64,000 nt of DNA. Origin: Cirrosporium novae-zelandiae (lineage: Eukaryota). Below are positions 1 to 64,000 of this stretch, in pieces. The stretch lies in the NCBI GenBank assembly GCA_026023565.1, contig JAPETS010000031.1, positions 124,001 through 188,000 of the forward strand, in the 5' to 3' direction. The stretch's first letter is position 1. Each line of letters starts with the position of its first letter. The position numbers and the translations under genes were made by a program. A model generated the notes under the pieces. That model ran no database searches. It saw only the letters and a program-made list of their open reading frames with translations, and had not been told where the DNA came from.

Positions 1-27
1 TGTATTGTTCAGAGCCACACATATAAA

Positions 28-1802
28 ATGGCTGGTCGTCGACCACCTAGTGAAAGGGAGATGGTTTACTGCCATGCGTGTACGAATGAATGGTATCGGG
101 ATGAACATGGCCTAGAGTGCCCAGAATGCCGATCCGATATTGTTGAAATAGTGAGTCCACCAATTTTTCTTCATATTAGCTTGTAAGAGTTATATAAGGT
201 TGAATTTAGCTTTGATTCCTTGTCAAATTGATTGTTATACCATGATTCTGACTAGATATTTATTAGATTGACGAGGATGATAGCCCTTTTGCCCCCGCTC
301 CTCCAAGACACCCTCTTCAGGATCATAACCCTTGGTCAAGAGAACAAACTGATACAGGAAGTCCGGGAGGAGCAGTTTTCCAAATTCACGAAAGTAGAGG
401 TCCGGGTGCTATGCATTTTACGCGTATGACTTATCGTAGTGGTGGGGGGCATGATCCGCCTCGCGCAGGAAGTCCTGATAATGATGGAACGGCGCAACTT
501 TATCGAGAATTTAATACAATGCTGAGTGGTATAATGGGAGGGCCCCTGGGAGCACCCCGTCAAGGCGCACAAGGAGAACCACCACGTCCACCACCACGAA
601 TTGTTTACACTGGTGGTGAGCTACATCCTCGGGACGCCAATAATCCCCAGCCGGAGGTTGAGCCATTTACGGATCTGAATGGGTAAGGTTTCTATTCATT
701 CTTGGAGCTGCTTGACGTTTATCATGGTGTTATGAATTATCCATTCATTGTTTTACTGGCACTCTTGCAAAGCAAGGAATGGTGCAACATCCATTGATAA
801 AAACCAGTGGTTTATTATATATTCTTGATTCATTTCGGTGAGCGCATGCTGACCCAGGTTTGCAGGATATTTGGCGCTCTCTTTCGAGGCATGGCACCCC
901 CAGAGCAGGACAATCGCGACACCAGGGGAAACAACTTTCCTAATTCACCTTTTGATTTATTCGCCCGTCTCTTAAACCCTCAAAACATTCCGCATGGAGA
1001 TGTAGTATTTACTCAAGAAGCTCTGGACCGAGTTATTTCTGACCTTATGGAACAACACAACGGCAGTAATGCTCCGGGGCCAGCTTCGGAAAATGCCATT
1101 GTTTCTCTCCCCGAAAAGCCAGTAGAAAAAAGCATGCTGGGCGACGACGGCAATGCAGACTGTTCAATATGCATGGATGCTGTTCATGTGGGCACCATGG
1201 TGGCTGAATTGCCTTGCAAGCACTGGTTTCACAAAGATTGCGTCGCTGCTTGGTTACGGGAACATGATACTTGTCCGCAATGCCGTGCTGGAATCACACC
1301 CAAGACACCAGAACATACACAAAACCAGGAAGGAGGCTCACCTAGATCACCTGAAAATCCTCGCAACCGGCAAGAAAACCCCTTTTATCTCTTTAGCACC
1401 CCTCCACCGCCTGGTGGGTTTCCTTGGCCATTGAATTTCTCATCCCCTAATGGTGGTAGGTCAACAGGTTTACCTAGCGGGCCCCGGATACCAGGGGGAT
1501 GGCAAGAACCTCCTCCCGGTAGAAACGACCACTCTGCTTCTCAAAGTTCAAATCATCACGAGAGCCCCTCAGACCGACGCAACTCACATTCCGAGCCTAT
1601 AATGCCACAACCTCCATTCCGAACTCATCCTAACACTGATCGAGGTAGTCGACGACGCCGACGGTCGACAGATAGTACAGGTGATGACCGAAGAGAAAAC
1701 TATCGTGGAAACAATGACCAACAAGGCTGGAACGGTGGTGGCGTTTCGGGGTGGTTCAGAACTCATTTTGGCAATGGCAGTGGTGGCAGCGGTGGAAATT
1801 GA
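28..1802 (+). CDS. RING-H2 E3 ubiquitin ligase with N-terminal zinc ribbon (RNF115/RNF126-like), 3 exons
   Basis: ATG 28; exon 1 encodes YCHAC...CPEC zinc ribbon; introns 151-266 and 683-865 (GT..AG, frames join); last exon has CSICMD...LPCKHWFHKDC...WL...CPQCR RING-H2 and the ALDRVISDLME...PGPAS motif typical of the family. Confidence 0.9.
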
Positions 1803-2119
1803 TTTTTCGCTTTACCTTAGTATTTAAACATTTTGAGGCCCGGGCTCATGGCTGGGGTAATATTCTTGACCCTTGCCCCTTGGCCTTTACGGATGTTAGT
1901 ATTGTGTGCATTTATCCTTGGTGTTGTGGGTGTGGTCCCAGGTTCCGGTTCTGTTTAGGGGGGACCTTTGCCTACCTTACCTAACCTACCCTTTTCTCAC
2001 TCAAAATGAACTTTTGGACGTTACAGTAGGTGCACATCGAAAACCCAAAATTTCGACGTTATGACGGCCGCCCACTTCTTTTTTCATTCATTCGAGTAAC
2101 CTTTTCTTGTACTTGCCAT

Positions 2120-2210
2120 GACACACACACACACACACCTACGACCTCCAGCTCAGCCAGCCAGCCAGCCAGCCAGTCCTATCATGAGGGATCCATTCCA
2201 TTCCATTCAT
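2120..2210. repeat. Microsatellite cluster (CA)n, (CCAG)n, (TTCCA)n
   Basis: acacacacac..., ccagccagccag..., ttccattccattcc visible directly. Confidence 0.85.
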
Positions 2211-3214
2211 GATTTCTATGACGCTATTAACGAAATTTCTCACGACACGACACGACCTTTTTTTTATATTAATCTACCAATCAACAATTGTCTGCCATGA
2301 CCTGAAGGAGAGATATGGATCATGAAATGAATTATTATCATTATCATTATCATCATTCAGCCAACCAACTGATTCTACGGACTTGTTAGAGAGGGTGAGA
2401 GAGAGGAGAAAGAGAGAAAACGACTCTATTTCAGACTACTCTAATCTTGGCCTTGCCACATGCCCCCCGCCTACCCAACCAACCAACCAATATCTCCTTT
2501 CTTTGTTTTTCTATTCTTCTCTGTATCATATTTTCCTTTCCTTCTCACGTCTTCTTCTTCTCCTTCTTCTCCACTTACATCCTCCTCCTCCTCCTCCCCA
2601 TCCTCATCACAACCCACCCTTTCCGAACTACAAACTACAGTACCCCTAATCCAACGGATCTCATCTTGCCATGCCATTCCATACCGGGGGGGGTCTATTC
2701 AAATATCGAGATTGAAATTGGAATTGGAACTTTAGAATTTGGAACTTGGATCCCGGAATCGGGGTTTGAAATTTGGGGTTTTTTTTTTCTCATGGTCTAG
2801 AGGGGGGGGTTCTAAATGAACAGATGGGTATAAAGAGCACATGTGCATACATAAAAGTGGGAATTTGGGGATTTGGGAAAGAACGAGCACGAGAGTTAAG
2901 GGATCAAGGGGGGATGATTAAGACGAATGAATGAATGAATGAATATAAATGAATCTCTTAGTGTATCCATCTGTTATGCTATTGAGTGTATATATTTTTC
3001 TTTTCTTTTTTCCTCATGGAAGGAAGGCGGCTAGGTAGCTACATAGATTAAAGCACTCGAGGATTGATTGGGTTAACTAACTCCTGGGGGTTGGGGTTTT
3101 GCATTATTGCGTATTTTTATTGAAGGGTTCATTCTAAGGAGGTATAGTACTCGCAGGCTGAGGTTCTTGTTTGTATTAAAGAAAGCCTAAGTTAAGTTAA
3201 GTTCGTTACAGTAA

Positions 3215-4505
3215 TTAGACGACTGCGGTTTTCAACGCCGGAGCCACTACCGCTGCCGCTTTACTAACATCCTGCCCCTCCCCCCTCCCCCCCTTCTCCT
3301 CCTCCTCCTTAAACTTCGTCGCCCTCCCATAACTTTCCCTATACCCGCCCAAAACCGCATCTGCCACCGTGATGCCAGGATACCTCTTCCCATCCCCCCC
3401 AACGCCCTTCTCCCCCACCCTCTCACACCCCGGCAAACACTCAACCAGAAAATCCGGATTCCCCGACAAAAACACCGGCACCGAGTATCGCTCCCTTCCG
3501 GTTTCGTTGATCACGCGGTGCACGTTGCTGATGTACCTGTCGTTAGTCCAGCGCATGAATAAGTTTCCGAGGTTTACTACGTATGCGCCGCGGGTAGGGG
3601 CTACGGGATGCCAAGTTTTGGTGCCGTTGTTAGGGTTTGTGGAGAGGACTTGGAGGCAGGGTGGGGTGGTGGGGTCTTGGAGGAGGAGTGTTAGGGCTCC
3701 GAAGTCTGTGTGAGCGCCTATGCCTCTGGAGAGGGTGGTGGAGGAGTGAGCGGGCTGGGGTGGGTAGTGGAGTAGGCGCATGGTGGCGACGGCGTCGTTC
3801 ATGAATCCGTGGTGGAAGTACTCTGGGTCGAGATCTAGGGTCATGGCGAGGACTTTTAGCACGTCCGCTGCTAGGGCGAATACCGCGGTGTAGTATTCCA
3901 TGGTTGTTTTTTTGAAGGCGGAGAGTGGTAAGGAGGAGGAAGAGGGGTCTAAGGTCGAGGGCCAGAGGTTGGGTCCTGAGTTTAGTTTTCTTTGGACGGA
4001 GTAGGGGTGTGTTTTTGGGAGGTCGGCGCCTAGGTACAGGCTTTCTTTTAGGTCGGGGTGCGTGCCTGGTTCTAGGATTTGAGAGTAGGGGGGCTCGTAG
4101 CCGCGGTTGTAGGTGTTGGTTTCTAGGGGGTGGGGAAATGGGGGGTTAGTTTGGTGGGGGATGGATGGATGGATAGAGGTTTGGGGATGTTTGGTGTGGT
4201 GATGATTAGGTACCTTTGCTGATTTTCATCTTTTCTTCAATGGGCAGGTTGAAGAATTCCTTGCTGCATTTGAAAATTCCTTCCTGGAGGTCCTGGGGGA
4301 CCCTGTGCCCAACTATCTGAAAGAACCCGTTGTGCAAGCAGCATTCTTTCACTTGCTGGACGAGGACAGCTTTGGCGGCGCTATCGGTCCCATAAAATGC
4401 TAGTGGTGATAGCGTTCAGCGGAACATGTATACAGAATGTTGAAAGGGAAAGCATAAGTCATAGTACGTACAAGAAAAGTCCAGGATTGGTGGTGCCCCT
4501 TCCAT
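3215..4505 (-). CDS. 2-oxoglutarate/Fe(II) dioxygenase, IPNS-like (DIOX_N + 2OG-FeII_Oxy), 3 exons
   Basis: ATG 4505 (MEGAPPILDFS); introns about 4400-4471 and 4123-4213; NGFFQIVGHRV, NRGYE, LRLLHYPP-type motif, HTD..H iron triad (AHTDFG, NVHRV) and RYS 2OG-binding motif. Confidence 0.9.
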
Positions 4506-5158
4506 TGTGAAGCAGACGTTGATGGGTGTATGGATAAAAATCAATTACGAATAGAAAGAGAAAAATACAGGTTACTTTAAGAGTAATTTTGTAGAATATA
4601 TTTTTAAAAGAAGTTAATAGAAATAGGGAAGACAGGGAATATATGGCAAAAAAGCAGAGGAGGTCAGATAGAACGCATATCGGGCGAAAGTTACAGACTT
4701 TCATTGACACGGCCATGACAGCAACAACAGCTAGGAATGAACAATAGATGGCTACCTTGGACATGGTTTCTATCAATTGATTAGATGCGCCAAGGGTGGT
4801 GGTGGTAGTGGTGATGATGGTGGGTGAAGTTTGGAGATGGCAAAAATGGGGTTGCTTATGTTTATTGCCTGGGGCCACAACAGATAACGGTGGTTTATAT
4901 TTCAAGGTCCGGGGCATTTGGAGGATGGGGTCTCAAACAACGTTATCGCATCACCCAGCACGTCCAGGAACCAGGAGACATAGGGGCTTTCTTATCGGTG
5001 TGTGCGGCGTCATTAATTATCCGATCCATCATAGTTCAACCAAGTCCATCACTCTACGTACCGTGTAGCACTAGACTCGGTAAATATAAATATTCATACA
5101 ATGCAAAATAGCAAGAAATTATGAGTTACGAGTCGTTAAATTCATTGGATATTACAAG

Positions 5159-6526
5159 ATGAATTCCATTCGCCCTTTGACTTCTAATTTGTGCCGTCTC
5201 AAGCAAGCTCCTTTACGAAGCTTTTCGTCGTCAAGAGCTCTGAATGCTGATTTCACTCATGTGGTGCGCTAGAATCCTCAAGACTCGTCCCATACGATTC
5301 ATATCCTCAACGATATATCCTGAAATCGACCCGCTGACTCTGAGCCTTTACTCAGGTCATCGGTGCTGGCGTTGTGGGACTCGCCATCGCGCGGATGCTT
5401 GCCCAGAGAGATGGTACCTCTACCTTGTTGCTTGAGAAGCATGGCTCTGTGGGAACCGAGACTAGTAGCCGCAACTCAGAGGTAGGGATCATTTGCTCTA
5501 ATGTTACATGTCTAAACTTTCTCTAAAACCTTCTAGGTTATCCATGCGGGTCTCTATTACGGTTCAAACTCCCTGAAGACAGAGCTTTGTATCAAGGGCA
5601 AGCATTTGATGTATCAGCTGTGTGCCAAACAAGGAATACCGTATCGAAATACAAAGAAATGGATTGTTGCCCAGGACGAACAACAGTACAATGAGATTTC
5701 CAAAGTTCATGACCTTGCTCGCTCAATTGGAGTTCCAACTAAATTCTTAAGCATAGAAGAAGGAAAAAGGAGGGAGCCTGATGTACTAGCAAGAGTTGGA
5801 ATATTAGAGAGTGAGACAACTGGTATTGTCGACAGCCATTCCTTAATGACATATCTGGAGGGTGATTTCGAAGACAGGGGCGGTGATTGTGCATTCCTTA
5901 CGCCTGTCACCAGGATTGAACCTCTAGAGAATGGGAAGAATGGCTATCGCGTTTACACACGCAGCCAAGAAGGTGGTGAGGATGCAATTACAACCGAGGT
6001 ACTGATCAACAGCGCTGGGCTCTATGCATGTGGCATCAGCAACATGATATTACCTGAGTCGCGACACATAAAGCCATTTTATGCCAAAGGAAACTATTTC
6101 TCCTACTCAGCATCCCATCCAAAGCCCTCAACACTTATATATCCTGCTCCTACTCCAGGGCATGGAGGACTTGGTACACATTTAACTTTAGATATGGGTG
6201 GTCGTGTTCGATTTGGACCCGATGTCGAATGGGTCGATGATCCTACAGATCTGAAGCCGAACCCTTCACGGTTGGAAGAAGCTTATGGAGAGATTCAGAA
6301 ATATTTACCAAATGTTCAGCGAAATGCAATAGGCCTTGATTACTGTGGAATCCGACCAAAGCTAGGCAAAAAAGGAGCCGTTGCTTCAAGTAAAGAATTC
6401 CAGGATTTTTATATAAAGCAAGAAGAAGGGTTTCCTGGTTTCGTCAATCTACTCGCTATTGAAAGCCCAGGCTTGACAAGTAGTTTAGCTATTGCGGACA
6501 TGGTGAGCGAAATCCTCTATCATTAG
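5159..6526 (+). CDS. L-2-hydroxyglutarate dehydrogenase (FAD-dependent, L2HGDH/LhgO family), probably mitochondrial, 3 exons
   Basis: ATG 5159 with Arg/Ser-rich presequence ([26 protein letters not shown]); introns 5264-5355 and 5482-5536; [43 protein letters not shown] and [13 protein letters not shown] motifs. Confidence 0.9.
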
Positions 6527-6828
6527 CTCTTTATATGATGGCTATATCCGTCTGTTTTTGTTAACTTGCTTTCGATTTGGTTGGGAATATTTCTTTGTGT
6601 CCGAAAACGGTCAATTTGTCAGTTGAGAATGTCGAGGTAGAATAAGAAATATGATGATATTTTCTGATTGACAATGACCTATTCGAACAAAGCCCGGCTT
6701 CATTTTCTTCAATTTTTTTTATCAATTCGAGAATGTAAACTAGGTAATACCGATACTTATTTGGATATCTAGATATCTTCAATTTTTAAATTTAAGACTC
6801 AACGACACAGATATCTCAATTGAGGATT

Positions 6829-8091
6829 ATGTCGATTCCAAGGAACTCTTCTAATCCAGGCCCTTCTACTCAAGAACCATGGCATAGGAATGACCCATTC
6901 ATACGTACATATTGGACTGAGGAGCTATTTGAAAAATACGGAACCCTGGGGCCGGACAATTTCGAACGGACATATCTCACTAACCCTATACATCCCGTAT
7001 TTCAACCACTTGAAAGCAAGCCATGGGCTGTCAACGGCACGAGGCTAGCTAGTCGACTCTTAACCCTCCCTCAGCTAATGTGTTTTTGGTGGATGATTTT
7101 CGAACCATCACCACTCAAGCTCAACCAGTTATCGAGACAACTCGGATGCAATATCTTGTTGCTTAACCTACCAACATTTCCGCTCTCGGAAAGCCAGTGC
7201 GAAACTTTGGACTATAAAATGCAACTCGCTGGCACAGCAGTTGTGTGGAGCGATAGAACTATCGATCAAGCCTGGGGGCGAACCACTCGGTTGAATGACC
7301 AGGCTCCCAAACCTTTAGCGGGAACTAAATCTGTGATTGAGGTCCACTCAGTTTTCAGGGATTTAGACCCAGACAACAAAAATATGAAGGAATGGCAGAA
7401 AATTTGCGCGGAATTTATATTTGCAATGACTCTTGTTCATGAATTCGTGCACGCGGCATGGCTCGCGACATGGCCCTGCCCCGAACAGCTTGGCTATCCC
7501 CCAGGCACCCCTGAACCAGACCCTTACTTTGTAAGTTATAGCCGTTCCGAGCTGGGCCATTCGTGGGAACAGGAAACATTCCATAACAAATTTATGACAG
7601 GCGCAGAATTCGTTGATTTTAAACTTGGCTTAATGGTTGTCAAATGGCCGGACGGAGTCAGTGATGTACTTGGAGGCGTCAAGGTTGATTTGAAAATTAA
7701 GAAATGGAATACCTACTACTTGGTTCCGTTTAAATGGACGGCCTCGCTTTTCGAGGATCGATTCTGGACTACCACCGTTCGCAAATACGGCGTATCTGCA
7801 TTGAGACCGAAAAAGCGTATAGGAAGACGGATCTATAATTCAGAATGGATAATGCTGCACCAAAGACCAGATGGCACCGTTCCTTCTAGTTCCAGTCAGG
7901 ATGGCCTCTCACCCAATGATTCCAGTCGAGATAAACCCGTGGATGCAGACCTTTTTGTCAGGCTGGCATCTCCGCCTGCATCTTCGACTGAATCGAGCAC
8001 TGAATCGTCGCTTGAATCGGAGGACCTATTACTATCTTATAATCCAGAAAACGATGTGGGCTGGGGCGGGCTTGGCGGGATGCAACCTTAA
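6829..8091 (+). CDS. Hypothetical protein with HExxH zinc-metallopeptidase-like motif
   Basis: Single ORF of about 420 aa from ATG 6829; TLVHEFVHAAW followed by SELGHSWE (candidate third zinc ligand); no signal peptide. Confidence 0.7.
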   Translation: MSIPRNSSNPGPSTQEPWHRNDPFIRTYWTEELFEKYGTLGPDNFERTYLTNPIHPVFQPLESKPWAVNGTRLASRLLTLPQLMCFWWMIFEPSPLKLNQLSRQLGCNILLLNLPTFPLSESQCETLDYKMQLAGTAVVWSDRTIDQAWGRTTRLNDQAPKPLAGTKSVIEVHSVFRDLDPDNKNMKEWQKICAEFIFAMTLVHEFVHAAWLATWPCPEQLGYPPGTPEPDPYFVSYSRSELGHSWEQETFHNKFMTGAEFVDFKLGLMVVKWPDGVSDVLGGVKVDLKIKKWNTYYLVPFKWTASLFEDRFWTTTVRKYGVSALRPKKRIGRRIYNSEWIMLHQRPDGTVPSSSSQDGLSPNDSSRDKPVDADLFVRLASPPASSTESSTESSLESEDLLLSYNPENDVGWGGLGGMQP

Positions 8092-9516
8092 TCGAGCACG
8101 TTCAATTGGGCTGGGCGACCAATCGTTATATAACATAGATCCAGATACGTCTGTTAATCCGCAGCCTGCCCAAGGACTTTTGACTCCTTCGTTTCCGTCG
8201 TCTGGTCCACCGAAACGTCTAAGGGAGTCTACTACTAGTCCGCAACCTCCCCGACTACCTTCGGCCAGGAAAGCTCCAGATTCAAATATCAAACCTCCCT
8301 GACAACCTCCAGCCGTGTCGCAACAACCCCCAGCAGGACGTAGCCCAGTTCCATACAACCCTTTTCATGTGCAACTATCCTCCAAAACCTTCGGGGTTGT
8401 CGGTTCCATCGGACAATACCCCAGAGCCAAATCTCGAATCTCCCCAAGACCCTTCGACTTCTGCGATTTCGTCGGGTCTGACGAAATATCCAAGGGAGTC
8501 TAACAGTCTGGAACCTCCTTGACAGGACTTAGCACTGCTTAATCTAAAAACAGCGATACGCTCCAACCTCCCCCGACCCCCAACCAGGTCCAATCCATCA
8601 CACAACCCCAATCCCAACCCCCCTCAAACCCCTCCGTAGAATCTCCCGGTGCATCCTTCAACGACCTCTAAACTAACTTCCATCAAACCGAAGATCTCCC
8701 AGATCTAAATCCAAATTCCAGATCTTCTTCTGGAGAGCCTTAAGTTGGGGGGTTTGATGGATAGGGATCTTAATTCAAATGAATCGGCTAGTTAGAAGAA
8801 GAGGTTGATGAGGGGGTTTAGGTTTGAGTTTGGGGGGTTGCGTGGGAGGTGGGTTGTTCAGTGGGAGAAGGGGAGGGTTGGGGCTAGATATGTGTGTGTG
8901 CTATTAGGGCTGAAATTTCATTAGGGAGAACCTTCGAGTGAATTGGACCGGCTGCTGGACTTCTTTTTTCCCTCTTTCTTTCCCTTTTTCGAATGCTGGA
9001 CCTTGAATTAGTCGTTTATAACAGTTGTTATTATCGTTATATTTATCGTTATCGATGCTTTTGAAACGGGATTTAGGGGGGAGGGGGAGGGTTCTTCTCC
9101 ATGTACTGTACTCTGATCTTTTATGGGATGGGTGGTTGAGGATTCTTCTATTATGATTTTTTTCTTTCTTTTTTTGGGGGGGGGGGTTAGATTTGGGTGG
9201 TTGTGATTGTGACGGGGAAGGGTTTCTTTTTTTCGATATGTGTTGATTTTGATTTTGTAAGGATTATTATGCAAGTGAAAGGTCTATATTCGTCATAAGT
9301 TAAAAAAGAAAAAAAAAGGCCATATAGCTAGTAGAAATAGCAAAGCTAAGTAAAGTAACTAAGTAAGTCATGGAAATGGATATTCATTCTGATATTAATT
9401 ATTAAGACAGCAAGGTGAAAAAAAAAATGCAAAGTGCTCCTGAAGAAAGCAAAAAAAAAAATCCAAGTTTTTAATTCCTAGAAATAAATATACAGCAGCA
9501 GTAGAAAAAAGAATTT

Positions 9517-10808
9517 TTATTCCTCCTCAACTTCCTCCACCCGTGGTTTGAGGTCCCGTTGGATGGCTGCTGCTGATGATGCAATAGGCTCGGCAGATGT
9601 GGTCGTAGCTGTCGCTGTCGCTGCCTCGGGGGATTTGTTGCTATCTGATGGTGTTTCTGACTTCTTGGTTTTCTTGGCCTTCTTTTTCTTTTGTTTCACG
9701 TCCTGTAGTAACCCGGTCAGTGTTGTTCTGTAATATCGCGTATACAAACGAATATGTCTTATGTCTTACCTCTTGCCATCCCCAAAGGGGCCGGAATGAA
9801 TCGAAGAATCCCACATCTTCGAACAAGTTGGGGTAGAGCCATAACCCGGGTGGAACTGCAAAATACGTTATGCAGAAAAGAATTAATCGGAAAATTGCCA
9901 TGGCGAAAAATAGCGCAATCAGCCCTAGCAACCCCATGCTCAAGTACCACACACCAATCCTCAATGTTAGTGGCCACAGTGGGAACAGAACGAGAGCCAT
10001 GACACCAAGAAAGGCTCCACCCGCGATCAACTTGACCTTCCACTGTGGTCCAGTATATAGCCAAACGTAGTGCATGTCCGGTACGCAGTCTTGTTGTTGC
10101 TCCAACTTGACGGTCCACAGGCCTTTGACATGCTTTGGGCGCTTAGCCCCTGGGGTCTGAGGCGGATCGATTTTGGAGACACGAAGGGCAAGTAGGGACA
10201 TGGGGAGGAGTTTGAATGCTCTTTCGGCACTGGCGTCATCTGTAACTTGTGGGAGGAGCTTGTTCTTCTTGCAGGCTTTTTCGTAGGCATCGGACTGGAG
10301 GGCACGGAGAGCTCGCTTCACTAGAAGGGTGCATTAGCTATGGCCGGAAATAATAAAAAGTTGCGAAATAAATAATGCGATATAAATTTTAGAAGCACAT
10401 ACCTTTGAACATGTCTTTCCGTTGGCTGTCTAATATACAGGTCCTGCTCTTTAAATCTTGACTTCGCATCCATTTGGCTAGCGCTATCGCCTCTGGTTTT
10501 GGAGCTGTTCCAGGAACAATCTGTTGAAGATGTTGTTGTGGGCGCTGTGGCTGCCCTTGCTGTGGTGGTTGTTGTCCTTGCGCCGCCATCTGCTGCTGTA
10601 GCTGGTGTTGTTTAAATGCTTGTTCCCTCATGAACTGAATGTACTTTTCAGGAGTCATTCCATGTTTCTGAGCTTCCTGAGCGATCTGCTGCTTTTGGTG
10701 TTCAGCGAATTGCTGGGGCGTCATTCCTCGCTTGGCTGCTTCTGCGGCGAAGGCACGCTTGAATGCCTCCGCCTGAGCGGGATTAGGTTGTGGGGGAGCA
10801 GAGGCCAT
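9517..10808 (-). CDS. SEC62: Translocon subunit Sec62, 3 exons
   Basis: Q-rich N-terminus, LKSRTCIL...KRALRAL, two TM helices (LFPLWP; RLILF), GLWLYPNLFEDVGFFDSFRPLWGW signature, Lys-rich tail; introns 10321-10402 and 9703-9769. Confidence 0.95.
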
Positions 10809-11568
10809 GAAGTTAGAGAGGGGTTATGTAATGACCGTTTTCGTAGATTTATGTCGAAGAGTCGTGGGGGTTATTGAATAATGGTGTGGTGATGGGAGCT
10901 GGAAACGGCGATAAAATAGAAAAGGCCACGATTTGTTTGTACTGTATCATGGTGTAATTAATTAGTTGATGTGTATCGTAGTACTGTGTACTTTATTTGC
11001 AAACGCCTAGGGTGGGCCTATGCGCCTCAATAGCGTGAAGAGTGTGGCTTGGTTAGGTCCTTGGGAGGGGATAAGGCTGATACTATGAGTACCCAACTTC
11101 GGGTCTACCGGGTACCTAGGTACGGTATGCTTACCAGGTGCTTACCATTATTACCATTTTACATGACCCCCCGGGTTGCCAACTTGTGTTTAGTTGATAC
11201 CACGGTAACCGTTGTCTTCATCAATCCCCTGTCTATCTTTTGAATGGTTCGCGTCCATCTTAATCCTCCGCAATTGAACCCGCAATTCCCGGATCTTGAT
11301 CGAAAACATGCTCGAGCTCATCATACTTTCTTACACTTACAGACCTATATTTACCTTCTCCCCTCTCCTCCCTCTCCACTCCTCTCTCATCATGTCATTC
11401 ACATCGGAAAAAGTCCCTTGTTGCAATTCCTTTCTCATGGACAAGATCCCACCGTCGTCATTGGAGGAGGCGTGCCGCAATTGTTATCTGAACATTTCCA
11501 TGTATTTCTAATTAATCACTTACTTTAATTATAATCACCTTCGTCATCATTTCCTTTTTAACTCTCCA

Positions 11569-13560
11569 ATGTCTAAGAGTTATAATCCGGATAATGACTC
11601 CGTTCCTACTGGAGTATGGAGTTCCGTTGCTTTGGTGAGTATGGATACTGCCACTCAATTGATTTTCTAGATTTCGATTTCAAACCTATTACCATAATAC
11701 TAATTAATCCCGCTATCATATTAGTCCCAAAGAGATTTGGCCGGTCAGGTTCCCATCAATTTTGCTACTCGTCCTGCCGTATCCCTTTCCGCAGCATGCT
11801 TTGGCCAAGGAAAATACGATGACGAGGGTGCTACAACATGCTTGTCAAACCTAATAGCACTAGGTTTTAGAAAGCTTGAAGCTGATGTATTTTGGGATAC
11901 TGGAAAGCAAGCATGGGGCTTCTGTCCACTCTCATCACCAACGAGTGCTGAGAGTAGCCAGTCTTCATTCACTACATCGCTTTCTTCCTTGGCTTCCATG
12001 TCCTTATCATCTGTAATCCTTCATGATAGCACTTCTAACGAGCTTATGGCTCGCAGCCAACTATCCTCATCAGCCTTCTCAACTTCAAAAACTACAGTCC
12101 TAACGTCAACACTGGTCGATACCAATAGCAGTGCGACTGAATCCCCCCAACCAACTTCAACTCTAGTTTTAACCTCAAATAGCAGTACTGTCTACGGAAT
12201 AAGTGACTACAACTGTACCACGACGGTCGACATGTCGATTTTAACTAGCGTATTGCAGAGCTACTTCCAACTTACAGCTGACACGGTTCATGCATCCGTA
12301 TTATATCTAACTCTCAACATGCATGCAGCAGCTTCAGTTTCCTCTCCAACCAGCCCCGCCCACGAACCTGCATCCACAGACATGCCTCAAGATCAGAACT
12401 TGATTGGTAATATATTTCGTGCTAGCATGGAATCTTCTATATATACGCCAACAGACCTAAGACATGATCGATCAAACCTCAATGCTTCATGGTATGCCAC
12501 TGCAAAACTCCGACAGCCTGTCTCTGGGTACTTTTTCCCCGATGTTTCCGACGATGACACTTATTCCACCGAGGATGGGTGGCCATGCGAAACTTATCTA
12601 CTACTCAGCAGAGCACAGAGACTTCTTATCAGTTGGGGAACCATAGACCCACAGATGAAAGCCTACAACTTCTCGGCCGATGATGATACCATATTTCCAA
12701 CCAGGCAAATAGAAGAAGTCCGCACCGTCACCGCAAATGCCGCGGGAGGTATCAAAAGCGGATGTTTTTTCGACAAGCAAGAAACAAACGTTTCAGCAAT
12801 GAATTCATCCTGGGCTCTAGCAACCAAAGCCACCGGGTTCGTCTACCCGCAGTCCCTATCGTCATCTCTCTACCCGCTCACAAACCTAACCTCGAACATC
12901 ACCAACTGCGGGATCTCTCCGTTTGTCAACCACACCCTCGCCAACTCCGTAGCAAACAAAAATATATCTGCATACCAAGCCGTAGCCTACAGCTCCTACT
13001 GGGCCTGGGCGAACGGCGAACCCCGCAACATAACCGGCTCCACATCAGTCATCTTCCGCTGCGCCCTACTAGACACCAACAACAACGGCCGTTGGCGCGT
13101 GGAAGACTGTTCCCGACGCTACCGCACTGCCTGTCGAGTGGGGACCTCACGCTATGAATGGGAATTCAGCTCCTACTCGGTCGACTTCAACTCGGCCTCC
13201 TCAAACATCTGTCCCGCCAACACCTCCTTTGACATCCCCCGCACCGCCCTCGAAAATCGCCACCTCTACTCCGCCATGCTCAACTCAAAACAGGACATCG
13301 ATGCCGTCTGGGTTGACTTCAACTCTCTCGACGCTCAGGGCTGCTGGGTCACGGGCGGTGCGAACGCCAGCTGTCCATATGAGAGTGACGACACTCAACT
13401 GAAAGACCGGACCATACTAGTGCCGACGATCGCAGCTATAATTGTGTTGATTATTACCGCGCTGTTGTTATTTGTAAAATGCAATAAAAGCAGGAGGGCG
13501 TCGAAACGGATTAAGAGAAGGAATAACTTTGGATGGGATTATGAGGGCGTTCCTAGTTGA
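11569..13560 (+). CDS. MTC6: Mtc6-like type I membrane protein (C-type lectin-like luminal domain), 2 exons
   Basis: ATG 11569, intron 11635-11724 gives LSQRDLAGQVPINF; GWP, CGISPF, WAWANGEP, FDIPRTALEN, VWVDFNS motifs; C-terminal TM helix and WDYEGVPS end typical of the family. Confidence 0.85.
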
Positions 13561-14944
13561 GCTGGGGTGAAGAGGGGGAATTTGGCCTTGGTATTTCTTT
13601 GGTATTTTTCATATTTGGCAATTAAGATGACTAAATATGGATGGGTGGATGGGTTGCATATATGGGATTAATCGGGATATTGGAAGGGCGCACAACACAT
13701 GATATTTTTTTTAGATGATTTATCTCCTTCCCTGACTACCCTATTCCAGCAAACTTGAGCGTTTAAAAAATGGTGATCGGATTTTTTTTTGGTACTTTTT
13801 TATGCTTGTTGTATTTATCTTGTATCATGAATGAGTGTGTAAGTAGAGTAGGCATTTTCGTGTTCATGTTCGTGTATGCGTATGCGTATGACTCGGTTAA
13901 TTAGTGATTCTGTTATTTATTTGTTCTAATTATTTAAGATACGAGAGAGCGAAAGAGAGAGCTAGCTTAACCCCCCCTCCCTCACCGAAAAGTATAAGCT
14001 AACCACCATAACTAACTAGAGAGCATATATATATAGATATATATACCTACTTGACACAAAAGCGAACCTACAAACCGAAGTTCAAACAAAAAGATCCCAG
14101 GTCCTATCATCCCCTACCCTTCCTCTACTCTACCTCTAATGCATCCATCCCATTCCCATTCCGCTTCTCTCCCAATTCCCAACTCTCATCCCATTGCATT
14201 CATTTCATTTAATTAACGAATCCCTCAAATACCCAATTAGGTATATATTTGTACATGTACTATACAATTTTTTGTCAATACAATACACGAATACAAAAAA
14301 AATATAATACAATATAAAAAGCCCATCTATCGGAAAGCCAACCACCATGTCGCAACTAGCTTATTTATATTTACGACAGACTCATACAGGAACCGCCTCT
14401 CATCTACTCATTTCCAACTTATATGAAATTGAAAGAAAGGGTCATGTGAAAATAATTTCACTTTTTTATTATTATTTTTTTATTTTTTTGTTGGGGGGAA
14501 TACATAGATGATTTTGGTTGATAGGAAATATATAGTTTTTGTATATCTTGGATAGATTGGCGGTGGTAGAGAAAAGCTGGAGGGTGTCTAGATGAAATGG
14601 TTTGAGCATGTATCGAAAATAGAAATAGAAAATATTGATTGATGGTATAGGGTGGTGGTGGTGTTCCGAGAAGGAATCTGATATATATACAATGTATAGG
14701 TAAGCTTGGGTAGGAAAACAGGTAAAGAAAGACCCGCCTAGTGTGGTGGGTTTTGTTATGGATCGGCCTTAAGAGGGTATAAAGGAAAAAGAAGATGTGT
14801 AATTCGTCTATGTCGGCGATTGGATGATGGTGGGTCATAGAAATGTAAAACAACAAGAGCATTATATAGATGCCATCTCATATCAACCCAATTAGTCAGT
14901 CGTACGAGCATGACAGAACAAAAGTCTCCATTCATTCAACACAT

Positions 14945-17900
14945 TTACTCCTTCCTATCACCGCCTGTTACTGTACCAGTACTTGTCGTTTCCAAACTTG
15001 CTCTCCAATCAGTTCCTATCACACTGCTAGCCGGACTTCCTTCTGAATTTCTAGTATGTTGAAATCCGTTGGCGACATCTTTACTTCCATCAGCGATCTC
15101 GTCCTCATAGGCTGGTGGCGAACCTGCTCCATCCTCACTTCTGTACTCGGGGAGGCTGTCTGAGCTCCGCATAATAGGACGAGGAGTCAAGTCATGGCCA
15201 GGAAGCTCTGCGCGACCCTCTTCGGCAGCGACAATCTCATCGACCACACCAGCAGCATAACGAAGTTGTCTTATTTCATCCCGAACCGCTCTCTCAAGGA
15301 TTCCATCTTCCTTCAAAATCAATCTCCGTTTCTCCTCGTACTCATCACCACCCTTGCTTATACTGTTCCTCTTCCAGAACTTTGCCCACCTCACCCTTCG
15401 TGCTGCACGAGCGTATTCGCGTCGAGAACGTCGTTCAGCACGGCGCTCTGCGCGGGCGCGACACATGATAGGGTTCATGAGAGCTTTAAAGATGAGAGCG
15501 AAGAAAGAGACAATTGCAGTAAGAAGGAGGGTAATCTTGAGTGTATGAATGAACGTGTAGAAAGGACCTTTAGGATGAGGTGGTGGTGGATGATGATGGG
15601 AATGGAAGGGCGCTGAACCATCTTCAGGAGATGGATGTGGGAGATGGGCATCCGGTGGTGGTGGTGGCCCCTGGCCGTTGTCATGAGGGCGATGTGGAGG
15701 AGGGGATCCTGGAGGAGGAGGAGGTCCCTGATGGGATGGCGGAGGTGGTGGTGGACCTTGATAGTTTGGTGGTGGAGGTCCCTGGTGACCAGGTGGTGGC
15801 GGTGGTGGTCCTTGGTGGTTAGGTTGAGAGAAATGCTCACCTGGACGGCCTGGTGGCGGTGGAGGGGGCGGTGGGCCCTGACCATTAGGTGGAGGTGGGC
15901 GACCGCCCTGTGGAGGTGGTGGGGGGTATTCGCCGGCAGGTGGTCCTTCATGATCTATCGGTCCACTGGGAGGTTGGTGGTGTCCTCCAAAAGGGGGTTC
16001 GTGATGTTCGCCTGGTGGAGGAGGGCCTTGATGACCATGTGGAGGAGGTGGAGGTCCTTGTTGGCCATTTGGCGGTGGAGGCGGAAAATGACCGTCTGGT
16101 CCTGGGGGAGGGGGCCCTTGGTGAAATGGCGGTGGTGGAGGTGGATAGTGTCCGTCAGGACCTTGACCAGGATAGAAAGGTGGTGGCGGCGGTGGCGGCA
16201 TACCGTGTTCATGATGACCTGGCGGTGGCGGTGGTGGTGGTGGCATACCATGTTCATGATGTCCCGGTGGTGGTGGTGGTGGCGGCGGAGGTGGAGGACC
16301 ACCATGATGTGGAGGAGGAGGCGGCGGCGGTGGCCAATAATGATGCCCAGGTGGTGGGCAGTGGCATTCAGGCGGAGGCGGCGGGAAAGGAGGGTGTGGA
16401 CCTGGTTTGCCAGTAGGTTGTGGATGCGTCTCATTATCATGGCCTGGCATATGTGGGAAAGGGGGGAAAGGAGGGTGAGGGCCATGTTTAGCAGATCCAG
16501 GGAATTTTCCAGCCATGGTGTGAGCTGCGTTGGAAACTTTGCCCATGAATGTATTTACAATACACTTGATATGTTCACACTGCGCAAATCTCTCGTCCTG
16601 TTTAGCAAGGTCCTTGATTTGATGCTTTTTCTCCCTGATAAGTTGATCGAGTCCGTGCTGTGCTTCTTGCAAGTGTTGTAATTCGGCGATTTCTTCTCCA
16701 ATTGAGGGCTTATGGAATGGTATAGGCTCAGGATGACCATAGAAGTCATGCTCAGGATATGGCTCAACCGGAGGTGGATGGTGTTCGTGAGGACCTTGAC
16801 CGGGATAGAAAGGTGGAGGAGGAGGCGGTGGTGGTGGCCCCTGGTAAGCCGGTGGAGGAGGCCCTTGGTGAGATGGAGGCGGAGGCGGAGGGGGAGGTGG
16901 TGGTGGTGGTGGTGGTGGAGAACCTTCGTGATCAGGTGGTGGTGGAGGACCTTCGTGGTTTGGTGGAGGAGGTCCCTGGTGATCTGGTGGAGGAGGTCCT
17001 TGATGAAATGGCGGTGGTGGAGGTGGAGGTGGACCTTCGTGATTAGGTGGTGGCGGTAGAGGACCTTCGTTGTCAGGTGGTGGTGGTGGCGGACCCTCGT
17101 AATCTGGTGGTGGTGGTGGAGGACCTTCGTAATCTGGTGGAGGAGGTCCCTGATCGTAGGGCGGCGGAGGTGGTGGTGGTGGGGGAGGAGGCGGTGGAGG
17201 AGGTGGCTGATCAAATGCTCCCTCAATTTGTTCAGGTACAAATTCGGACTCCTTGCCTTCTGGGATAGGCTCAAGATCAGGGAGCTCGTCGACTTCAGAA
17301 TATAGGAAGAACTCGACTAGTTGAGATTCACGAAGCTGCTTATACCGAGCACCAAAGACTGGAGTATCAAGTTTGGTGTTTACGCCGTCAATTGAATCAA
17401 TATTGAACGAAAACACTTGAACGATATTCTCCTCTGGCGAATCCTCAACTAAGCTTATAGGATAAGCAATACCTTCGGTCAGATATTCATCTGGAAGGGA
17501 TATCTGGGGATCTTCTGAGAGAAGATTTGTGCAGAAGGTGGTCCATGTAGCCTCAAGTTCGCGATTTCCAAGACCATTGGCAGAGTGTGCGATAATAGTC
17601 CCTTTTCCTTCAGCCTTACGATCTGCCCAGGTCTGATGGAGTGATTGCCCGTTCAGAACAATGTCACTAATTCCACAGGCCTTATCCTGAGAGGATATTT
17701 TGAATTCAAAGAACTAGAGACTATCAGCACACAGTCCAATCGAAGGAAATAGAATAGGCAACTATTAAACGTACCAAATCATCATCTAGATCCTGGCTAG
17801 CATCCTTACCATACAAAACATGTGACTGGAATTTGACTACATCCTTGCCATCTGCAGGTAAGATTCCATTGATTAGCAAATAAAATAAATACAAGAGAAG

Positions 17901-18055
17901 GAAAATAAATTCTAAGACATACTACTATCAAGTTTCGAAATGATATCACTGGATGATCCTTCAAAAGGTGGAGGAGGTGGACGAGTCTGAGGAAGGGCAA
18001 TGGCTTGAGCGATGACAGGCGTCAGCGCCAAGGAAGCCTTCCAGAAGCCTCTCAT
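14945..18055 (-). CDS. Proline/histidine-rich type I membrane protein (signal peptide, N-terminal globular domain, poly-Pro repeats, TM helix, PY-motif tail), 3 exons
   Basis: ATG 18055 (MRGFWKASLALTPVIAQAIA signal peptide); two short introns near 17835-17925 and 17713-17774 join to the 823-aa ORF; TM ITLLLTAIVSFFALIF followed by basic RRAERRSRR; LPEY and PPAY in the tail. Confidence 0.8.
15640..17210 (-). repeat. Degenerate coding tandem repeats (GPPPPP-D/N-H/Y-E/Q units)
   Basis: Recurring ggaccttcgt...ggtggtggtgga units of about 27-33 nt; two near-identical PPPPPPPGHHEHGM copies; FYPGQGP occurs twice. Confidence 0.85.
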
Positions 18056-18842
18056 CTTGAATGAGAGCGAAAGAGATGGTCTAAGCCAATATGCGCAGTT
18101 GCTTGGCCAAAACTCTCATAGAACAAGTTTTGTTTTATTTTAGAATGATAAAAGGTAAGTGTTATTCTTCAAACCAAAAAGAATCAAAAAGAGAAAAAAA
18201 AAGAGAGGAAGGGTTGTTGCCTAATAATTAACTAGAAGAGGGAGAGGGGGGGAGGATTTAGGACAGGTTTTGTTCTCTCATAATTTAGGTCATTATTTCA
18301 TTACGAATCTCCCTTCCATGTTGTGTTAGGTATTTGATTGCTACTTAGACGTTGATGGCCCCGCTGGATGGTCTGAAGTCGTAAGGCCGATGGGAGAGTC
18401 GTCGTAAGCTGCTCAATGGCTCAACGACTTTGAATGGTCCATGACTAGCCATGATCCAATCAATTTATTATCCATGACTATTCATGCCAACCAGCGCCAA
18501 TTTGGTTATCAGATCATCTTTCGATTACTCCTTAACCCTGATATTTCCTCTTCCATCCTTTTTTATAGCCCTACTTGCTACGTTTGGAATATCCCTTCAA
18601 ATTCATCATCTACCTTGTCTATTTGAGTACCCATCTATTTTCATCCCCCCCCCCCAAAAGTAAAGTAATTAGACCTATCAAAGTTAACCTTCCATTTGTT
18701 CATCAGTCGTATGCAGGTCGGCGCAGCGTAGTTAACTGATTAGTCGGGAATTCTGATATCATTTCCCGCTGCTAAAATCAAATTCCTTTGACGCGGCAGC
18801 ATCCCCCATACCACAACACCAAACCTTGAAATTCTTCTCAAA

Positions 18843-19378
18843 ATGGTAAGCCTCCTTTTCTTCCCTTCTTTCTACAAAGTACTCCAAGATAGTCAAGATA
18901 GTCGATGCTTAATATTACTACGTCCTTATAGATGCTGATGTCGCTTTCATGTAGCTACCCCTCGGGTTGCTCAATGCTGCCACCGGTCATCCTATGTTGG
19001 TTGAACTAAAGAATGGCGAAACGTTGAATGGTCATCTCATCAGCTGCGACACATGGATGAATCTTACTCTTAAAGAAGTGGTACAGACAAGCCCAGAAGG
19101 GGACCGATTTCAGCGAGTCCCAGAGGTTTATGTACGAGGAAATAATGTATGATGGCTCTTTACCGCCCCACCCATGAATTTGCGTAACCTGACAAATATT
19201 ATAGATCAAATATCTTCGAGTACCAGACGAAATCATCGAGCATGTGAAAGAGCAACAGCAAGCACCCTCGAACCGTGGTCGTGGAGGAGGAGCACAGAGA
19301 GGAGATCATGGTGGCAGAGGAGATCGAGGAGGACGCGGCTCTCGTGGATTCCGGGGACGTGGACGACGTGGAGGTTGA
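18843..19378 (+). CDS. LSM4: U6 snRNA-associated Sm-like protein Lsm4, 3 exons
   Basis: ATG-only first exon (18843-18845), introns 18846-18954 and 19147-19204; [28 protein letters not shown]...[13 protein letters not shown] plus RGG tail; stop TGA 19376-19378. Confidence 0.95.
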
Positions 19379-19975
19379 TGAACATAATTATAAGTCTTCA
19401 AAATTACATGCTATGATATGATGATGCAGTGGTACTGGGTTGAAGGGAGTATGGATGGTTGATATATTCAGCATAAGTAGAGGGTGCATTCAAAGGCTTG
19501 GTTCCGAAGTGTAATAACCCAACCATTGAGGTAACAAACAATTCAACAGTGTCAGTCAATCCAATGAAAAATGAACATGTCGTTTGGGTATTTTCTAAAG
19601 GTTACCTAGGTATCTAACTCTTATGATTAGGTGTGAATAGAATAACCAAGGCAGACTACTTCGGTGCTTGTACATGTACTGTACTTGTGTAGTTCCAAAC
19701 TTATTTATCTTATCGGCCTTGGGACCTGGGTGGTGGTTTTTCTCGGACTTGAGCCCCGCGAACGGCATCGATCCAACTAGGCACCGCTTTTCGCCTTTCA
19801 TCAGTGCATCCATCACCTTCTTCTGCCCGCCCACAGCCATGCCTTGGCCCCTTCCATCATCCTACTTTCGTTTTTACTCATCATCTCTCACTTTCTCTCT
19901 TCCTCCAACTTCTTATCCTCAAACCCTACATTCACCTTCGTTTTTTTACAACTCTACAATTCCCTCGGATTCAAT

Positions 19976-21199
19976 ATGCCAGCCCCCATTGCTAAAGGTA
20001 TGAGCTCTCACCCCGCCTCCTGCTCCGTCATTCGCCTCTCAATGGCCTAAGGTTAGGCCAACAGGCACCAACTTCCATCTTTGCACACAACTCCATCTAC
20101 TTTGTTGATGCCTTTCCAAAACTAATGCACCTACTTTTCAGGCATCATCATAACCGCCGGCATCATCATCGCCGCTGGAATTGCCGTCTATGAATCCCCC
20201 GAGGTTCAAGCTTGGATCGTCCAGCAGCGCCGCAAACTTGCTGCTGCCCTCCGCTCCCTGGGTGACAATGTGGACCCTCAAAACCGAAATCGGCAGGGTG
20301 CTTTTGTCCAAGGCCAGTTCAACAACAATGCTGCTCGGTCTTCTCCGGATGCTTCGATGAACGCCGATGATAGCCCAGAAGCTGCCGAGAGGCGACGGAT
20401 AAAGAGACTAGAGATCCTAGAGAGGGGCCGCATCTTGGAGGAGAAGAGACGCGAGCGAAGAAAAGCAATGTATACAGAGGCAGATGGAAAGCCAACAAAT
20501 GAGGGAAGCAGCATTTTCTTGGAAAAAGAAAAGGATCAAAATGGCGTGATGTCCCAGTCCGAAACAAACGCAACCGTCTTCAACGAAAAGGCCGTCTTCG
20601 CTTCTGCTATTGCTGTTTCAACCACCGCCAGTGAAGATGTCCTACGCAACCGCAACGCTCCCGTCCAACCAGCTCCTACTCAACCATCTTCAACCACAGA
20701 CAAATCAGACGAACTCTTCACCCTCACACCCACCACCACAGCCACATCCACAGGCGAAACCCTCGCATCCCCACCACCTCTCGATCTAAATGCGCCATAC
20801 TCACCATCCATCTCCTCGCAAACCTTCCACTCCACCGCCTCCCTCCTCGCATCCCAAAACGAAAACCAAAATCAAGACCCACCACAATACACCCCTACCA
20901 CCCTCGAGGACCAAGTCTCTCCACCCTCCTATATTCTCGCCCAATCCCAAATCGAACACCCATACCCCCATGACCCTCCATCCCCCGCCCCACCCTCGCA
21001 ATCCTCCTTCACCTTTTCAGAAATGTACACACCATCTGAGCCACGCTCGCTCGCCACCGGCACCTCAGACATGGATTTTGACGGCAGGAGCATCAGCATC
21101 GTCAGCGAGGGCGAGGTCGATGGTCTTAGAACCCCAACAGAAGCCGGATGGAGCGAGGTCGGAAGCGCGGTCAGTGGAAGCGAAAGAGACTTTAGATAG
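19976..21199 (+). CDS. Hypothetical protein with N-terminal membrane anchor, coiled coil and disordered S/T/P-rich tail, 2 exons
   Basis: MPAPIAK / intron about 19998-20141 / GIIITAGIIIAAGIAVYESPEVQAWIVQQRRKL joins the 309-aa ORF in frame; ends ...TPTEAGWSEVGSAVSGSERDFR. Confidence 0.8.
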
Positions 21200-21590
21200 A
21201 CAAAAACAAAAGATGGGAAAAGAAGAGAAGAGTTATGGGCGTTCTTAATCACTACTATCCTTTTTCCCCCTTTCTTTCATTTTCTTTTGTTCGGCGTGGT
21301 TTGGGTTCAGGCTTGGGTATGGATCGCGGGTGCCGGAGTACGTACCTATCTATCCATGTATCTATCTATGTGTGTGGTTCCGGAACGGATTAGGATCAAC
21401 ATCGAGATTGGGGATTCGGGGATCGGGAACGGGATTTGGGATTGGGATGGGAATTTTTTACAGTACAGTATAGTACCTATGTTACACTACACTACACTAT
21501 ATACACATCGCATCGCATACATATCCAACGAGCGAGTGGGCGAGTGAGTAAAGAGTAAAGTATTAGTATGTAGGTAGAGACTAGTCGAAT

Positions 21591-21637
21591 ATTATATTCT
21601 TATATATTCTTATATATTCTTATATATTCTTATATAC
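21591..21637. repeat. 10-bp tandem repeat (TATATATTCT)x~4
   Basis: tatatattct repeated directly in the sequence. Confidence 0.9.
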
Positions 21638-22359
21638 ATACATACTTTTTTTTTTGTTCAAGGTAGGGAATTAGAGATAAGGGGTGTAGACGTAGTAGAT
21701 AGTAGATAGGTAGATGAGGCACTCATATGTCATACATATAGTATGGGTATAAAGGACTTATCTAGATAGACAGATACATAAGTATGGTACAGGACATGCA
21801 TGTATGTATGTATGTGTGAGTATGTGTGGGTATCAATAATTATATCTATAACTATCGAGATATAGATATATAGGGTGGATAAAATAAAACAAAAATAAAA
21901 ACAAAAATAAAGGAGTGGAGAGGGAAAGGGAGGTCGTTATTCTCACCATTATGTTTATCATTGTCAAAATAACATAAGATATATAAGGTCATACCTCTTT
22001 ATTTGTGTATCTAAGCCCACCACCATTATGATTGATTCCCCATGATTCCATCCATCCATCTCCACGATCCATTACCCCCCCCCTTCCAAATTCCTCTAAT
22101 AATTATCCTCCCCTTTCCATTCCCTTTTCCGTGCTTTCTGTTTTCTTGTCTTTGAAAAACATACCCCCTTCCTATGTGATGATGCAATAGCGATAATAAG
22201 CATAAAAATAACAATAATACCGCCCTTTTCCACCCTCAACAATTCCATGTATAAATTTAACCCCCCCCCCCTTCTAGGGATTTCTCTACCCCTTACTCCC
22301 ATACTCCTTGTCCTTATTCTTATTTCCTTTCCTGTTTCTTTCTTTCCCTTTCCGTTCCT

Positions 22360-24286
22360 CTATTTTTCTTTGCCCTTGCCCTTATCCTGGTTCTGGGTGT
22401 TTTCGTTCTCGGTGGACGGTTTCTCGGATGGAGAAGATGGGAGTAATGGTCCTGGTCCTGGGGAAGAAGAGGAAGAAGAAGGAGAAGACACGCCAGCATC
22501 CCTATCCCCTCTCAAGCCCTTGACAATCCCCGCCACAGCAGCAAGGCCGATATTTTTAATACCTCCTTTGCCTCCTTTACCCCCCTCTCCTTTACCTGCG
22601 TTCTCCCCACCATCATTACCATTCAACATTTCATCCTCCCCAGCATCCAACCTCGCAACAACCTTTTCCGAATCGCTTTCCTCGTCGGCCTCGATCGCAG
22701 CTTCTGTGTCTGTGGTTTCCCCCGTCCTCTCGACACTGCTCTCGCGACTTGGGCCATCCTCGGGCGTCTGCATGCGAAGTCCCAATTTCCCTTCCACGCC
22801 GCCTTCGAATCCCCTTCCCCTGCTGCGATCTTCGCCGCCTGCCCAATCTACAGCTCCGCTCTCGACTACTGTTTCCCCGACGGCCGGTTCCCTCACTTCT
22901 TCTCCTTTCGCCTCTGGTCGAACCATCCAGACAACCATGACCCGCTCAAAAGCTCTAGTTCCTTTTCTCCCGCTCCCCTTGATCCCATCGAGAGCCTCCC
23001 ACGGGATTTCGAACACCCCGCTGGTTTCGGGTTGGCCATTTTTTTCGGGGCCCTGGCCTTCGAAGTAGGCGTTGAACCAGACGTGCGCGATGGAGGTTAT
23101 GAGTGTCCAGTTGTAGGTAGCACGCGCGCGTCGTTCGAAGGTTAGGTTTATGTCGGAGGTGGGGAGCGTGAGTGGGGTGGTGGGGCGGAATATGCAGGTT
23201 AGGCCTGTGGTTGTGGTTCTGGTGGGGGTTGCGGTTGGGGAGGATGAGGAGGTGGATGCAGGTGTGGATGTGGAGGAGAGCGTTGGGATGTCTGGGGGAG
23301 GGTTGGAAGCTGCGGGGTCGGCCGAGGTTGAAGCTGAGGATGTGGAGGAGGATGCCACGTTCGTGACTTGGGTTGGGGAGGTGTATTTGGGTGGTGAGGA
23401 GGCGTCTTGCGTTGCGGATACAATGTCGTCGGCGAGAGCAGAGGCGCGTTTCCCAGGACCAGCATCAATGATTTCGCGTTCCTTCTTGGAAAAGACGTGG
23501 AAAGTCTGAATCTTGCGGCCTTGGTCGACGTAGCCTTCCACGGCTATCTTGACACCGTCCCGGAGACCCCAGACATGCAGTTCGAGAATCTCAACTGGCC
23601 GCTCAATGTATTTCTTGCCGTGTTTGGTCCAGCGGTCTACGTAGCCGACCCAGCGCAACTGACTGGGGATGCTAACACCGGGGCCAAATCCAGGACGCAT
23701 GCGCCGATCTGTGAAGCGCTTGAGCGCCTCGTCCATATCCCAGCCCTCTTCACTTATTAGATAACTCGTCGCGACAGTCCCACTTCGTCCCTTTCCGGCC
23801 TTGCAATGTACCACGACAACTCTGTTCTCGGCCTTTTCGTCTTTTAGCCAATTCCGCATGCTGGCCATGACGTTGGGTATTATCGCAAAGGGCGGGGGGT
23901 GGTGGTCCGGCCAAGGATAATGGTGAATCCGATCATAGACCTCTGAGTCCGGGTACCCAGTGCCTTCGGCGCGGAATTCCCATATTGCCCAGTTTTCGCC
24001 ATGTTTGGAGTCGAGGAATTTGACGAGAGCGTCGGTCGGGTTGCGATATGCACGTTGGGGATAGGTAGATGAGGGGCCGGATGTTACAACAACTGTTGGA
24101 TAGTAAGAGGTTGCACAAACGAGGTGGTAGTGTGACTCGGCTTACTGTTGTCTGTCATGTAACATAAGTCGAGTCGGGCTTCTGGGTGTCTGCAGCGGGG
24201 CCCAGCAACAATTTGGCGGAGCAGCGAAGCCTGCACAGAGTCAATCAAGCATTCATGAAGCCGTGTAATGCATATATACTAACCAT
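22360..24286 (-). CDS. TEP1: PTEN-like phosphoinositide 3-phosphatase, 3 exons
   Basis: ATG-only first exon at 24284-24286; ASLLRQIVAGPR..LDLCY, WPDHHPPPF, catalytic HCKAGKGRSG, GVSIPSQLRWVGY and C2-like HVWFNAYFE. Confidence 0.9.
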
Positions 24287-25601
24287 GATGAATTTCTCTC
24301 TCCTCCAAATAGCCTATCGTTTTAGAGACCCAGTTGACCGCCTTGGGCACTGTATCCCTGTACTGATTGATTATCGGATCTGAATGCGATAGGTCATGTT
24401 TTTTGGACAGTCGGTGGTTAGAAAGCAGTTCGGGTGTCAAGTTGCCCCGTCGGCTTTTGAGAATATGTAATTGGAAAAGATAGAAAAGAGTTTTACAAAT
24501 AGATATTTTTTGAGAAATGTTGTTTTAAGGAAACAAGGTGGCTTAAACCAAATGCAAGCTGGTTGTAATACTTTCCCGACCTATGAACTATCACGACGTC
24601 ATCATCCCCAGATGTTCAAAAGCTTCAAGGTAACAAACAATTCTAGACTAAGTTAGTTCACTCGTTAACTTGGGTGACCTGTCCACCTTGCGTGCCTGCA
24701 TGTCACACCAGAGCTTGGTCTTTTTTACATTAGCACACCAGGTACATTGTACATGTACATGTACATATATACGCATACTCTAGTACACCTTGAATCCCAA
24801 AACTTCACTCTTCCATCACATCCTCTTGAATAGAGAACGCATATATTCTTCTCTGACTACTTAGCTACTTACTCGAGGGTATAAACCGACGCAGGATAAA
24901 ATCTCCACGCAAAAGCAGAAGCAGGCCAAACGGGACAAGACAGAAAAAAATAAATATCCTGTCCTCATCGTTCATTTCAACAACACAATAATACTCATCC
25001 AAAAGCCACTGTGGCCAAGCAAAGAGGATAAAAGTAGTTACAACAAACAATTGACACAATTCAAACAGACAAGCTTGCGAAGGGGTTCTTGAGGTACTCA
25101 AACACATCGCGGATACGGACAAAGGTTATGGTAAATGTAAAGAGGATAGAAGAGTAGTAGGTAGCAGCAGTAATTGTACGCCATAACGAATTCCTTAATG
25201 TCGCTCGCTGGCCCCTTTGCTCGAACTTTGGGCCAATGCCCATTCCAAATTCCCACCGAAACCAGAGGTACCAGGCTTCCCCTTTAAACACCTGGGCCGG
25301 TTGATAACGCCTCACGCTCGCCAGAGGGGTAGTGGTAAGCAGTCGGCTGAATATGCGAAAAAAGGAAAATATTCCTTCGATGAAATAATAAAAAAGACGT
25401 CATCACATCCAAACAACGTTGATCGTGTGGGGAGTTTTCCAGTCAGTCCAAATGTTCCGGATTTTCCTTTATCCATGCTTTTGGTCTGCCCAGACGCTCC
25501 AGAGAAAAAAAAAACTCGACCATTAGAACTGAAGGAAGCAGGAAGATACGTCCAGCGCATCTCCAACCGCATAACCTATGTGAATTTAAGCCAAAAAGGC
25601 T

Positions 25602-28600
25602 CTATATATTTTCGCCAGAAAAGACTTCATCGACATTTTCGAGGAGGAATTGAACACTCTCATTCTTCTTAACCGTATCGGTCATCTCCCTTTGGACGCT
25701 CTCTGGCCGCATGATTGTAGGTGCAAATACGACCGCCATATTTCCTGGGCTCATCAGATTTTCGACATGACGCTCTGTCACGCGCTTTAGATGGAAGCAC
25801 AAGAACTCAAGCGTCGAACGGTTCGTCTTAGGTAGTAGGCTAATAGCCGCGCGCATGCCCATAATCTTAGTTTGATCTGACACCGAAGGCGCATTTTGGT
25901 GATGGTGAGTGCCGGCGTCAGTCGACTCTCCCATGCAGTCAAGGAGCAGATCATAGACAGAATAGGTGATGAGAGGTGTAGGAAGTGACCGGAAATATTT
26001 CTTGAGGGTGGAAGTGACGGCATGGATATCAAGATCCGGATCGGAAATATCGTACGTGAGGTTTGGCGACTTCTCAAAGCCCTCTTTGATGGCTTGCACT
26101 TGCGAGCTACCGCCAGATTTGCGATAAATTCCTTCAACATCCATACCTAGATAGAACTTTAGTTACGATTCATGAGTCTATAAAAATAACTAACCTCGAA
26201 GCTCAACCTCTTCGATGCAACGAATGATGATGCGAGGAATTGTAGCCTTTTCAAATTCGGCACGTTGTTCAATGTCAGAACCGAAGAGAGCTAAAGATTT
26301 GATTAGTATATTATCAAAATATTGTTAAAGATGGATGGCTTACTGGTGGCGGCATCGGGCGTTCCAAGAGCAGAAGAACTGCTGGCTGGAGTAGCATTCT
26401 TTCCTGGGTTGCCCTTATTCCGTTGATTCCCAAAGAAACCGAATCCCCCGGATTTGGTAGGGTCGACACTAGTAGATCTCGGCAGGCTGCCTACCAGAGT
26501 AGGTTCTTGGCCGGCAGGTAGCGCACCGTAGGGAACACCCTCTGTGAACATCTCACGTTGTTCTCTGGTTTGTTCGGGGCCCGAGAATGCCCCTTTGAGC
26601 CCTTTGACGCCTTTGGCCACATTTTGTCCTCCTCTTTTCCAGCTGAACTTGCTTGGTTTACCCTTGCGGATATTTACTACTTGGGGTGCAGCAAGCACGG
26701 TAACTGGCTCTGCCTCCTGGTCAGTATGCATAGCCTCAGAGATGGCTGGACGCATTTCTTTGGAGTCGCTCGTCTTGTCCCTTGAATGATGTGTATAGAT
26801 TCCAAGACCGTTCGGCTTAGGTTCAGGATGAGTATTCGCGCCAGCTTTATGCAATTCTTGAATCTGGTGGACCAAATCATTATTGAGATCAGCTAGTTGT
26901 GCGTTCTTTAATGAGAGTTGTTCGAACTCTTTCAGTTTCATGTCTTTCATTTGTGAAAGATTAGCAACCTCATCTATCAGAGTAGTTCGTTCGTGTATCA
27001 GCTCCTCAATCTGGGGCCGATAGCTTTCTTTGAGCTGTTCCATGACTTCAGCAAATTCACGGACTATAGTAGAGCTGAGCCTGTCAAAATTCAACGGCTC
27101 CCCGCTCTTCTTAGCAGCCGCGACATTCTCAGTCAGGACTTCAAGTTCTCGAACAACAATCTTCTCTTGAGCATCTAGTTCGGTTATAGTTGATCGCTTC
27201 ACACGCAATTCATTGTTCATCTGCTTAATATTCGTTCTTCCTTCTAGAGCGGCCTCAAGTTCCGCGATTTTTTGATCTTTTTCTATCATCCTCTGGCGCT
27301 CGTTTCTTAACTCGGACTTGAACCATGCTACATCTTCCTTGTTTTCTGGAGAGTATTGCGAAGGACTGCTGATTTCCTGCACGAATGCTGAGCTGTCTAG
27401 CGGAGACTTGGGCCATTTGGGATCTTTCGTTAATCTCGTGCGTTGATCACTATAGCTTCTTCCATGTCTCACAGCATTGGAAACTTTCCTCAAGATAGAA
27501 CCGCGATTCTGTGGTTCCCCATCCGCTCCAAATACACGAGCCATATCTTCATCCATGGTGAATGCACCGGCACCACTCCACCTAGGCAGTGTGGGTGAAT
27601 TATGCTCACCGTTCCGACTCGATTCTGAATAAACTGTACTAACTGACTGGTGACGACCCTTGTGGTAATCGGTAGGAGGGGCAGGCGGGGCTCTTGGTGC
27701 AGTGAATGACTCCACATTTTTAGTTACACTATCGTCAGCGCCACCTTTGATCTGGGTAAGAGATCCCGGTATGTCATGAATACTCTTCGAACCTGGCGAG
27801 TCAATCGGTTTGGAAATAGTTCTACCGCCGTTCAACTTAGAAAGCAGACTAGGCGAATCCTGGGCATTTGAAGACGATGTGGATGATTCATGGCCTCTAC
27901 CAGTGGGTGACTGTTGAACGGAATTTCTTCCACCGGATGGCACTTCTTTTCTTGTTATTATTTGCTTGTCTTTGTTCAATGAATCCCCACGTCTTGGTAT
28001 TTGTTGTATCTGAGACAAAGAGGGTGAATTAAATGACCTCGAAGAATCAATAGAAGCCTCTCTGGCTGGATAATCCCTTGTTCCAACAGAGGTATTAATT
28101 GTCGGTGACTTGGCAAGTTTCTCTTGATCTTTTGATGGGGGAACGTAGCGAGAATTGGTTAATAGTGGAGGCTCCTCGCCTTGTGGTGATAAGACCTCAT
28201 CGGAGCTCTTTGAGGAACTTCTAGATTTCTTGCTCTCTGGAACTTCTTGTAATTTGAAATCAGACGGTTTCGGGCCCTCTGTGGGAGGTTGGGACAATTT
28301 AGGGGATGCGGGAGGCGCATTGTTTGCTACATCAGCACCAGGTCTGGGAGACGAAGTTCCTGATATGCCAGCCTGTTCCTGTTCTTTTTGTTTTCGCAGA
28401 GAGTCAAGAATACCATTAGTAGATTGCCGATTTTTTTGCTGGTATGCTATATGAGGGCTTTGAGGGCTTGTAGGTTGAGAAGTGGTTCCATTATTCATGT
28501 TGCTTTCTTCAGCGGGTGCACGTTGCTGCTCGGGCGACTCTTTTCGTGACGAGGACGCCGTTGGCTTAACATTGAAATAGTCCTTGGGCTGTTCCTCCCG

Positions 28601-29640
28601 CAAGTTCGATTTGGTTCCCTCGGATCGGTTGCTCTCTGATCTCGAAGGCTTCGGCCGAGGGGACTCTGCAGGTGGAGTTGGATCAAAAGCTACAGGTATG
28701 AGGAAGCCATCGCCACTATCCAAGTCAGACCGTGTCGAGATAGTGGAGTAGCGATTCTTTCGATACGACGTGGCAGGTAAAGTGAGGTTTTCTGCAAGAG
28801 TATTAGTCTTTTTGTCCAAGGTATAGGGGAAAAAAGATTGCCCAAGGACACCTTTTCGTTCATCTTGAGTACTCGCCGCAGGGGACTGGTCTCGATGATC
28901 GTTGGGTTTAGGATTTGTTGTCCGACGACGAGGCGGTAGATCTGCAATAGTATCCGATGGAGATTCTACTATCGGAGGTGTTTCACGGTCCGGCGATAGG
29001 GTACTTTCTGGAGGCATTGTCGGAGGAAGAGAAGGGAGCGACTTATCCAACAGCATTGTACTAGTCTGTTTATGCCTTGACTTGGACGACTTTTTTCTCC
29101 GTCTCGCCATTAATGCTTCGTGGCAGTCCATACAAAATATCCCTTGCGAGGTACGGGCATACCTCAGATTTTCGATCTTGCGCTTACAGTTGCGACAACG
29201 AAAACAGCTTGCACAGTAGGCCTGATCGCCTGTCAAGATGGCCAAATCCTCAATCTTGTTTCCACAAGCACTGCAGCTGTATGTACAATTGTTGCATATC
29301 AGGGAACCGTCACCTAGGAGAAGAAGGTTTGCGTCCGAGTCGAGGAGAGTCCCACAGGTATTGCAACGAAAACAATCAATGTGCCAGCGGTGATTTGCTA
29401 TAGTTTGGATGAGCTGACCATGTTATTTATTCAACAAGGGAGGAGCAGAGTGTGGTCGTTCATACCCAATTCGAATGCCTTCCCCTCTTCCAAGATCTAT
29501 ACAATATCGACAACATCAGCTACAGGAATACTCCACGGGTTCAAGATATTAGTTGGAATCACCTCTCCGCATCCTTTGCATGTATATGCTACCTCATCCT
29601 GCTCCATTGGAGATTCCGGCATCATTGCTGGAGACTCCAT
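25602..29640 (-). CDS. RGA1: LIM-domain Rho/Cdc42 GTPase-activating protein (Rga1/Rga2-like), multi-exon
   Basis: ATG 29640; CKGCGE / ILEEGKAFEL / RWHIDCFRC...CFRCRNCK LIM pair; central coiled coil; C-terminal RhoGAP (EGIYRKSG, LKKYFRSLP, NLMSPGNMAVVFAPT). Confidence 0.9.
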
Positions 29641-30129
29641 CTTGGCTATGAGGGCAAGCAACAAATAATATCAGCAAGGGTTGATATGGTAGTGTCCTTC
29701 AGACAAGACAAATCGAAGGGTAGATTAATTCTCCAAAACGAGATGTAAATTATGGCAGTAAAATGTTGGTGGACCGGGAGGAGAGAGCTCTGGCCTTCCT
29801 GACAAGAAGCTTCAAGACCGGGGGGGTTACGTGGATTGCGTGGTTGTATTTGTCGCAAGGAAGGTGAGGGCTAGCGGAGCCAGCAGTAGACGGATAACGA
29901 AGGAGAATGGATCAACTCGCCCTCCACCACTCCGCCTTGGTCGATTACTGAACACGATGGAAAAAGGGGAGATGTAAGAGAGTGAAAAGATATGAAGATA
30001 GGTTTTAGAATCTAAACGACATGGAAGACATGGACCATGAACGGCCCTATGGGGGGTTGTAGCAGCAACAAGAAAGGCTGAAGGGCCCTCTTCTCTTTTT
30101 CCCAAGGGCTTGTTGCTGATTTGGGATTC

Positions 30130-30147
30130 GGGGGGGGGGGGGGGGGG
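30130..30147 (+). repeat. Poly-G homopolymer (about 18 nt) upstream of the RhoGAP gene
   Basis: gggggggggggggggggg run. Confidence 0.85.
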
Positions 30148-31290
30148 TGGGTGGTTAAGTGAATTTAGATGGATGAATGTCTATCGGGGGGGTGTCCGGG
30201 AGAGGGGGGAAGAAATGACAAGAAGAGCCCAGGGGTTTGTTTTGTGACACGAATTCAAGATTGGATTTCAAAGAACTAATGTTATAGTACTTTGGTTCTC
30301 AAATCAAATGATGATAATAATAATATTACAGGCAATAAAATCTTCTTCTTCTTTTTCTCTACTTCTTTTTATTATTCTGGCAAGCTACCAGGGAATTTAA
30401 CAGTTAGGACCATTTATTTTCAAGTGCTTAGTTAGAATGAGCCACACCAACTCCACCACATCCACCACTCCACCACTCCACCAAAAAGTGTTTCAGGTAC
30501 GGAGGTACTGCAAAGGCAATAATGAATAAATAACTAATCGTAACCATCGGCTGTTCCATGACCTGGTTTATTCAACATACATTGAAAATAAATAATATAC
30601 TAGCCCACGTCCATGTAGTTAATATCTAAATCCTCTTCACCGAATCTTTCAACAGAGTCAGCACCAAAATCCCAACTGCTAGTTACCATCAAACGCTTCT
30701 TGCCTCGTGCTTTAGCTGCAAGTGTCCGTCTCAAGAAGGTTTCTTGTCTCAGGGTTCCAGACATTGCGACATCGCAATCCGGTAGCAACCATGTTGGGAA
30801 CCAAGGAAATATATATAATCATTGGTCCACTCGCCACAAAAGCCGACAGCCAACAACTCACACAATTTCTCTAGGTTTGATTTGTTAATTTGCTGAATTC
30901 TCCAATAATATTATGCTCACCACTGCCCTGCTCGCCATCCAAGGAAAATTCCCCCACAGGACAACTTGTCACTTGGCAGCAGCTGGTTCCCTCTTTCTAA
31001 ACAATGTACTAAGTGATCTGGGAATGAATTGAATTCTTGATGGCTTAGGTGTGTTTCGTCGGAATCTCAAACGTGATCATCACCGTCGCCCCGCACTTCA
31101 ATCTATTTTTTTTTTCTATCTTGTCCATCTGTCGTGTCTACTTCATCATCGAGATTGATGGTTGGAGGTATGTTAGAAGATGCTGCAGCACCAGGCTCAC
31201 CGCGTGTGTCAGGTTTGGCCGTACCAATCATGCTGTGGCACACTACCCTAATCCTTACCTCGTCTATCAGCGTTGTCTTCTCTCTGGCTG

Positions 31291-31325
<35 letters not shown>

Positions 31326-32200
31326 CTTGCCAATCAAAAAAAGAATGACTTAAAATTATATTTAATATCAAGCTGATCTCGGGGTTTACTAGTCGGTCAG
31401 TGCCAATTTGGAATGGATAATCAAAGGCTTAATCAGGGGAATTTGGAAAGCCTAGAAGACCTTAGGTTGCCGAGATGGAGTACGCCTTGATCGAGTTAGT
31501 TAGGCAATAAATAGTTTAAACTTTGAAAAGGAATTCATCTTTCACTTTCACTTCCCAACTTACCCTAAAGTACCTAACTAAAAAAGAAAGGGACGCCATC
31601 GTGGTCCGTCAAACAATGATATTATTAGTTGTTTATTCTACAGCCCACTGGTCCTGGAATATACTTTCCTGTCCCTTGATTGTCTTGGCTTTCCCATCTG
31701 AAGATCTGACTTGCAACTGTATCGGACCCAGACAACAATCATACTTTGACCACAAACCATACAGTGGACAGTTTTATGTCTACCTTAATTTAAAAAGGAG
31801 TCAAAGACTCTGCACTTTCGAGAAGCATTTTCATGGGTACCTATTATTACACTTTCCCATTACCAAGGCTAAAAGGTGCAAAGCTCAGCTGGTGAAGTGA
31901 TCAATCTTATTCAATTTTATTACCCCAGATAGCCTGAGCTAAGACTCCAATAGCGTCCACCCCCAATCCCGCGTCTAACCAGTGCCCTCCCACTGGTGTC
32001 CGCATGCATTGTTACCACTCTCACCCACCTCGACGCCTGTGCTGGCGAACGGAGAACAAACGCTGACCCGGAGCCGGCCCAAGCTGATCTATCCTAGGAA
32101 TAAAGATTAAAAGTATACTGAATTTAGACACGCCTGCACTCTTGCAGGGAACTGAAGAAAAAATATCCACCCTCCTGAACCTTGGGATCCAAGGCCTTCA

Positions 32201-35200
32201 TCATCGTCCTCGCTTTTGTGCCCTCCTCCCAAGATAATATGTCAACAGGTCTCGGTGGGCAACCTCATTGTTAAGCATGGCCCAGAATTTTTCACTTGGT
32301 TGGACCTGATCGTGAACCTCCATTGCATAATCAATCACCGCACGTCGAATATCAGAATCTGTTTCTTCTAGGCATTGTCGAGCCATTTTCCCCAGTGTCT
32401 CCTGTTCGACTTCAGGCAATTCGAACCCCTGTTCGTTCATTCGATGTAATAGTCCAGCCAAACAATATAACCCCATGGCCAGGGTTCTACGGCTCTGCTC
32501 GTCTTTTACAGACTCCTCACGTTGTAGCAAGCCCAAGACAGCCTTGATACAATCATTTGGTTCCTTACAATGTTCCACAATCATATCTAGGGCTTGCTCT
32601 AAGCCACTCACAAGGTGATTTCTAATCGTGTAGTTCCTCCTAGCTTTTAAAAGGGCACCAAGCGCTCGAGGATAGAACCGCGAGAAGCGCTCACTATCGT
32701 GATTATGCATCACCCGGATTGTCCCTAAGATCTGTGTCTTTAAGTCTTGATCTCTACCAGAGGATGCCCTAGATTCATCTATTGGTTCTTCCAAAGCATC
32801 CAACGAAGCTAATAGAAGGCTGTCATATTGGGTAACATCCTCGAAGAGGTCCTTGTTTGCTTTAATCAACCCTTGAATCTTGCGGAAGCCGTGAACATCA
32901 ATTGTCCTGGCCTTGATTTTCTTGATTCCGCTTGCTAGCATCATTTGTGATTCTCGACCTCCACTCTTTTTAGGACTGGGGCTCCTGTGTTCTGGGGTTC
33001 CAATAGCCTTGACGTTGTGAGGTGTGTTCTCATTCAGAGATCTCATTCCATTTTGGTTCAGGGGGGAAATTGGCATTCCGTTAGAAGGATTATTTGCATC
33101 GATTGGGCTGTTCAGCGGTTCATTAATAGTGAGTTCTTCGAGTGCTGTTGATTTCTTGGTCGGAGATGTGGCATTTCCTTCGATTTCATTCGATAAAGGT
33201 ACAGGGTCTTCGTATACTTTAAGAGTTTCTGTTCCAACCAAGATATCCCCACCGGTAGGGGGAACTTTCCGGTTTTGCTCGGTTGTAGCATCAAGTTCAT
33301 GAGGATCTATCTCAGAAACGGATGCTTCCCTGGGAATTGCAGGTTGTTCGGTTGTCAAATTTTTGAATGTAGGTACGAGCATCGTAAGTTCTTCATCTGT
33401 TTTCGTAGGACTTCCAATCGTTGGCACATCTGGTGCCGAGGTCGTAGCTTTGAGTGTCGGGCTCATTGTATCCATAGTACTTAATTTGCTCTTCATGGGA
33501 CTTGAGGTCGTGCTTTCTGGTTTACTGTTCCTCTCTTTTTCAGGACTCGGAGGCTTTGACGCTACCGGCGTCCTTCCTTTTGCCTTAACAGGGGTGATTT
33601 TCGGGCTACTTGTTGGGGTTCCAGATCGCATGGCATTTCTGGCTGCGTATGGTTCTGCTGTCGCGGGACGATTCAATTCCGGTCTCCGGGGTGGGCGCAT
33701 AGGACGAACTGGAGCCGATGACAATGATCCGGATTGTGGATGCAAGTTGGTGGCAGACTTGGTCTTGGCTGAAAACATGGCAGGTCTGGCAGCAGATAGG
33801 GAATAACTAGATTGAGCCGACTCGGGACGGTCAGGCACCCCCTTTGCGGCAAGCTTTGCCCTCTTCTGGGCAGCAATTGTTTCTTTAAGAGTCGGGCGTC
33901 CCGGAACGGATGTGGTGCTCCTCGAGAAAGTTGAAGGCCGGACAGAACTTGAACTTGGGATGTCCGACGGGAAATGTAATTCGTTTGTGTTACCAGGATC
34001 TTTCCGGAGTCTATCTTGAGATTTGGCATCCAACTTAGATATTAATCTAGGAGAATTAGTATTGTTATTCATTAAAGGGTAGCATTACTTACGTTTCAGC
34101 TCTCAAGGGCCATGCCTTTGCAAAGACCCAGAAAGCCTCTCGCATGTTCTGTCGAACACCTGGGTTAGCATCTCCTAAACCCTTGTTAAGACATTTTTCT
34201 AGAAGCTCAACACCGCCCGAGTGTTCGATCATGCTTTTGTGATGTAAGTGTTTAGTTATCAATGTCTTTATCCAACCAGGGGCGTAAAGCCGAGGCTGGA
34301 CATTCTTTTCTTGGCACGCCCCCCAAACATGTTGGAGAAGCCTGGTATGATAAGAGAGATTACCCAATAGAGCATCAACAGTGACATTGCCATTCTGTGC
34401 GCTGATCTTCTTGGTTGCAGCGCATACTTTAATAAAGTTGAGCAGCATCAATTCAGCCATAGGTTCCAAGGAGGCCGGAGACGTTCTTGCAATCTCCTGG
34501 ACAAGATAACAACCACTAGTCGAGAGGGTAGTACGTAATGAGTTAGCAACTTTCAATATACCATCGAGCAGTGTCTTGATGCCCGCACTATATGTCGAAA
34601 AGAACTCTGTCGGCGCATTGCCCTTTGTAAGTCTGCGCAATCGCATTGTGCTTTTTTCTCGAGCTAGCCAGTTCTGTTCAGATTCTCTGCCTTCAAAGTG
34701 AGGTAGCATATCGTGGAACAACTCATCAACTTCACGATTAGTATATATATTTAGAGGCTCTATATTATCATTGGACGCATCTGCCAAAGACAATTCTGAT
34801 GTGGAACCTGAGTTTATCGCCTTGGTGCTTGAATGGCTAGGTCCTTTGGGTGTAAAACTTTGCGTAGAGGATTTTAGAGGATTATCGTCATGACCATGGT
34901 AGGACATTGCAGAACCCGGCCTCGATATGCGGCCCGTCGCCATTTTCTTGCGGTGATCACCCCGACTCATTGGGCGGGGATGATGTTCCCTTGTCTCTGT
35001 ACCTGCAGGCGCAGACATTCCCAGTTGTGTCAAGATTGATGACACAATCATCTTTCTGATATTTCTGATTTGTAACTGCCTTCTCAGGTCGGCTTTGGCA
35101 TGGTCAGGTACATCGCTAAAGAGGACATGTTAGAGCCATGGAATGATTTTATAGTTACGGAATGACCCACTGGAATAGCTCGACAAGTGTTGCTTTAGCA

Positions 35201-35792
35201 GTCTCTCGGACACCAACATCCGCATCTTCGAGACAATCCACAACCTTAGGAATATGAGGTTTGATTAGGACTCCATTCTCCTTGTTCATCTACCAAGTAT
35301 TTAGATTCCGTAAGACGATAATGCTGATGGTTCAGGTACCTTGACAAGCCATTGCATGCTTGTTTCTTTCGCTCGAGGGTTATCGTTCATAGCGATGCTA
35401 AGAACATAATGCTCAACGTCGCCGGGGCTGGCGTGCCAGAAATCTGTAAAGGCTTGCGCAGCTTGTAATCGCACGCGCTCTTTCGCGTCCCCCAGACATG
35501 CGGTTAGGATAGGAAATGTATCACTGCCTTGAGCGGCAATCAAGTCGGCTTGTTCTTGGAGATAGAGGCGTTTTATCAAATGCGATAGGGTGGAAAAGCC
35601 CGAGGCTTGCAGGGTAGTGCTACGTGAATTGATGGCACTTCGAACGACATCGAATATAGGAGGGATAGCAACGGCAGGGACTTGACGATGTTTGATTTCG
35701 GATTTGAGGGAGGTTAGGTAGTTAATCTTGGTATCCATCGAGACATGCTGACTCTCCAGGACGGCATGGAGGTCAATCGCTTGCGCCTCCAT
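32201..35792 (-). CDS. STU1: CLASP-family microtubule-associated protein Stu1, 4 exons
   Basis: N-terminal TOG-like helices (LKSEIKHRQV), CLASP_N domain (FEGRESEQNWLARE, SLRTTLS, KGLGDANPGVR), RPTLKETIAAQK motif, helical C-terminus; ORFs 35301-35792, 34089-35051 and 32201-34072 are joined by GT-AG introns. Confidence 0.92.
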
Positions 35793-36274
35793 GCTACCCT
35801 ACTGTTATTCAAAAGCCACTTTGGGTGCTTGGTAATAGAGGATGTAAAGTTATTGCACGAGTATTTTTATTAGGGTATGAGCAGTATATTCAATTCGAGG
35901 ATTCTATGTTAATGCGGGATAAAGTGGTAAAGTGGTATGTGTAGATGGGGGATGGTTAGAATTGTTTGGGTGCAGTAGAGCCAAATCAAAACAAAGCTCA
36001 AGTGATTAGAAAATAGTGTACGGCAAATCACAGGGCTCAAAAGCGAGTGCCATCTCCTGGCTCTTTCGGCTACCCTTGGGTCCTTGCACCCGTTGCACAC
36101 GGCACCGAAGTGGTACAATTTGCATAGAATCATCACAAACACAGGAGAAAAATGTGCAGAGCATAGATAGGTAGTTACAACTAACTAGCAAACTATTAAG
36201 TAGTTGGTAGGGTATAATAGGGTTGGATCTACGATTCCAATTTCAATTTAGGATGGAGTTTATGAGGGGATGAA

Positions 36275-36301
36275 GTCATGTGATCAGTTAAATCACGTGA
36301 T
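36275..36301. promoter_or_regulatory. Paired E-box palindromes GTCATGTGAT and ATCACGTGAT (Cbf1/bHLH-type) upstream of STU1
   Basis: Perfect ATCACGTGAT at 36292-36301 and a one-mismatch copy at 36275-36284. Confidence 0.45.
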
Positions 36302-36687
36302 CGCTTATTACTAAGAGCTTACGAATTGATTAGTAGCGCATTCAGCCGCCAACATGGAAACCTCTTAGCATTGCCGAAATCCGACTAGATTATAATGGAA
36401 CGAGTAAAGATATCCAATATTGATTTCCTAAAATATTAGGACTTGAGACCCCTGAACTTTATTATTATTTAACATTTGCTGTCTCAAGCTTTGGAAGGAA
36501 TGATGAAGAGATGTGGGGTTTGTATCGAAAGTTAGTCGGAGAGTAACGACTAGGAGGCATTTTGATTGGTCAGCACAGACAAAATATAAAAGGAGAAGTT
36601 TAATGCTTCTTAATTCTTAATAATGAGAATAAAATATTTCCTTGGCTTATATTATTGCAACCTGTGGAGAAATGAAAGGATGATGCA

Positions 36688-36808
36688 TACTCGAGTAGTC
36701 TAATGGGCAAACCCAGAGATGTTGAGAGTATTCGAGTCCTGTCACGCTTGTGATATACTTTTCTCTAGGGGGGTGTGGACCCCATTTGACCTGTTCACTA
36801 CTCGAGTA
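36688..36808. mobile_element. Candidate MITE / foldback element of about 120 bp
   Basis: Perfect 12-bp inverted termini TACTCGAGTAGT / ACTACTCGAGTA (TA-flanked) plus internal complementary segments; single copy in the window. Confidence 0.35.
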
Positions 36809-37787
36809 CACCGAGCTACCCGCGACGACATACAGGGTTGGTAAGGTAGGGAGATGATGAGAAAGAAGGGTCTAAGTCTGGGTTTAGACAGTCCCCGAGA
36901 AGGATTCCGTGCAGTAACTAGGGAAGGAAGGCACGTGGAAAGGAATATATCGGGTTTGTCTTGTAGGCGTTTCGTGTGGCTGGTTTTAACAATCCCTCAG
37001 TACAATTGAGGGGTTTAAGTATAAAGCTTAATAAAGGCCAAGATATCATCTAATCCACTACTATCAAGTCATCGACCCGTTATTCCATCTCCTCATCCAT
37101 TCATGACCAACAGGAATTCACCATTATTCAGCCCGCCCGTGAGCACTATCACCGTTTTTGATCAGAATATTAGAGAGAAGAGAAGAGGACTTTGTGGCTT
37201 TATGGCTTTATGATTGGACTTCTGATTTCCTGTTGTACAGTACATGTACCAATACAGCTGGTATTATTGTCTATTTAGGTAAGTGAAAAAAAGAATAACC
37301 AGCCAGGCCCTATGAGAAGAGCTGACCGAACCACCCCTGTTTTTCTTATTTTATTTATGGTATCCATACTTTCTCTTGAAGGCGGCTTCGATAACTAAAC
37401 TAATACGAAGCCTTCGGCCTCCCCACATTTAACAGAAATCAAGCTTAAAAGCCCTTGATGAGATATTTCTTTCCAATGCTCTACCGCAAAGCTACCATGT
37501 GGATAGATAACAAAGTATGAAAAGCTTCCTGGCCGTGTTGTTTTAGGTCCAGCATGGCTAAGGGAACCCACCTCAGAACTTTTCCAGGAACACCCTCCTC
37601 TCCAACTGTCCCTTTCATTTAATCCCTTCTATCCTATCATTTTCAAGGGTTTCTTCCTTAGGTCCATTCAATTACCTCAAATCACCTTTTACTGTTCCTG
37701 ATCTCTGGTCTTTCCCTTACCTAACCTCACCTTTGGTACATCGACCAACGTCATCTCATTGTCGATCACAGTAATCCAAAGCATAGA

Positions 37788-39295
37788 ATGGCCAATTCTA
37801 TGACTATTGAGATATGGGCTCTTTATACTATAGGGCTCCTCATATTTTTTCTTCGCTTTGTTGCACGGTTGAAAATTGTCGGACTTAGAGGTTGGCAATG
37901 GGATGATATCTTTGCTATAATTGCACTGGTAATTTGATGCTCGACTCATTTGGAGATTAGAACTTGACTATTGAGATTATCTAGGTCATGAGCACCCTTC
38001 AGACAGTTATGATAAGCCTTGTTGGTATGCTCTTCTTGAACCTCTCGGAAGGTCCTCCCACCATATTAATCTCTTATAGACAAGTACGGAAGCAGTGTCG
38101 GCATTCCCGATGATGTTCGATTAACACTTTCGCCAGCGAGAATCCAGAGATTCGCTACCGGATCCAAATATGCTAATACTGCCTTTTTTGCCTATATTTT
38201 CTTAATTTACTCCCTAAAGGGATGTGCGATATTCTTATACATGCGAATCACGTACGCTTAGTTATATTCCTATCTTACAGAAAATGAGTTGTCGCTGAAT
38301 AGTCATTAGGCTTGGTCTAACCCAGCAAAGGATTGTCAGATGGAATGGTATTCTTTGTATCGTGGCCTTCATCGCATGCATTCTAGCGTTCGTTTTGCCA
38401 TGCCGACCTTTTAGCAAACGCTTCCAAGTGACCCCGAACCCTGGCAGTCAGTCGCCCCTTAGTTCCATGTCTATCCGTGTATGCTAAGCTCTTCTAGTTG
38501 AATGCACTAGCGCCATAGAAGCATACTATACCATCACCACGACCAACGTATTGTATGGCTATGTTTCATGCTGACCTACAACTTGCTAATCGCTTCACAG
38601 TACTGACTTGGTTCTTGTTTGTATTCCTTTGCCCCTGCTTTGGAGAGTCAAACTAGACCTGCGCAAGTAAGTTCTTCGCTTCTATACCTGAACCAGTGCT
38701 AATATTAGGTTCAGAAAAATAATGGTAGGCATAATACTTTGCTCGGGAATCTTCGTCGTTGTTGCAGCAATCCTCCGTTGTTATTTTTCGATTGTGAGCA
38801 TCGCTGAACTTTCAAATGCTGTTCGCTGGGCACTTAGAGAAAGTGTAATTATCCCCGGCATTGTCTTACTGGGTAGTAACTGACACATAAATCCACTAGT
38901 TCGTTGCTATTACCGCTGTGAATGCACCCGCAATCCGGCCTCTCTTCTCCCCACAGAGATGGCTAAGCTCCTCTGGACAATACTCTAACCAGCGTCGCTC
39001 AAATGCATACGAACTCTCTGGTTCTACGCAAGTCAAGCATGAAAGTTGGTTACCTAACAAAAGTCGCGTTCGCCCAAATGTCATCCCACTACAAAGCCAC
39101 GCCAGCGAGGAGCAGATAGTAATGTCTGGGAGGGTCGATGATAGGGCTAGCACTATTAGCTCCGATACTAATGGCGAACGAATAGATATGGGAGGCAATA
39201 CTAGAGCGTCTCATACGGTCAAAACGAGTGAGGAGCTGGCTTCTAGGGGAGAAGCCGAGGTACCGAGCTCGAGGGGATGGGGAGCAGGCGTTTGA
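37788..39295 (+). CDS. PTH11-like integral membrane protein (fungal rhodopsin-type 7TM, no CFEM), 8 exons
   Basis: Largely missed by the ORF track. MANSMTIEIWALYTIG..LRFVARLKIVGLRGWQWDD; YSLKG..LYMRIT; CRPF; TDLVLVCIPLPLLWRVKL; SGIFVVVAAILR; WALRES; NAPAIRPLF; seven short GT-AG introns keep the frame. Confidence 0.88.
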
Positions 39296-40129
39296 TTAAG
39301 CTAAATTTTGAAATTATCGAGTTGCATTGCCCAATTTTTTAGGGTATGGGTACCCAAGACACACGAAGCTTAAAGAAAGGCAGGTTCCAGGCTCCCAGGA
39401 CGGGGAGGCAAGGGTTCTATACGGACCCGGAGCCTTTGCGGGAAGAGACTAATAAATACCTCTGAGGTAACTAGAGAGGCATCTAATGGGGATACCTCCT
39501 GCGAACAGTGATTTAAGGCTTGACTTTCTGACTCAGGATCAGTAAAAGAATTAAAGGGGCTATGATATTCATATAATCACAGTAAGTGAACTCAAATCAC
39601 AAGAGTCCCTCCCCAACATATCGAGATTCGCACATGTCCTTCCTTCACGTTCCTATGCATCTCACAGCCTATCACCTTGGAAATTGCCTTGGCATGGAAT
39701 TTCATTTGACTAACACGCAGACATCATAGGACTGAACTGTGCTTAAAATAAGGGGCTGATATTGGCAGTGGAAAATGTTATGGATCAGATCAACCTTGCA
39801 CGACACTTAACCAGCTATACTATAATAGTCTAACAAAAATAATGATACTTTCGAGAATGCTCGATAAGGAGAATAGGCTCCAAGCTTGTACATTGTAAAC
39901 CAAATGCTAAATTGCATATATATTTATTCATAAATTAAATAGCGTAAGCTGATTAGTGAAGTCGGAAACTCACAATTGTGCCAGATAAATCGACTCACCG
40001 CCTTTGGTATCAAGCTATCCCCAACGTCCTACGTTGCTACAACGAGCATGTTTCATGCGTCTAGACACGTAGAACAAATTCCCCCTCAATTATTCATCGG
40101 CTATATATAAACAACTTACGATACCTATA

Positions 40130-41242
40130 ATGAGGCTTTCAAAATCGTCAGGCCCTCAATTCGACCCACAACAACAATCACGCCTCCCCCCAGCTCCACC
40201 ACTTGCCATGTCCTCGACAACAGCAAACCCAGCCTCCAGCACCCCCCTCCCACAAGCCAACACCACTACCACCACAACGGCCCTCCCACACCCAATCACC
40301 CCCGCACCTCCACACCACCCACACCCAAAACTCCTCCTCCACTGTCCAGAGCTCACACACCCAGGCGCACACATATTCTTCACCTGCCTCCCCCCGACAT
40401 CCTCACCGCCCGCAGCCCTCGCCTCGGCAATCACCCACAGCCTCACGCACCTCTACACGCCGCACCCGCAACCCAACATCCACGTGCCCCAAATCCGCTC
40501 CATAAGTCTGTACCTCCGCCCCCTACCACACCAAGTCGCCTACACCACGGGCACAGACCTAGACCCAGATTTCCACAAGGAAATCCACCTCTCCCTCTGG
40601 TACGTCGCAACCAAGCATCGCGAATTCCACAAAGCCAACTGCCAGTTCTCGGGATGCCCTGCCAATTGTGGTAATGATAACGACGATAGCGCGCAGGGCT
40701 GGGATGTCTGTGGTGATGGGAAGGTCAGGGCGTTGGTTAGGCATGAGATTTTGGGCGTCTTGACTCATGAGGTCGTGCATACCTTGCAGTTTAATGGGAA
40801 GGGATCTGCACCCGGCGGGTTCATTGAGGGTGTGGCTGATTTCGTGAGATTGAGAGCTGGGTTGGCGCCTGCGCATTGGGGAGAGCCGCCTGTAGGTCCT
40901 CCGAAAAAAGAGAACCAGATGGAAGATACGGCTACGGGTACAGCTACAACCACAGCCACAGCCACAACATCAGCACTCCCCCCCGGAATGCTACCACCCC
41001 ATGACGAACCCCCCACCACCTCCAAAACCACATCCGAAAAATGGGACGCCGGATACCAACACACAGCGTATTTCCTAAACTGGCTTGACCAGCGAGCCTT
41101 TGGCGGCGACCGCGTCGTGCACAGGATGAATCAGTTTTTGGCTCAGAATAGATATGAGGAGAGGGGGTTTTGGGAGGGGTGTTGTGGGAGAGATGTTGGG
41201 GTGCTTTGGAGGAGGTATTTGGGGGAGAGAGAGGGGACGTGA
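40130..41242 (+). CDS. BSP / 'peptidase of plants and bacteria' family zinc metallopeptidase-like protein
   Basis: VAYTTG, KEIHLSL, EILGVLTHEVVHTLQ (HExxH), APGGFIEGVADFVRL, WDAGYQHTAYFLNWL; the start may instead be the second ATG (about 40208, MSSTTAN). Confidence 0.88.
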   Translation: MRLSKSSGPQFDPQQQSRLPPAPPLAMSSTTANPASSTPLPQANTTTTTTALPHPITPAPPHHPHPKLLLHCPELTHPGAHIFFTCLPPTSSPPAALASAITHSLTHLYTPHPQPNIHVPQIRSISLYLRPLPHQVAYTTGTDLDPDFHKEIHLSLWYVATKHREFHKANCQFSGCPANCGNDNDDSAQGWDVCGDGKVRALVRHEILGVLTHEVVHTLQFNGKGSAPGGFIEGVADFVRLRAGLAPAHWGEPPVGPPKKENQMEDTATGTATTTATATTSALPPGMLPPHDEPPTTSKTTSEKWDAGYQHTAYFLNWLDQRAFGGDRVVHRMNQFLAQNRYEERGFWEGCCGRDVGVLWRRYLGEREGT

Positions 41243-41726
41243 GGAGGGGATGTGGGGAGTGAGTGGGAAAGGGGAGGGGGGTTGGGTAGAACAGACTTTG
41301 ATTTTGGGCTAGTTACTTACTGGTAGAGGGTATAGAGTAGAGTAGCTTGGCTAGATTATGAGGTGGATGTACTCTCGATGCGATACCAATATAATGTGAT
41401 ATGACATGATACGATACGATTACAATCCCAATCCCATCCCCTCATAACTGAAGAAAAAAATGAATCAACATTTGTAGGATTTGGTAGTAGTAGCAAGTTG
41501 CATCTCTAGTAAAAAGCTACCCTTTTTGTTCTTTCCGAGGCTGCTGTATTGGCATTGGCATTGGCATAGGTGTGGTGTAGGCATGGGTCCCATCATCCGT
41601 CAAACAATCATCATCCCATAGCCCTAGAACCATCATCATGCTAACCCCCACGCACAAAGCCCAAGTCCAAGCATAAGCCCAAAGCACAAGAAAAATCCTC
41701 CCCCACACCTATAACCCATACTCCCG

Positions 41727-42758
41727 TTAACGGCTCTTAGCCGCAACCTTACTAGGCGCGCCCTTAGCACCCTGCTTGCTCTGAATCCTGCCCGTCTGTC
41801 CCCTAGCCGCACCAGCCGCACTCTTCGCCTTCTCCATCTTCTTCTTCGATTCCGCAGCGGTTTTCTTTTCTTTTCCTTCTTTGATGGCGGCGGCGCGGGC
41901 GGCAGCGCGGGCTTCGGGTCGCATGGAGCGCTTTTCTTTGATTACGTCTAGGGAGGCGCCGACGATGGCGCGTTGGTGCTTCACGGTTCGGCGGGTGCGC
42001 TTTTTGGCTACTTCCTATAATGGGGGAGGAGGGGTTAGAAGGGTGTGAGTTTGAGGGGGTGGGGAAGGATGGAAGGAGGAGGGGTTTTGAGGGAGAGGGA
42101 GAGGGGAGTTCAAGGAGGGAGGTCTCTTTTTTTGGAAGAGATACATCCCTATCTGAGCTTCTGGAAGTCATCACAAAGTAGCCATGATGATTTATTCCAT
42201 TGCCCTCCCCCCATTCTCTCCTCTAATGACCCCGATTCTAATCCTCATAGATATAGAAATAACAAAATCACACGTACCTCAGAGATACCCTTCTTGTGTT
42301 GTCTTCTGTAGAGGACAGTCCATGCAATTCGGCGAGGGTTCTTGCGCTGGAGGAAAAGGGATTCGGATTTGCCATTTTGGAATCGGAAGATTTTGCTGTC
42401 GCCGCGGATGTAGAGCTTCCCCTATTTGTGCGCAAATAGTGAGTTAGATAGTTGGCTAACACGGTTCTTATTTCTTTTTTTCGGTTGGAGGTTGGCGATT
42501 GGGTTTGAGGTCCTAGAGCTATAAGGGGATATGATGTGGTGTCTATTGTCTTCTTCTTTCTGGTCGATAGCATAGCTGCAGTATAACTCTTCACTTGTAA
42601 AGGTGTAGTTGGGACTGGATTTCTGCCTGCCGGCCTGCCATCTCGCCATCGCTATCGCCAATCTCTCATATATCCACTCAGTACAAAAGGAAACCAAATG
42701 AGCATACCTTGCCGGGGTAGATCTTCTGACCGCTGAAAGAGTCTTCGTAGGTACGCAT
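41727..42758 (-). CDS. RPL24: 60S ribosomal protein L24 (eL24), 3 exons
   Basis: [17 protein letters not shown] / [48 protein letters not shown] / [22 protein letters not shown]; introns 42422-42707 and 42015-42277. Confidence 0.97.
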
Positions 42759-43350
42759 CTTGATGGTCGATCAAAGATAAATGGGATGCGTAGCCTGTTG
42801 TGGTTGTGCAATGGACGTCGAGTTGTTGGCGCTGGTCAATGACGTTTCTCGGTTTGGCCTACTTTGGTGGTTGAAGTGCGTCATGTGACGTTGGATGCCC
42901 TGACACTTTTCCTACGGAGTTGGGGCTGAGCGAGAACTTCAAAGTGGCAAGTTTGGGAATGCTGGGATTGATCTTTTAGTTTGCTATCTTATTGATTGTT
43001 GACTTGAACGTCCTACATGATTATGAGAATCATCTTCATCAGGTTTATTATTAGCTAAAGTTATTCGTAAATATGCTAATAAAATATATTTGTCCCTTTT
43101 GTGTACCGTTTCTCTAAAAAATATAGCAAGTATCAGCCGGAGAACTGGAAAGTTCAGCCTTTGCTTTTCCTTTTAGCTAATGGGTATCATAAACCTCTAC
43201 CCGCTCCTATTCCATAACAGCAACCGATAAAAATACATTCTCTCCTTCGCAACAGCTAGTCCTTCACAAATAATAAGCATACAAGCAATCATACCAGTTG
43301 TAGGAGTTGTGTAACCCAGAGCTCTCGGTGTGAGCATCTAGATAACCCTA

Positions 43351-44589
43351 TTAGCCGTGCCAATCGCATACTTTCCACGGTTGCGGTTTGCATTCTGTGC
43401 ACTGGAGGTCCCGGCATAATATAGCAGGGCATCTCCCGCAGCAATTAGGGCATACCATCTTTTTGCATTGCTCAGTTGTGCACATCAGAAAGGTTGTTTG
43501 CTCTTTTGGCATAAGGTATTCGATTTTTTCGAGGTCTCTCAATTGCTGTATTTTCATCTGCCTCCAGTCCATGTCTATGCTCGAGGCGTTTGTCACGTCA
43601 AGGAGGTCCTGATGGACACAGCAAGGCGCTTCACAGATGGCACAGTGGCCTCCACAGACTTTGCACCATAGGTTCCTAGAATCCCATGCCCTCTCAGTAC
43701 TGGGGTGCTTAATGACTGATATTTCGGGATCGATTGACACCGGATCGCAGCCATGTATCATTCGTTGTTCTAATATTAATAATTCCGAACTGTTCGAAAG
43801 CTCGTAGTCGTTGGGTTCCTATATATATATCAGCCTCGACCAGTAACAACAAATTCTAAGCCTAGTGACCTCAGCAATGGTGGAAGTGGAACTATCTTTG
43901 GGCCATCTACAGCATTTGCCCTTCCTAGGCCTTTTTATCATTTTCTTCCCACCTAAGCCTAGGTCACCAGCATCCTAGACCTACGTAAATACAAGCATTG
44001 ACAATAGGTAGGATAAACTGACTTCATCCTCTGCCTCATCGTCCCCAACTAATACAGGTGTTCGGCTATCGAATGGGCTAGCACTTGAGGACCGAAAATC
44101 ATCTTTCGATGGCCTCCTATAGATAGAACTATGTGGAGTAGAGGATGGAACAAGGGCTGTATCCTCGCCAGAACTACTGCTCCGGAGGGAAGAGATAGCA
44201 AGGGAGCTAGTGGAGCGGCTGACATTCTCATATGGCGTTAGAGGGCAATCGAGTGTATTGTCTTTTGTAAATATTTTCTTGACTTTTTCCAAAAGATTAT
44301 TCTTGTTTTTTATCTCTGCCTTTACACCCTCGACATCACTGCTATCAAGACTTTTCGGAGCGGTCTCGAGATTATCAATTTCACGATCGATATTCCTTGG
44401 CTTTACCCCCGTAGATGGTATGGTGTTCGGCAGTAACCGAGGAGGTAATTCATTTTTGGATAGGGGGCTTTCTGGGTTAGATTCTTGGACGGAAATGACT
44501 TTGGAATTGTGTTAGCCAGGTTCTGCTTAGAGGCTCTCAATAACCATTAGCAAAATTCTGCTCTCACCTTTCTTAGCTTCTTCCTCCAT
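43351..44589 (-). CDS. Hypothetical protein with disordered N-terminus and Cys-rich (17 Cys) C-terminal putative zinc-binding domain, 4 exons
   Basis: MEEEAKK exon at 44589 splices in frame to ORF 43981-44292, then to a short exon (DAGDLGLGGKKMIKRPRKGKCCRWP) and to ORF 43351-43761 (CxxC/CC clusters, ends CDWHG). Confidence 0.7.
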
Positions 44590-45612
44590 GATGCACAATG
44601 CATGTAAGAATCCGCATCCACTTCAAAAGCTATCCGATAGGGCTATAGTTGAGGTTCCTGTGGGAAGTGGTCTAGGCTCTGTCTACCTGAGAGATGAGAC
44701 TAGCCGATCTAGTTTTGTCATTCATAAAGGAGCCTTTAGGCTGGTGGGGGTATTCCGTAGAGGAAGGAAGCTTCCAGAGGTTGAAGTGATGGATGCTGTT
44801 AAGAAACTTAGGCTTAGTTCTTTAGTTGCACCGCAACGAACAGCAGGTGCTTTACCTCCTGTGATAATTAGTATATCCTTGAATACCAGCGATGTCTTTC
44901 ATACGTCAGGAGAATGGCACAATCATTAGATTTTGACCAAGTAATCCCATCGGCTTACATTCTTATCAATGACACCTAATATGCTGTTTAGAACGCCTTG
45001 TTCCACCTAAATCATATAAAATATCTTCATGGGGGCTTACTGGTGTCTCTATCACCTAAAGTCACATATTAGAGTAAATAGGTAACACCTACTTTACAAG
45101 CCATAAAATCGTCTCATATACATGACCCAATGTAATAGTTACAGCCAGTAAGCTCTTTCCATACTATTCAAAAGTCCAAACAAATGAAATGATCCATTAA
45201 GTGTTAGGGGGGGCATGATTGTTCCTTCTGCTTGAAATGCAAAGCATAGATGCCAGCACTAAACAACTGAACATTTCGATAGCTTAGAAAGATGTTAAGA
45301 ATATTGGTCAGTCTTTCCGGTGAAATAGTCCATGCCATCATAAAGAGTTTAATAAAACGATCTAATAGAGATGCAGATATCGAAATTAGAGGGCTCAAAA
45401 GGACGTTGAGAAATCAAAGAAAGCCTTGATCTTCATAACGCCACTTCTATTCTCTTAGTAGCGTAGAATACTCTGGATTCTGAAAACAAGGAAGCAATCG
45501 TCCAAAACATCTAAACATACGATAGACCCCAAACCCTAGCGCCGCATGCCTATGTGAAAAGTCGTCGAAACCAGTTCGTGTTAACAGCTTCAAAGCCTGG
45601 TAATTTCGTCCA

Positions 45613-46228
45613 TTATACCATTGCATGGGTTCGGGTCCATTCCCTAGCGGTTTGGATCGCCGCAGGTTCATCCTCCTTCCAACGTTGAGCAACATCGTTT
45701 GCTAGAGGGTCATCTGGATTTGGAGCTCCTAGTAAAGCTTGAATAGATAGCAAGATCGTACGTATTTGAAGGGCAGGGGACCAGTTGCCTGTATTGTGTT
45801 AGCTATATTGTCTAAGGCTTAGTGTGGTATTGAGTAATACTCTTAAGAACGTCCAAACATATCCGTCCAAGCTTGTCAATGTTGGGGTGATAGATCTTGG
45901 TCAAGAATCGGACTTTGGGAGGAGTCATTGGATAGTCGTCAGGGAGAAATAACTCGAGCTTGAATATACCACCTACATAGTCATTTAGAATCCTATCATA
46001 ATCGGGAAGGGGTAGCAAATACCTTCATAGGGAGAAGAAGAAGGGCCGTGGATCCTGACGTCAAAATATCTAAGATTGTCTTCATGCGGTATGGCGCTAA
46101 TACCCGGCACTCTTATCATTCCATCATATCAGCATAGGCGTATGAAACCATTCCAGCATGATGGAAGTAGCATACGGTTCTGCCATGAGACGCTCTGTCT
46201 CTTTGATAATTCGTTTAGGTAAGGCCAT
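45613..46228 (-). CDS. UBC13: Ubiquitin-conjugating enzyme E2 Ubc13, 4 exons
   Basis: [18 protein letters not shown] / [18 protein letters not shown] / [28 protein letters not shown] / [33 protein letters not shown]. Confidence 0.97.
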
Positions 46229-47016
46229 TTTGTCAAATCTTCGAAACAGGGCAATGCGAAAGTCGACAAAAACGATGTAGAGATGATGCTAAAGACTGCA
46301 GGAAGTGGGAATTCTCTTATACAAAGAAATGCTGATTAGTAGATGAATACCTACTAGTGAATTCGATTGGGAAAGTGGGATGGGTGAGTGAATACCTTAA
46401 GGTAGGATAAGGCGAGATGATATGAATAGGTTGAAACCAAGGGTAAACTAAGTAAAAACCAACTGAGTGCCTAAGCTAGGCGCATTATTATACTATCGAC
46501 GAAATGTAGAGTAATATTCCCAAGGTTTGAGTGATTTTGCCAAGGCACTGTAGAAGATAGAAAGCCCACAACTCCAGTGGATGCACGTGGTTAACACTGT
46601 TATGTTTCTTTCTTTCATCCGACCCCACCAGTGCACCAGTCCAGTATTGTACTTGTACTGTACTATACTATACCAAACGGAGCCATGGCCTGTGGCTTGC
46701 CGGCCGATCACCAAGAAATTCCATCCCCCGGGAGCTCTTCAACTTTCCATACAGACCACATCTCGTGTACCATAGCACCATAGTTATTTGGTACCATTCA
46801 TGCCTGTTGATTTGAGCTTTATTAATTCGATGAATGGATTCAAGTTACACTCCTTTCGGCCCTTTACCTCATAATAGCCACCATTGATTACTTGGGAACC
46901 CGAAATGCCTGCCATCTGGACCAAATTCAAGGAAGATAATTGCTTGAATCCTGGTTGAGAATATCCGGAGAGGTGCTTGGGCATTTTGCACTAGAAGTAC
47001 AATAAATTTGGAGAAT

Positions 47017-50000
47017 ATGGATGCTTCTGGGAAACCAAAGGGGCCTTCATCGGCCTTCGAAAGTCCCACATTTGGTGAAGACAGCTCCTTTCGAGTCCAG
47101 CAGCCTGTCGGTTCCATGTCAATATCACCATGTGGTCGAGATGTTGTTCTAGCTTCGTACATCCCCCCCATATATACACAAAGATGCTTAGATTTTGCTA
47201 ACTTCCGTCATATATAGGAGGGCAGGCCTTCATATTGTCGATCTTGACTCACCTTACTCTCCGCCAAGATTCCTCCCTCACCATACCATGTGGGAAGTCG
47301 CAGACGTTCAATGGTCACCTTTTTCGGCAAGGGATAGTTGGGTGGTTAGCACCTCTAACCAGAAAGCCCTTGTATGGAACCTAGAAATGAAAAGCCCCGA
47401 AGATTCTATAGAATATGTTCTGCATGGACACTCGCGAGCTATTACAGATATAAACTTCTCTGCACACCGTCCTGAGATATTGGCAACATGTGCTGTTGAT
47501 AGTTTTGTTCATTGCTGGGATCTTCGGTCACCCTTACGGCCAGTCTTGACTTTTTCCGATTGGTTTGCCGGCGCGACCCAGGTGAAATGGAACAGACTAA
47601 ATCCGCATATTATTGCATCCTCCCACGACAAGTATCTACGCATATGGGATGATCGAAAGGGGGCTTATCCATTGAAATCGATTGAAGCACATGATACAAA
47701 AATTTATGGACTAGACTGGAATAGATTTCGCGAAACGGCAATAGTCACCTGCTCATTGGACAAAACCATTAAATTTTGGGATTATACAAATACCGATGAT
47801 GAACCGGAGCCAGAAAGGGTTATAAAAACGCCTTTTCCAGTCTGGAGAGCTAGATACACCCCTTTTGGCCGAGGGTTGTTGGCTATGCCGCAGCGAGGAG
47901 ACAATGATTTATATCTTTACCATCGGGACCTGGGTGATGGTATGCCAAAGGTTGATACGGTTACCCCAGCTCATAGCTTCCCCGGACATCAAGACCAAGT
48001 TAAAGAGTTTGTTTGGCGGAGTAGAGGGTCGATAGCCGATGACCGAGTTGATAATCGAGAATTCCAGCTAGTATCCTGGGGTAAAGATCAATATCTTCGC
48101 CTCCATCATGTGGATAAGTCTATCATGCAATCGGTTGGCTATGAGATTGGGACCAAGGTTAAGGAAATACCAAAATTATCACGAGATGGGGCAGCTTACA
48201 GGACCTTTCGAGATGATCCCGAATCTGCCACTCCACAGGGAACTTCATCTAACAATTATAGTCACTTGGAGGCATCCAGGTCATCTGGCTCGGGAATGTT
48301 GGGGACTGGTATGAATAAGATACAAATTCCTCTTGCCCGGAGCTGGATTGGTGGAGGTTTAGCCAGCACGCGAACAGGGATGCACGGGCGAGTGAATGTT
48401 CGACAAGATGCCAATCCAATTGCTTGGATGAGGGGCGTGAAAATTGGTAGACGGGACCACGTTGGGTATGGCCGACATGGAAATCTACGATACGGCAGGC
48501 AAGGAAGCATTAATACTCACGTCGAATGGGACCGTATCGAAAGCTTGGGGGACGAAATTACTTATGTCGGCGACAAGTTTACAAGAGTGGATTTTGAATC
48601 CGTTAACATTCACAGTAGGACTGCCACAGCTACTATGAATGGACCATGGGGGGTGAACGGTGAATCAATCTTTATAAAAGTTAATATGGATTTTCCTCAG
48701 GACTATCCAGAGAAAGAGCTACCCAAGTTCACGCTTGAGCAGACTGCTTCCTTAACGGAGGATATTGTTTCTAAAATAACTGCGGAAGTTAAGACAATAT
48801 CTAAAGCTTACGTCAAGCAGAAGCAAGGATGTCTCGAAGCTGTTCTTCGTTATTTACTAGGCGAGTGTGACCTCGAGAATAGTATTGCATGGTTTCGCGA
48901 TGAAGTTCCCGACGAGCCCGAAGGTCTTACTGAGGACGTTGCAAGTTCAAGCGACGAAGATGATGGACCAGGCAACTTCCAAACCCATGGTCTTGATATG
49001 AGCGGGTCTGGGTCCTTGGGTGTTGCAAATGTTAGTGCCAATGTTCCTATACCGAAGAGATGCGGTGCTGTTTGGGCAAAAGATGGGCGCTTGGTATGCT
49101 TCTTTCCGCCCAAAATTAGTGATTTCTCCCTTCTGTCTAATCCATTGCCACTGAAAGACGGCGATCGATCATCTAAGAGCGAGCGGATATTTGAAGGGTT
49201 TGGCCGCTTTTCTTCTGGATCACCTGGGCCAAGTTTACGGAAAAGCAATATACGCTCTATGGATGATGAGAGCTCTGAATCGTCTGATGATTCTTTTACG
49301 TCGTCGTCCTCGAGCTCTTCAGAATCCTCGGAGCTTACTGCAACGCTTCCGGATCGCTACCAACCCCCGTACCCATGGCGAGGGGGGGTTGACTTGCAGC
49401 AATCTCAGATAACGGATTTATCGCAGCGATCGGAATCTGGGATTGGACTTTCTCGATCAACACCATCGACTGGGCAAGTAGTAGTGTCACTTCGCAACTT
49501 TCAGGCTCTCCTTCCTGCCAAGCCAATACTGGCAAAAGAGTATAAGATATTTGGACAGGGGCCGGACGTGGCAAAACATAATTCTGGCGTAGCTGCCAAA
49601 CATGGGAATGAAAACCTGGCAAAGATATGGGATTTCATAGGGCTTATTTTACATAACAAGGTCCCTCTCACTATTGCTCCAGAACCTGACGGGTTTGAGG
49701 ATGTTCTTGTGATGGCGAAAAGTAGTTTAGGTATTCTACTGGGAATGGAAAACGGGGCTGCCCTACCTTCCGATAGTGAGAGCCAGTCATCAAAAACGGT
49801 TACACATGGACGAGTTCGCTGGGGTCAAAGCCCTCTAGGAGGCCGGTGGTTTGTGAACGCTCTGTAAGTTCAAGATCATTGATTGTTGTTTTCGAGGGCT
49901 AACCATTTCAGTTTCGACCATTTTGAACGTCTCGGGGATGTTCAAATGCTGGCGATGATGTCTTGCATCTTCACCGAAGCTAAGGCCGAGGAACATAATT

Positions 50001-51412
50001 CACATAGTGTAGCACAATTGAAGCTCCCTCAATCGTTAATGCCGCTACAAACCCCTGCATTCTCTATCGATTATTATCCATCTCCGGGTGTAGCAGTAAG
50101 CCTACGCAGGATTCCTCGAATCTCACCAACCTCAAATCATCCAATGTTTCCTTCAAACATATTATACGAATCCATTAAATCTCCAAGTCATAACTGGTCT
50201 TCAAACGGATCGACCACTCCTCAACTGAGTGGGGCTACACCACCAACTCGCCTTGCCCGAAAGAATTCAGATCGATCGGAGTACTCAGTCTACAGCCTCA
50301 ACCCGTCTCCCGACCAACGTCTTAGCCGGCGAGGCACTTCTACATTTGCGAATGCGTTCAAATCATTTGCTTCGGCCCCTTCTTCACCGCCGGCTGGGTT
50401 TATGCAAAAGCGAGCCAGCCCTTCTGGAAGCATTTTGGAGGAGAGGAGTGCCAACTCAGGTTGGGAGACTGTTCCACATTCTGCAAATCCATCCGTACCA
50501 AACTCCAACGCTCCTTCCAACGCCCCATCTTCATTAGCTACAGGATCAGTGTCTAGTGGAGAGGTTGCAGCTAATCCGAATAAGCTAGGTCTTAAGCTTG
50601 CTTTCAAAAACCAAAATCTTTTTGATGATGACGGATATGCTAGTGTGCCGCTTCTTGACCCATCTCGACAATGGAAATACCAATCATACAGAGCCTCTTA
50701 TGCAGCTCTACTTCTTGTATGGGGCTTTCCTTTGGCTCGGACAGAAATACTCAAGTTTGATGGGTTGGCACCCTACTTTGTCAAGGCTAAAGATACAAGT
50801 CTGGAAGATACAGGTACCGGGGTGGCCGCAATCCTTCGCAAGAAAGCTGAAAGCTCAAGTGCCGGAAGCATTGGGGGCCTCATCTTCCGACAGCATTGTA
50901 GACGATGCGGCGAACAAGTCTTGGAGAAACAAAAACCAGGAGCTCGTGGAAAATACTATGAATGCAAAAGCTGTCAACGACCAGCGAAGCAAATTCCATG
51001 CAGTATATGCGAGGAGGTCATTCGAGGCTTGTTCGTACCTTGCCTAGAATGTGGTCACGTCACACATGTGAGCTGTTATGAAAACAGGCTCAAATATGAG
51101 AGAAATAGATATTCCGAGAAAGACAAGAAACCTGAATGTAGTTCCGGATGTGGTTGTCGATGCTCTGAGCACTCTTCGATCCAACTCCCTTGGCCAGAAT
51201 CGCGTAATGTCAGTTCGGATGCCCTTTCAGACGAAAAGAACGGACTTGAGAAAATTAGCGAAGAGCCGGACGGATCAGACCCTTGGGAAAAAGTGAATTG
51301 GAATCCGCTTAGTCGAGGTGCTGTTTCAGGGTTACGTCGAGGCTTATCTTTAAAGGCATCCGATCCAATATTACGGAAAATGGCAAATCTGAAAAGAGAA
51401 CAGACTCGTTGA
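47017..51412 (+). CDS. MTC5: SEACAT/GATOR2 subunit Sea3/Mtc5 (WDR59): WD40 + RWD + C-terminal RING-like, 3 exons
   Basis: ATG 47017; introns 47157-47217 and 49864-49911; WEVADVQWSP, HGHSRAITDINF, GATQVKWNR WD repeats; GPWG..FPQDYP RWD; DVQMLAMMSC; CSIC...CGH...C.SGCGCRC. Confidence 0.95.
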
Positions 51413-51784
51413 AAGATAAATTCTTTTAGGGGAGGTATTAGAATCAGGAATTTTAGGAGGGCATTTGAAAAACTTTGTTAAGATACCCGTTATCGCATAA
51501 TGTCAATTGAAATACTAGATTTTAGCTGCTTAGCCGGCCGCTTATCAGATCGATTGATCTCTATATATTAATACCATTCCAAAGTATGCAATTATAAACA
51601 ACCTAGACACCCTCTTTCGAAGAGTTATATGATTAATCCAAGAATTAGATTGATTCTGAAATCAATGAATTGCGATATCAATCAATGCATGTGTGTTGCG
51701 TTATCTAATATGCAGGAAGGCAGCCTCTTTATTTCTTTATTGAAGTGTGTAAAAAAAGTTGTGGTTCAATATATTTTTTTGAAT

Positions 51785-51990
51785 CAATAGGGAGGGAGAG
51801 AGGTGGTAAAAGGACAATAGGATATATATTTTTCTTCAATAGCTCACTCAATACCTCAATAAGAACTTTTTTTTTTAAATCAATACTACCTTTTCTCTCA
51901 ACAATAGGAGCAAGATTTCCTCGTTTCCTAACCTATTGACCACCACCATTGCTATTGATCACCATTGCTATTGTTGCTTATAATCAATAG
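51785..51990. promoter_or_regulatory. Cluster of eight CAATAG/CTATTG boxes (HMG-box / mating-type-factor-like sites)
   Basis: CAATAG at 51785, 51815, 51837, 51902, 51985; CTATTG at 51933, 51952, 51968; three near-matches (51849, 51857, 51881). Confidence 0.55.
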
Positions 51991-52331
51991 CAAAAAAAAA
52001 GTTTCCTGAGCAAGGTCATTTATTTAAACATCTCCTTCCTCGTGTCCTCTTCCTCTTCTTCTTTTTCTCCAACCATCTGTTTCTACCCGTCAACTTTCAT
52101 CTACTGCTATTACCACTACCACCACTATTCATTCTTCTTCATAACATTCATCCCCAAGCAATCAAGCAAGCCAAGTTTTTCACCGTCTTTAAACTACATC
52201 CTTTCAATTCTCTTCTCTTCATTCTTCAATCACATAACAGCAAATCTCTACTTCTTTTTCTTCCTCTTCAATCCTTTAAGATTCCCAAGTTGTTTTTTGA
52301 TATAAATAACTTCCTTTGAATCCCATCAAAA

Positions 52332-53783
52332 ATGGATCCAATGGAGTATGAACAGTTGGAAGAAGGGGAGATCCCAGAGAGCGAGAGTGGAAGTGGAAGC
52401 GGCGGGACCGCGAAGTCAAAGGCGGTGGTCCCTCCACCACCACCACCACAGGAGGAAGCTGGTCCTTCTTCTAGTGGAGGTGGTGTTGGGGGAGATCCAC
52501 TACGGAACAGAGGCGCGCCGGTTTACTTACCTATATACAGCAATGCCAATGAGCCGACCAATCCAGCTGTAGGTTTCACTGGCGGGCCTTCTTCTGAGAC
52601 CTTGGTTCCCACTGGTGGGAAACGATCCAGGGCTGATTTTGAGGGTTCCGGTCAGTCGAACAGTCAGATGGCGGTTCCTGCTGGTGAGAGTTCGGCTTCG
52701 GGGTCGGGTAAGAGTGTGGTGATGGAGCAAGGGGAGAGCAGCAACAGCGGCAGCAACAGCAACAGCAGCAGCAAGTTGACGACGGCGGTAGCCGATATTC
52801 CTACCGCTGGTGAGAGTGCCCAATCAGAGGCTGGTCCTCCAAAAACACCTCCTTTCTATTCTACCCAGCTCCAGAACGAGAGGGGTGACGCTTCTGGTCC
52901 TCCAATCAATGATCCGTTCTCGCTCAGTCCGAGCGAAATGTTGACGACCACCTCCCAGGCTGTGGCGCCTATCCCGACAACCACCATGTCCTCACAGCCA
53001 GAAGTAGGTCAGCACACACCATTCCATGGACTAACTACCATGACAACCAACAATGGCCAGAGTGCTCCTCCTCAGCCTTCTCAGGCCCCACTTCAAGTGG
53101 CTGGTCCACTTCCAACAACCCCTGCGCCACATCCTGGAAACGACCTCAATGCATCTTTACTGGTACCAGGAAATCCTCCTGACAACGCATCGCCCCTAGA
53201 AAGGAACGTCGCGGACCTGCTGCATGTAGCAGACGCATATCCCGACTTCTGGGATCTGGTAGTTGGCCTATTCTTTCAAGAAACAAGGGTGAACCCGATA
53301 GAGGTCTTTGGCTATGGCTATGGCCGGATCATGTCTGATACTTTTGTTGGCCATGTACCCAACCTCTACTGGCAGGATATGAAGGCGAAAGGCCTTCTCA
53401 GTGATCTGGATTTCTGGCAAGTCCCAGATGAAATGAGGAGCAAAGTGAACCATGTGGAGGAGTGGATCAAGGAGACGGGATGGCAGGTGTGGGGAGAAGG
53501 GTTGCGACGCTTCTTCTTTCCCGAAATGTGCCTTGAATATCATCAATACCAGAAGATGTGTGCATTTAGAGGAGAGCGCATGGGCCTATGGTGGCGTCTA
53601 GATGGCATTTTGACAAAAGCAGGATGGCGAAAGCCTCAGGATGGTGCAAACAAGCCAGACGAAGAATTTGCATTGATCATTACCATGCCTGACTGCCCAG
53701 AGAAGGAGAAGAAGTTGGCGGAGTGGAGAGAGATGTGTCCACAATATGTGGATGCAAGTCTAAAGAGTCCAGGTTTCAGGTAA
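52332..53783 (+). CDS. Orphan protein (disordered N-half plus Trp-rich helical domain); probably exon 1 of a fusion with the NUP53 ORF
   Basis: 483-aa ORF, good start context (caaaaATG); its stop lies inside AG|GTAAGC, a canonical donor at 53780. Confidence 0.7.
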   Translation: MDPMEYEQLEEGEIPESESGSGSGGTAKSKAVVPPPPPPQEEAGPSSSGGGVGGDPLRNRGAPVYLPIYSNANEPTNPAVGFTGGPSSETLVPTGGKRSRADFEGSGQSNSQMAVPAGESSASGSGKSVVMEQGESSNSGSNSNSSSKLTTAVADIPTAGESAQSEAGPPKTPPFYSTQLQNERGDASGPPINDPFSLSPSEMLTTTSQAVAPIPTTTMSSQPEVGQHTPFHGLTTMTTNNGQSAPPQPSQAPLQVAGPLPTTPAPHPGNDLNASLLVPGNPPDNASPLERNVADLLHVADAYPDFWDLVVGLFFQETRVNPIEVFGYGYGRIMSDTFVGHVPNLYWQDMKAKGLLSDLDFWQVPDEMRSKVNHVEEWIKETGWQVWGEGLRRFFFPEMCLEYHQYQKMCAFRGERMGLWWRLDGILTKAGWRKPQDGANKPDEEFALIITMPDCPEKEKKLAEWREMCPQYVDASLKSPGFR

Positions 53784-54041
53784 GCTCCCATTTTTCTTTA
53801 TCATTCATTCTTTGATTTTTTTTGAAATTATTTCTGCATCTTTTCTTCTTTTATTGGGAGGTGGTCATAAGTATGGTTGGTGTCGCTGAAAGGTTCGGGG
53901 AGTCGGAACAAACAATGCCAGGCCTCTCCGTTAGCGCGACTAAATTGTTGCTCGGGCCAATTTTTGTTTACAAGTTCAATGTTCTCTCAGCTCAAATTCA
54001 TCCATCACTTCAACTTACCAACTCACTTTTTTCTGCACAGG

Positions 54042-55481
54042 TCTTATGCAATACACAAACGCCACTGGGTTGAAGCTAGAATCCAACTTGGAAAGACCCA
54101 GGTAGAAAATCGTCTCCGCCTTCGCAAAGAGCGTAGAGAGGAACGAGAAAGTCGCTGGAAAGAAGATTCAAAGATGCATCCTGACAATAATAAAGGTGCA
54201 TTCGGCAAGCGACGGAGTAGCTTAAGACAGCGAGGGAGAAGTCGAGCAGCTTCAAGAACTGCAACTCCAGCAAGGAAGGAAGATCCAAACATCAAGGTCA
54301 TCGACGATCTCTTCGGCCCCGTTGCAACCAGTGACAACGACCGCAATACTCAATCCAAGCAACAGCTTCAGCGATCAACCTCAGTCAGCTCATTCACCGC
54401 ACCCTTTACCTCTACCGATTCCAATGCATCTGTGAGCGATGCACCAGCTGTGATTCAGAAAGAACCAACAGAGGTCATACTGTATGGTTATGGATCTGAC
54501 GAGGCATACGCTGCGATTGACAAGTACGAGCGAATCTCCAATGGCATAATCTGCGAAGACTATCCCCGGAATCCACCTTTCCAATACCAGAAATTCAAGT
54601 ATGCCTACAATGCAGACGGAGGAATGAGGCCGAGGCCTCTTACATTGGCCGAGAAGAAAAAGGCAAACGTTTACGCTGGTGGGAAACATTGGGTCAAGGT
54701 TACTTTCGAGTCTGCTGAGGCCGCCGACACAGCTGTCTGGTATTCGCCTCAGACCATTCAGGGCCACAGTGTCTATGCCCAGCTTTATCGTGGTATTGGA
54801 CCCGAACAAGATGCTCCTATCCTTGAAGGAGCTCTCCCCCCATCACTATCTGGTAGTCGGCGTCACTTGCAGTCTTCGCAATCAAGCAATCTCCTCCACA
54901 CTCAACGACCATCACGAGGTGCAGGTCTCCCTCGATCTCATACTACGCCCGACATGTTACAAACATGGTCCCGACGTGCTTCCATGGCGACACAGATTGC
55001 TTCTGGTGTAAGCGGATCCTTTGACGAAGGGCTTATGCCTCCGAGCACCTCCGCCTCGTCTATAACTGCCACCTCGGCAACAGCCACTGCACCAGACATT
55101 GAATATCCCTCTCTTCGTCACCGTACCGCTCCACAAATGGAGTCCCAAAGCACCTCCTCCACGGCCACGATCACACAAGCCCCCAACCCTGATATGATGA
55201 CACACATACCAACTGTCCGCCGCTACCATCTCCTCCCAGCTGAGCAAGCTCTCCTTCCACAACCTTCCTTTTGGCAACGCTTGCACCAGCAATTTCCCTG
55301 GCTATTTAGCGATCCAATCGGGGACAGGCTTCCGCTACTCGACAATGGCGAATTCGATTGGGATTCTGCATCTTGGTACTGGAAGCTCATGTATACACTA
55401 GACATGGTGTTCTGGTTCTGCGACGTGTGTGGTCTGAAAGAAAGGCCAGATGAATTTGTCGATTTTGGTGACGAGAACTAG
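54042..55481 (+). CDS. NUP53: Nucleoporin Nup53/Nup35 (MPPN-RRM domain, C-terminal amphipathic helix)
   Basis: GAFGK..RSR..TATPARKEDP, EVILYGY..YAAIDKYERIS.GIICEDYPR, GKHWVKVTFESAEAA, and C-terminal FDWDSASWYWKL; the start is either ATG 54174 or supplied by the upstream exon. Confidence 0.8.
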   Translation, partial: SYAIHKRHWVEARIQLGKTQVENRLRLRKERREERESRWKEDSKMHPDNNKGAFGKRRSSLRQRGRSRAASRTATPARKEDPNIKVIDDLFGPVATSDNDRNTQSKQQLQRSTSVSSFTAPFTSTDSNASVSDAPAVIQKEPTEVILYGYGSDEAYAAIDKYERISNGIICEDYPRNPPFQYQKFKYAYNADGGMRPRPLTLAEKKKANVYAGGKHWVKVTFESAEAADTAVWYSPQTIQGHSVYAQLYRGIGPEQDAPILEGALPPSLSGSRRHLQSSQSSNLLHTQRPSRGAGLPRSHTTPDMLQTWSRRASMATQIASGVSGSFDEGLMPPSTSASSITATSATATAPDIEYPSLRHRTAPQMESQSTSSTATITQAPNPDMMTHIPTVRRYHLLPAEQALLPQPSFWQRLHQQFPWLFSDPIGDRLPLLDNGEFDWDSASWYWKLMYTLDMVFWFCDVCGLKERPDEFVDFGDEN

Positions 55482-56789
55482 TGCTAAGGTCAATACTGAT
55501 ATTTGCGCGTCGGCACACTTTTTACGTGGAATACTATGAGGCTGCTCAAGACACAATCCAGATGGAATATGTGCATCACAGCCATGTTTGGGCAAGCACA
55601 AGATGTTTTTTAGCACCTACAATCCACTAATTACAACAACCTAAACCCAGCCTCTCGGAGTGTGAGGAAATACCTCACCTACACACGGACTGTCAGTCCT
55701 ATTTATGCTACAACTCCCCCAAACTGACCTCATTTTCAATGCAGGCCTTTCTCCCCGGAGCAAAAAAAAAGCTCCCCAAATAACTTGAACCTAATATCGG
55801 GATGGCGCGAGGGCGCAGCAGAGAGCCATATGGTTGAAATGAATCTGATGATTGAATGTACAGTTGGAAGGTGTTGGTTAAATATAACGGAATGGGGAAA
55901 TGGAAACTAGGATCATGGAATCTTCCTAGGTCTGGGTCTGGGTCTGATTGATAGCGTGTATCAAGACACAGCTATCACCATTAGCATCGTCATCGTCATC
56001 GTCATCATGTTCAGAAGGAAAAAAAGAGAGGGAAGGGAGGAAGGAAGGGAGCACGGCGTTTTACGAGATAAAAGATCGAAATGCGTTTTTTCAAATGGCA
56101 TTTTCACGGAGTTGTCTTTTACTGTTCTCGTCTAGTTGGTTCAAGCTACAGTACTACTAGTATAGCGATCGTGATCTCTAGATTTTTTTTTCTTTTTTTT
56201 GAAAGGCATGATCCGTTAGTGGGAAAATTTTTCAAAATACCCCCCCCGGCCCTCCTACTTGAGGCCTTGATTTAATAAAATGAAATGAAATGAAATCAAT
56301 AGAAATCGTCTTCGATCGTTTCTATTTTCTATTCCCTATATTAGACTGCATAGTCTACACGCCTCCTTCTTCTCCTCCTCACTCCAGTCTCCTCATAAGT
56401 CTCCACCCCCATGGGGTCAATGATGAAATCTAGATTTTCTTCTGGAATGTATATTAGATGTTGTTTCTGGGGGTTGAGATTGGGGTTTGGTGGGTTTGGG
56501 TCTATACGGAAGGGAAAGGGAAAGGGGAAGGGAGAGGGGATGGGGGATGTTAATTGTCACTGTTAGATAGTATTCGACGTTTGTATTCATTAGAAGATGA
56601 AAGAAAGGCTAGTGCAGTGATATTATCCACATCCACATCCACATCTACACCCATAGATAAATAGATAAATACCTAGGTACCTACTACTACTGGAGGTAAA
56701 TAAATCCTTAACTTCACCCAACACGAATAAAATAAAATAAAATATGATAACCCCCATAAGACCCGCCAAAACAATTCCCATTAATTTCA

Positions 56790-58401
56790 TTAATTCCCCT
56801 CCGACCCCTCAAAGACACTGAGTTCCCGTTGCGGATACACCTTCTCATGTGCACCTCTCCCCCCAGACGCCCCCTCCGCATCTTTCCACGCCCACGCCGT
56901 ATCCTTTTCTAGTCCGTTACTTTGGTCGTTGAGAACGTTTACGACGTATTTTCCGATTATGGGGAGGAATTTCCTGTAGTAGGATGGATCGTCTTAGCTT
57001 TGTTGTTGTTGTTTTTTTTGGAAGGGGGGGGGGGTTAAATATACCAGGAATGAAACGACCCCGCCGCAGCCAGGTACAAATTTTGCAACCGTGGATGCGG
57101 GTGTCTAGTAATAAGTTGGTGCTGGGTCGGAGAAATAGAATCCCAGCACAGCCGGTAGAATTCCACTTTGCGGTTATGGCGGACATAGTAAGGCATCAGC
57201 TTGCGGACGATTTCGAGGGTTTCGGCTTGTAGGCGTTTGGGGACGGTGGTGGTTTGGTCTCCGGGGGGTGGGACTGAGATTTTTAAGCCGGAGGAGGGTA
57301 AGGTGATGGTGTTTGTGACGGAGGTGGTGTCGGTGAATTTTAACCAGTTGGATTGCGTGGGGGGGAGGAGGATTTCTCTTGGGGGGTTGTTAGTGGAATG
57401 GATGGACTTGGTGGGGTTGTGGAGACTGGGATATGGTACACATGGAATGATGCTATATACTTCAAAGATAGAAGTACTGGTGGGGTTAAGACTAGGCATT
57501 GGTGCATGGAATATAAGAAAAGTGTTGAAAACTTTCCCATCAACACGTACTGATAACCAGGGGTAGAATACAAATTAAAAATCAGCGACAGACCTTTACC
57601 ACCATATATTACGACAGGCATTTGGTGTAGATATTCCATTTCCTCAGGAGTAAGTTTGTAATGGGCGCAGCAAACCGCAGCAGCAGTCATCTGCTTCTCA
57701 GTCCTGTCTTTTTCGGGCATGGATAGTTCGTCTTCTGTTTTCGACATCAGAAAGCTTGTCCAGGCACCAGTAGCCAGCAACACTTTCGATGCCGTGTAGC
57801 AATGTCCGTCTGTAGTTTGCACTCCTTGGACCCCCGTTTCATTCAAGACCAGCTTGTCTACCTCCCCGACTTCATATTTCACGCCACGAGAAACAGCTTC
57901 TTTCATTAGGATTTCCACTGCAGTGGCAGCATCAGCCCATCCCGCCATAGGATTCCAATACGCCTTTGCAAAGCCCGAGAGATCCAATTCTGAGAGTATC
58001 CCACCCCAGGCTTTCTTTGCTTCCTCAAAAGTCATGTCTTTTGTTTCATCTTCGCGCTCGCTCTCTCTGAAATTCTTTCGAATCCGATCGGTCAGGTCGC
58101 TTCCTTCCTCGTCGAAATATACCCAGCCTGTACGATGATAGACATTGGCATCCTTGAGGATAGGCATGCTAACCCAAGCATCGATGGCTTCAAAGGCCAA
58201 GTCCATATAGAAGCGTACGCCATAGTCTGCGCGGATGATCTTATTGATATCGGTGGACGCAGCTTTAGGAGAGGGAAATGGTGCGCGATCGAGCACCGTG
58301 ATTTTTGATGGATCTGGGTGGGTTAGAGAGAGATGATATGCAGTACTGGTACCGAAGATTCCTCCTCCTACAATTAAGATCTCTGGGGATTCTTGAGCCA
58401 T
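56790..58401 (-). CDS. FAD-dependent sarcosine/L-pipecolate/fructosyl-amine oxidase-like protein, at least 3 exons
   Basis: MAQESPEILIVGGGIFGTSTAYHL, AASTDINKIIRADYG, AGWADA, LATGAWT, RLCWD, AGSFHSWKFLPIIGKYV; stop TAA 56790-56792; first intron boundaries are ambiguous. Confidence 0.88.
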
Positions 58402-59545
58402 GATCAAAGGTTTAGAGACAAGGGTGAGTAGAAAGGTATTCAAAATAAAACACAATGCTTTCAATTAACATGACGATTGACGGTAGGAGATGGAGGATAG
58501 ATAATATATCTCATTTCTCACCACTCCGAAGGGAGTGCGGAGTAAGTGGGGGGAGACGTCAATCAGAGATAAGGCCGATTAAAAATGAAGGGATCCTCAA
58601 GGATTCCCTAGACATCTTTTCTCCGGGAGGGATTTGCTGGAACTTGATATAAGACTCCTTTTGATATCTTTTGAGGTTCTCAATTATCGTAATTGAAACT
58701 CAGATTCAAACTTCACAATGATGAATCAACTATAACAGTAGCATTTGGGTTAAAAAAAGACGTATCAGATATCTTGGCATAGCTGTCTCATTGATGCTAA
58801 CGACGACACAATTGGCCAATTTGACTGAATTCAATCCAGTGGCAATGGGACCCTTGCATTTTGAGATATTGTCGAGATCTTGGAAGAAAAAAAACGAAAA
58901 ACAAACAAACGCCGGTGTAAATACAGTACGCGCGCTATTTACCATCCAAGCACTACTCCACACTAAACGGTGAATCATCTAATTCTCTAGTCCATTCCCC
59001 AATAACATGATCCCTTTAACTCTGGCGTTTATTGGTGCGGGGGGAACCGAACCTTGAAAGTTCTCAGTATCGACTCCCCCCAAGAGTCGCGACAAGATAT
59101 GAAACGCCAACCGCTTCAGGCCATTACCAGAAAAAGCAGCATCTGGAAATAATAATATAACTAACCCAGGCGCGAACCCTGGGGTTCGTGATAACTCGCT
59201 CGATCTATGCCCTGCCATTTCTGCGACAAGAGGCGCAGTACAAGAAAGCCTCAAAAAAGAAAAAAACAAACCTTCCAGGTCTTGAGACATTAAATCGTCC
59301 ATAAATAAATTCTCCAGCGTTGCCCGGCTTGAAGAAGTCGTTCATATTCCCCTTATCTATTCTCTAGCATTTCTGTATTTTTCACTGTCAATTCAGTTAA
59401 GTACATATACTTTCCTTAAATCAGTCCTCATCGTGTTAAAATTGTTCTTGTACCAATTGAAATCTCAACACCTCTATCCAGGGGGTTCCTTCAAAAAACA
59501 AAATTATTCTAATTAATTGGCGGCAAAATCTCACCTCGAGCAAAG

Positions 59546-60478
59546 ATGTTCCATTCAAAAGTATATCTCCTTTTTTCCATAGCCAGCTTTCGCATAGCAG
59601 CAGCAACACCCACCGTCTCCGTCCCATCAGACCTCTCCACCAACTTCAACACAAACTCAATCTCCCTCCAAGTGAGCTACACCAACGACTCCGCCAGCGG
59701 ATTCCTAGATGGCTCCACCCTCACCACGCAAGAAACCTCCCAGCTCCCCATCTTCGCCCTCGGCGACTCCAGTGGCGTCAACACCTCCCTGAAATTCCTG
59801 ATCCTCCTCCTCGACACCACCCTCCCCACAAACCGAACCCTCCACTACCTCCAAACGGACTTCGCCGCCACGGAGATAAAAACCGGCATCGCTTCGGATG
59901 CCCAACCGGCTTTCCCGTATCAGGCACCCGGCACCCTCGGCGAAGCGTCCGGGGCACACGTGTATTCTTTCTTGCTGTATACACAACCCTCCGATTTTCT
60001 CGTCGACGATATCCCGAGCGTGGGCGACGCAATCGATATCGAAAGTTTCCAAAGCGCCAACGGGCTTGATGATGCCGAAGCGGGGGTGGCAATGGTCGTT
60101 GATATCGGGGGTTCTTCCAACACCATCACCGCTTCAGCGGCATCACTCTCCACAGCGAGCGGACTCACCTCCTCACCAGCCATCATCACAACCTCCCTAA
60201 TCACATCCACATCCTCACCCACCATCTCCTCACCCATCTCCTCCTCCAATACCACCACAACCAAAAACCACAACTCCATAGCCCTCTACCCCTCAAGTCT
60301 CTGGCCAACCGCCGCCTCCATCCCTACACCCTCTTCTACGTCCCAAAGCAACTCTTCTGCATCTGCATCCGCATCTATATCGGATGCTGATAGCAATGCC
60401 GCTGGGGTGCCTAGGTATGGAGGGAGTCAGAAGTTTGCGTTTTGTATCATTGCGGTTGCGGTGTGGGGGTTTTTTTAG
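59546..60478 (+). CDS. Secreted PEBP-like protein with S/T-rich stalk and probable GPI anchor
   Basis: Signal peptide, FLILLLD..LHYLQ, PYQAPG..HVYSFLLYTQP PEBP-type motifs, Ser/Thr stalk, DSNAAG omega region and hydrophobic C-terminus. Confidence 0.82.
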   Translation: MFHSKVYLLFSIASFRIAAATPTVSVPSDLSTNFNTNSISLQVSYTNDSASGFLDGSTLTTQETSQLPIFALGDSSGVNTSLKFLILLLDTTLPTNRTLHYLQTDFAATEIKTGIASDAQPAFPYQAPGTLGEASGAHVYSFLLYTQPSDFLVDDIPSVGDAIDIESFQSANGLDDAEAGVAMVVDIGGSSNTITASAASLSTASGLTSSPAIITTSLITSTSSPTISSPISSSNTTTTKNHNSIALYPSSLWPTAASIPTPSSTSQSNSSASASASISDADSNAAGVPRYGGSQKFAFCIIAVAVWGFF

Positions 60479-61495
60479 GGAATTGGGGGGATGGGGGGTT
60501 GGGTAATGGGTATGGGTAATGGGTTTAGGGAGTTTAAGGGGAGAAGGGATGAGAATTGGGGGGAGTACAGCCCATCATCTCCGCAATGTAATATCATGTC
60601 TATGTATATGTATCTATATATCTATGCATGTACGGCTTATACGAACACAAAACAAACAATCATCCACTTTTCATGCACATACTCTTTATCCATCCACTTA
60701 TCCATCTATTTATTTATAATTACTACTCTCATTATCATTATCCTCACCTAGTATAATGCCATATATCATATATCATAATTATCGATTATATAGCCTAATA
60801 TCAGAATACCAGAAAAACCCCTTACATCTTTCTCCATCTCTCTCTCTCTCTCCCTCTCTCTCTTTCTCTCCTATCTACCAATTAGAAAGACAAACCAACA
60901 ACAACTCTCTTTACCTTACCTTACCTACCCAACTAAGCCAAAAAAAAAAGGACATGGGATATCTAATCCACTACCTTGAAGCGGATAGTTCTACAGTACC
61001 CCAGTGTGTGTGTTGGGATATAGATTAGCCTACCCCTGGCTGCGCTGTAATACTTTTTTTTTCTTTTTTTCTTTTAGCTGGGTGATAGGAGGTAAATGAT
61101 GTTTTGCTAATGATAATAATAATAAATATGAATTCGATATATGTACTAAGTACTAGAGGAAGGGGAGAGGGTAGGGGAGTGGAGGGTCGGCTATGGGTAT
61201 GTACATGTACAGTACAGGAAATTACTATATAGTAGGTAGATATGATATATATGATATCTGATTGATGATTGAGTAAGGGAGCGTGCCGGGAAGAGGGTTA
61301 GTTAGTTAATAGTTAATAGTTACCATATCTGCCTATCTATTTATCTATCCTATACAATGCAATGTAATATCTATACAAAATTAGTAAAACGTAGAATAGG
61401 ATGTAGAATATAGTAATGTAGAAATGCAGAGATGGCTCAGTAGACTATGTGTGTGCGAGCTTCTGGAGAAAGAAAGTCTAGTTGCTTAAACTAAT

Positions 61496-61812
61496 AACTA
61501 TAACTATAACTATTACATGTACATGTACTTAAGTACTTAAGTAGTTAGGGCTTCGGTATGTATGTATGTATGTATGTACAGTTCTATCTCTTCAAAACAA
61601 CAACAACTCCCCTCAAGCCTTTATTAATTTCCATGAAAATAGGATTCAGTTGTTTATAGATAATGTCTATAATATCTATCTATGTTCTCTAGTTTTCTCT
61701 AATATAGAAACAAAACAAACCAAAACAAACCAAAACAAACCAAAACAAGCAGAAATAGAAACAGTCCCCATTATGACTGATAAAGAAAGAAAGGAAAGAA
61801 AGGAAAGAAAGG
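61496..61812. repeat. Simple-repeat cluster: (TAACTA)n, (TACATG)n, (TATG)n, (AAACCAAAAC)n, (AAAGGAAAG)n
   Basis: Visible directly in the convergent intergenic region. Confidence 0.8.
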
Positions 61813-62109
61813 ATAAGGGGTGGTGAAGGTTGGTGATTGGATCTTCCCCCCCCCCCCTAAACGAAAAAAAAAACATCAAGAAAAGCAAATTTGATATGGC
61901 TCCAGGCCACCTAGACTGAATGTGCCAGCCATTCTCACGTTTTGTACTTTGATTCCAGAATCTTTGTCTACCGACTTCCCCCCACGCTTCCCCAGTCTAT
62001 AGTATTAGTAAGTTCTTGATTTATCCAGTCAGCTCGACTCCAACTCCACCAGAGATAAAAAAGGGTAAAATTTCCATGATACCGTAACTACCCATGTCAT
62101 ACCATGTCC

Positions 62110-62816
62110 TTACTGCCCTGTGACAGTGGGTGGCTTATTCCAAGCTCGGAGCATTCGTCTTACGGCCTCTGTCCACTGAGAGACAAAGGTTGCTGTAAGC
62201 TGGGAGATCTGGTTCGGAGTGGGGGTATGGCCTCCCCACATTGTTTGTTTTGCGGCTTGGATGCCTGCGTGTGTGGGTATGAGATTGCTGTTGTTGGGGG
62301 GTTTGCCAACGGATTAGCGTTTGATGTGTCTTGGGGTTGCGTTGGATAAGTGAGGAGGAGGAGCTTACAGTTCTTCAATCTTCTTTAGGATCAACCATGC
62401 GTAGTTCCAGCTCCTGGTGCTTGCGGGATCCTCCATAACGCGCAATTTTGCTTCGTCGAGGCACTCGGAGCTGAAGGGGTAGGTCCTGCTGAGACTTCGC
62501 AGCTCGCTTAACATGCTGTTGGAATCGACGTAGTATCTCCAGGCGCTAGTCATGGGCTCGGTGATATCCGGGGTGTCGAAGGCGGCGAGTGTTCTCTCGA
62601 TGCGGCAGAGTTCGCCGAGCGTATTGGCTTTGTGTTGGCGAAGGATGGTAATTAGTTGAGCCTTTGATTCCTATAGACTTGTTTGTTAGGAGATGTTGGA
62701 ATTAAGGGGTTTCGTTCATGGTAGGAAATAGGTACATAGATGAAGCCAGGGTTGAGTTGGCTGGAAGAACTTGTAACGGTGTAACTAGAACTTGAACTTG
62801 ATGTAGTTGGTGGCAT
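62110..62816 (-). CDS. Small hypothetical all-helical protein, 3 exons
   Basis: MPPTTSSS..GFIY / ESKAQLITILRQHKANTLGELCRIER..AWRYYVDSNSMLSELRSLSRTYPFSSECLDEAK..SWNYAWLILKKIEE / NLIPTHA..MWGG..FVSQWTEAVRRMLRAW; both introns have GT, CTAAC/CTAAT branch and AG in the correct phase. Confidence 0.8.
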
Positions 62817-64000
62817 TGTAGGGAGTCTTTTAGGCGTTCTTAGAATGGGTAGAAAGGGAATCCAAAAGATCAATTGGACACTTCCGAGAAGTTGGAAATG
62901 TATCACAGCAGTGGAAGACAATAGCTTTAGATATAACGAAATGCTGGAGGAGTTCTCTGCTCACGATTCAGGGTGACGCCGTGCCGTTACCCGGAAGTTC
63001 GAAATCTTCAACACGGTGATAATGATTATGAGAGTAATCGACGGCTTGGAGGCAACGAGGAGGATAACGGAGAGGAGTGATATTGAGGTAATAAATGAAG
63101 AAGATAGTAAAAGTGTAACGTAAAAAGAAGAACTTGTATAATTGCAGAATACGGGAGGAACATCCCTATATAAACTTTCCGATACCATATACAGCCGCAA
63201 AAGTCTCTAAAACTATCACAGTCCTAGGATAGAGAATCACCCCTACAGAATGAAACAACAAAAGTATTTCGGTGAAATAAACGAGGCGATGTCCGTTGTC
63301 AGATCTCTCATCAGATGTAGAAATAGTACTACGATGCGTAGATCTTTGTAACAATCACGAGTAGATAGTAGATAGAGAAAACACCAAACTAACTATACGA
63401 AAATATTTAAACAAGGACACCGCCATGACGAGAAACGCCGCTGAGAATGGGGAAATTCAATCCTGAAATGCTATTTGCTATCTGCTAGTCTGAAACTATG
63501 CCTTAGATAGTTGAGGAGGAGAATAAATATGTCAGCCCAAAGCAAGAAAGTTGGTTGGACAGGGAAAGGCATGCTGTGCAGTGTAGAAGAGCAAGGGAAC
63601 TGTGGAGCAGCAGCTGGAAGAAGCCACAGTGATTACCTGATATTGCTGGATATAGTCCTCCAAGCCCAGGAAAAGACACGCGGGGCTGGAGTGTCGATCC
63701 CAAGAGTGCTGAAAGAGATGACCGATACTACAGTAACTAGCCACTTGGAAAGGAACATTAGATGGTGGGGATAGCAAACTAGACACGAAGGAGAACAAGG
63801 GACATCCCTTCATTATTGTGAGTGTAACTGGATACTGTGGAGTAACTGCAATCAAACGGTTAATAAGTAAATCTCAGGATACCAGGGAGAATAATTAAAA
63901 ATGTCTAGAAGAGGAGGATACGTTGTAACTGTTGTAGTCAGCATGATTAAGTCCAAGTCAGCATTAAGGATAGTTACCAGGCAAATTCCCAAGATCGGGT

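What the first reader, a model, noticed from the sequence alone, without database searches (positions are those of the whole stretch)
52332..55481. Orphan exon splices in frame onto NUP53: candidate chimeric nucleoporin of about 962 aa
Seen: the stop of the 483-aa orphan ORF sits inside a consensus donor (TTC AG|GTAAGC, 53780). A pyrimidine-rich acceptor (actcacttttttctgcacag, 54040) follows. Removing this 261-nt intron gives AG+G=Arg and continues exactly in the NUP53 frame (..SPGFR-SYAIHKRHWVEAR..RKERREERESRWKEDSK-MHPDNNKGAFGK..). The two ORFs are under 400 bp apart, which leaves little room for a terminator plus promoter. Knowledge: fungal Nup53 normally has only a short disordered N-terminus. 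Inference: a novel domain has been grafted onto an inner-ring nuclear pore protein. Three products are possible: orphan alone (intron retained), fusion, and short Nup53 from ATG 54174 (caaagATG). With the upstream CTATTG cluster this could be a mating-type- or sexual-stage-specific pore isoform, for example a nuclear-identity tag in ascogenous hyphae (speculative).
Basis: partly seen in the sequence, partly recalled or inferred. Interest (0 to 1): 0.82.

Follow-up and report, generated by a model that had tools for sequence, protein, structure and literature searches.

The report
Nup53 gene with conserved extra head
The predicted splice joins an upstream reading frame to the nuclear-pore protein Nup53, but the same 962-residue model is already deposited and similar long forms occur in other lichen-related fungi, so it is a recurring, unstudied Nup53 variant still lacking RNA proof.

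Summary
The 483-codon ORF ends in TTC AG|GTAAGC. A pyrimidine-rich acceptor lies 261 nt on, and splicing continues in the Nup53 frame. The resulting 962-aa protein matches letter for letter a deposited model, "hypothetical protein M1834_005374", from a Cirrosporium novae-zelandiae MAG.

The downstream half is a genuine Nup53: C. thermophilum Nup53 RRM at E 2e-32, plus NUP53_C.

The upstream ORF is not an orphan. Its last ~195 residues form a helical domain with no Pfam family, which I call "X". X also heads 9 other long Nup53 models from at least five classes. In 9 of 80 metagenomic Nup53 loci X lies directly upstream on the same strand, with no other shared synteny.

In 3 of 4 lineages with intact X the X ORF's stop sits inside GTAAG[TC], followed by an in-phase acceptor.

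Against an obligatory fusion:
- No RNA run was available.
- Nup53 keeps possible start codons of its own.
- X has decayed in one lineage while Nup53 stays intact.

Verdict: a real single gene is probable (~0.7). It is a recurring, undescribed Nup53 variant, not unique to this organism. The mating-type idea has no support.

The parts
51785..51990 (.). Cluster of CTATTG/CAATAG hexamers 340-550 bp upstream of ATG 52332. Candidate promoter element of the gene; function untested.
   Evidence: 8 of the window's 32 matches fall in these 206 bp. The count for the whole window is not enriched (expected 34.9).
52332..53779 (+). Exon 1 (residues 1-483, the last codon split). About 285 residues of low-complexity S/G/P/T/Q-rich sequence, followed by domain X.
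   Evidence: It is identical to the N-terminal half of the deposited P0001. No Pfam family was found.
53181..53779 (+). Domain X: a conserved, all-helical domain of about 195 aa with no named family. Motifs: GLxFQ, LRxAGW, MPxGxEK, RE(E)SPxxF.
   Evidence: HMM built from other long Nup53 models hits here at E 9.5e-45. AF2 model: pLDDT 65.4, 11 helices. No structural match was found.
53780..54040 (+). Predicted 261-nt phase-2 intron: GTAAGC ... ttttttctgcacag. An in-frame TAA lies at 53781-53783, so a retained intron would end the protein right after domain X. The intron contains a CCAAT box at 53957.
   Evidence: GC content is 0.395, against 0.535 and 0.515 in the flanking coding sequence. No RNA family and no unusual fold were found.
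54041..54173 (+). Start of exon 2: a K/R/E-rich linker of 44 codons (SYAIHKRHW...RWKEDSK). It stands where other lineages carry a linker plus the MQVHAVPE..LPW block.
   Evidence: Homology to other linkers was not demonstrable. The MQVH block is absent from the window.
54174..55481 (+). Nup53 proper (435 aa counted from ATG 54174, the possible internal start, plus the TAG stop).
   Evidence: 176 homologues at E<=1e-3. Most are 350-520 aa, and their match begins at about this residue. NUP53_C (PF28376) is recorded.
54195..54317 (+). GAFGK...TATPARKEDP block, which resembles the N-terminal linker region of C. thermophilum Nup53 crystallised with Nic96.
   Evidence: 5hb3_B, E 0.1 (weak). The block is conserved as GPFGK..TPAKKEDP across the family.
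54465..54821 (+). Nup35-type RRM domain (residues 625-743).
   Evidence: 5hb7_A, C. thermophilum Nup53 RRM, E 2.2e-32, covering 119 residues.
55194..55277 (+). Motif like the R3 (Nup170-binding) fragment of C. thermophilum Nup53 (residues 868-895).
   Evidence: 5hax_B, E 0.0073.

Best explanation
Window 52332-55481 is most likely one gene of two exons. One transcript starts upstream of ATG 52332, and a 261-nt phase-2 intron (53780-54040) is removed. The product is a 962-aa protein made of four parts:
- a ~285-aa disordered head;
- a ~195-aa helical domain X with no known family;
- a short charged linker;
- a complete Nup53 (RRM, R3-like motif, NUP53_C tail).

This X-Nup53 architecture is old. 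It is shared by members of Xylobotryomycetes, Xylonomycetes, Candelariomycetes, Coniocybomycetes, Lecanoromycetes and several unplaced lichen-related genera, and it has been lost or has decayed in others.

Inferred, not shown:
- X is carried to the inner ring of the nuclear pore by Nup53.
- Because the stop lies inside the donor, a retained intron would yield free X.
- ATG 54174 could yield a plain Nup53.

In Cirrosporium the usual opening block of Nup53 (MQVHAVPE..LPW) is missing, so here the fused form may be the main or only full-length form.
For: 1. The spliced product is the deposited model, letter for letter.
2. Ten of the 12 listed Nup53 representatives of 600 aa or more carry X directly before Nup53. 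The named ones come from records with four kinds of locus tag: L228DRAFT (Xylona), M18xx MAGs, KY384 (Bacidia), and LQ352/Q9202 (two Teloschistes MAGs).
3. X matches 9 of 80 metagenomic Nup53 loci. It is always directly upstream on the same strand and never elsewhere in the flanks. No other gene is shared between 20 kb of the window and these loci.
4. The X ORF ends with its stop inside GTAAG[TC] in the window, in L015 and in L052/53/56/62, all in phase 2. L015 and L052/62 also have CTAAT branch motifs at -30 and -22 and pyrimidine-rich in-phase acceptors. The control gave 2 of 19 donor-like true stops.
5. In Teloschistes-type sequences the linker is conserved at protein level upstream of any Met (P0029 against P0034).
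6. Between L052 and L062 the predicted intron differs at 14 of 207 positions and the linker at 5 of 169. Four of those 5 are third codon positions (I worked out the codon positions by hand from its list).
7. The gap between the X stop and ATG 54174 is only 390 nt.
Against: - No transcript evidence of any kind is available.
- The window's intron lacks a CTRAY branch motif. It holds a CCAAT box 215 nt before ATG 54174, and that ATG has a good context (A at -3).
- X-bearing lineages keep a Met at or about 10 residues before the [MT]Q[VIF]H block, so Nup53 could start on its own.
- In L034/L035 only a stop-interrupted remnant of X is left, while Nup53 is intact and starts MQVH. L056 has an in-frame stop in X. 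So Nup53 works without X.
- Relatives have short models: Vezdaea acicularis 468 aa, Chaenotheca gracillima 438 aa.
- Wrong merges of Nup53 models do occur: the Aspergillus niger group model is MFS + Nup53.
- The intron-versus-linker divergence test is not significant (Fisher p = 0.10).
- Open frames upstream of Nup53 are no longer in X loci than in X-less loci (p = 0.23).
- The window's linker shows no detectable homology to other linkers.
Confidence: 0.68

Rival explanations
1. There are two separate genes. A 483-aa protein X ends at TAA 53781, and Nup53 is transcribed from a promoter in the 390-nt spacer and starts at ATG 54174 (435 aa). On this reading the 962-aa model, and the other long models, are gene-prediction merges of two neighbours that have stayed adjacent.
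For: - ATG 54174 has a good start context, and a CCAAT box lies at 53957.
- Homology to ordinary Nup53 begins at about this residue in most hits.
- Nup53 survives where X has decayed (L034/35).
- A conserved Met lies near the start of the Nup53 block in X-bearing lineages.
- Merged models do occur (MFS + Nup53 in Aspergillus).
- A contig ORF of 168 aa (P0155) holds X alone and ends where X ends.
Against: - A spacer of 180-390 nt is very short for a terminator plus a promoter.
- Adjacency and orientation are kept across at least five classes, while no other neighbour is kept.
- 3 of 4 X ORF ends are donor-like, against 2 of 19 in the control, and they come with branch and acceptor signals in phase.
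- The linker is conserved upstream of any Met in P0029/P0034.
- No free-standing X protein was found, although those searches were weak.
Confidence: 0.2
2. The locus makes both forms. A fused X-Nup53 mRNA comes from the upstream promoter, and a plain Nup53 comes from an internal promoter or start (ATG 54174, or ATG 53979 giving 500 aa). Intron retention gives free X. The ratio may be regulated.
For: - The stop sits inside the donor.
- The intron is unusually long and contains a CCAAT box.
- The Nup53 frame is open for 101 codons upstream of ATG 54174, reaching into the intron.
- The evidence for the fusion and the evidence for an independent Nup53 start are both real (see the other entries).
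Against: - ATG 53979 has a poor context (T at -3), and what follows it reads like a pyrimidine tract (MFSQLKFIHHFNLPTHFFLHR).
- Long open frames upstream of Nup53 are also common in loci without X.
- There are no expression data.
Confidence: 0.1

Closest known systems
Nup53 of Chaetomium thermophilum (PDB 5HB7/5HB8 RRM, 5HAX and 5HB3 fragments; linker nucleoporin of the inner ring; orthologues Nup53/Nup59 in yeast, NUP35 in vertebrates)
   Same: The RRM matches at E 2.2e-32 over 119 residues and the R3-like motif at E 0.007. The protein also has the GPFGK..TPAKKEDP block, the conserved C-terminal tail, and NUP53_C (PF28376). In C. thermophilum Nup53, R1 binds Nup192, R2 binds Nic96 and R3 binds Nup170 (passages read).
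   Different: The window's protein carries about 527 extra N-terminal residues (a disordered head, domain X and a linker). It lacks the MQVHAVPE..ERA..LPW block that opens most Pezizomycotina Nup53.
Long Nup53 models of Xylona heveae (XP_018186404.1, 888 aa), Bacidia gigantensis (XP_044668001.1, 778 aa), Teloschistes flavicans (KAI4251684.1, 896 aa), Sclerophora amabilis (KAI9839708.1, 1247 aa) and others
   Same: All share the order disordered head, X domain, linker, Nup53. The X domains are alignable, with pairwise E-values from 1e-5 to 1e-40. All are annotated only as hypothetical or uncharacterised.
   Different: The others keep the [MT]Q[VIF]H.VP..ER..LPW block between the linker and the GPFGK block; Cirrosporium does not. 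Cirrosporium's X has an insertion of about 20 residues, lacks the terminal C..D..CG motif, and is only 16-25% identical to the others.
Merged Nup53 gene models such as the Aspergillus niger / A. welwitschiae 803-aa 'Major facilitator superfamily domain-containing protein'
   Same: It is a long model with Nup53 at its C-terminal end.
   Different: Its N-terminal part is a transporter, not X (no X match). It appears in one species group only, which is what a prediction merge looks like. X-Nup53 recurs across classes.

Membership tests
Nup53/Nup35 nucleoporin family | Nup35-type RRM domain | tested here: met
   5hb7_A (C. thermophilum Nup53 RRM), E 2.2e-32, residues 625-743. The local Pfam copy gave no PF05172 hit. 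One search shows that only 10% of the nearest ascomycete Nup53 cluster carries PF05172.
Nup53/Nup35 nucleoporin family | Conserved C-terminal region (Pfam PF28376 NUP53_C), which ends in the tail taken to be the membrane-binding amphipathic helix | tested here: met
   PF28376 is precomputed on P0001 and named NUP53_C. The tail is conserved in alignments. Membrane binding itself cannot be tested with these tools.
Nup53/Nup35 nucleoporin family | R3 motif (binds Nup170 in C. thermophilum) | tested here: met
   5hax_B, E 0.0073, residues 868-895.
Nup53/Nup35 nucleoporin family | R2 region (binds Nic96 in C. thermophilum) | tested here: inconclusive
   5hb3_B, E 0.1, residues 535-575. The block is conserved across the family.
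Nup53/Nup35 nucleoporin family | N-terminal opening block MQVHAVPE..ERA..G..LPW of Pezizomycotina Nup53 (near or within R1, the Nup192-binding region) | tested here: not met
   tblastn with 29 such blocks found nothing at the locus. The alignment shows only RKERREERESRWKED at that position. I did not map this block onto the R1 residues 31-67.
X-Nup53 long form (unnamed architecture) | X domain directly N-terminal to Nup53 in one reading frame after splicing | tested here: met
   X HMM at E 9.5e-45 on 53181-53780, and an in-phase intron. Splicing itself is not testable here.
FG-repeat nucleoporins | Arrays of FG / GLFG / FxFG repeats in the disordered part | tested here: not met
   I read the disordered head (residues 1-285) of the sequence returned by eye and saw no FG dipeptide repeats; no pattern search was run.

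The most novel reading that the evidence does not exclude
X-Nup53 is an ancient fusion that was present in the common ancestor of several leotiomyceta classes. It tethers an unknown helical domain to the inner ring of the nuclear pore. Splicing decides the outcome: because the stop sits in the donor, X is made either free or pore-bound. The fusion has been lost or taken apart repeatedly. In Cirrosporium the fused head has replaced the usual N-terminal anchoring block of Nup53. Between two close lichen-fungus relatives the X exon is far more diverged than the rest of the locus, which leaves room for a recognition or identity role.
Probability: 0.2. Interest if true: 0.62.

Novelty: new variant of a known kind. 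Interest (0 to 1): 0.42.

Why it matters
Nup53 is one of the flexible linker proteins that hold the inner ring of the nuclear pore together, and its fungal form is a structural reference. A conserved folded domain of unknown family on its N-terminus, present in at least five classes of mostly lichen-related ascomycetes, would be a lineage-specific addition to a very conserved machine.

It offers a testable question: what does a pore-tethered helical domain do, and is its release controlled by splicing?

It matters for annotation too. These models are all labelled hypothetical, and some relatives may be wrongly split or merged.

I found no paper that mentions Nup53 together with lichens, Lecanoromycetes or Xylona (the 10 rows listed all show 0 occurrences of Nup53). 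None of the 10 listed papers on Nup53 domain architecture or fusion has a title or abstract opening that points to it. In one of them I searched the text for Nup53, Nup35, 'domain gain' and 'fusion', and the passages returned did not mention it.

Tried and rejected
- RNA evidence: no RNA holder was listed for 52300-55500, so read laying could not be used.
- Whole genome: none is held for this window.
- Free-standing X proteins: a single-sequence search over lengths 265-846 aa found none. A profile search over 88-846 aa recovered only P0027 and missed known members (P0003, P0028, P0053), so it was too insensitive to show absence. My alignment's disordered first row probably swamped the word index.
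- X fold:
  - Profile against PDB sequences gave only a chance-level row at E 0.13.
  - Foldseek's best match was E 0.73.
  - VIA-align wide gave a best Z of 4.1, rmsd 4.1, 70 residues aligned.
  - Atlas look-alikes scored 0.92 or below to unrelated phage or bacterial clusters, with TM 0.39 or below.
  - The model itself is middling (pLDDT 65.4).
- Linker homology: BLASTP of the 44-aa linker against P0013 gave E 1.1. A linker HMM scored below zero in all three frames.
- Hidden MQVH exon in the window: none.
- Open-frame test: upstream open frames are not longer in X loci (p = 0.23).
- Intron-hosted snoRNA or structured RNA: Rfam matches were far below gathering score (13.8 and 16.7 bits), and the fold z-score was 0.43.
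- General hypervariability of X: seen between L052 and L062, but not between two Teloschistes flavicans MAGs (2 differences in 175 residues).
- Earlier scan notes: none were relevant.
- Source paper of the MAG and its annotation method: not found in the library. That such MAG models are ab initio predictions without RNA is my recollection only.
Full report
**1. The observation**

- ORF 52332..53783 encodes 483 aa. Its TAA overlaps a donor, ttcag|GTAAGC (intron from 53780).
- The tract actcacttttttctgcacag ends at 54040, so the intron is 261 nt, a multiple of three and in phase 2.
- The junction codon AG+G is Arg. The frame then runs through SYAIHKRHWVEAR...KEDSK-MHPDNNKGAFGK into the ORF that ends at 55481.
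- Six AG sites would keep the frame. This one has the best pyrimidine tract (0.75 over 20 nt).
- The intron is AT-richer (GC 0.395) than the flanking coding parts (0.535 and 0.515). It has no CTRAY branch motif; ACTCAC at -16 is the nearest thing (the ACTCAC reading is mine).

**2. It is already a deposited model**

A search for longer proteins returned one hit, P0001. It is 962 aa, 100% identical, and named [quoted passage not shown]. Its sequence shows exactly the junction ...SPGFR-SYAIHK.... The organism belongs to Xylobotryomycetes. That such MAG models are ab initio predictions without RNA support is my recollection; I could not find the source paper.

**3. The downstream half is Nup53**
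- Against PDB sequences, residues 625-743 match the C. thermophilum Nup53 RRM (5hb7_A, E 2.2e-32).
- Residues 868-895 match the Nup53 fragment of 5hax (E 0.0073), and residues 535-575 match that of 5hb3 weakly (E 0.1).
- The precomputed Pfam family PF28376 is NUP53_C.
- The local Pfam copy found nothing. Only 10% of the nearest Nup53 cluster carries PF05172.
- In C. thermophilum, R1 (residues 31-67) binds Nup192, R2 binds Nic96 and R3 binds Nup170 (passages read).

**4. The upstream half is not an orphan**

A full HMMER scan with the 500-aa downstream ORF gave 176 homologues at E<=1e-3, of which 150 were listed.
- 138 of the 150 are under 600 aa. Those with a complete N-terminus mostly open with MQVHAVPE..ERA..G..LPW.
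- Twelve are 600 aa or longer.
- In 10 of those 12, the part before Nup53 contains a common domain of about 175-195 aa, which I call X. Pairwise BLAST E-values run from 1e-5 to 1e-40, and an X HMM finds all ten (P0053 only weakly).
- The window's residues 290-483 are this domain (E 9.5e-45).
- The named members are Xylona heveae, Pycnora praestabilis, Piccolia ochrophora, Sclerophora amabilis, Bacidia gigantensis, Thelocarpon superellum, Teloschistes flavicans (two MAGs) and Vezdaea aestivalis. Together with Cirrosporium that makes five classes plus unplaced taxa.
- The other two long models are different: an MFS-transporter + Nup53 merge in the Aspergillus niger group, and a partial Chaetothyriales model.

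**5. Genomic loci**

A metagenome scan with a Nup53 alignment gave 80 loci.
- The X HMM hits 9 of them: L014 (partial), L015, L027, L034/35, and L052/53/56/62. The hit is always directly upstream of Nup53 on the same strand and nowhere else.
- Of the 47 loci with at least 1.5 kb of upstream sequence, 8 have X and 39 do not.
- A tblastx of window 44001-64000 against six X-bearing loci (one for each distinct sequence) found only X and Nup53 in common.
- So the pair has stayed together while its neighbours changed.

**6. Splice signals are conserved**

| Locus | X ORF end (donor) | Branch motif | Acceptor | Intron length |
|---|---|---|---|---|
| window | AG\|GTAAGC | none (ACTCAC at -16) | CACAG | 261 nt |
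| L015 | GG\|GTAAGT | CTAAT at -30 | TTAG | 90 nt |
| L052/53/56/62 | AT\|GTAAGT | CTAAT at -22 | TGCAG | 207 nt |
| L027 | GAA\|GTGTAG (weaker) | none found | TTAG | 84 nt |

- The first three donors are all in phase 2.
- In L015 and L052/62 the pyrimidine-rich acceptors continue in the frame of the linker and the Nup53 opening block.
- L027 also has an in-phase acceptor.
- As a control, only 2 of 19 distinct true Nup53 stop codons sit in a GT[AG]AG[TC] context, against 3 of 4 X ends. By my arithmetic that is a binomial p of about 0.004.

**7. Is the linker coding?**
- P0029 (an ORF from a contig) and P0034 (Teloschistes) are 62% identical overall. They align through the linker from 50-60 residues before the Nup53 block, upstream of any Met in P0034's linker.
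- Between L052 and L062 the predicted intron has 14 mismatches in 207 positions. The linker has 5 in 169, which is like the exons (2.7-3.1%). Four of those 5 are third codon positions. The contrast is not significant (Fisher p = 0.10).

**8. Evidence against an obligatory fusion**
- No RNA run could be listed.
- X-bearing lineages keep a Met at the MQVH position or about 10 residues before it.
- In L034/35 only a remnant of X with an internal stop is left, next to AT-rich sequence, while Nup53 is intact and starts MQVH. L056 has a stop inside X.
- Relatives in the same genus or class have short models: Vezdaea acicularis 468 aa, Chaenotheca gracillima 438 aa.
- In the window a CCAAT box lies at 53957, and ATG 54174 has A at -3.
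- Long open frames upstream of Nup53 are as common in loci without X. The window's 101 open codons before ATG 54174 therefore prove little.
- The window's linker has no detectable similarity to other linkers.

**9. A peculiarity of Cirrosporium**

The opening block MQVHAVPE..LPW is absent from the locus. In the alignment only RKERREERESRWKED stands there. If translation started at ATG 54174, the protein would lack that block altogether. In the fused form the X head and the charged linker stand in its place. Whether this block is part of the Nup192-binding R1 region was not mapped.

**10. What X is**

X matches no Pfam family (only PF28376 is precomputed on P0001 and P0027). It also has no PDB sequence match. 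The AF2 model from 10 sequences is all-helical with 11 helices, pLDDT 65.4 and pTM 0.54. No structural match is better than chance. The function of X is therefore inferred only from its position: a folded helical module on a long disordered tether, delivered to the inner ring by Nup53.

**11. Verdict**

The most likely reading (about 0.7, including the variant in which both forms are made) is one spliced gene encoding X-Nup53. The architecture is shared by several classes, and it is present in public annotation but not in the literature I could search. The claims of an orphan exon, of a graft unique to this organism and of a mating-type role are not supported. It is a new variant of a known kind and of moderate interest. 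The decisive data are junction reads.

Noticed in passing
window 51785-51990: Eight CTATTG/CAATAG hexamers lie within 206 bp, 340-550 bp upstream of ATG 52332. The window as a whole is not enriched (32 found, 34.9 expected). One copy sits in CTATTGTT, the reverse complement of AACAATAG, which resembles an HMG-box site; that resemblance is from memory and untested.
   Followed up: partly
L052:4500-5100 against L062:4500-5100: Between two close relatives from lichen-type metagenomes, the first X exon differs at 16-23% of bases, while Nup53 differs at 2-5%. Both ORFs are intact, with pS 0.29 and pN/pS 0.45. The cause could be an old haplotype, introgression or fast evolution. The pattern is not seen between two Teloschistes flavicans MAGs.
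   Followed up: partly
L034:5400-5900 and L035 (same): Only a remnant of the X domain's C-terminal motifs survives, with an internal TGA and AT-rich sequence upstream. Nup53 downstream is intact and starts MQVH. This is an example of X being lost in place.
   Followed up: partly
L056:4950-4952: There is an in-frame stop inside X in a contig otherwise nearly identical to L052/L053. It could be a pseudogene allele or an assembly error.
   Followed up: no
P0014, P0151, P0152 (Aspergillus niger group): Models of 791-803 aa join a major-facilitator transporter to Nup53. This is probably a gene-prediction merge that has been propagated into RefSeq and UniRef.
   Followed up: no
P0102, P0048, P0166 (protein models): Several Nup53 models seem to read through the conserved intron that follows ..LPWxxEW(P/A)E; odd hydrophobic insertions start right after that motif. 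I infer this from the protein sequences alone.
   Followed up: no
window 49946-51412: The upstream neighbour is a 488-aa ORF with a Cys-rich C-terminal part (CRRCGEQ..CKSCQ..CSICEE..CLECGH). It reads like a RING or zinc-finger protein. It has no counterpart in any of the 80 fetched loci.
   Followed up: no
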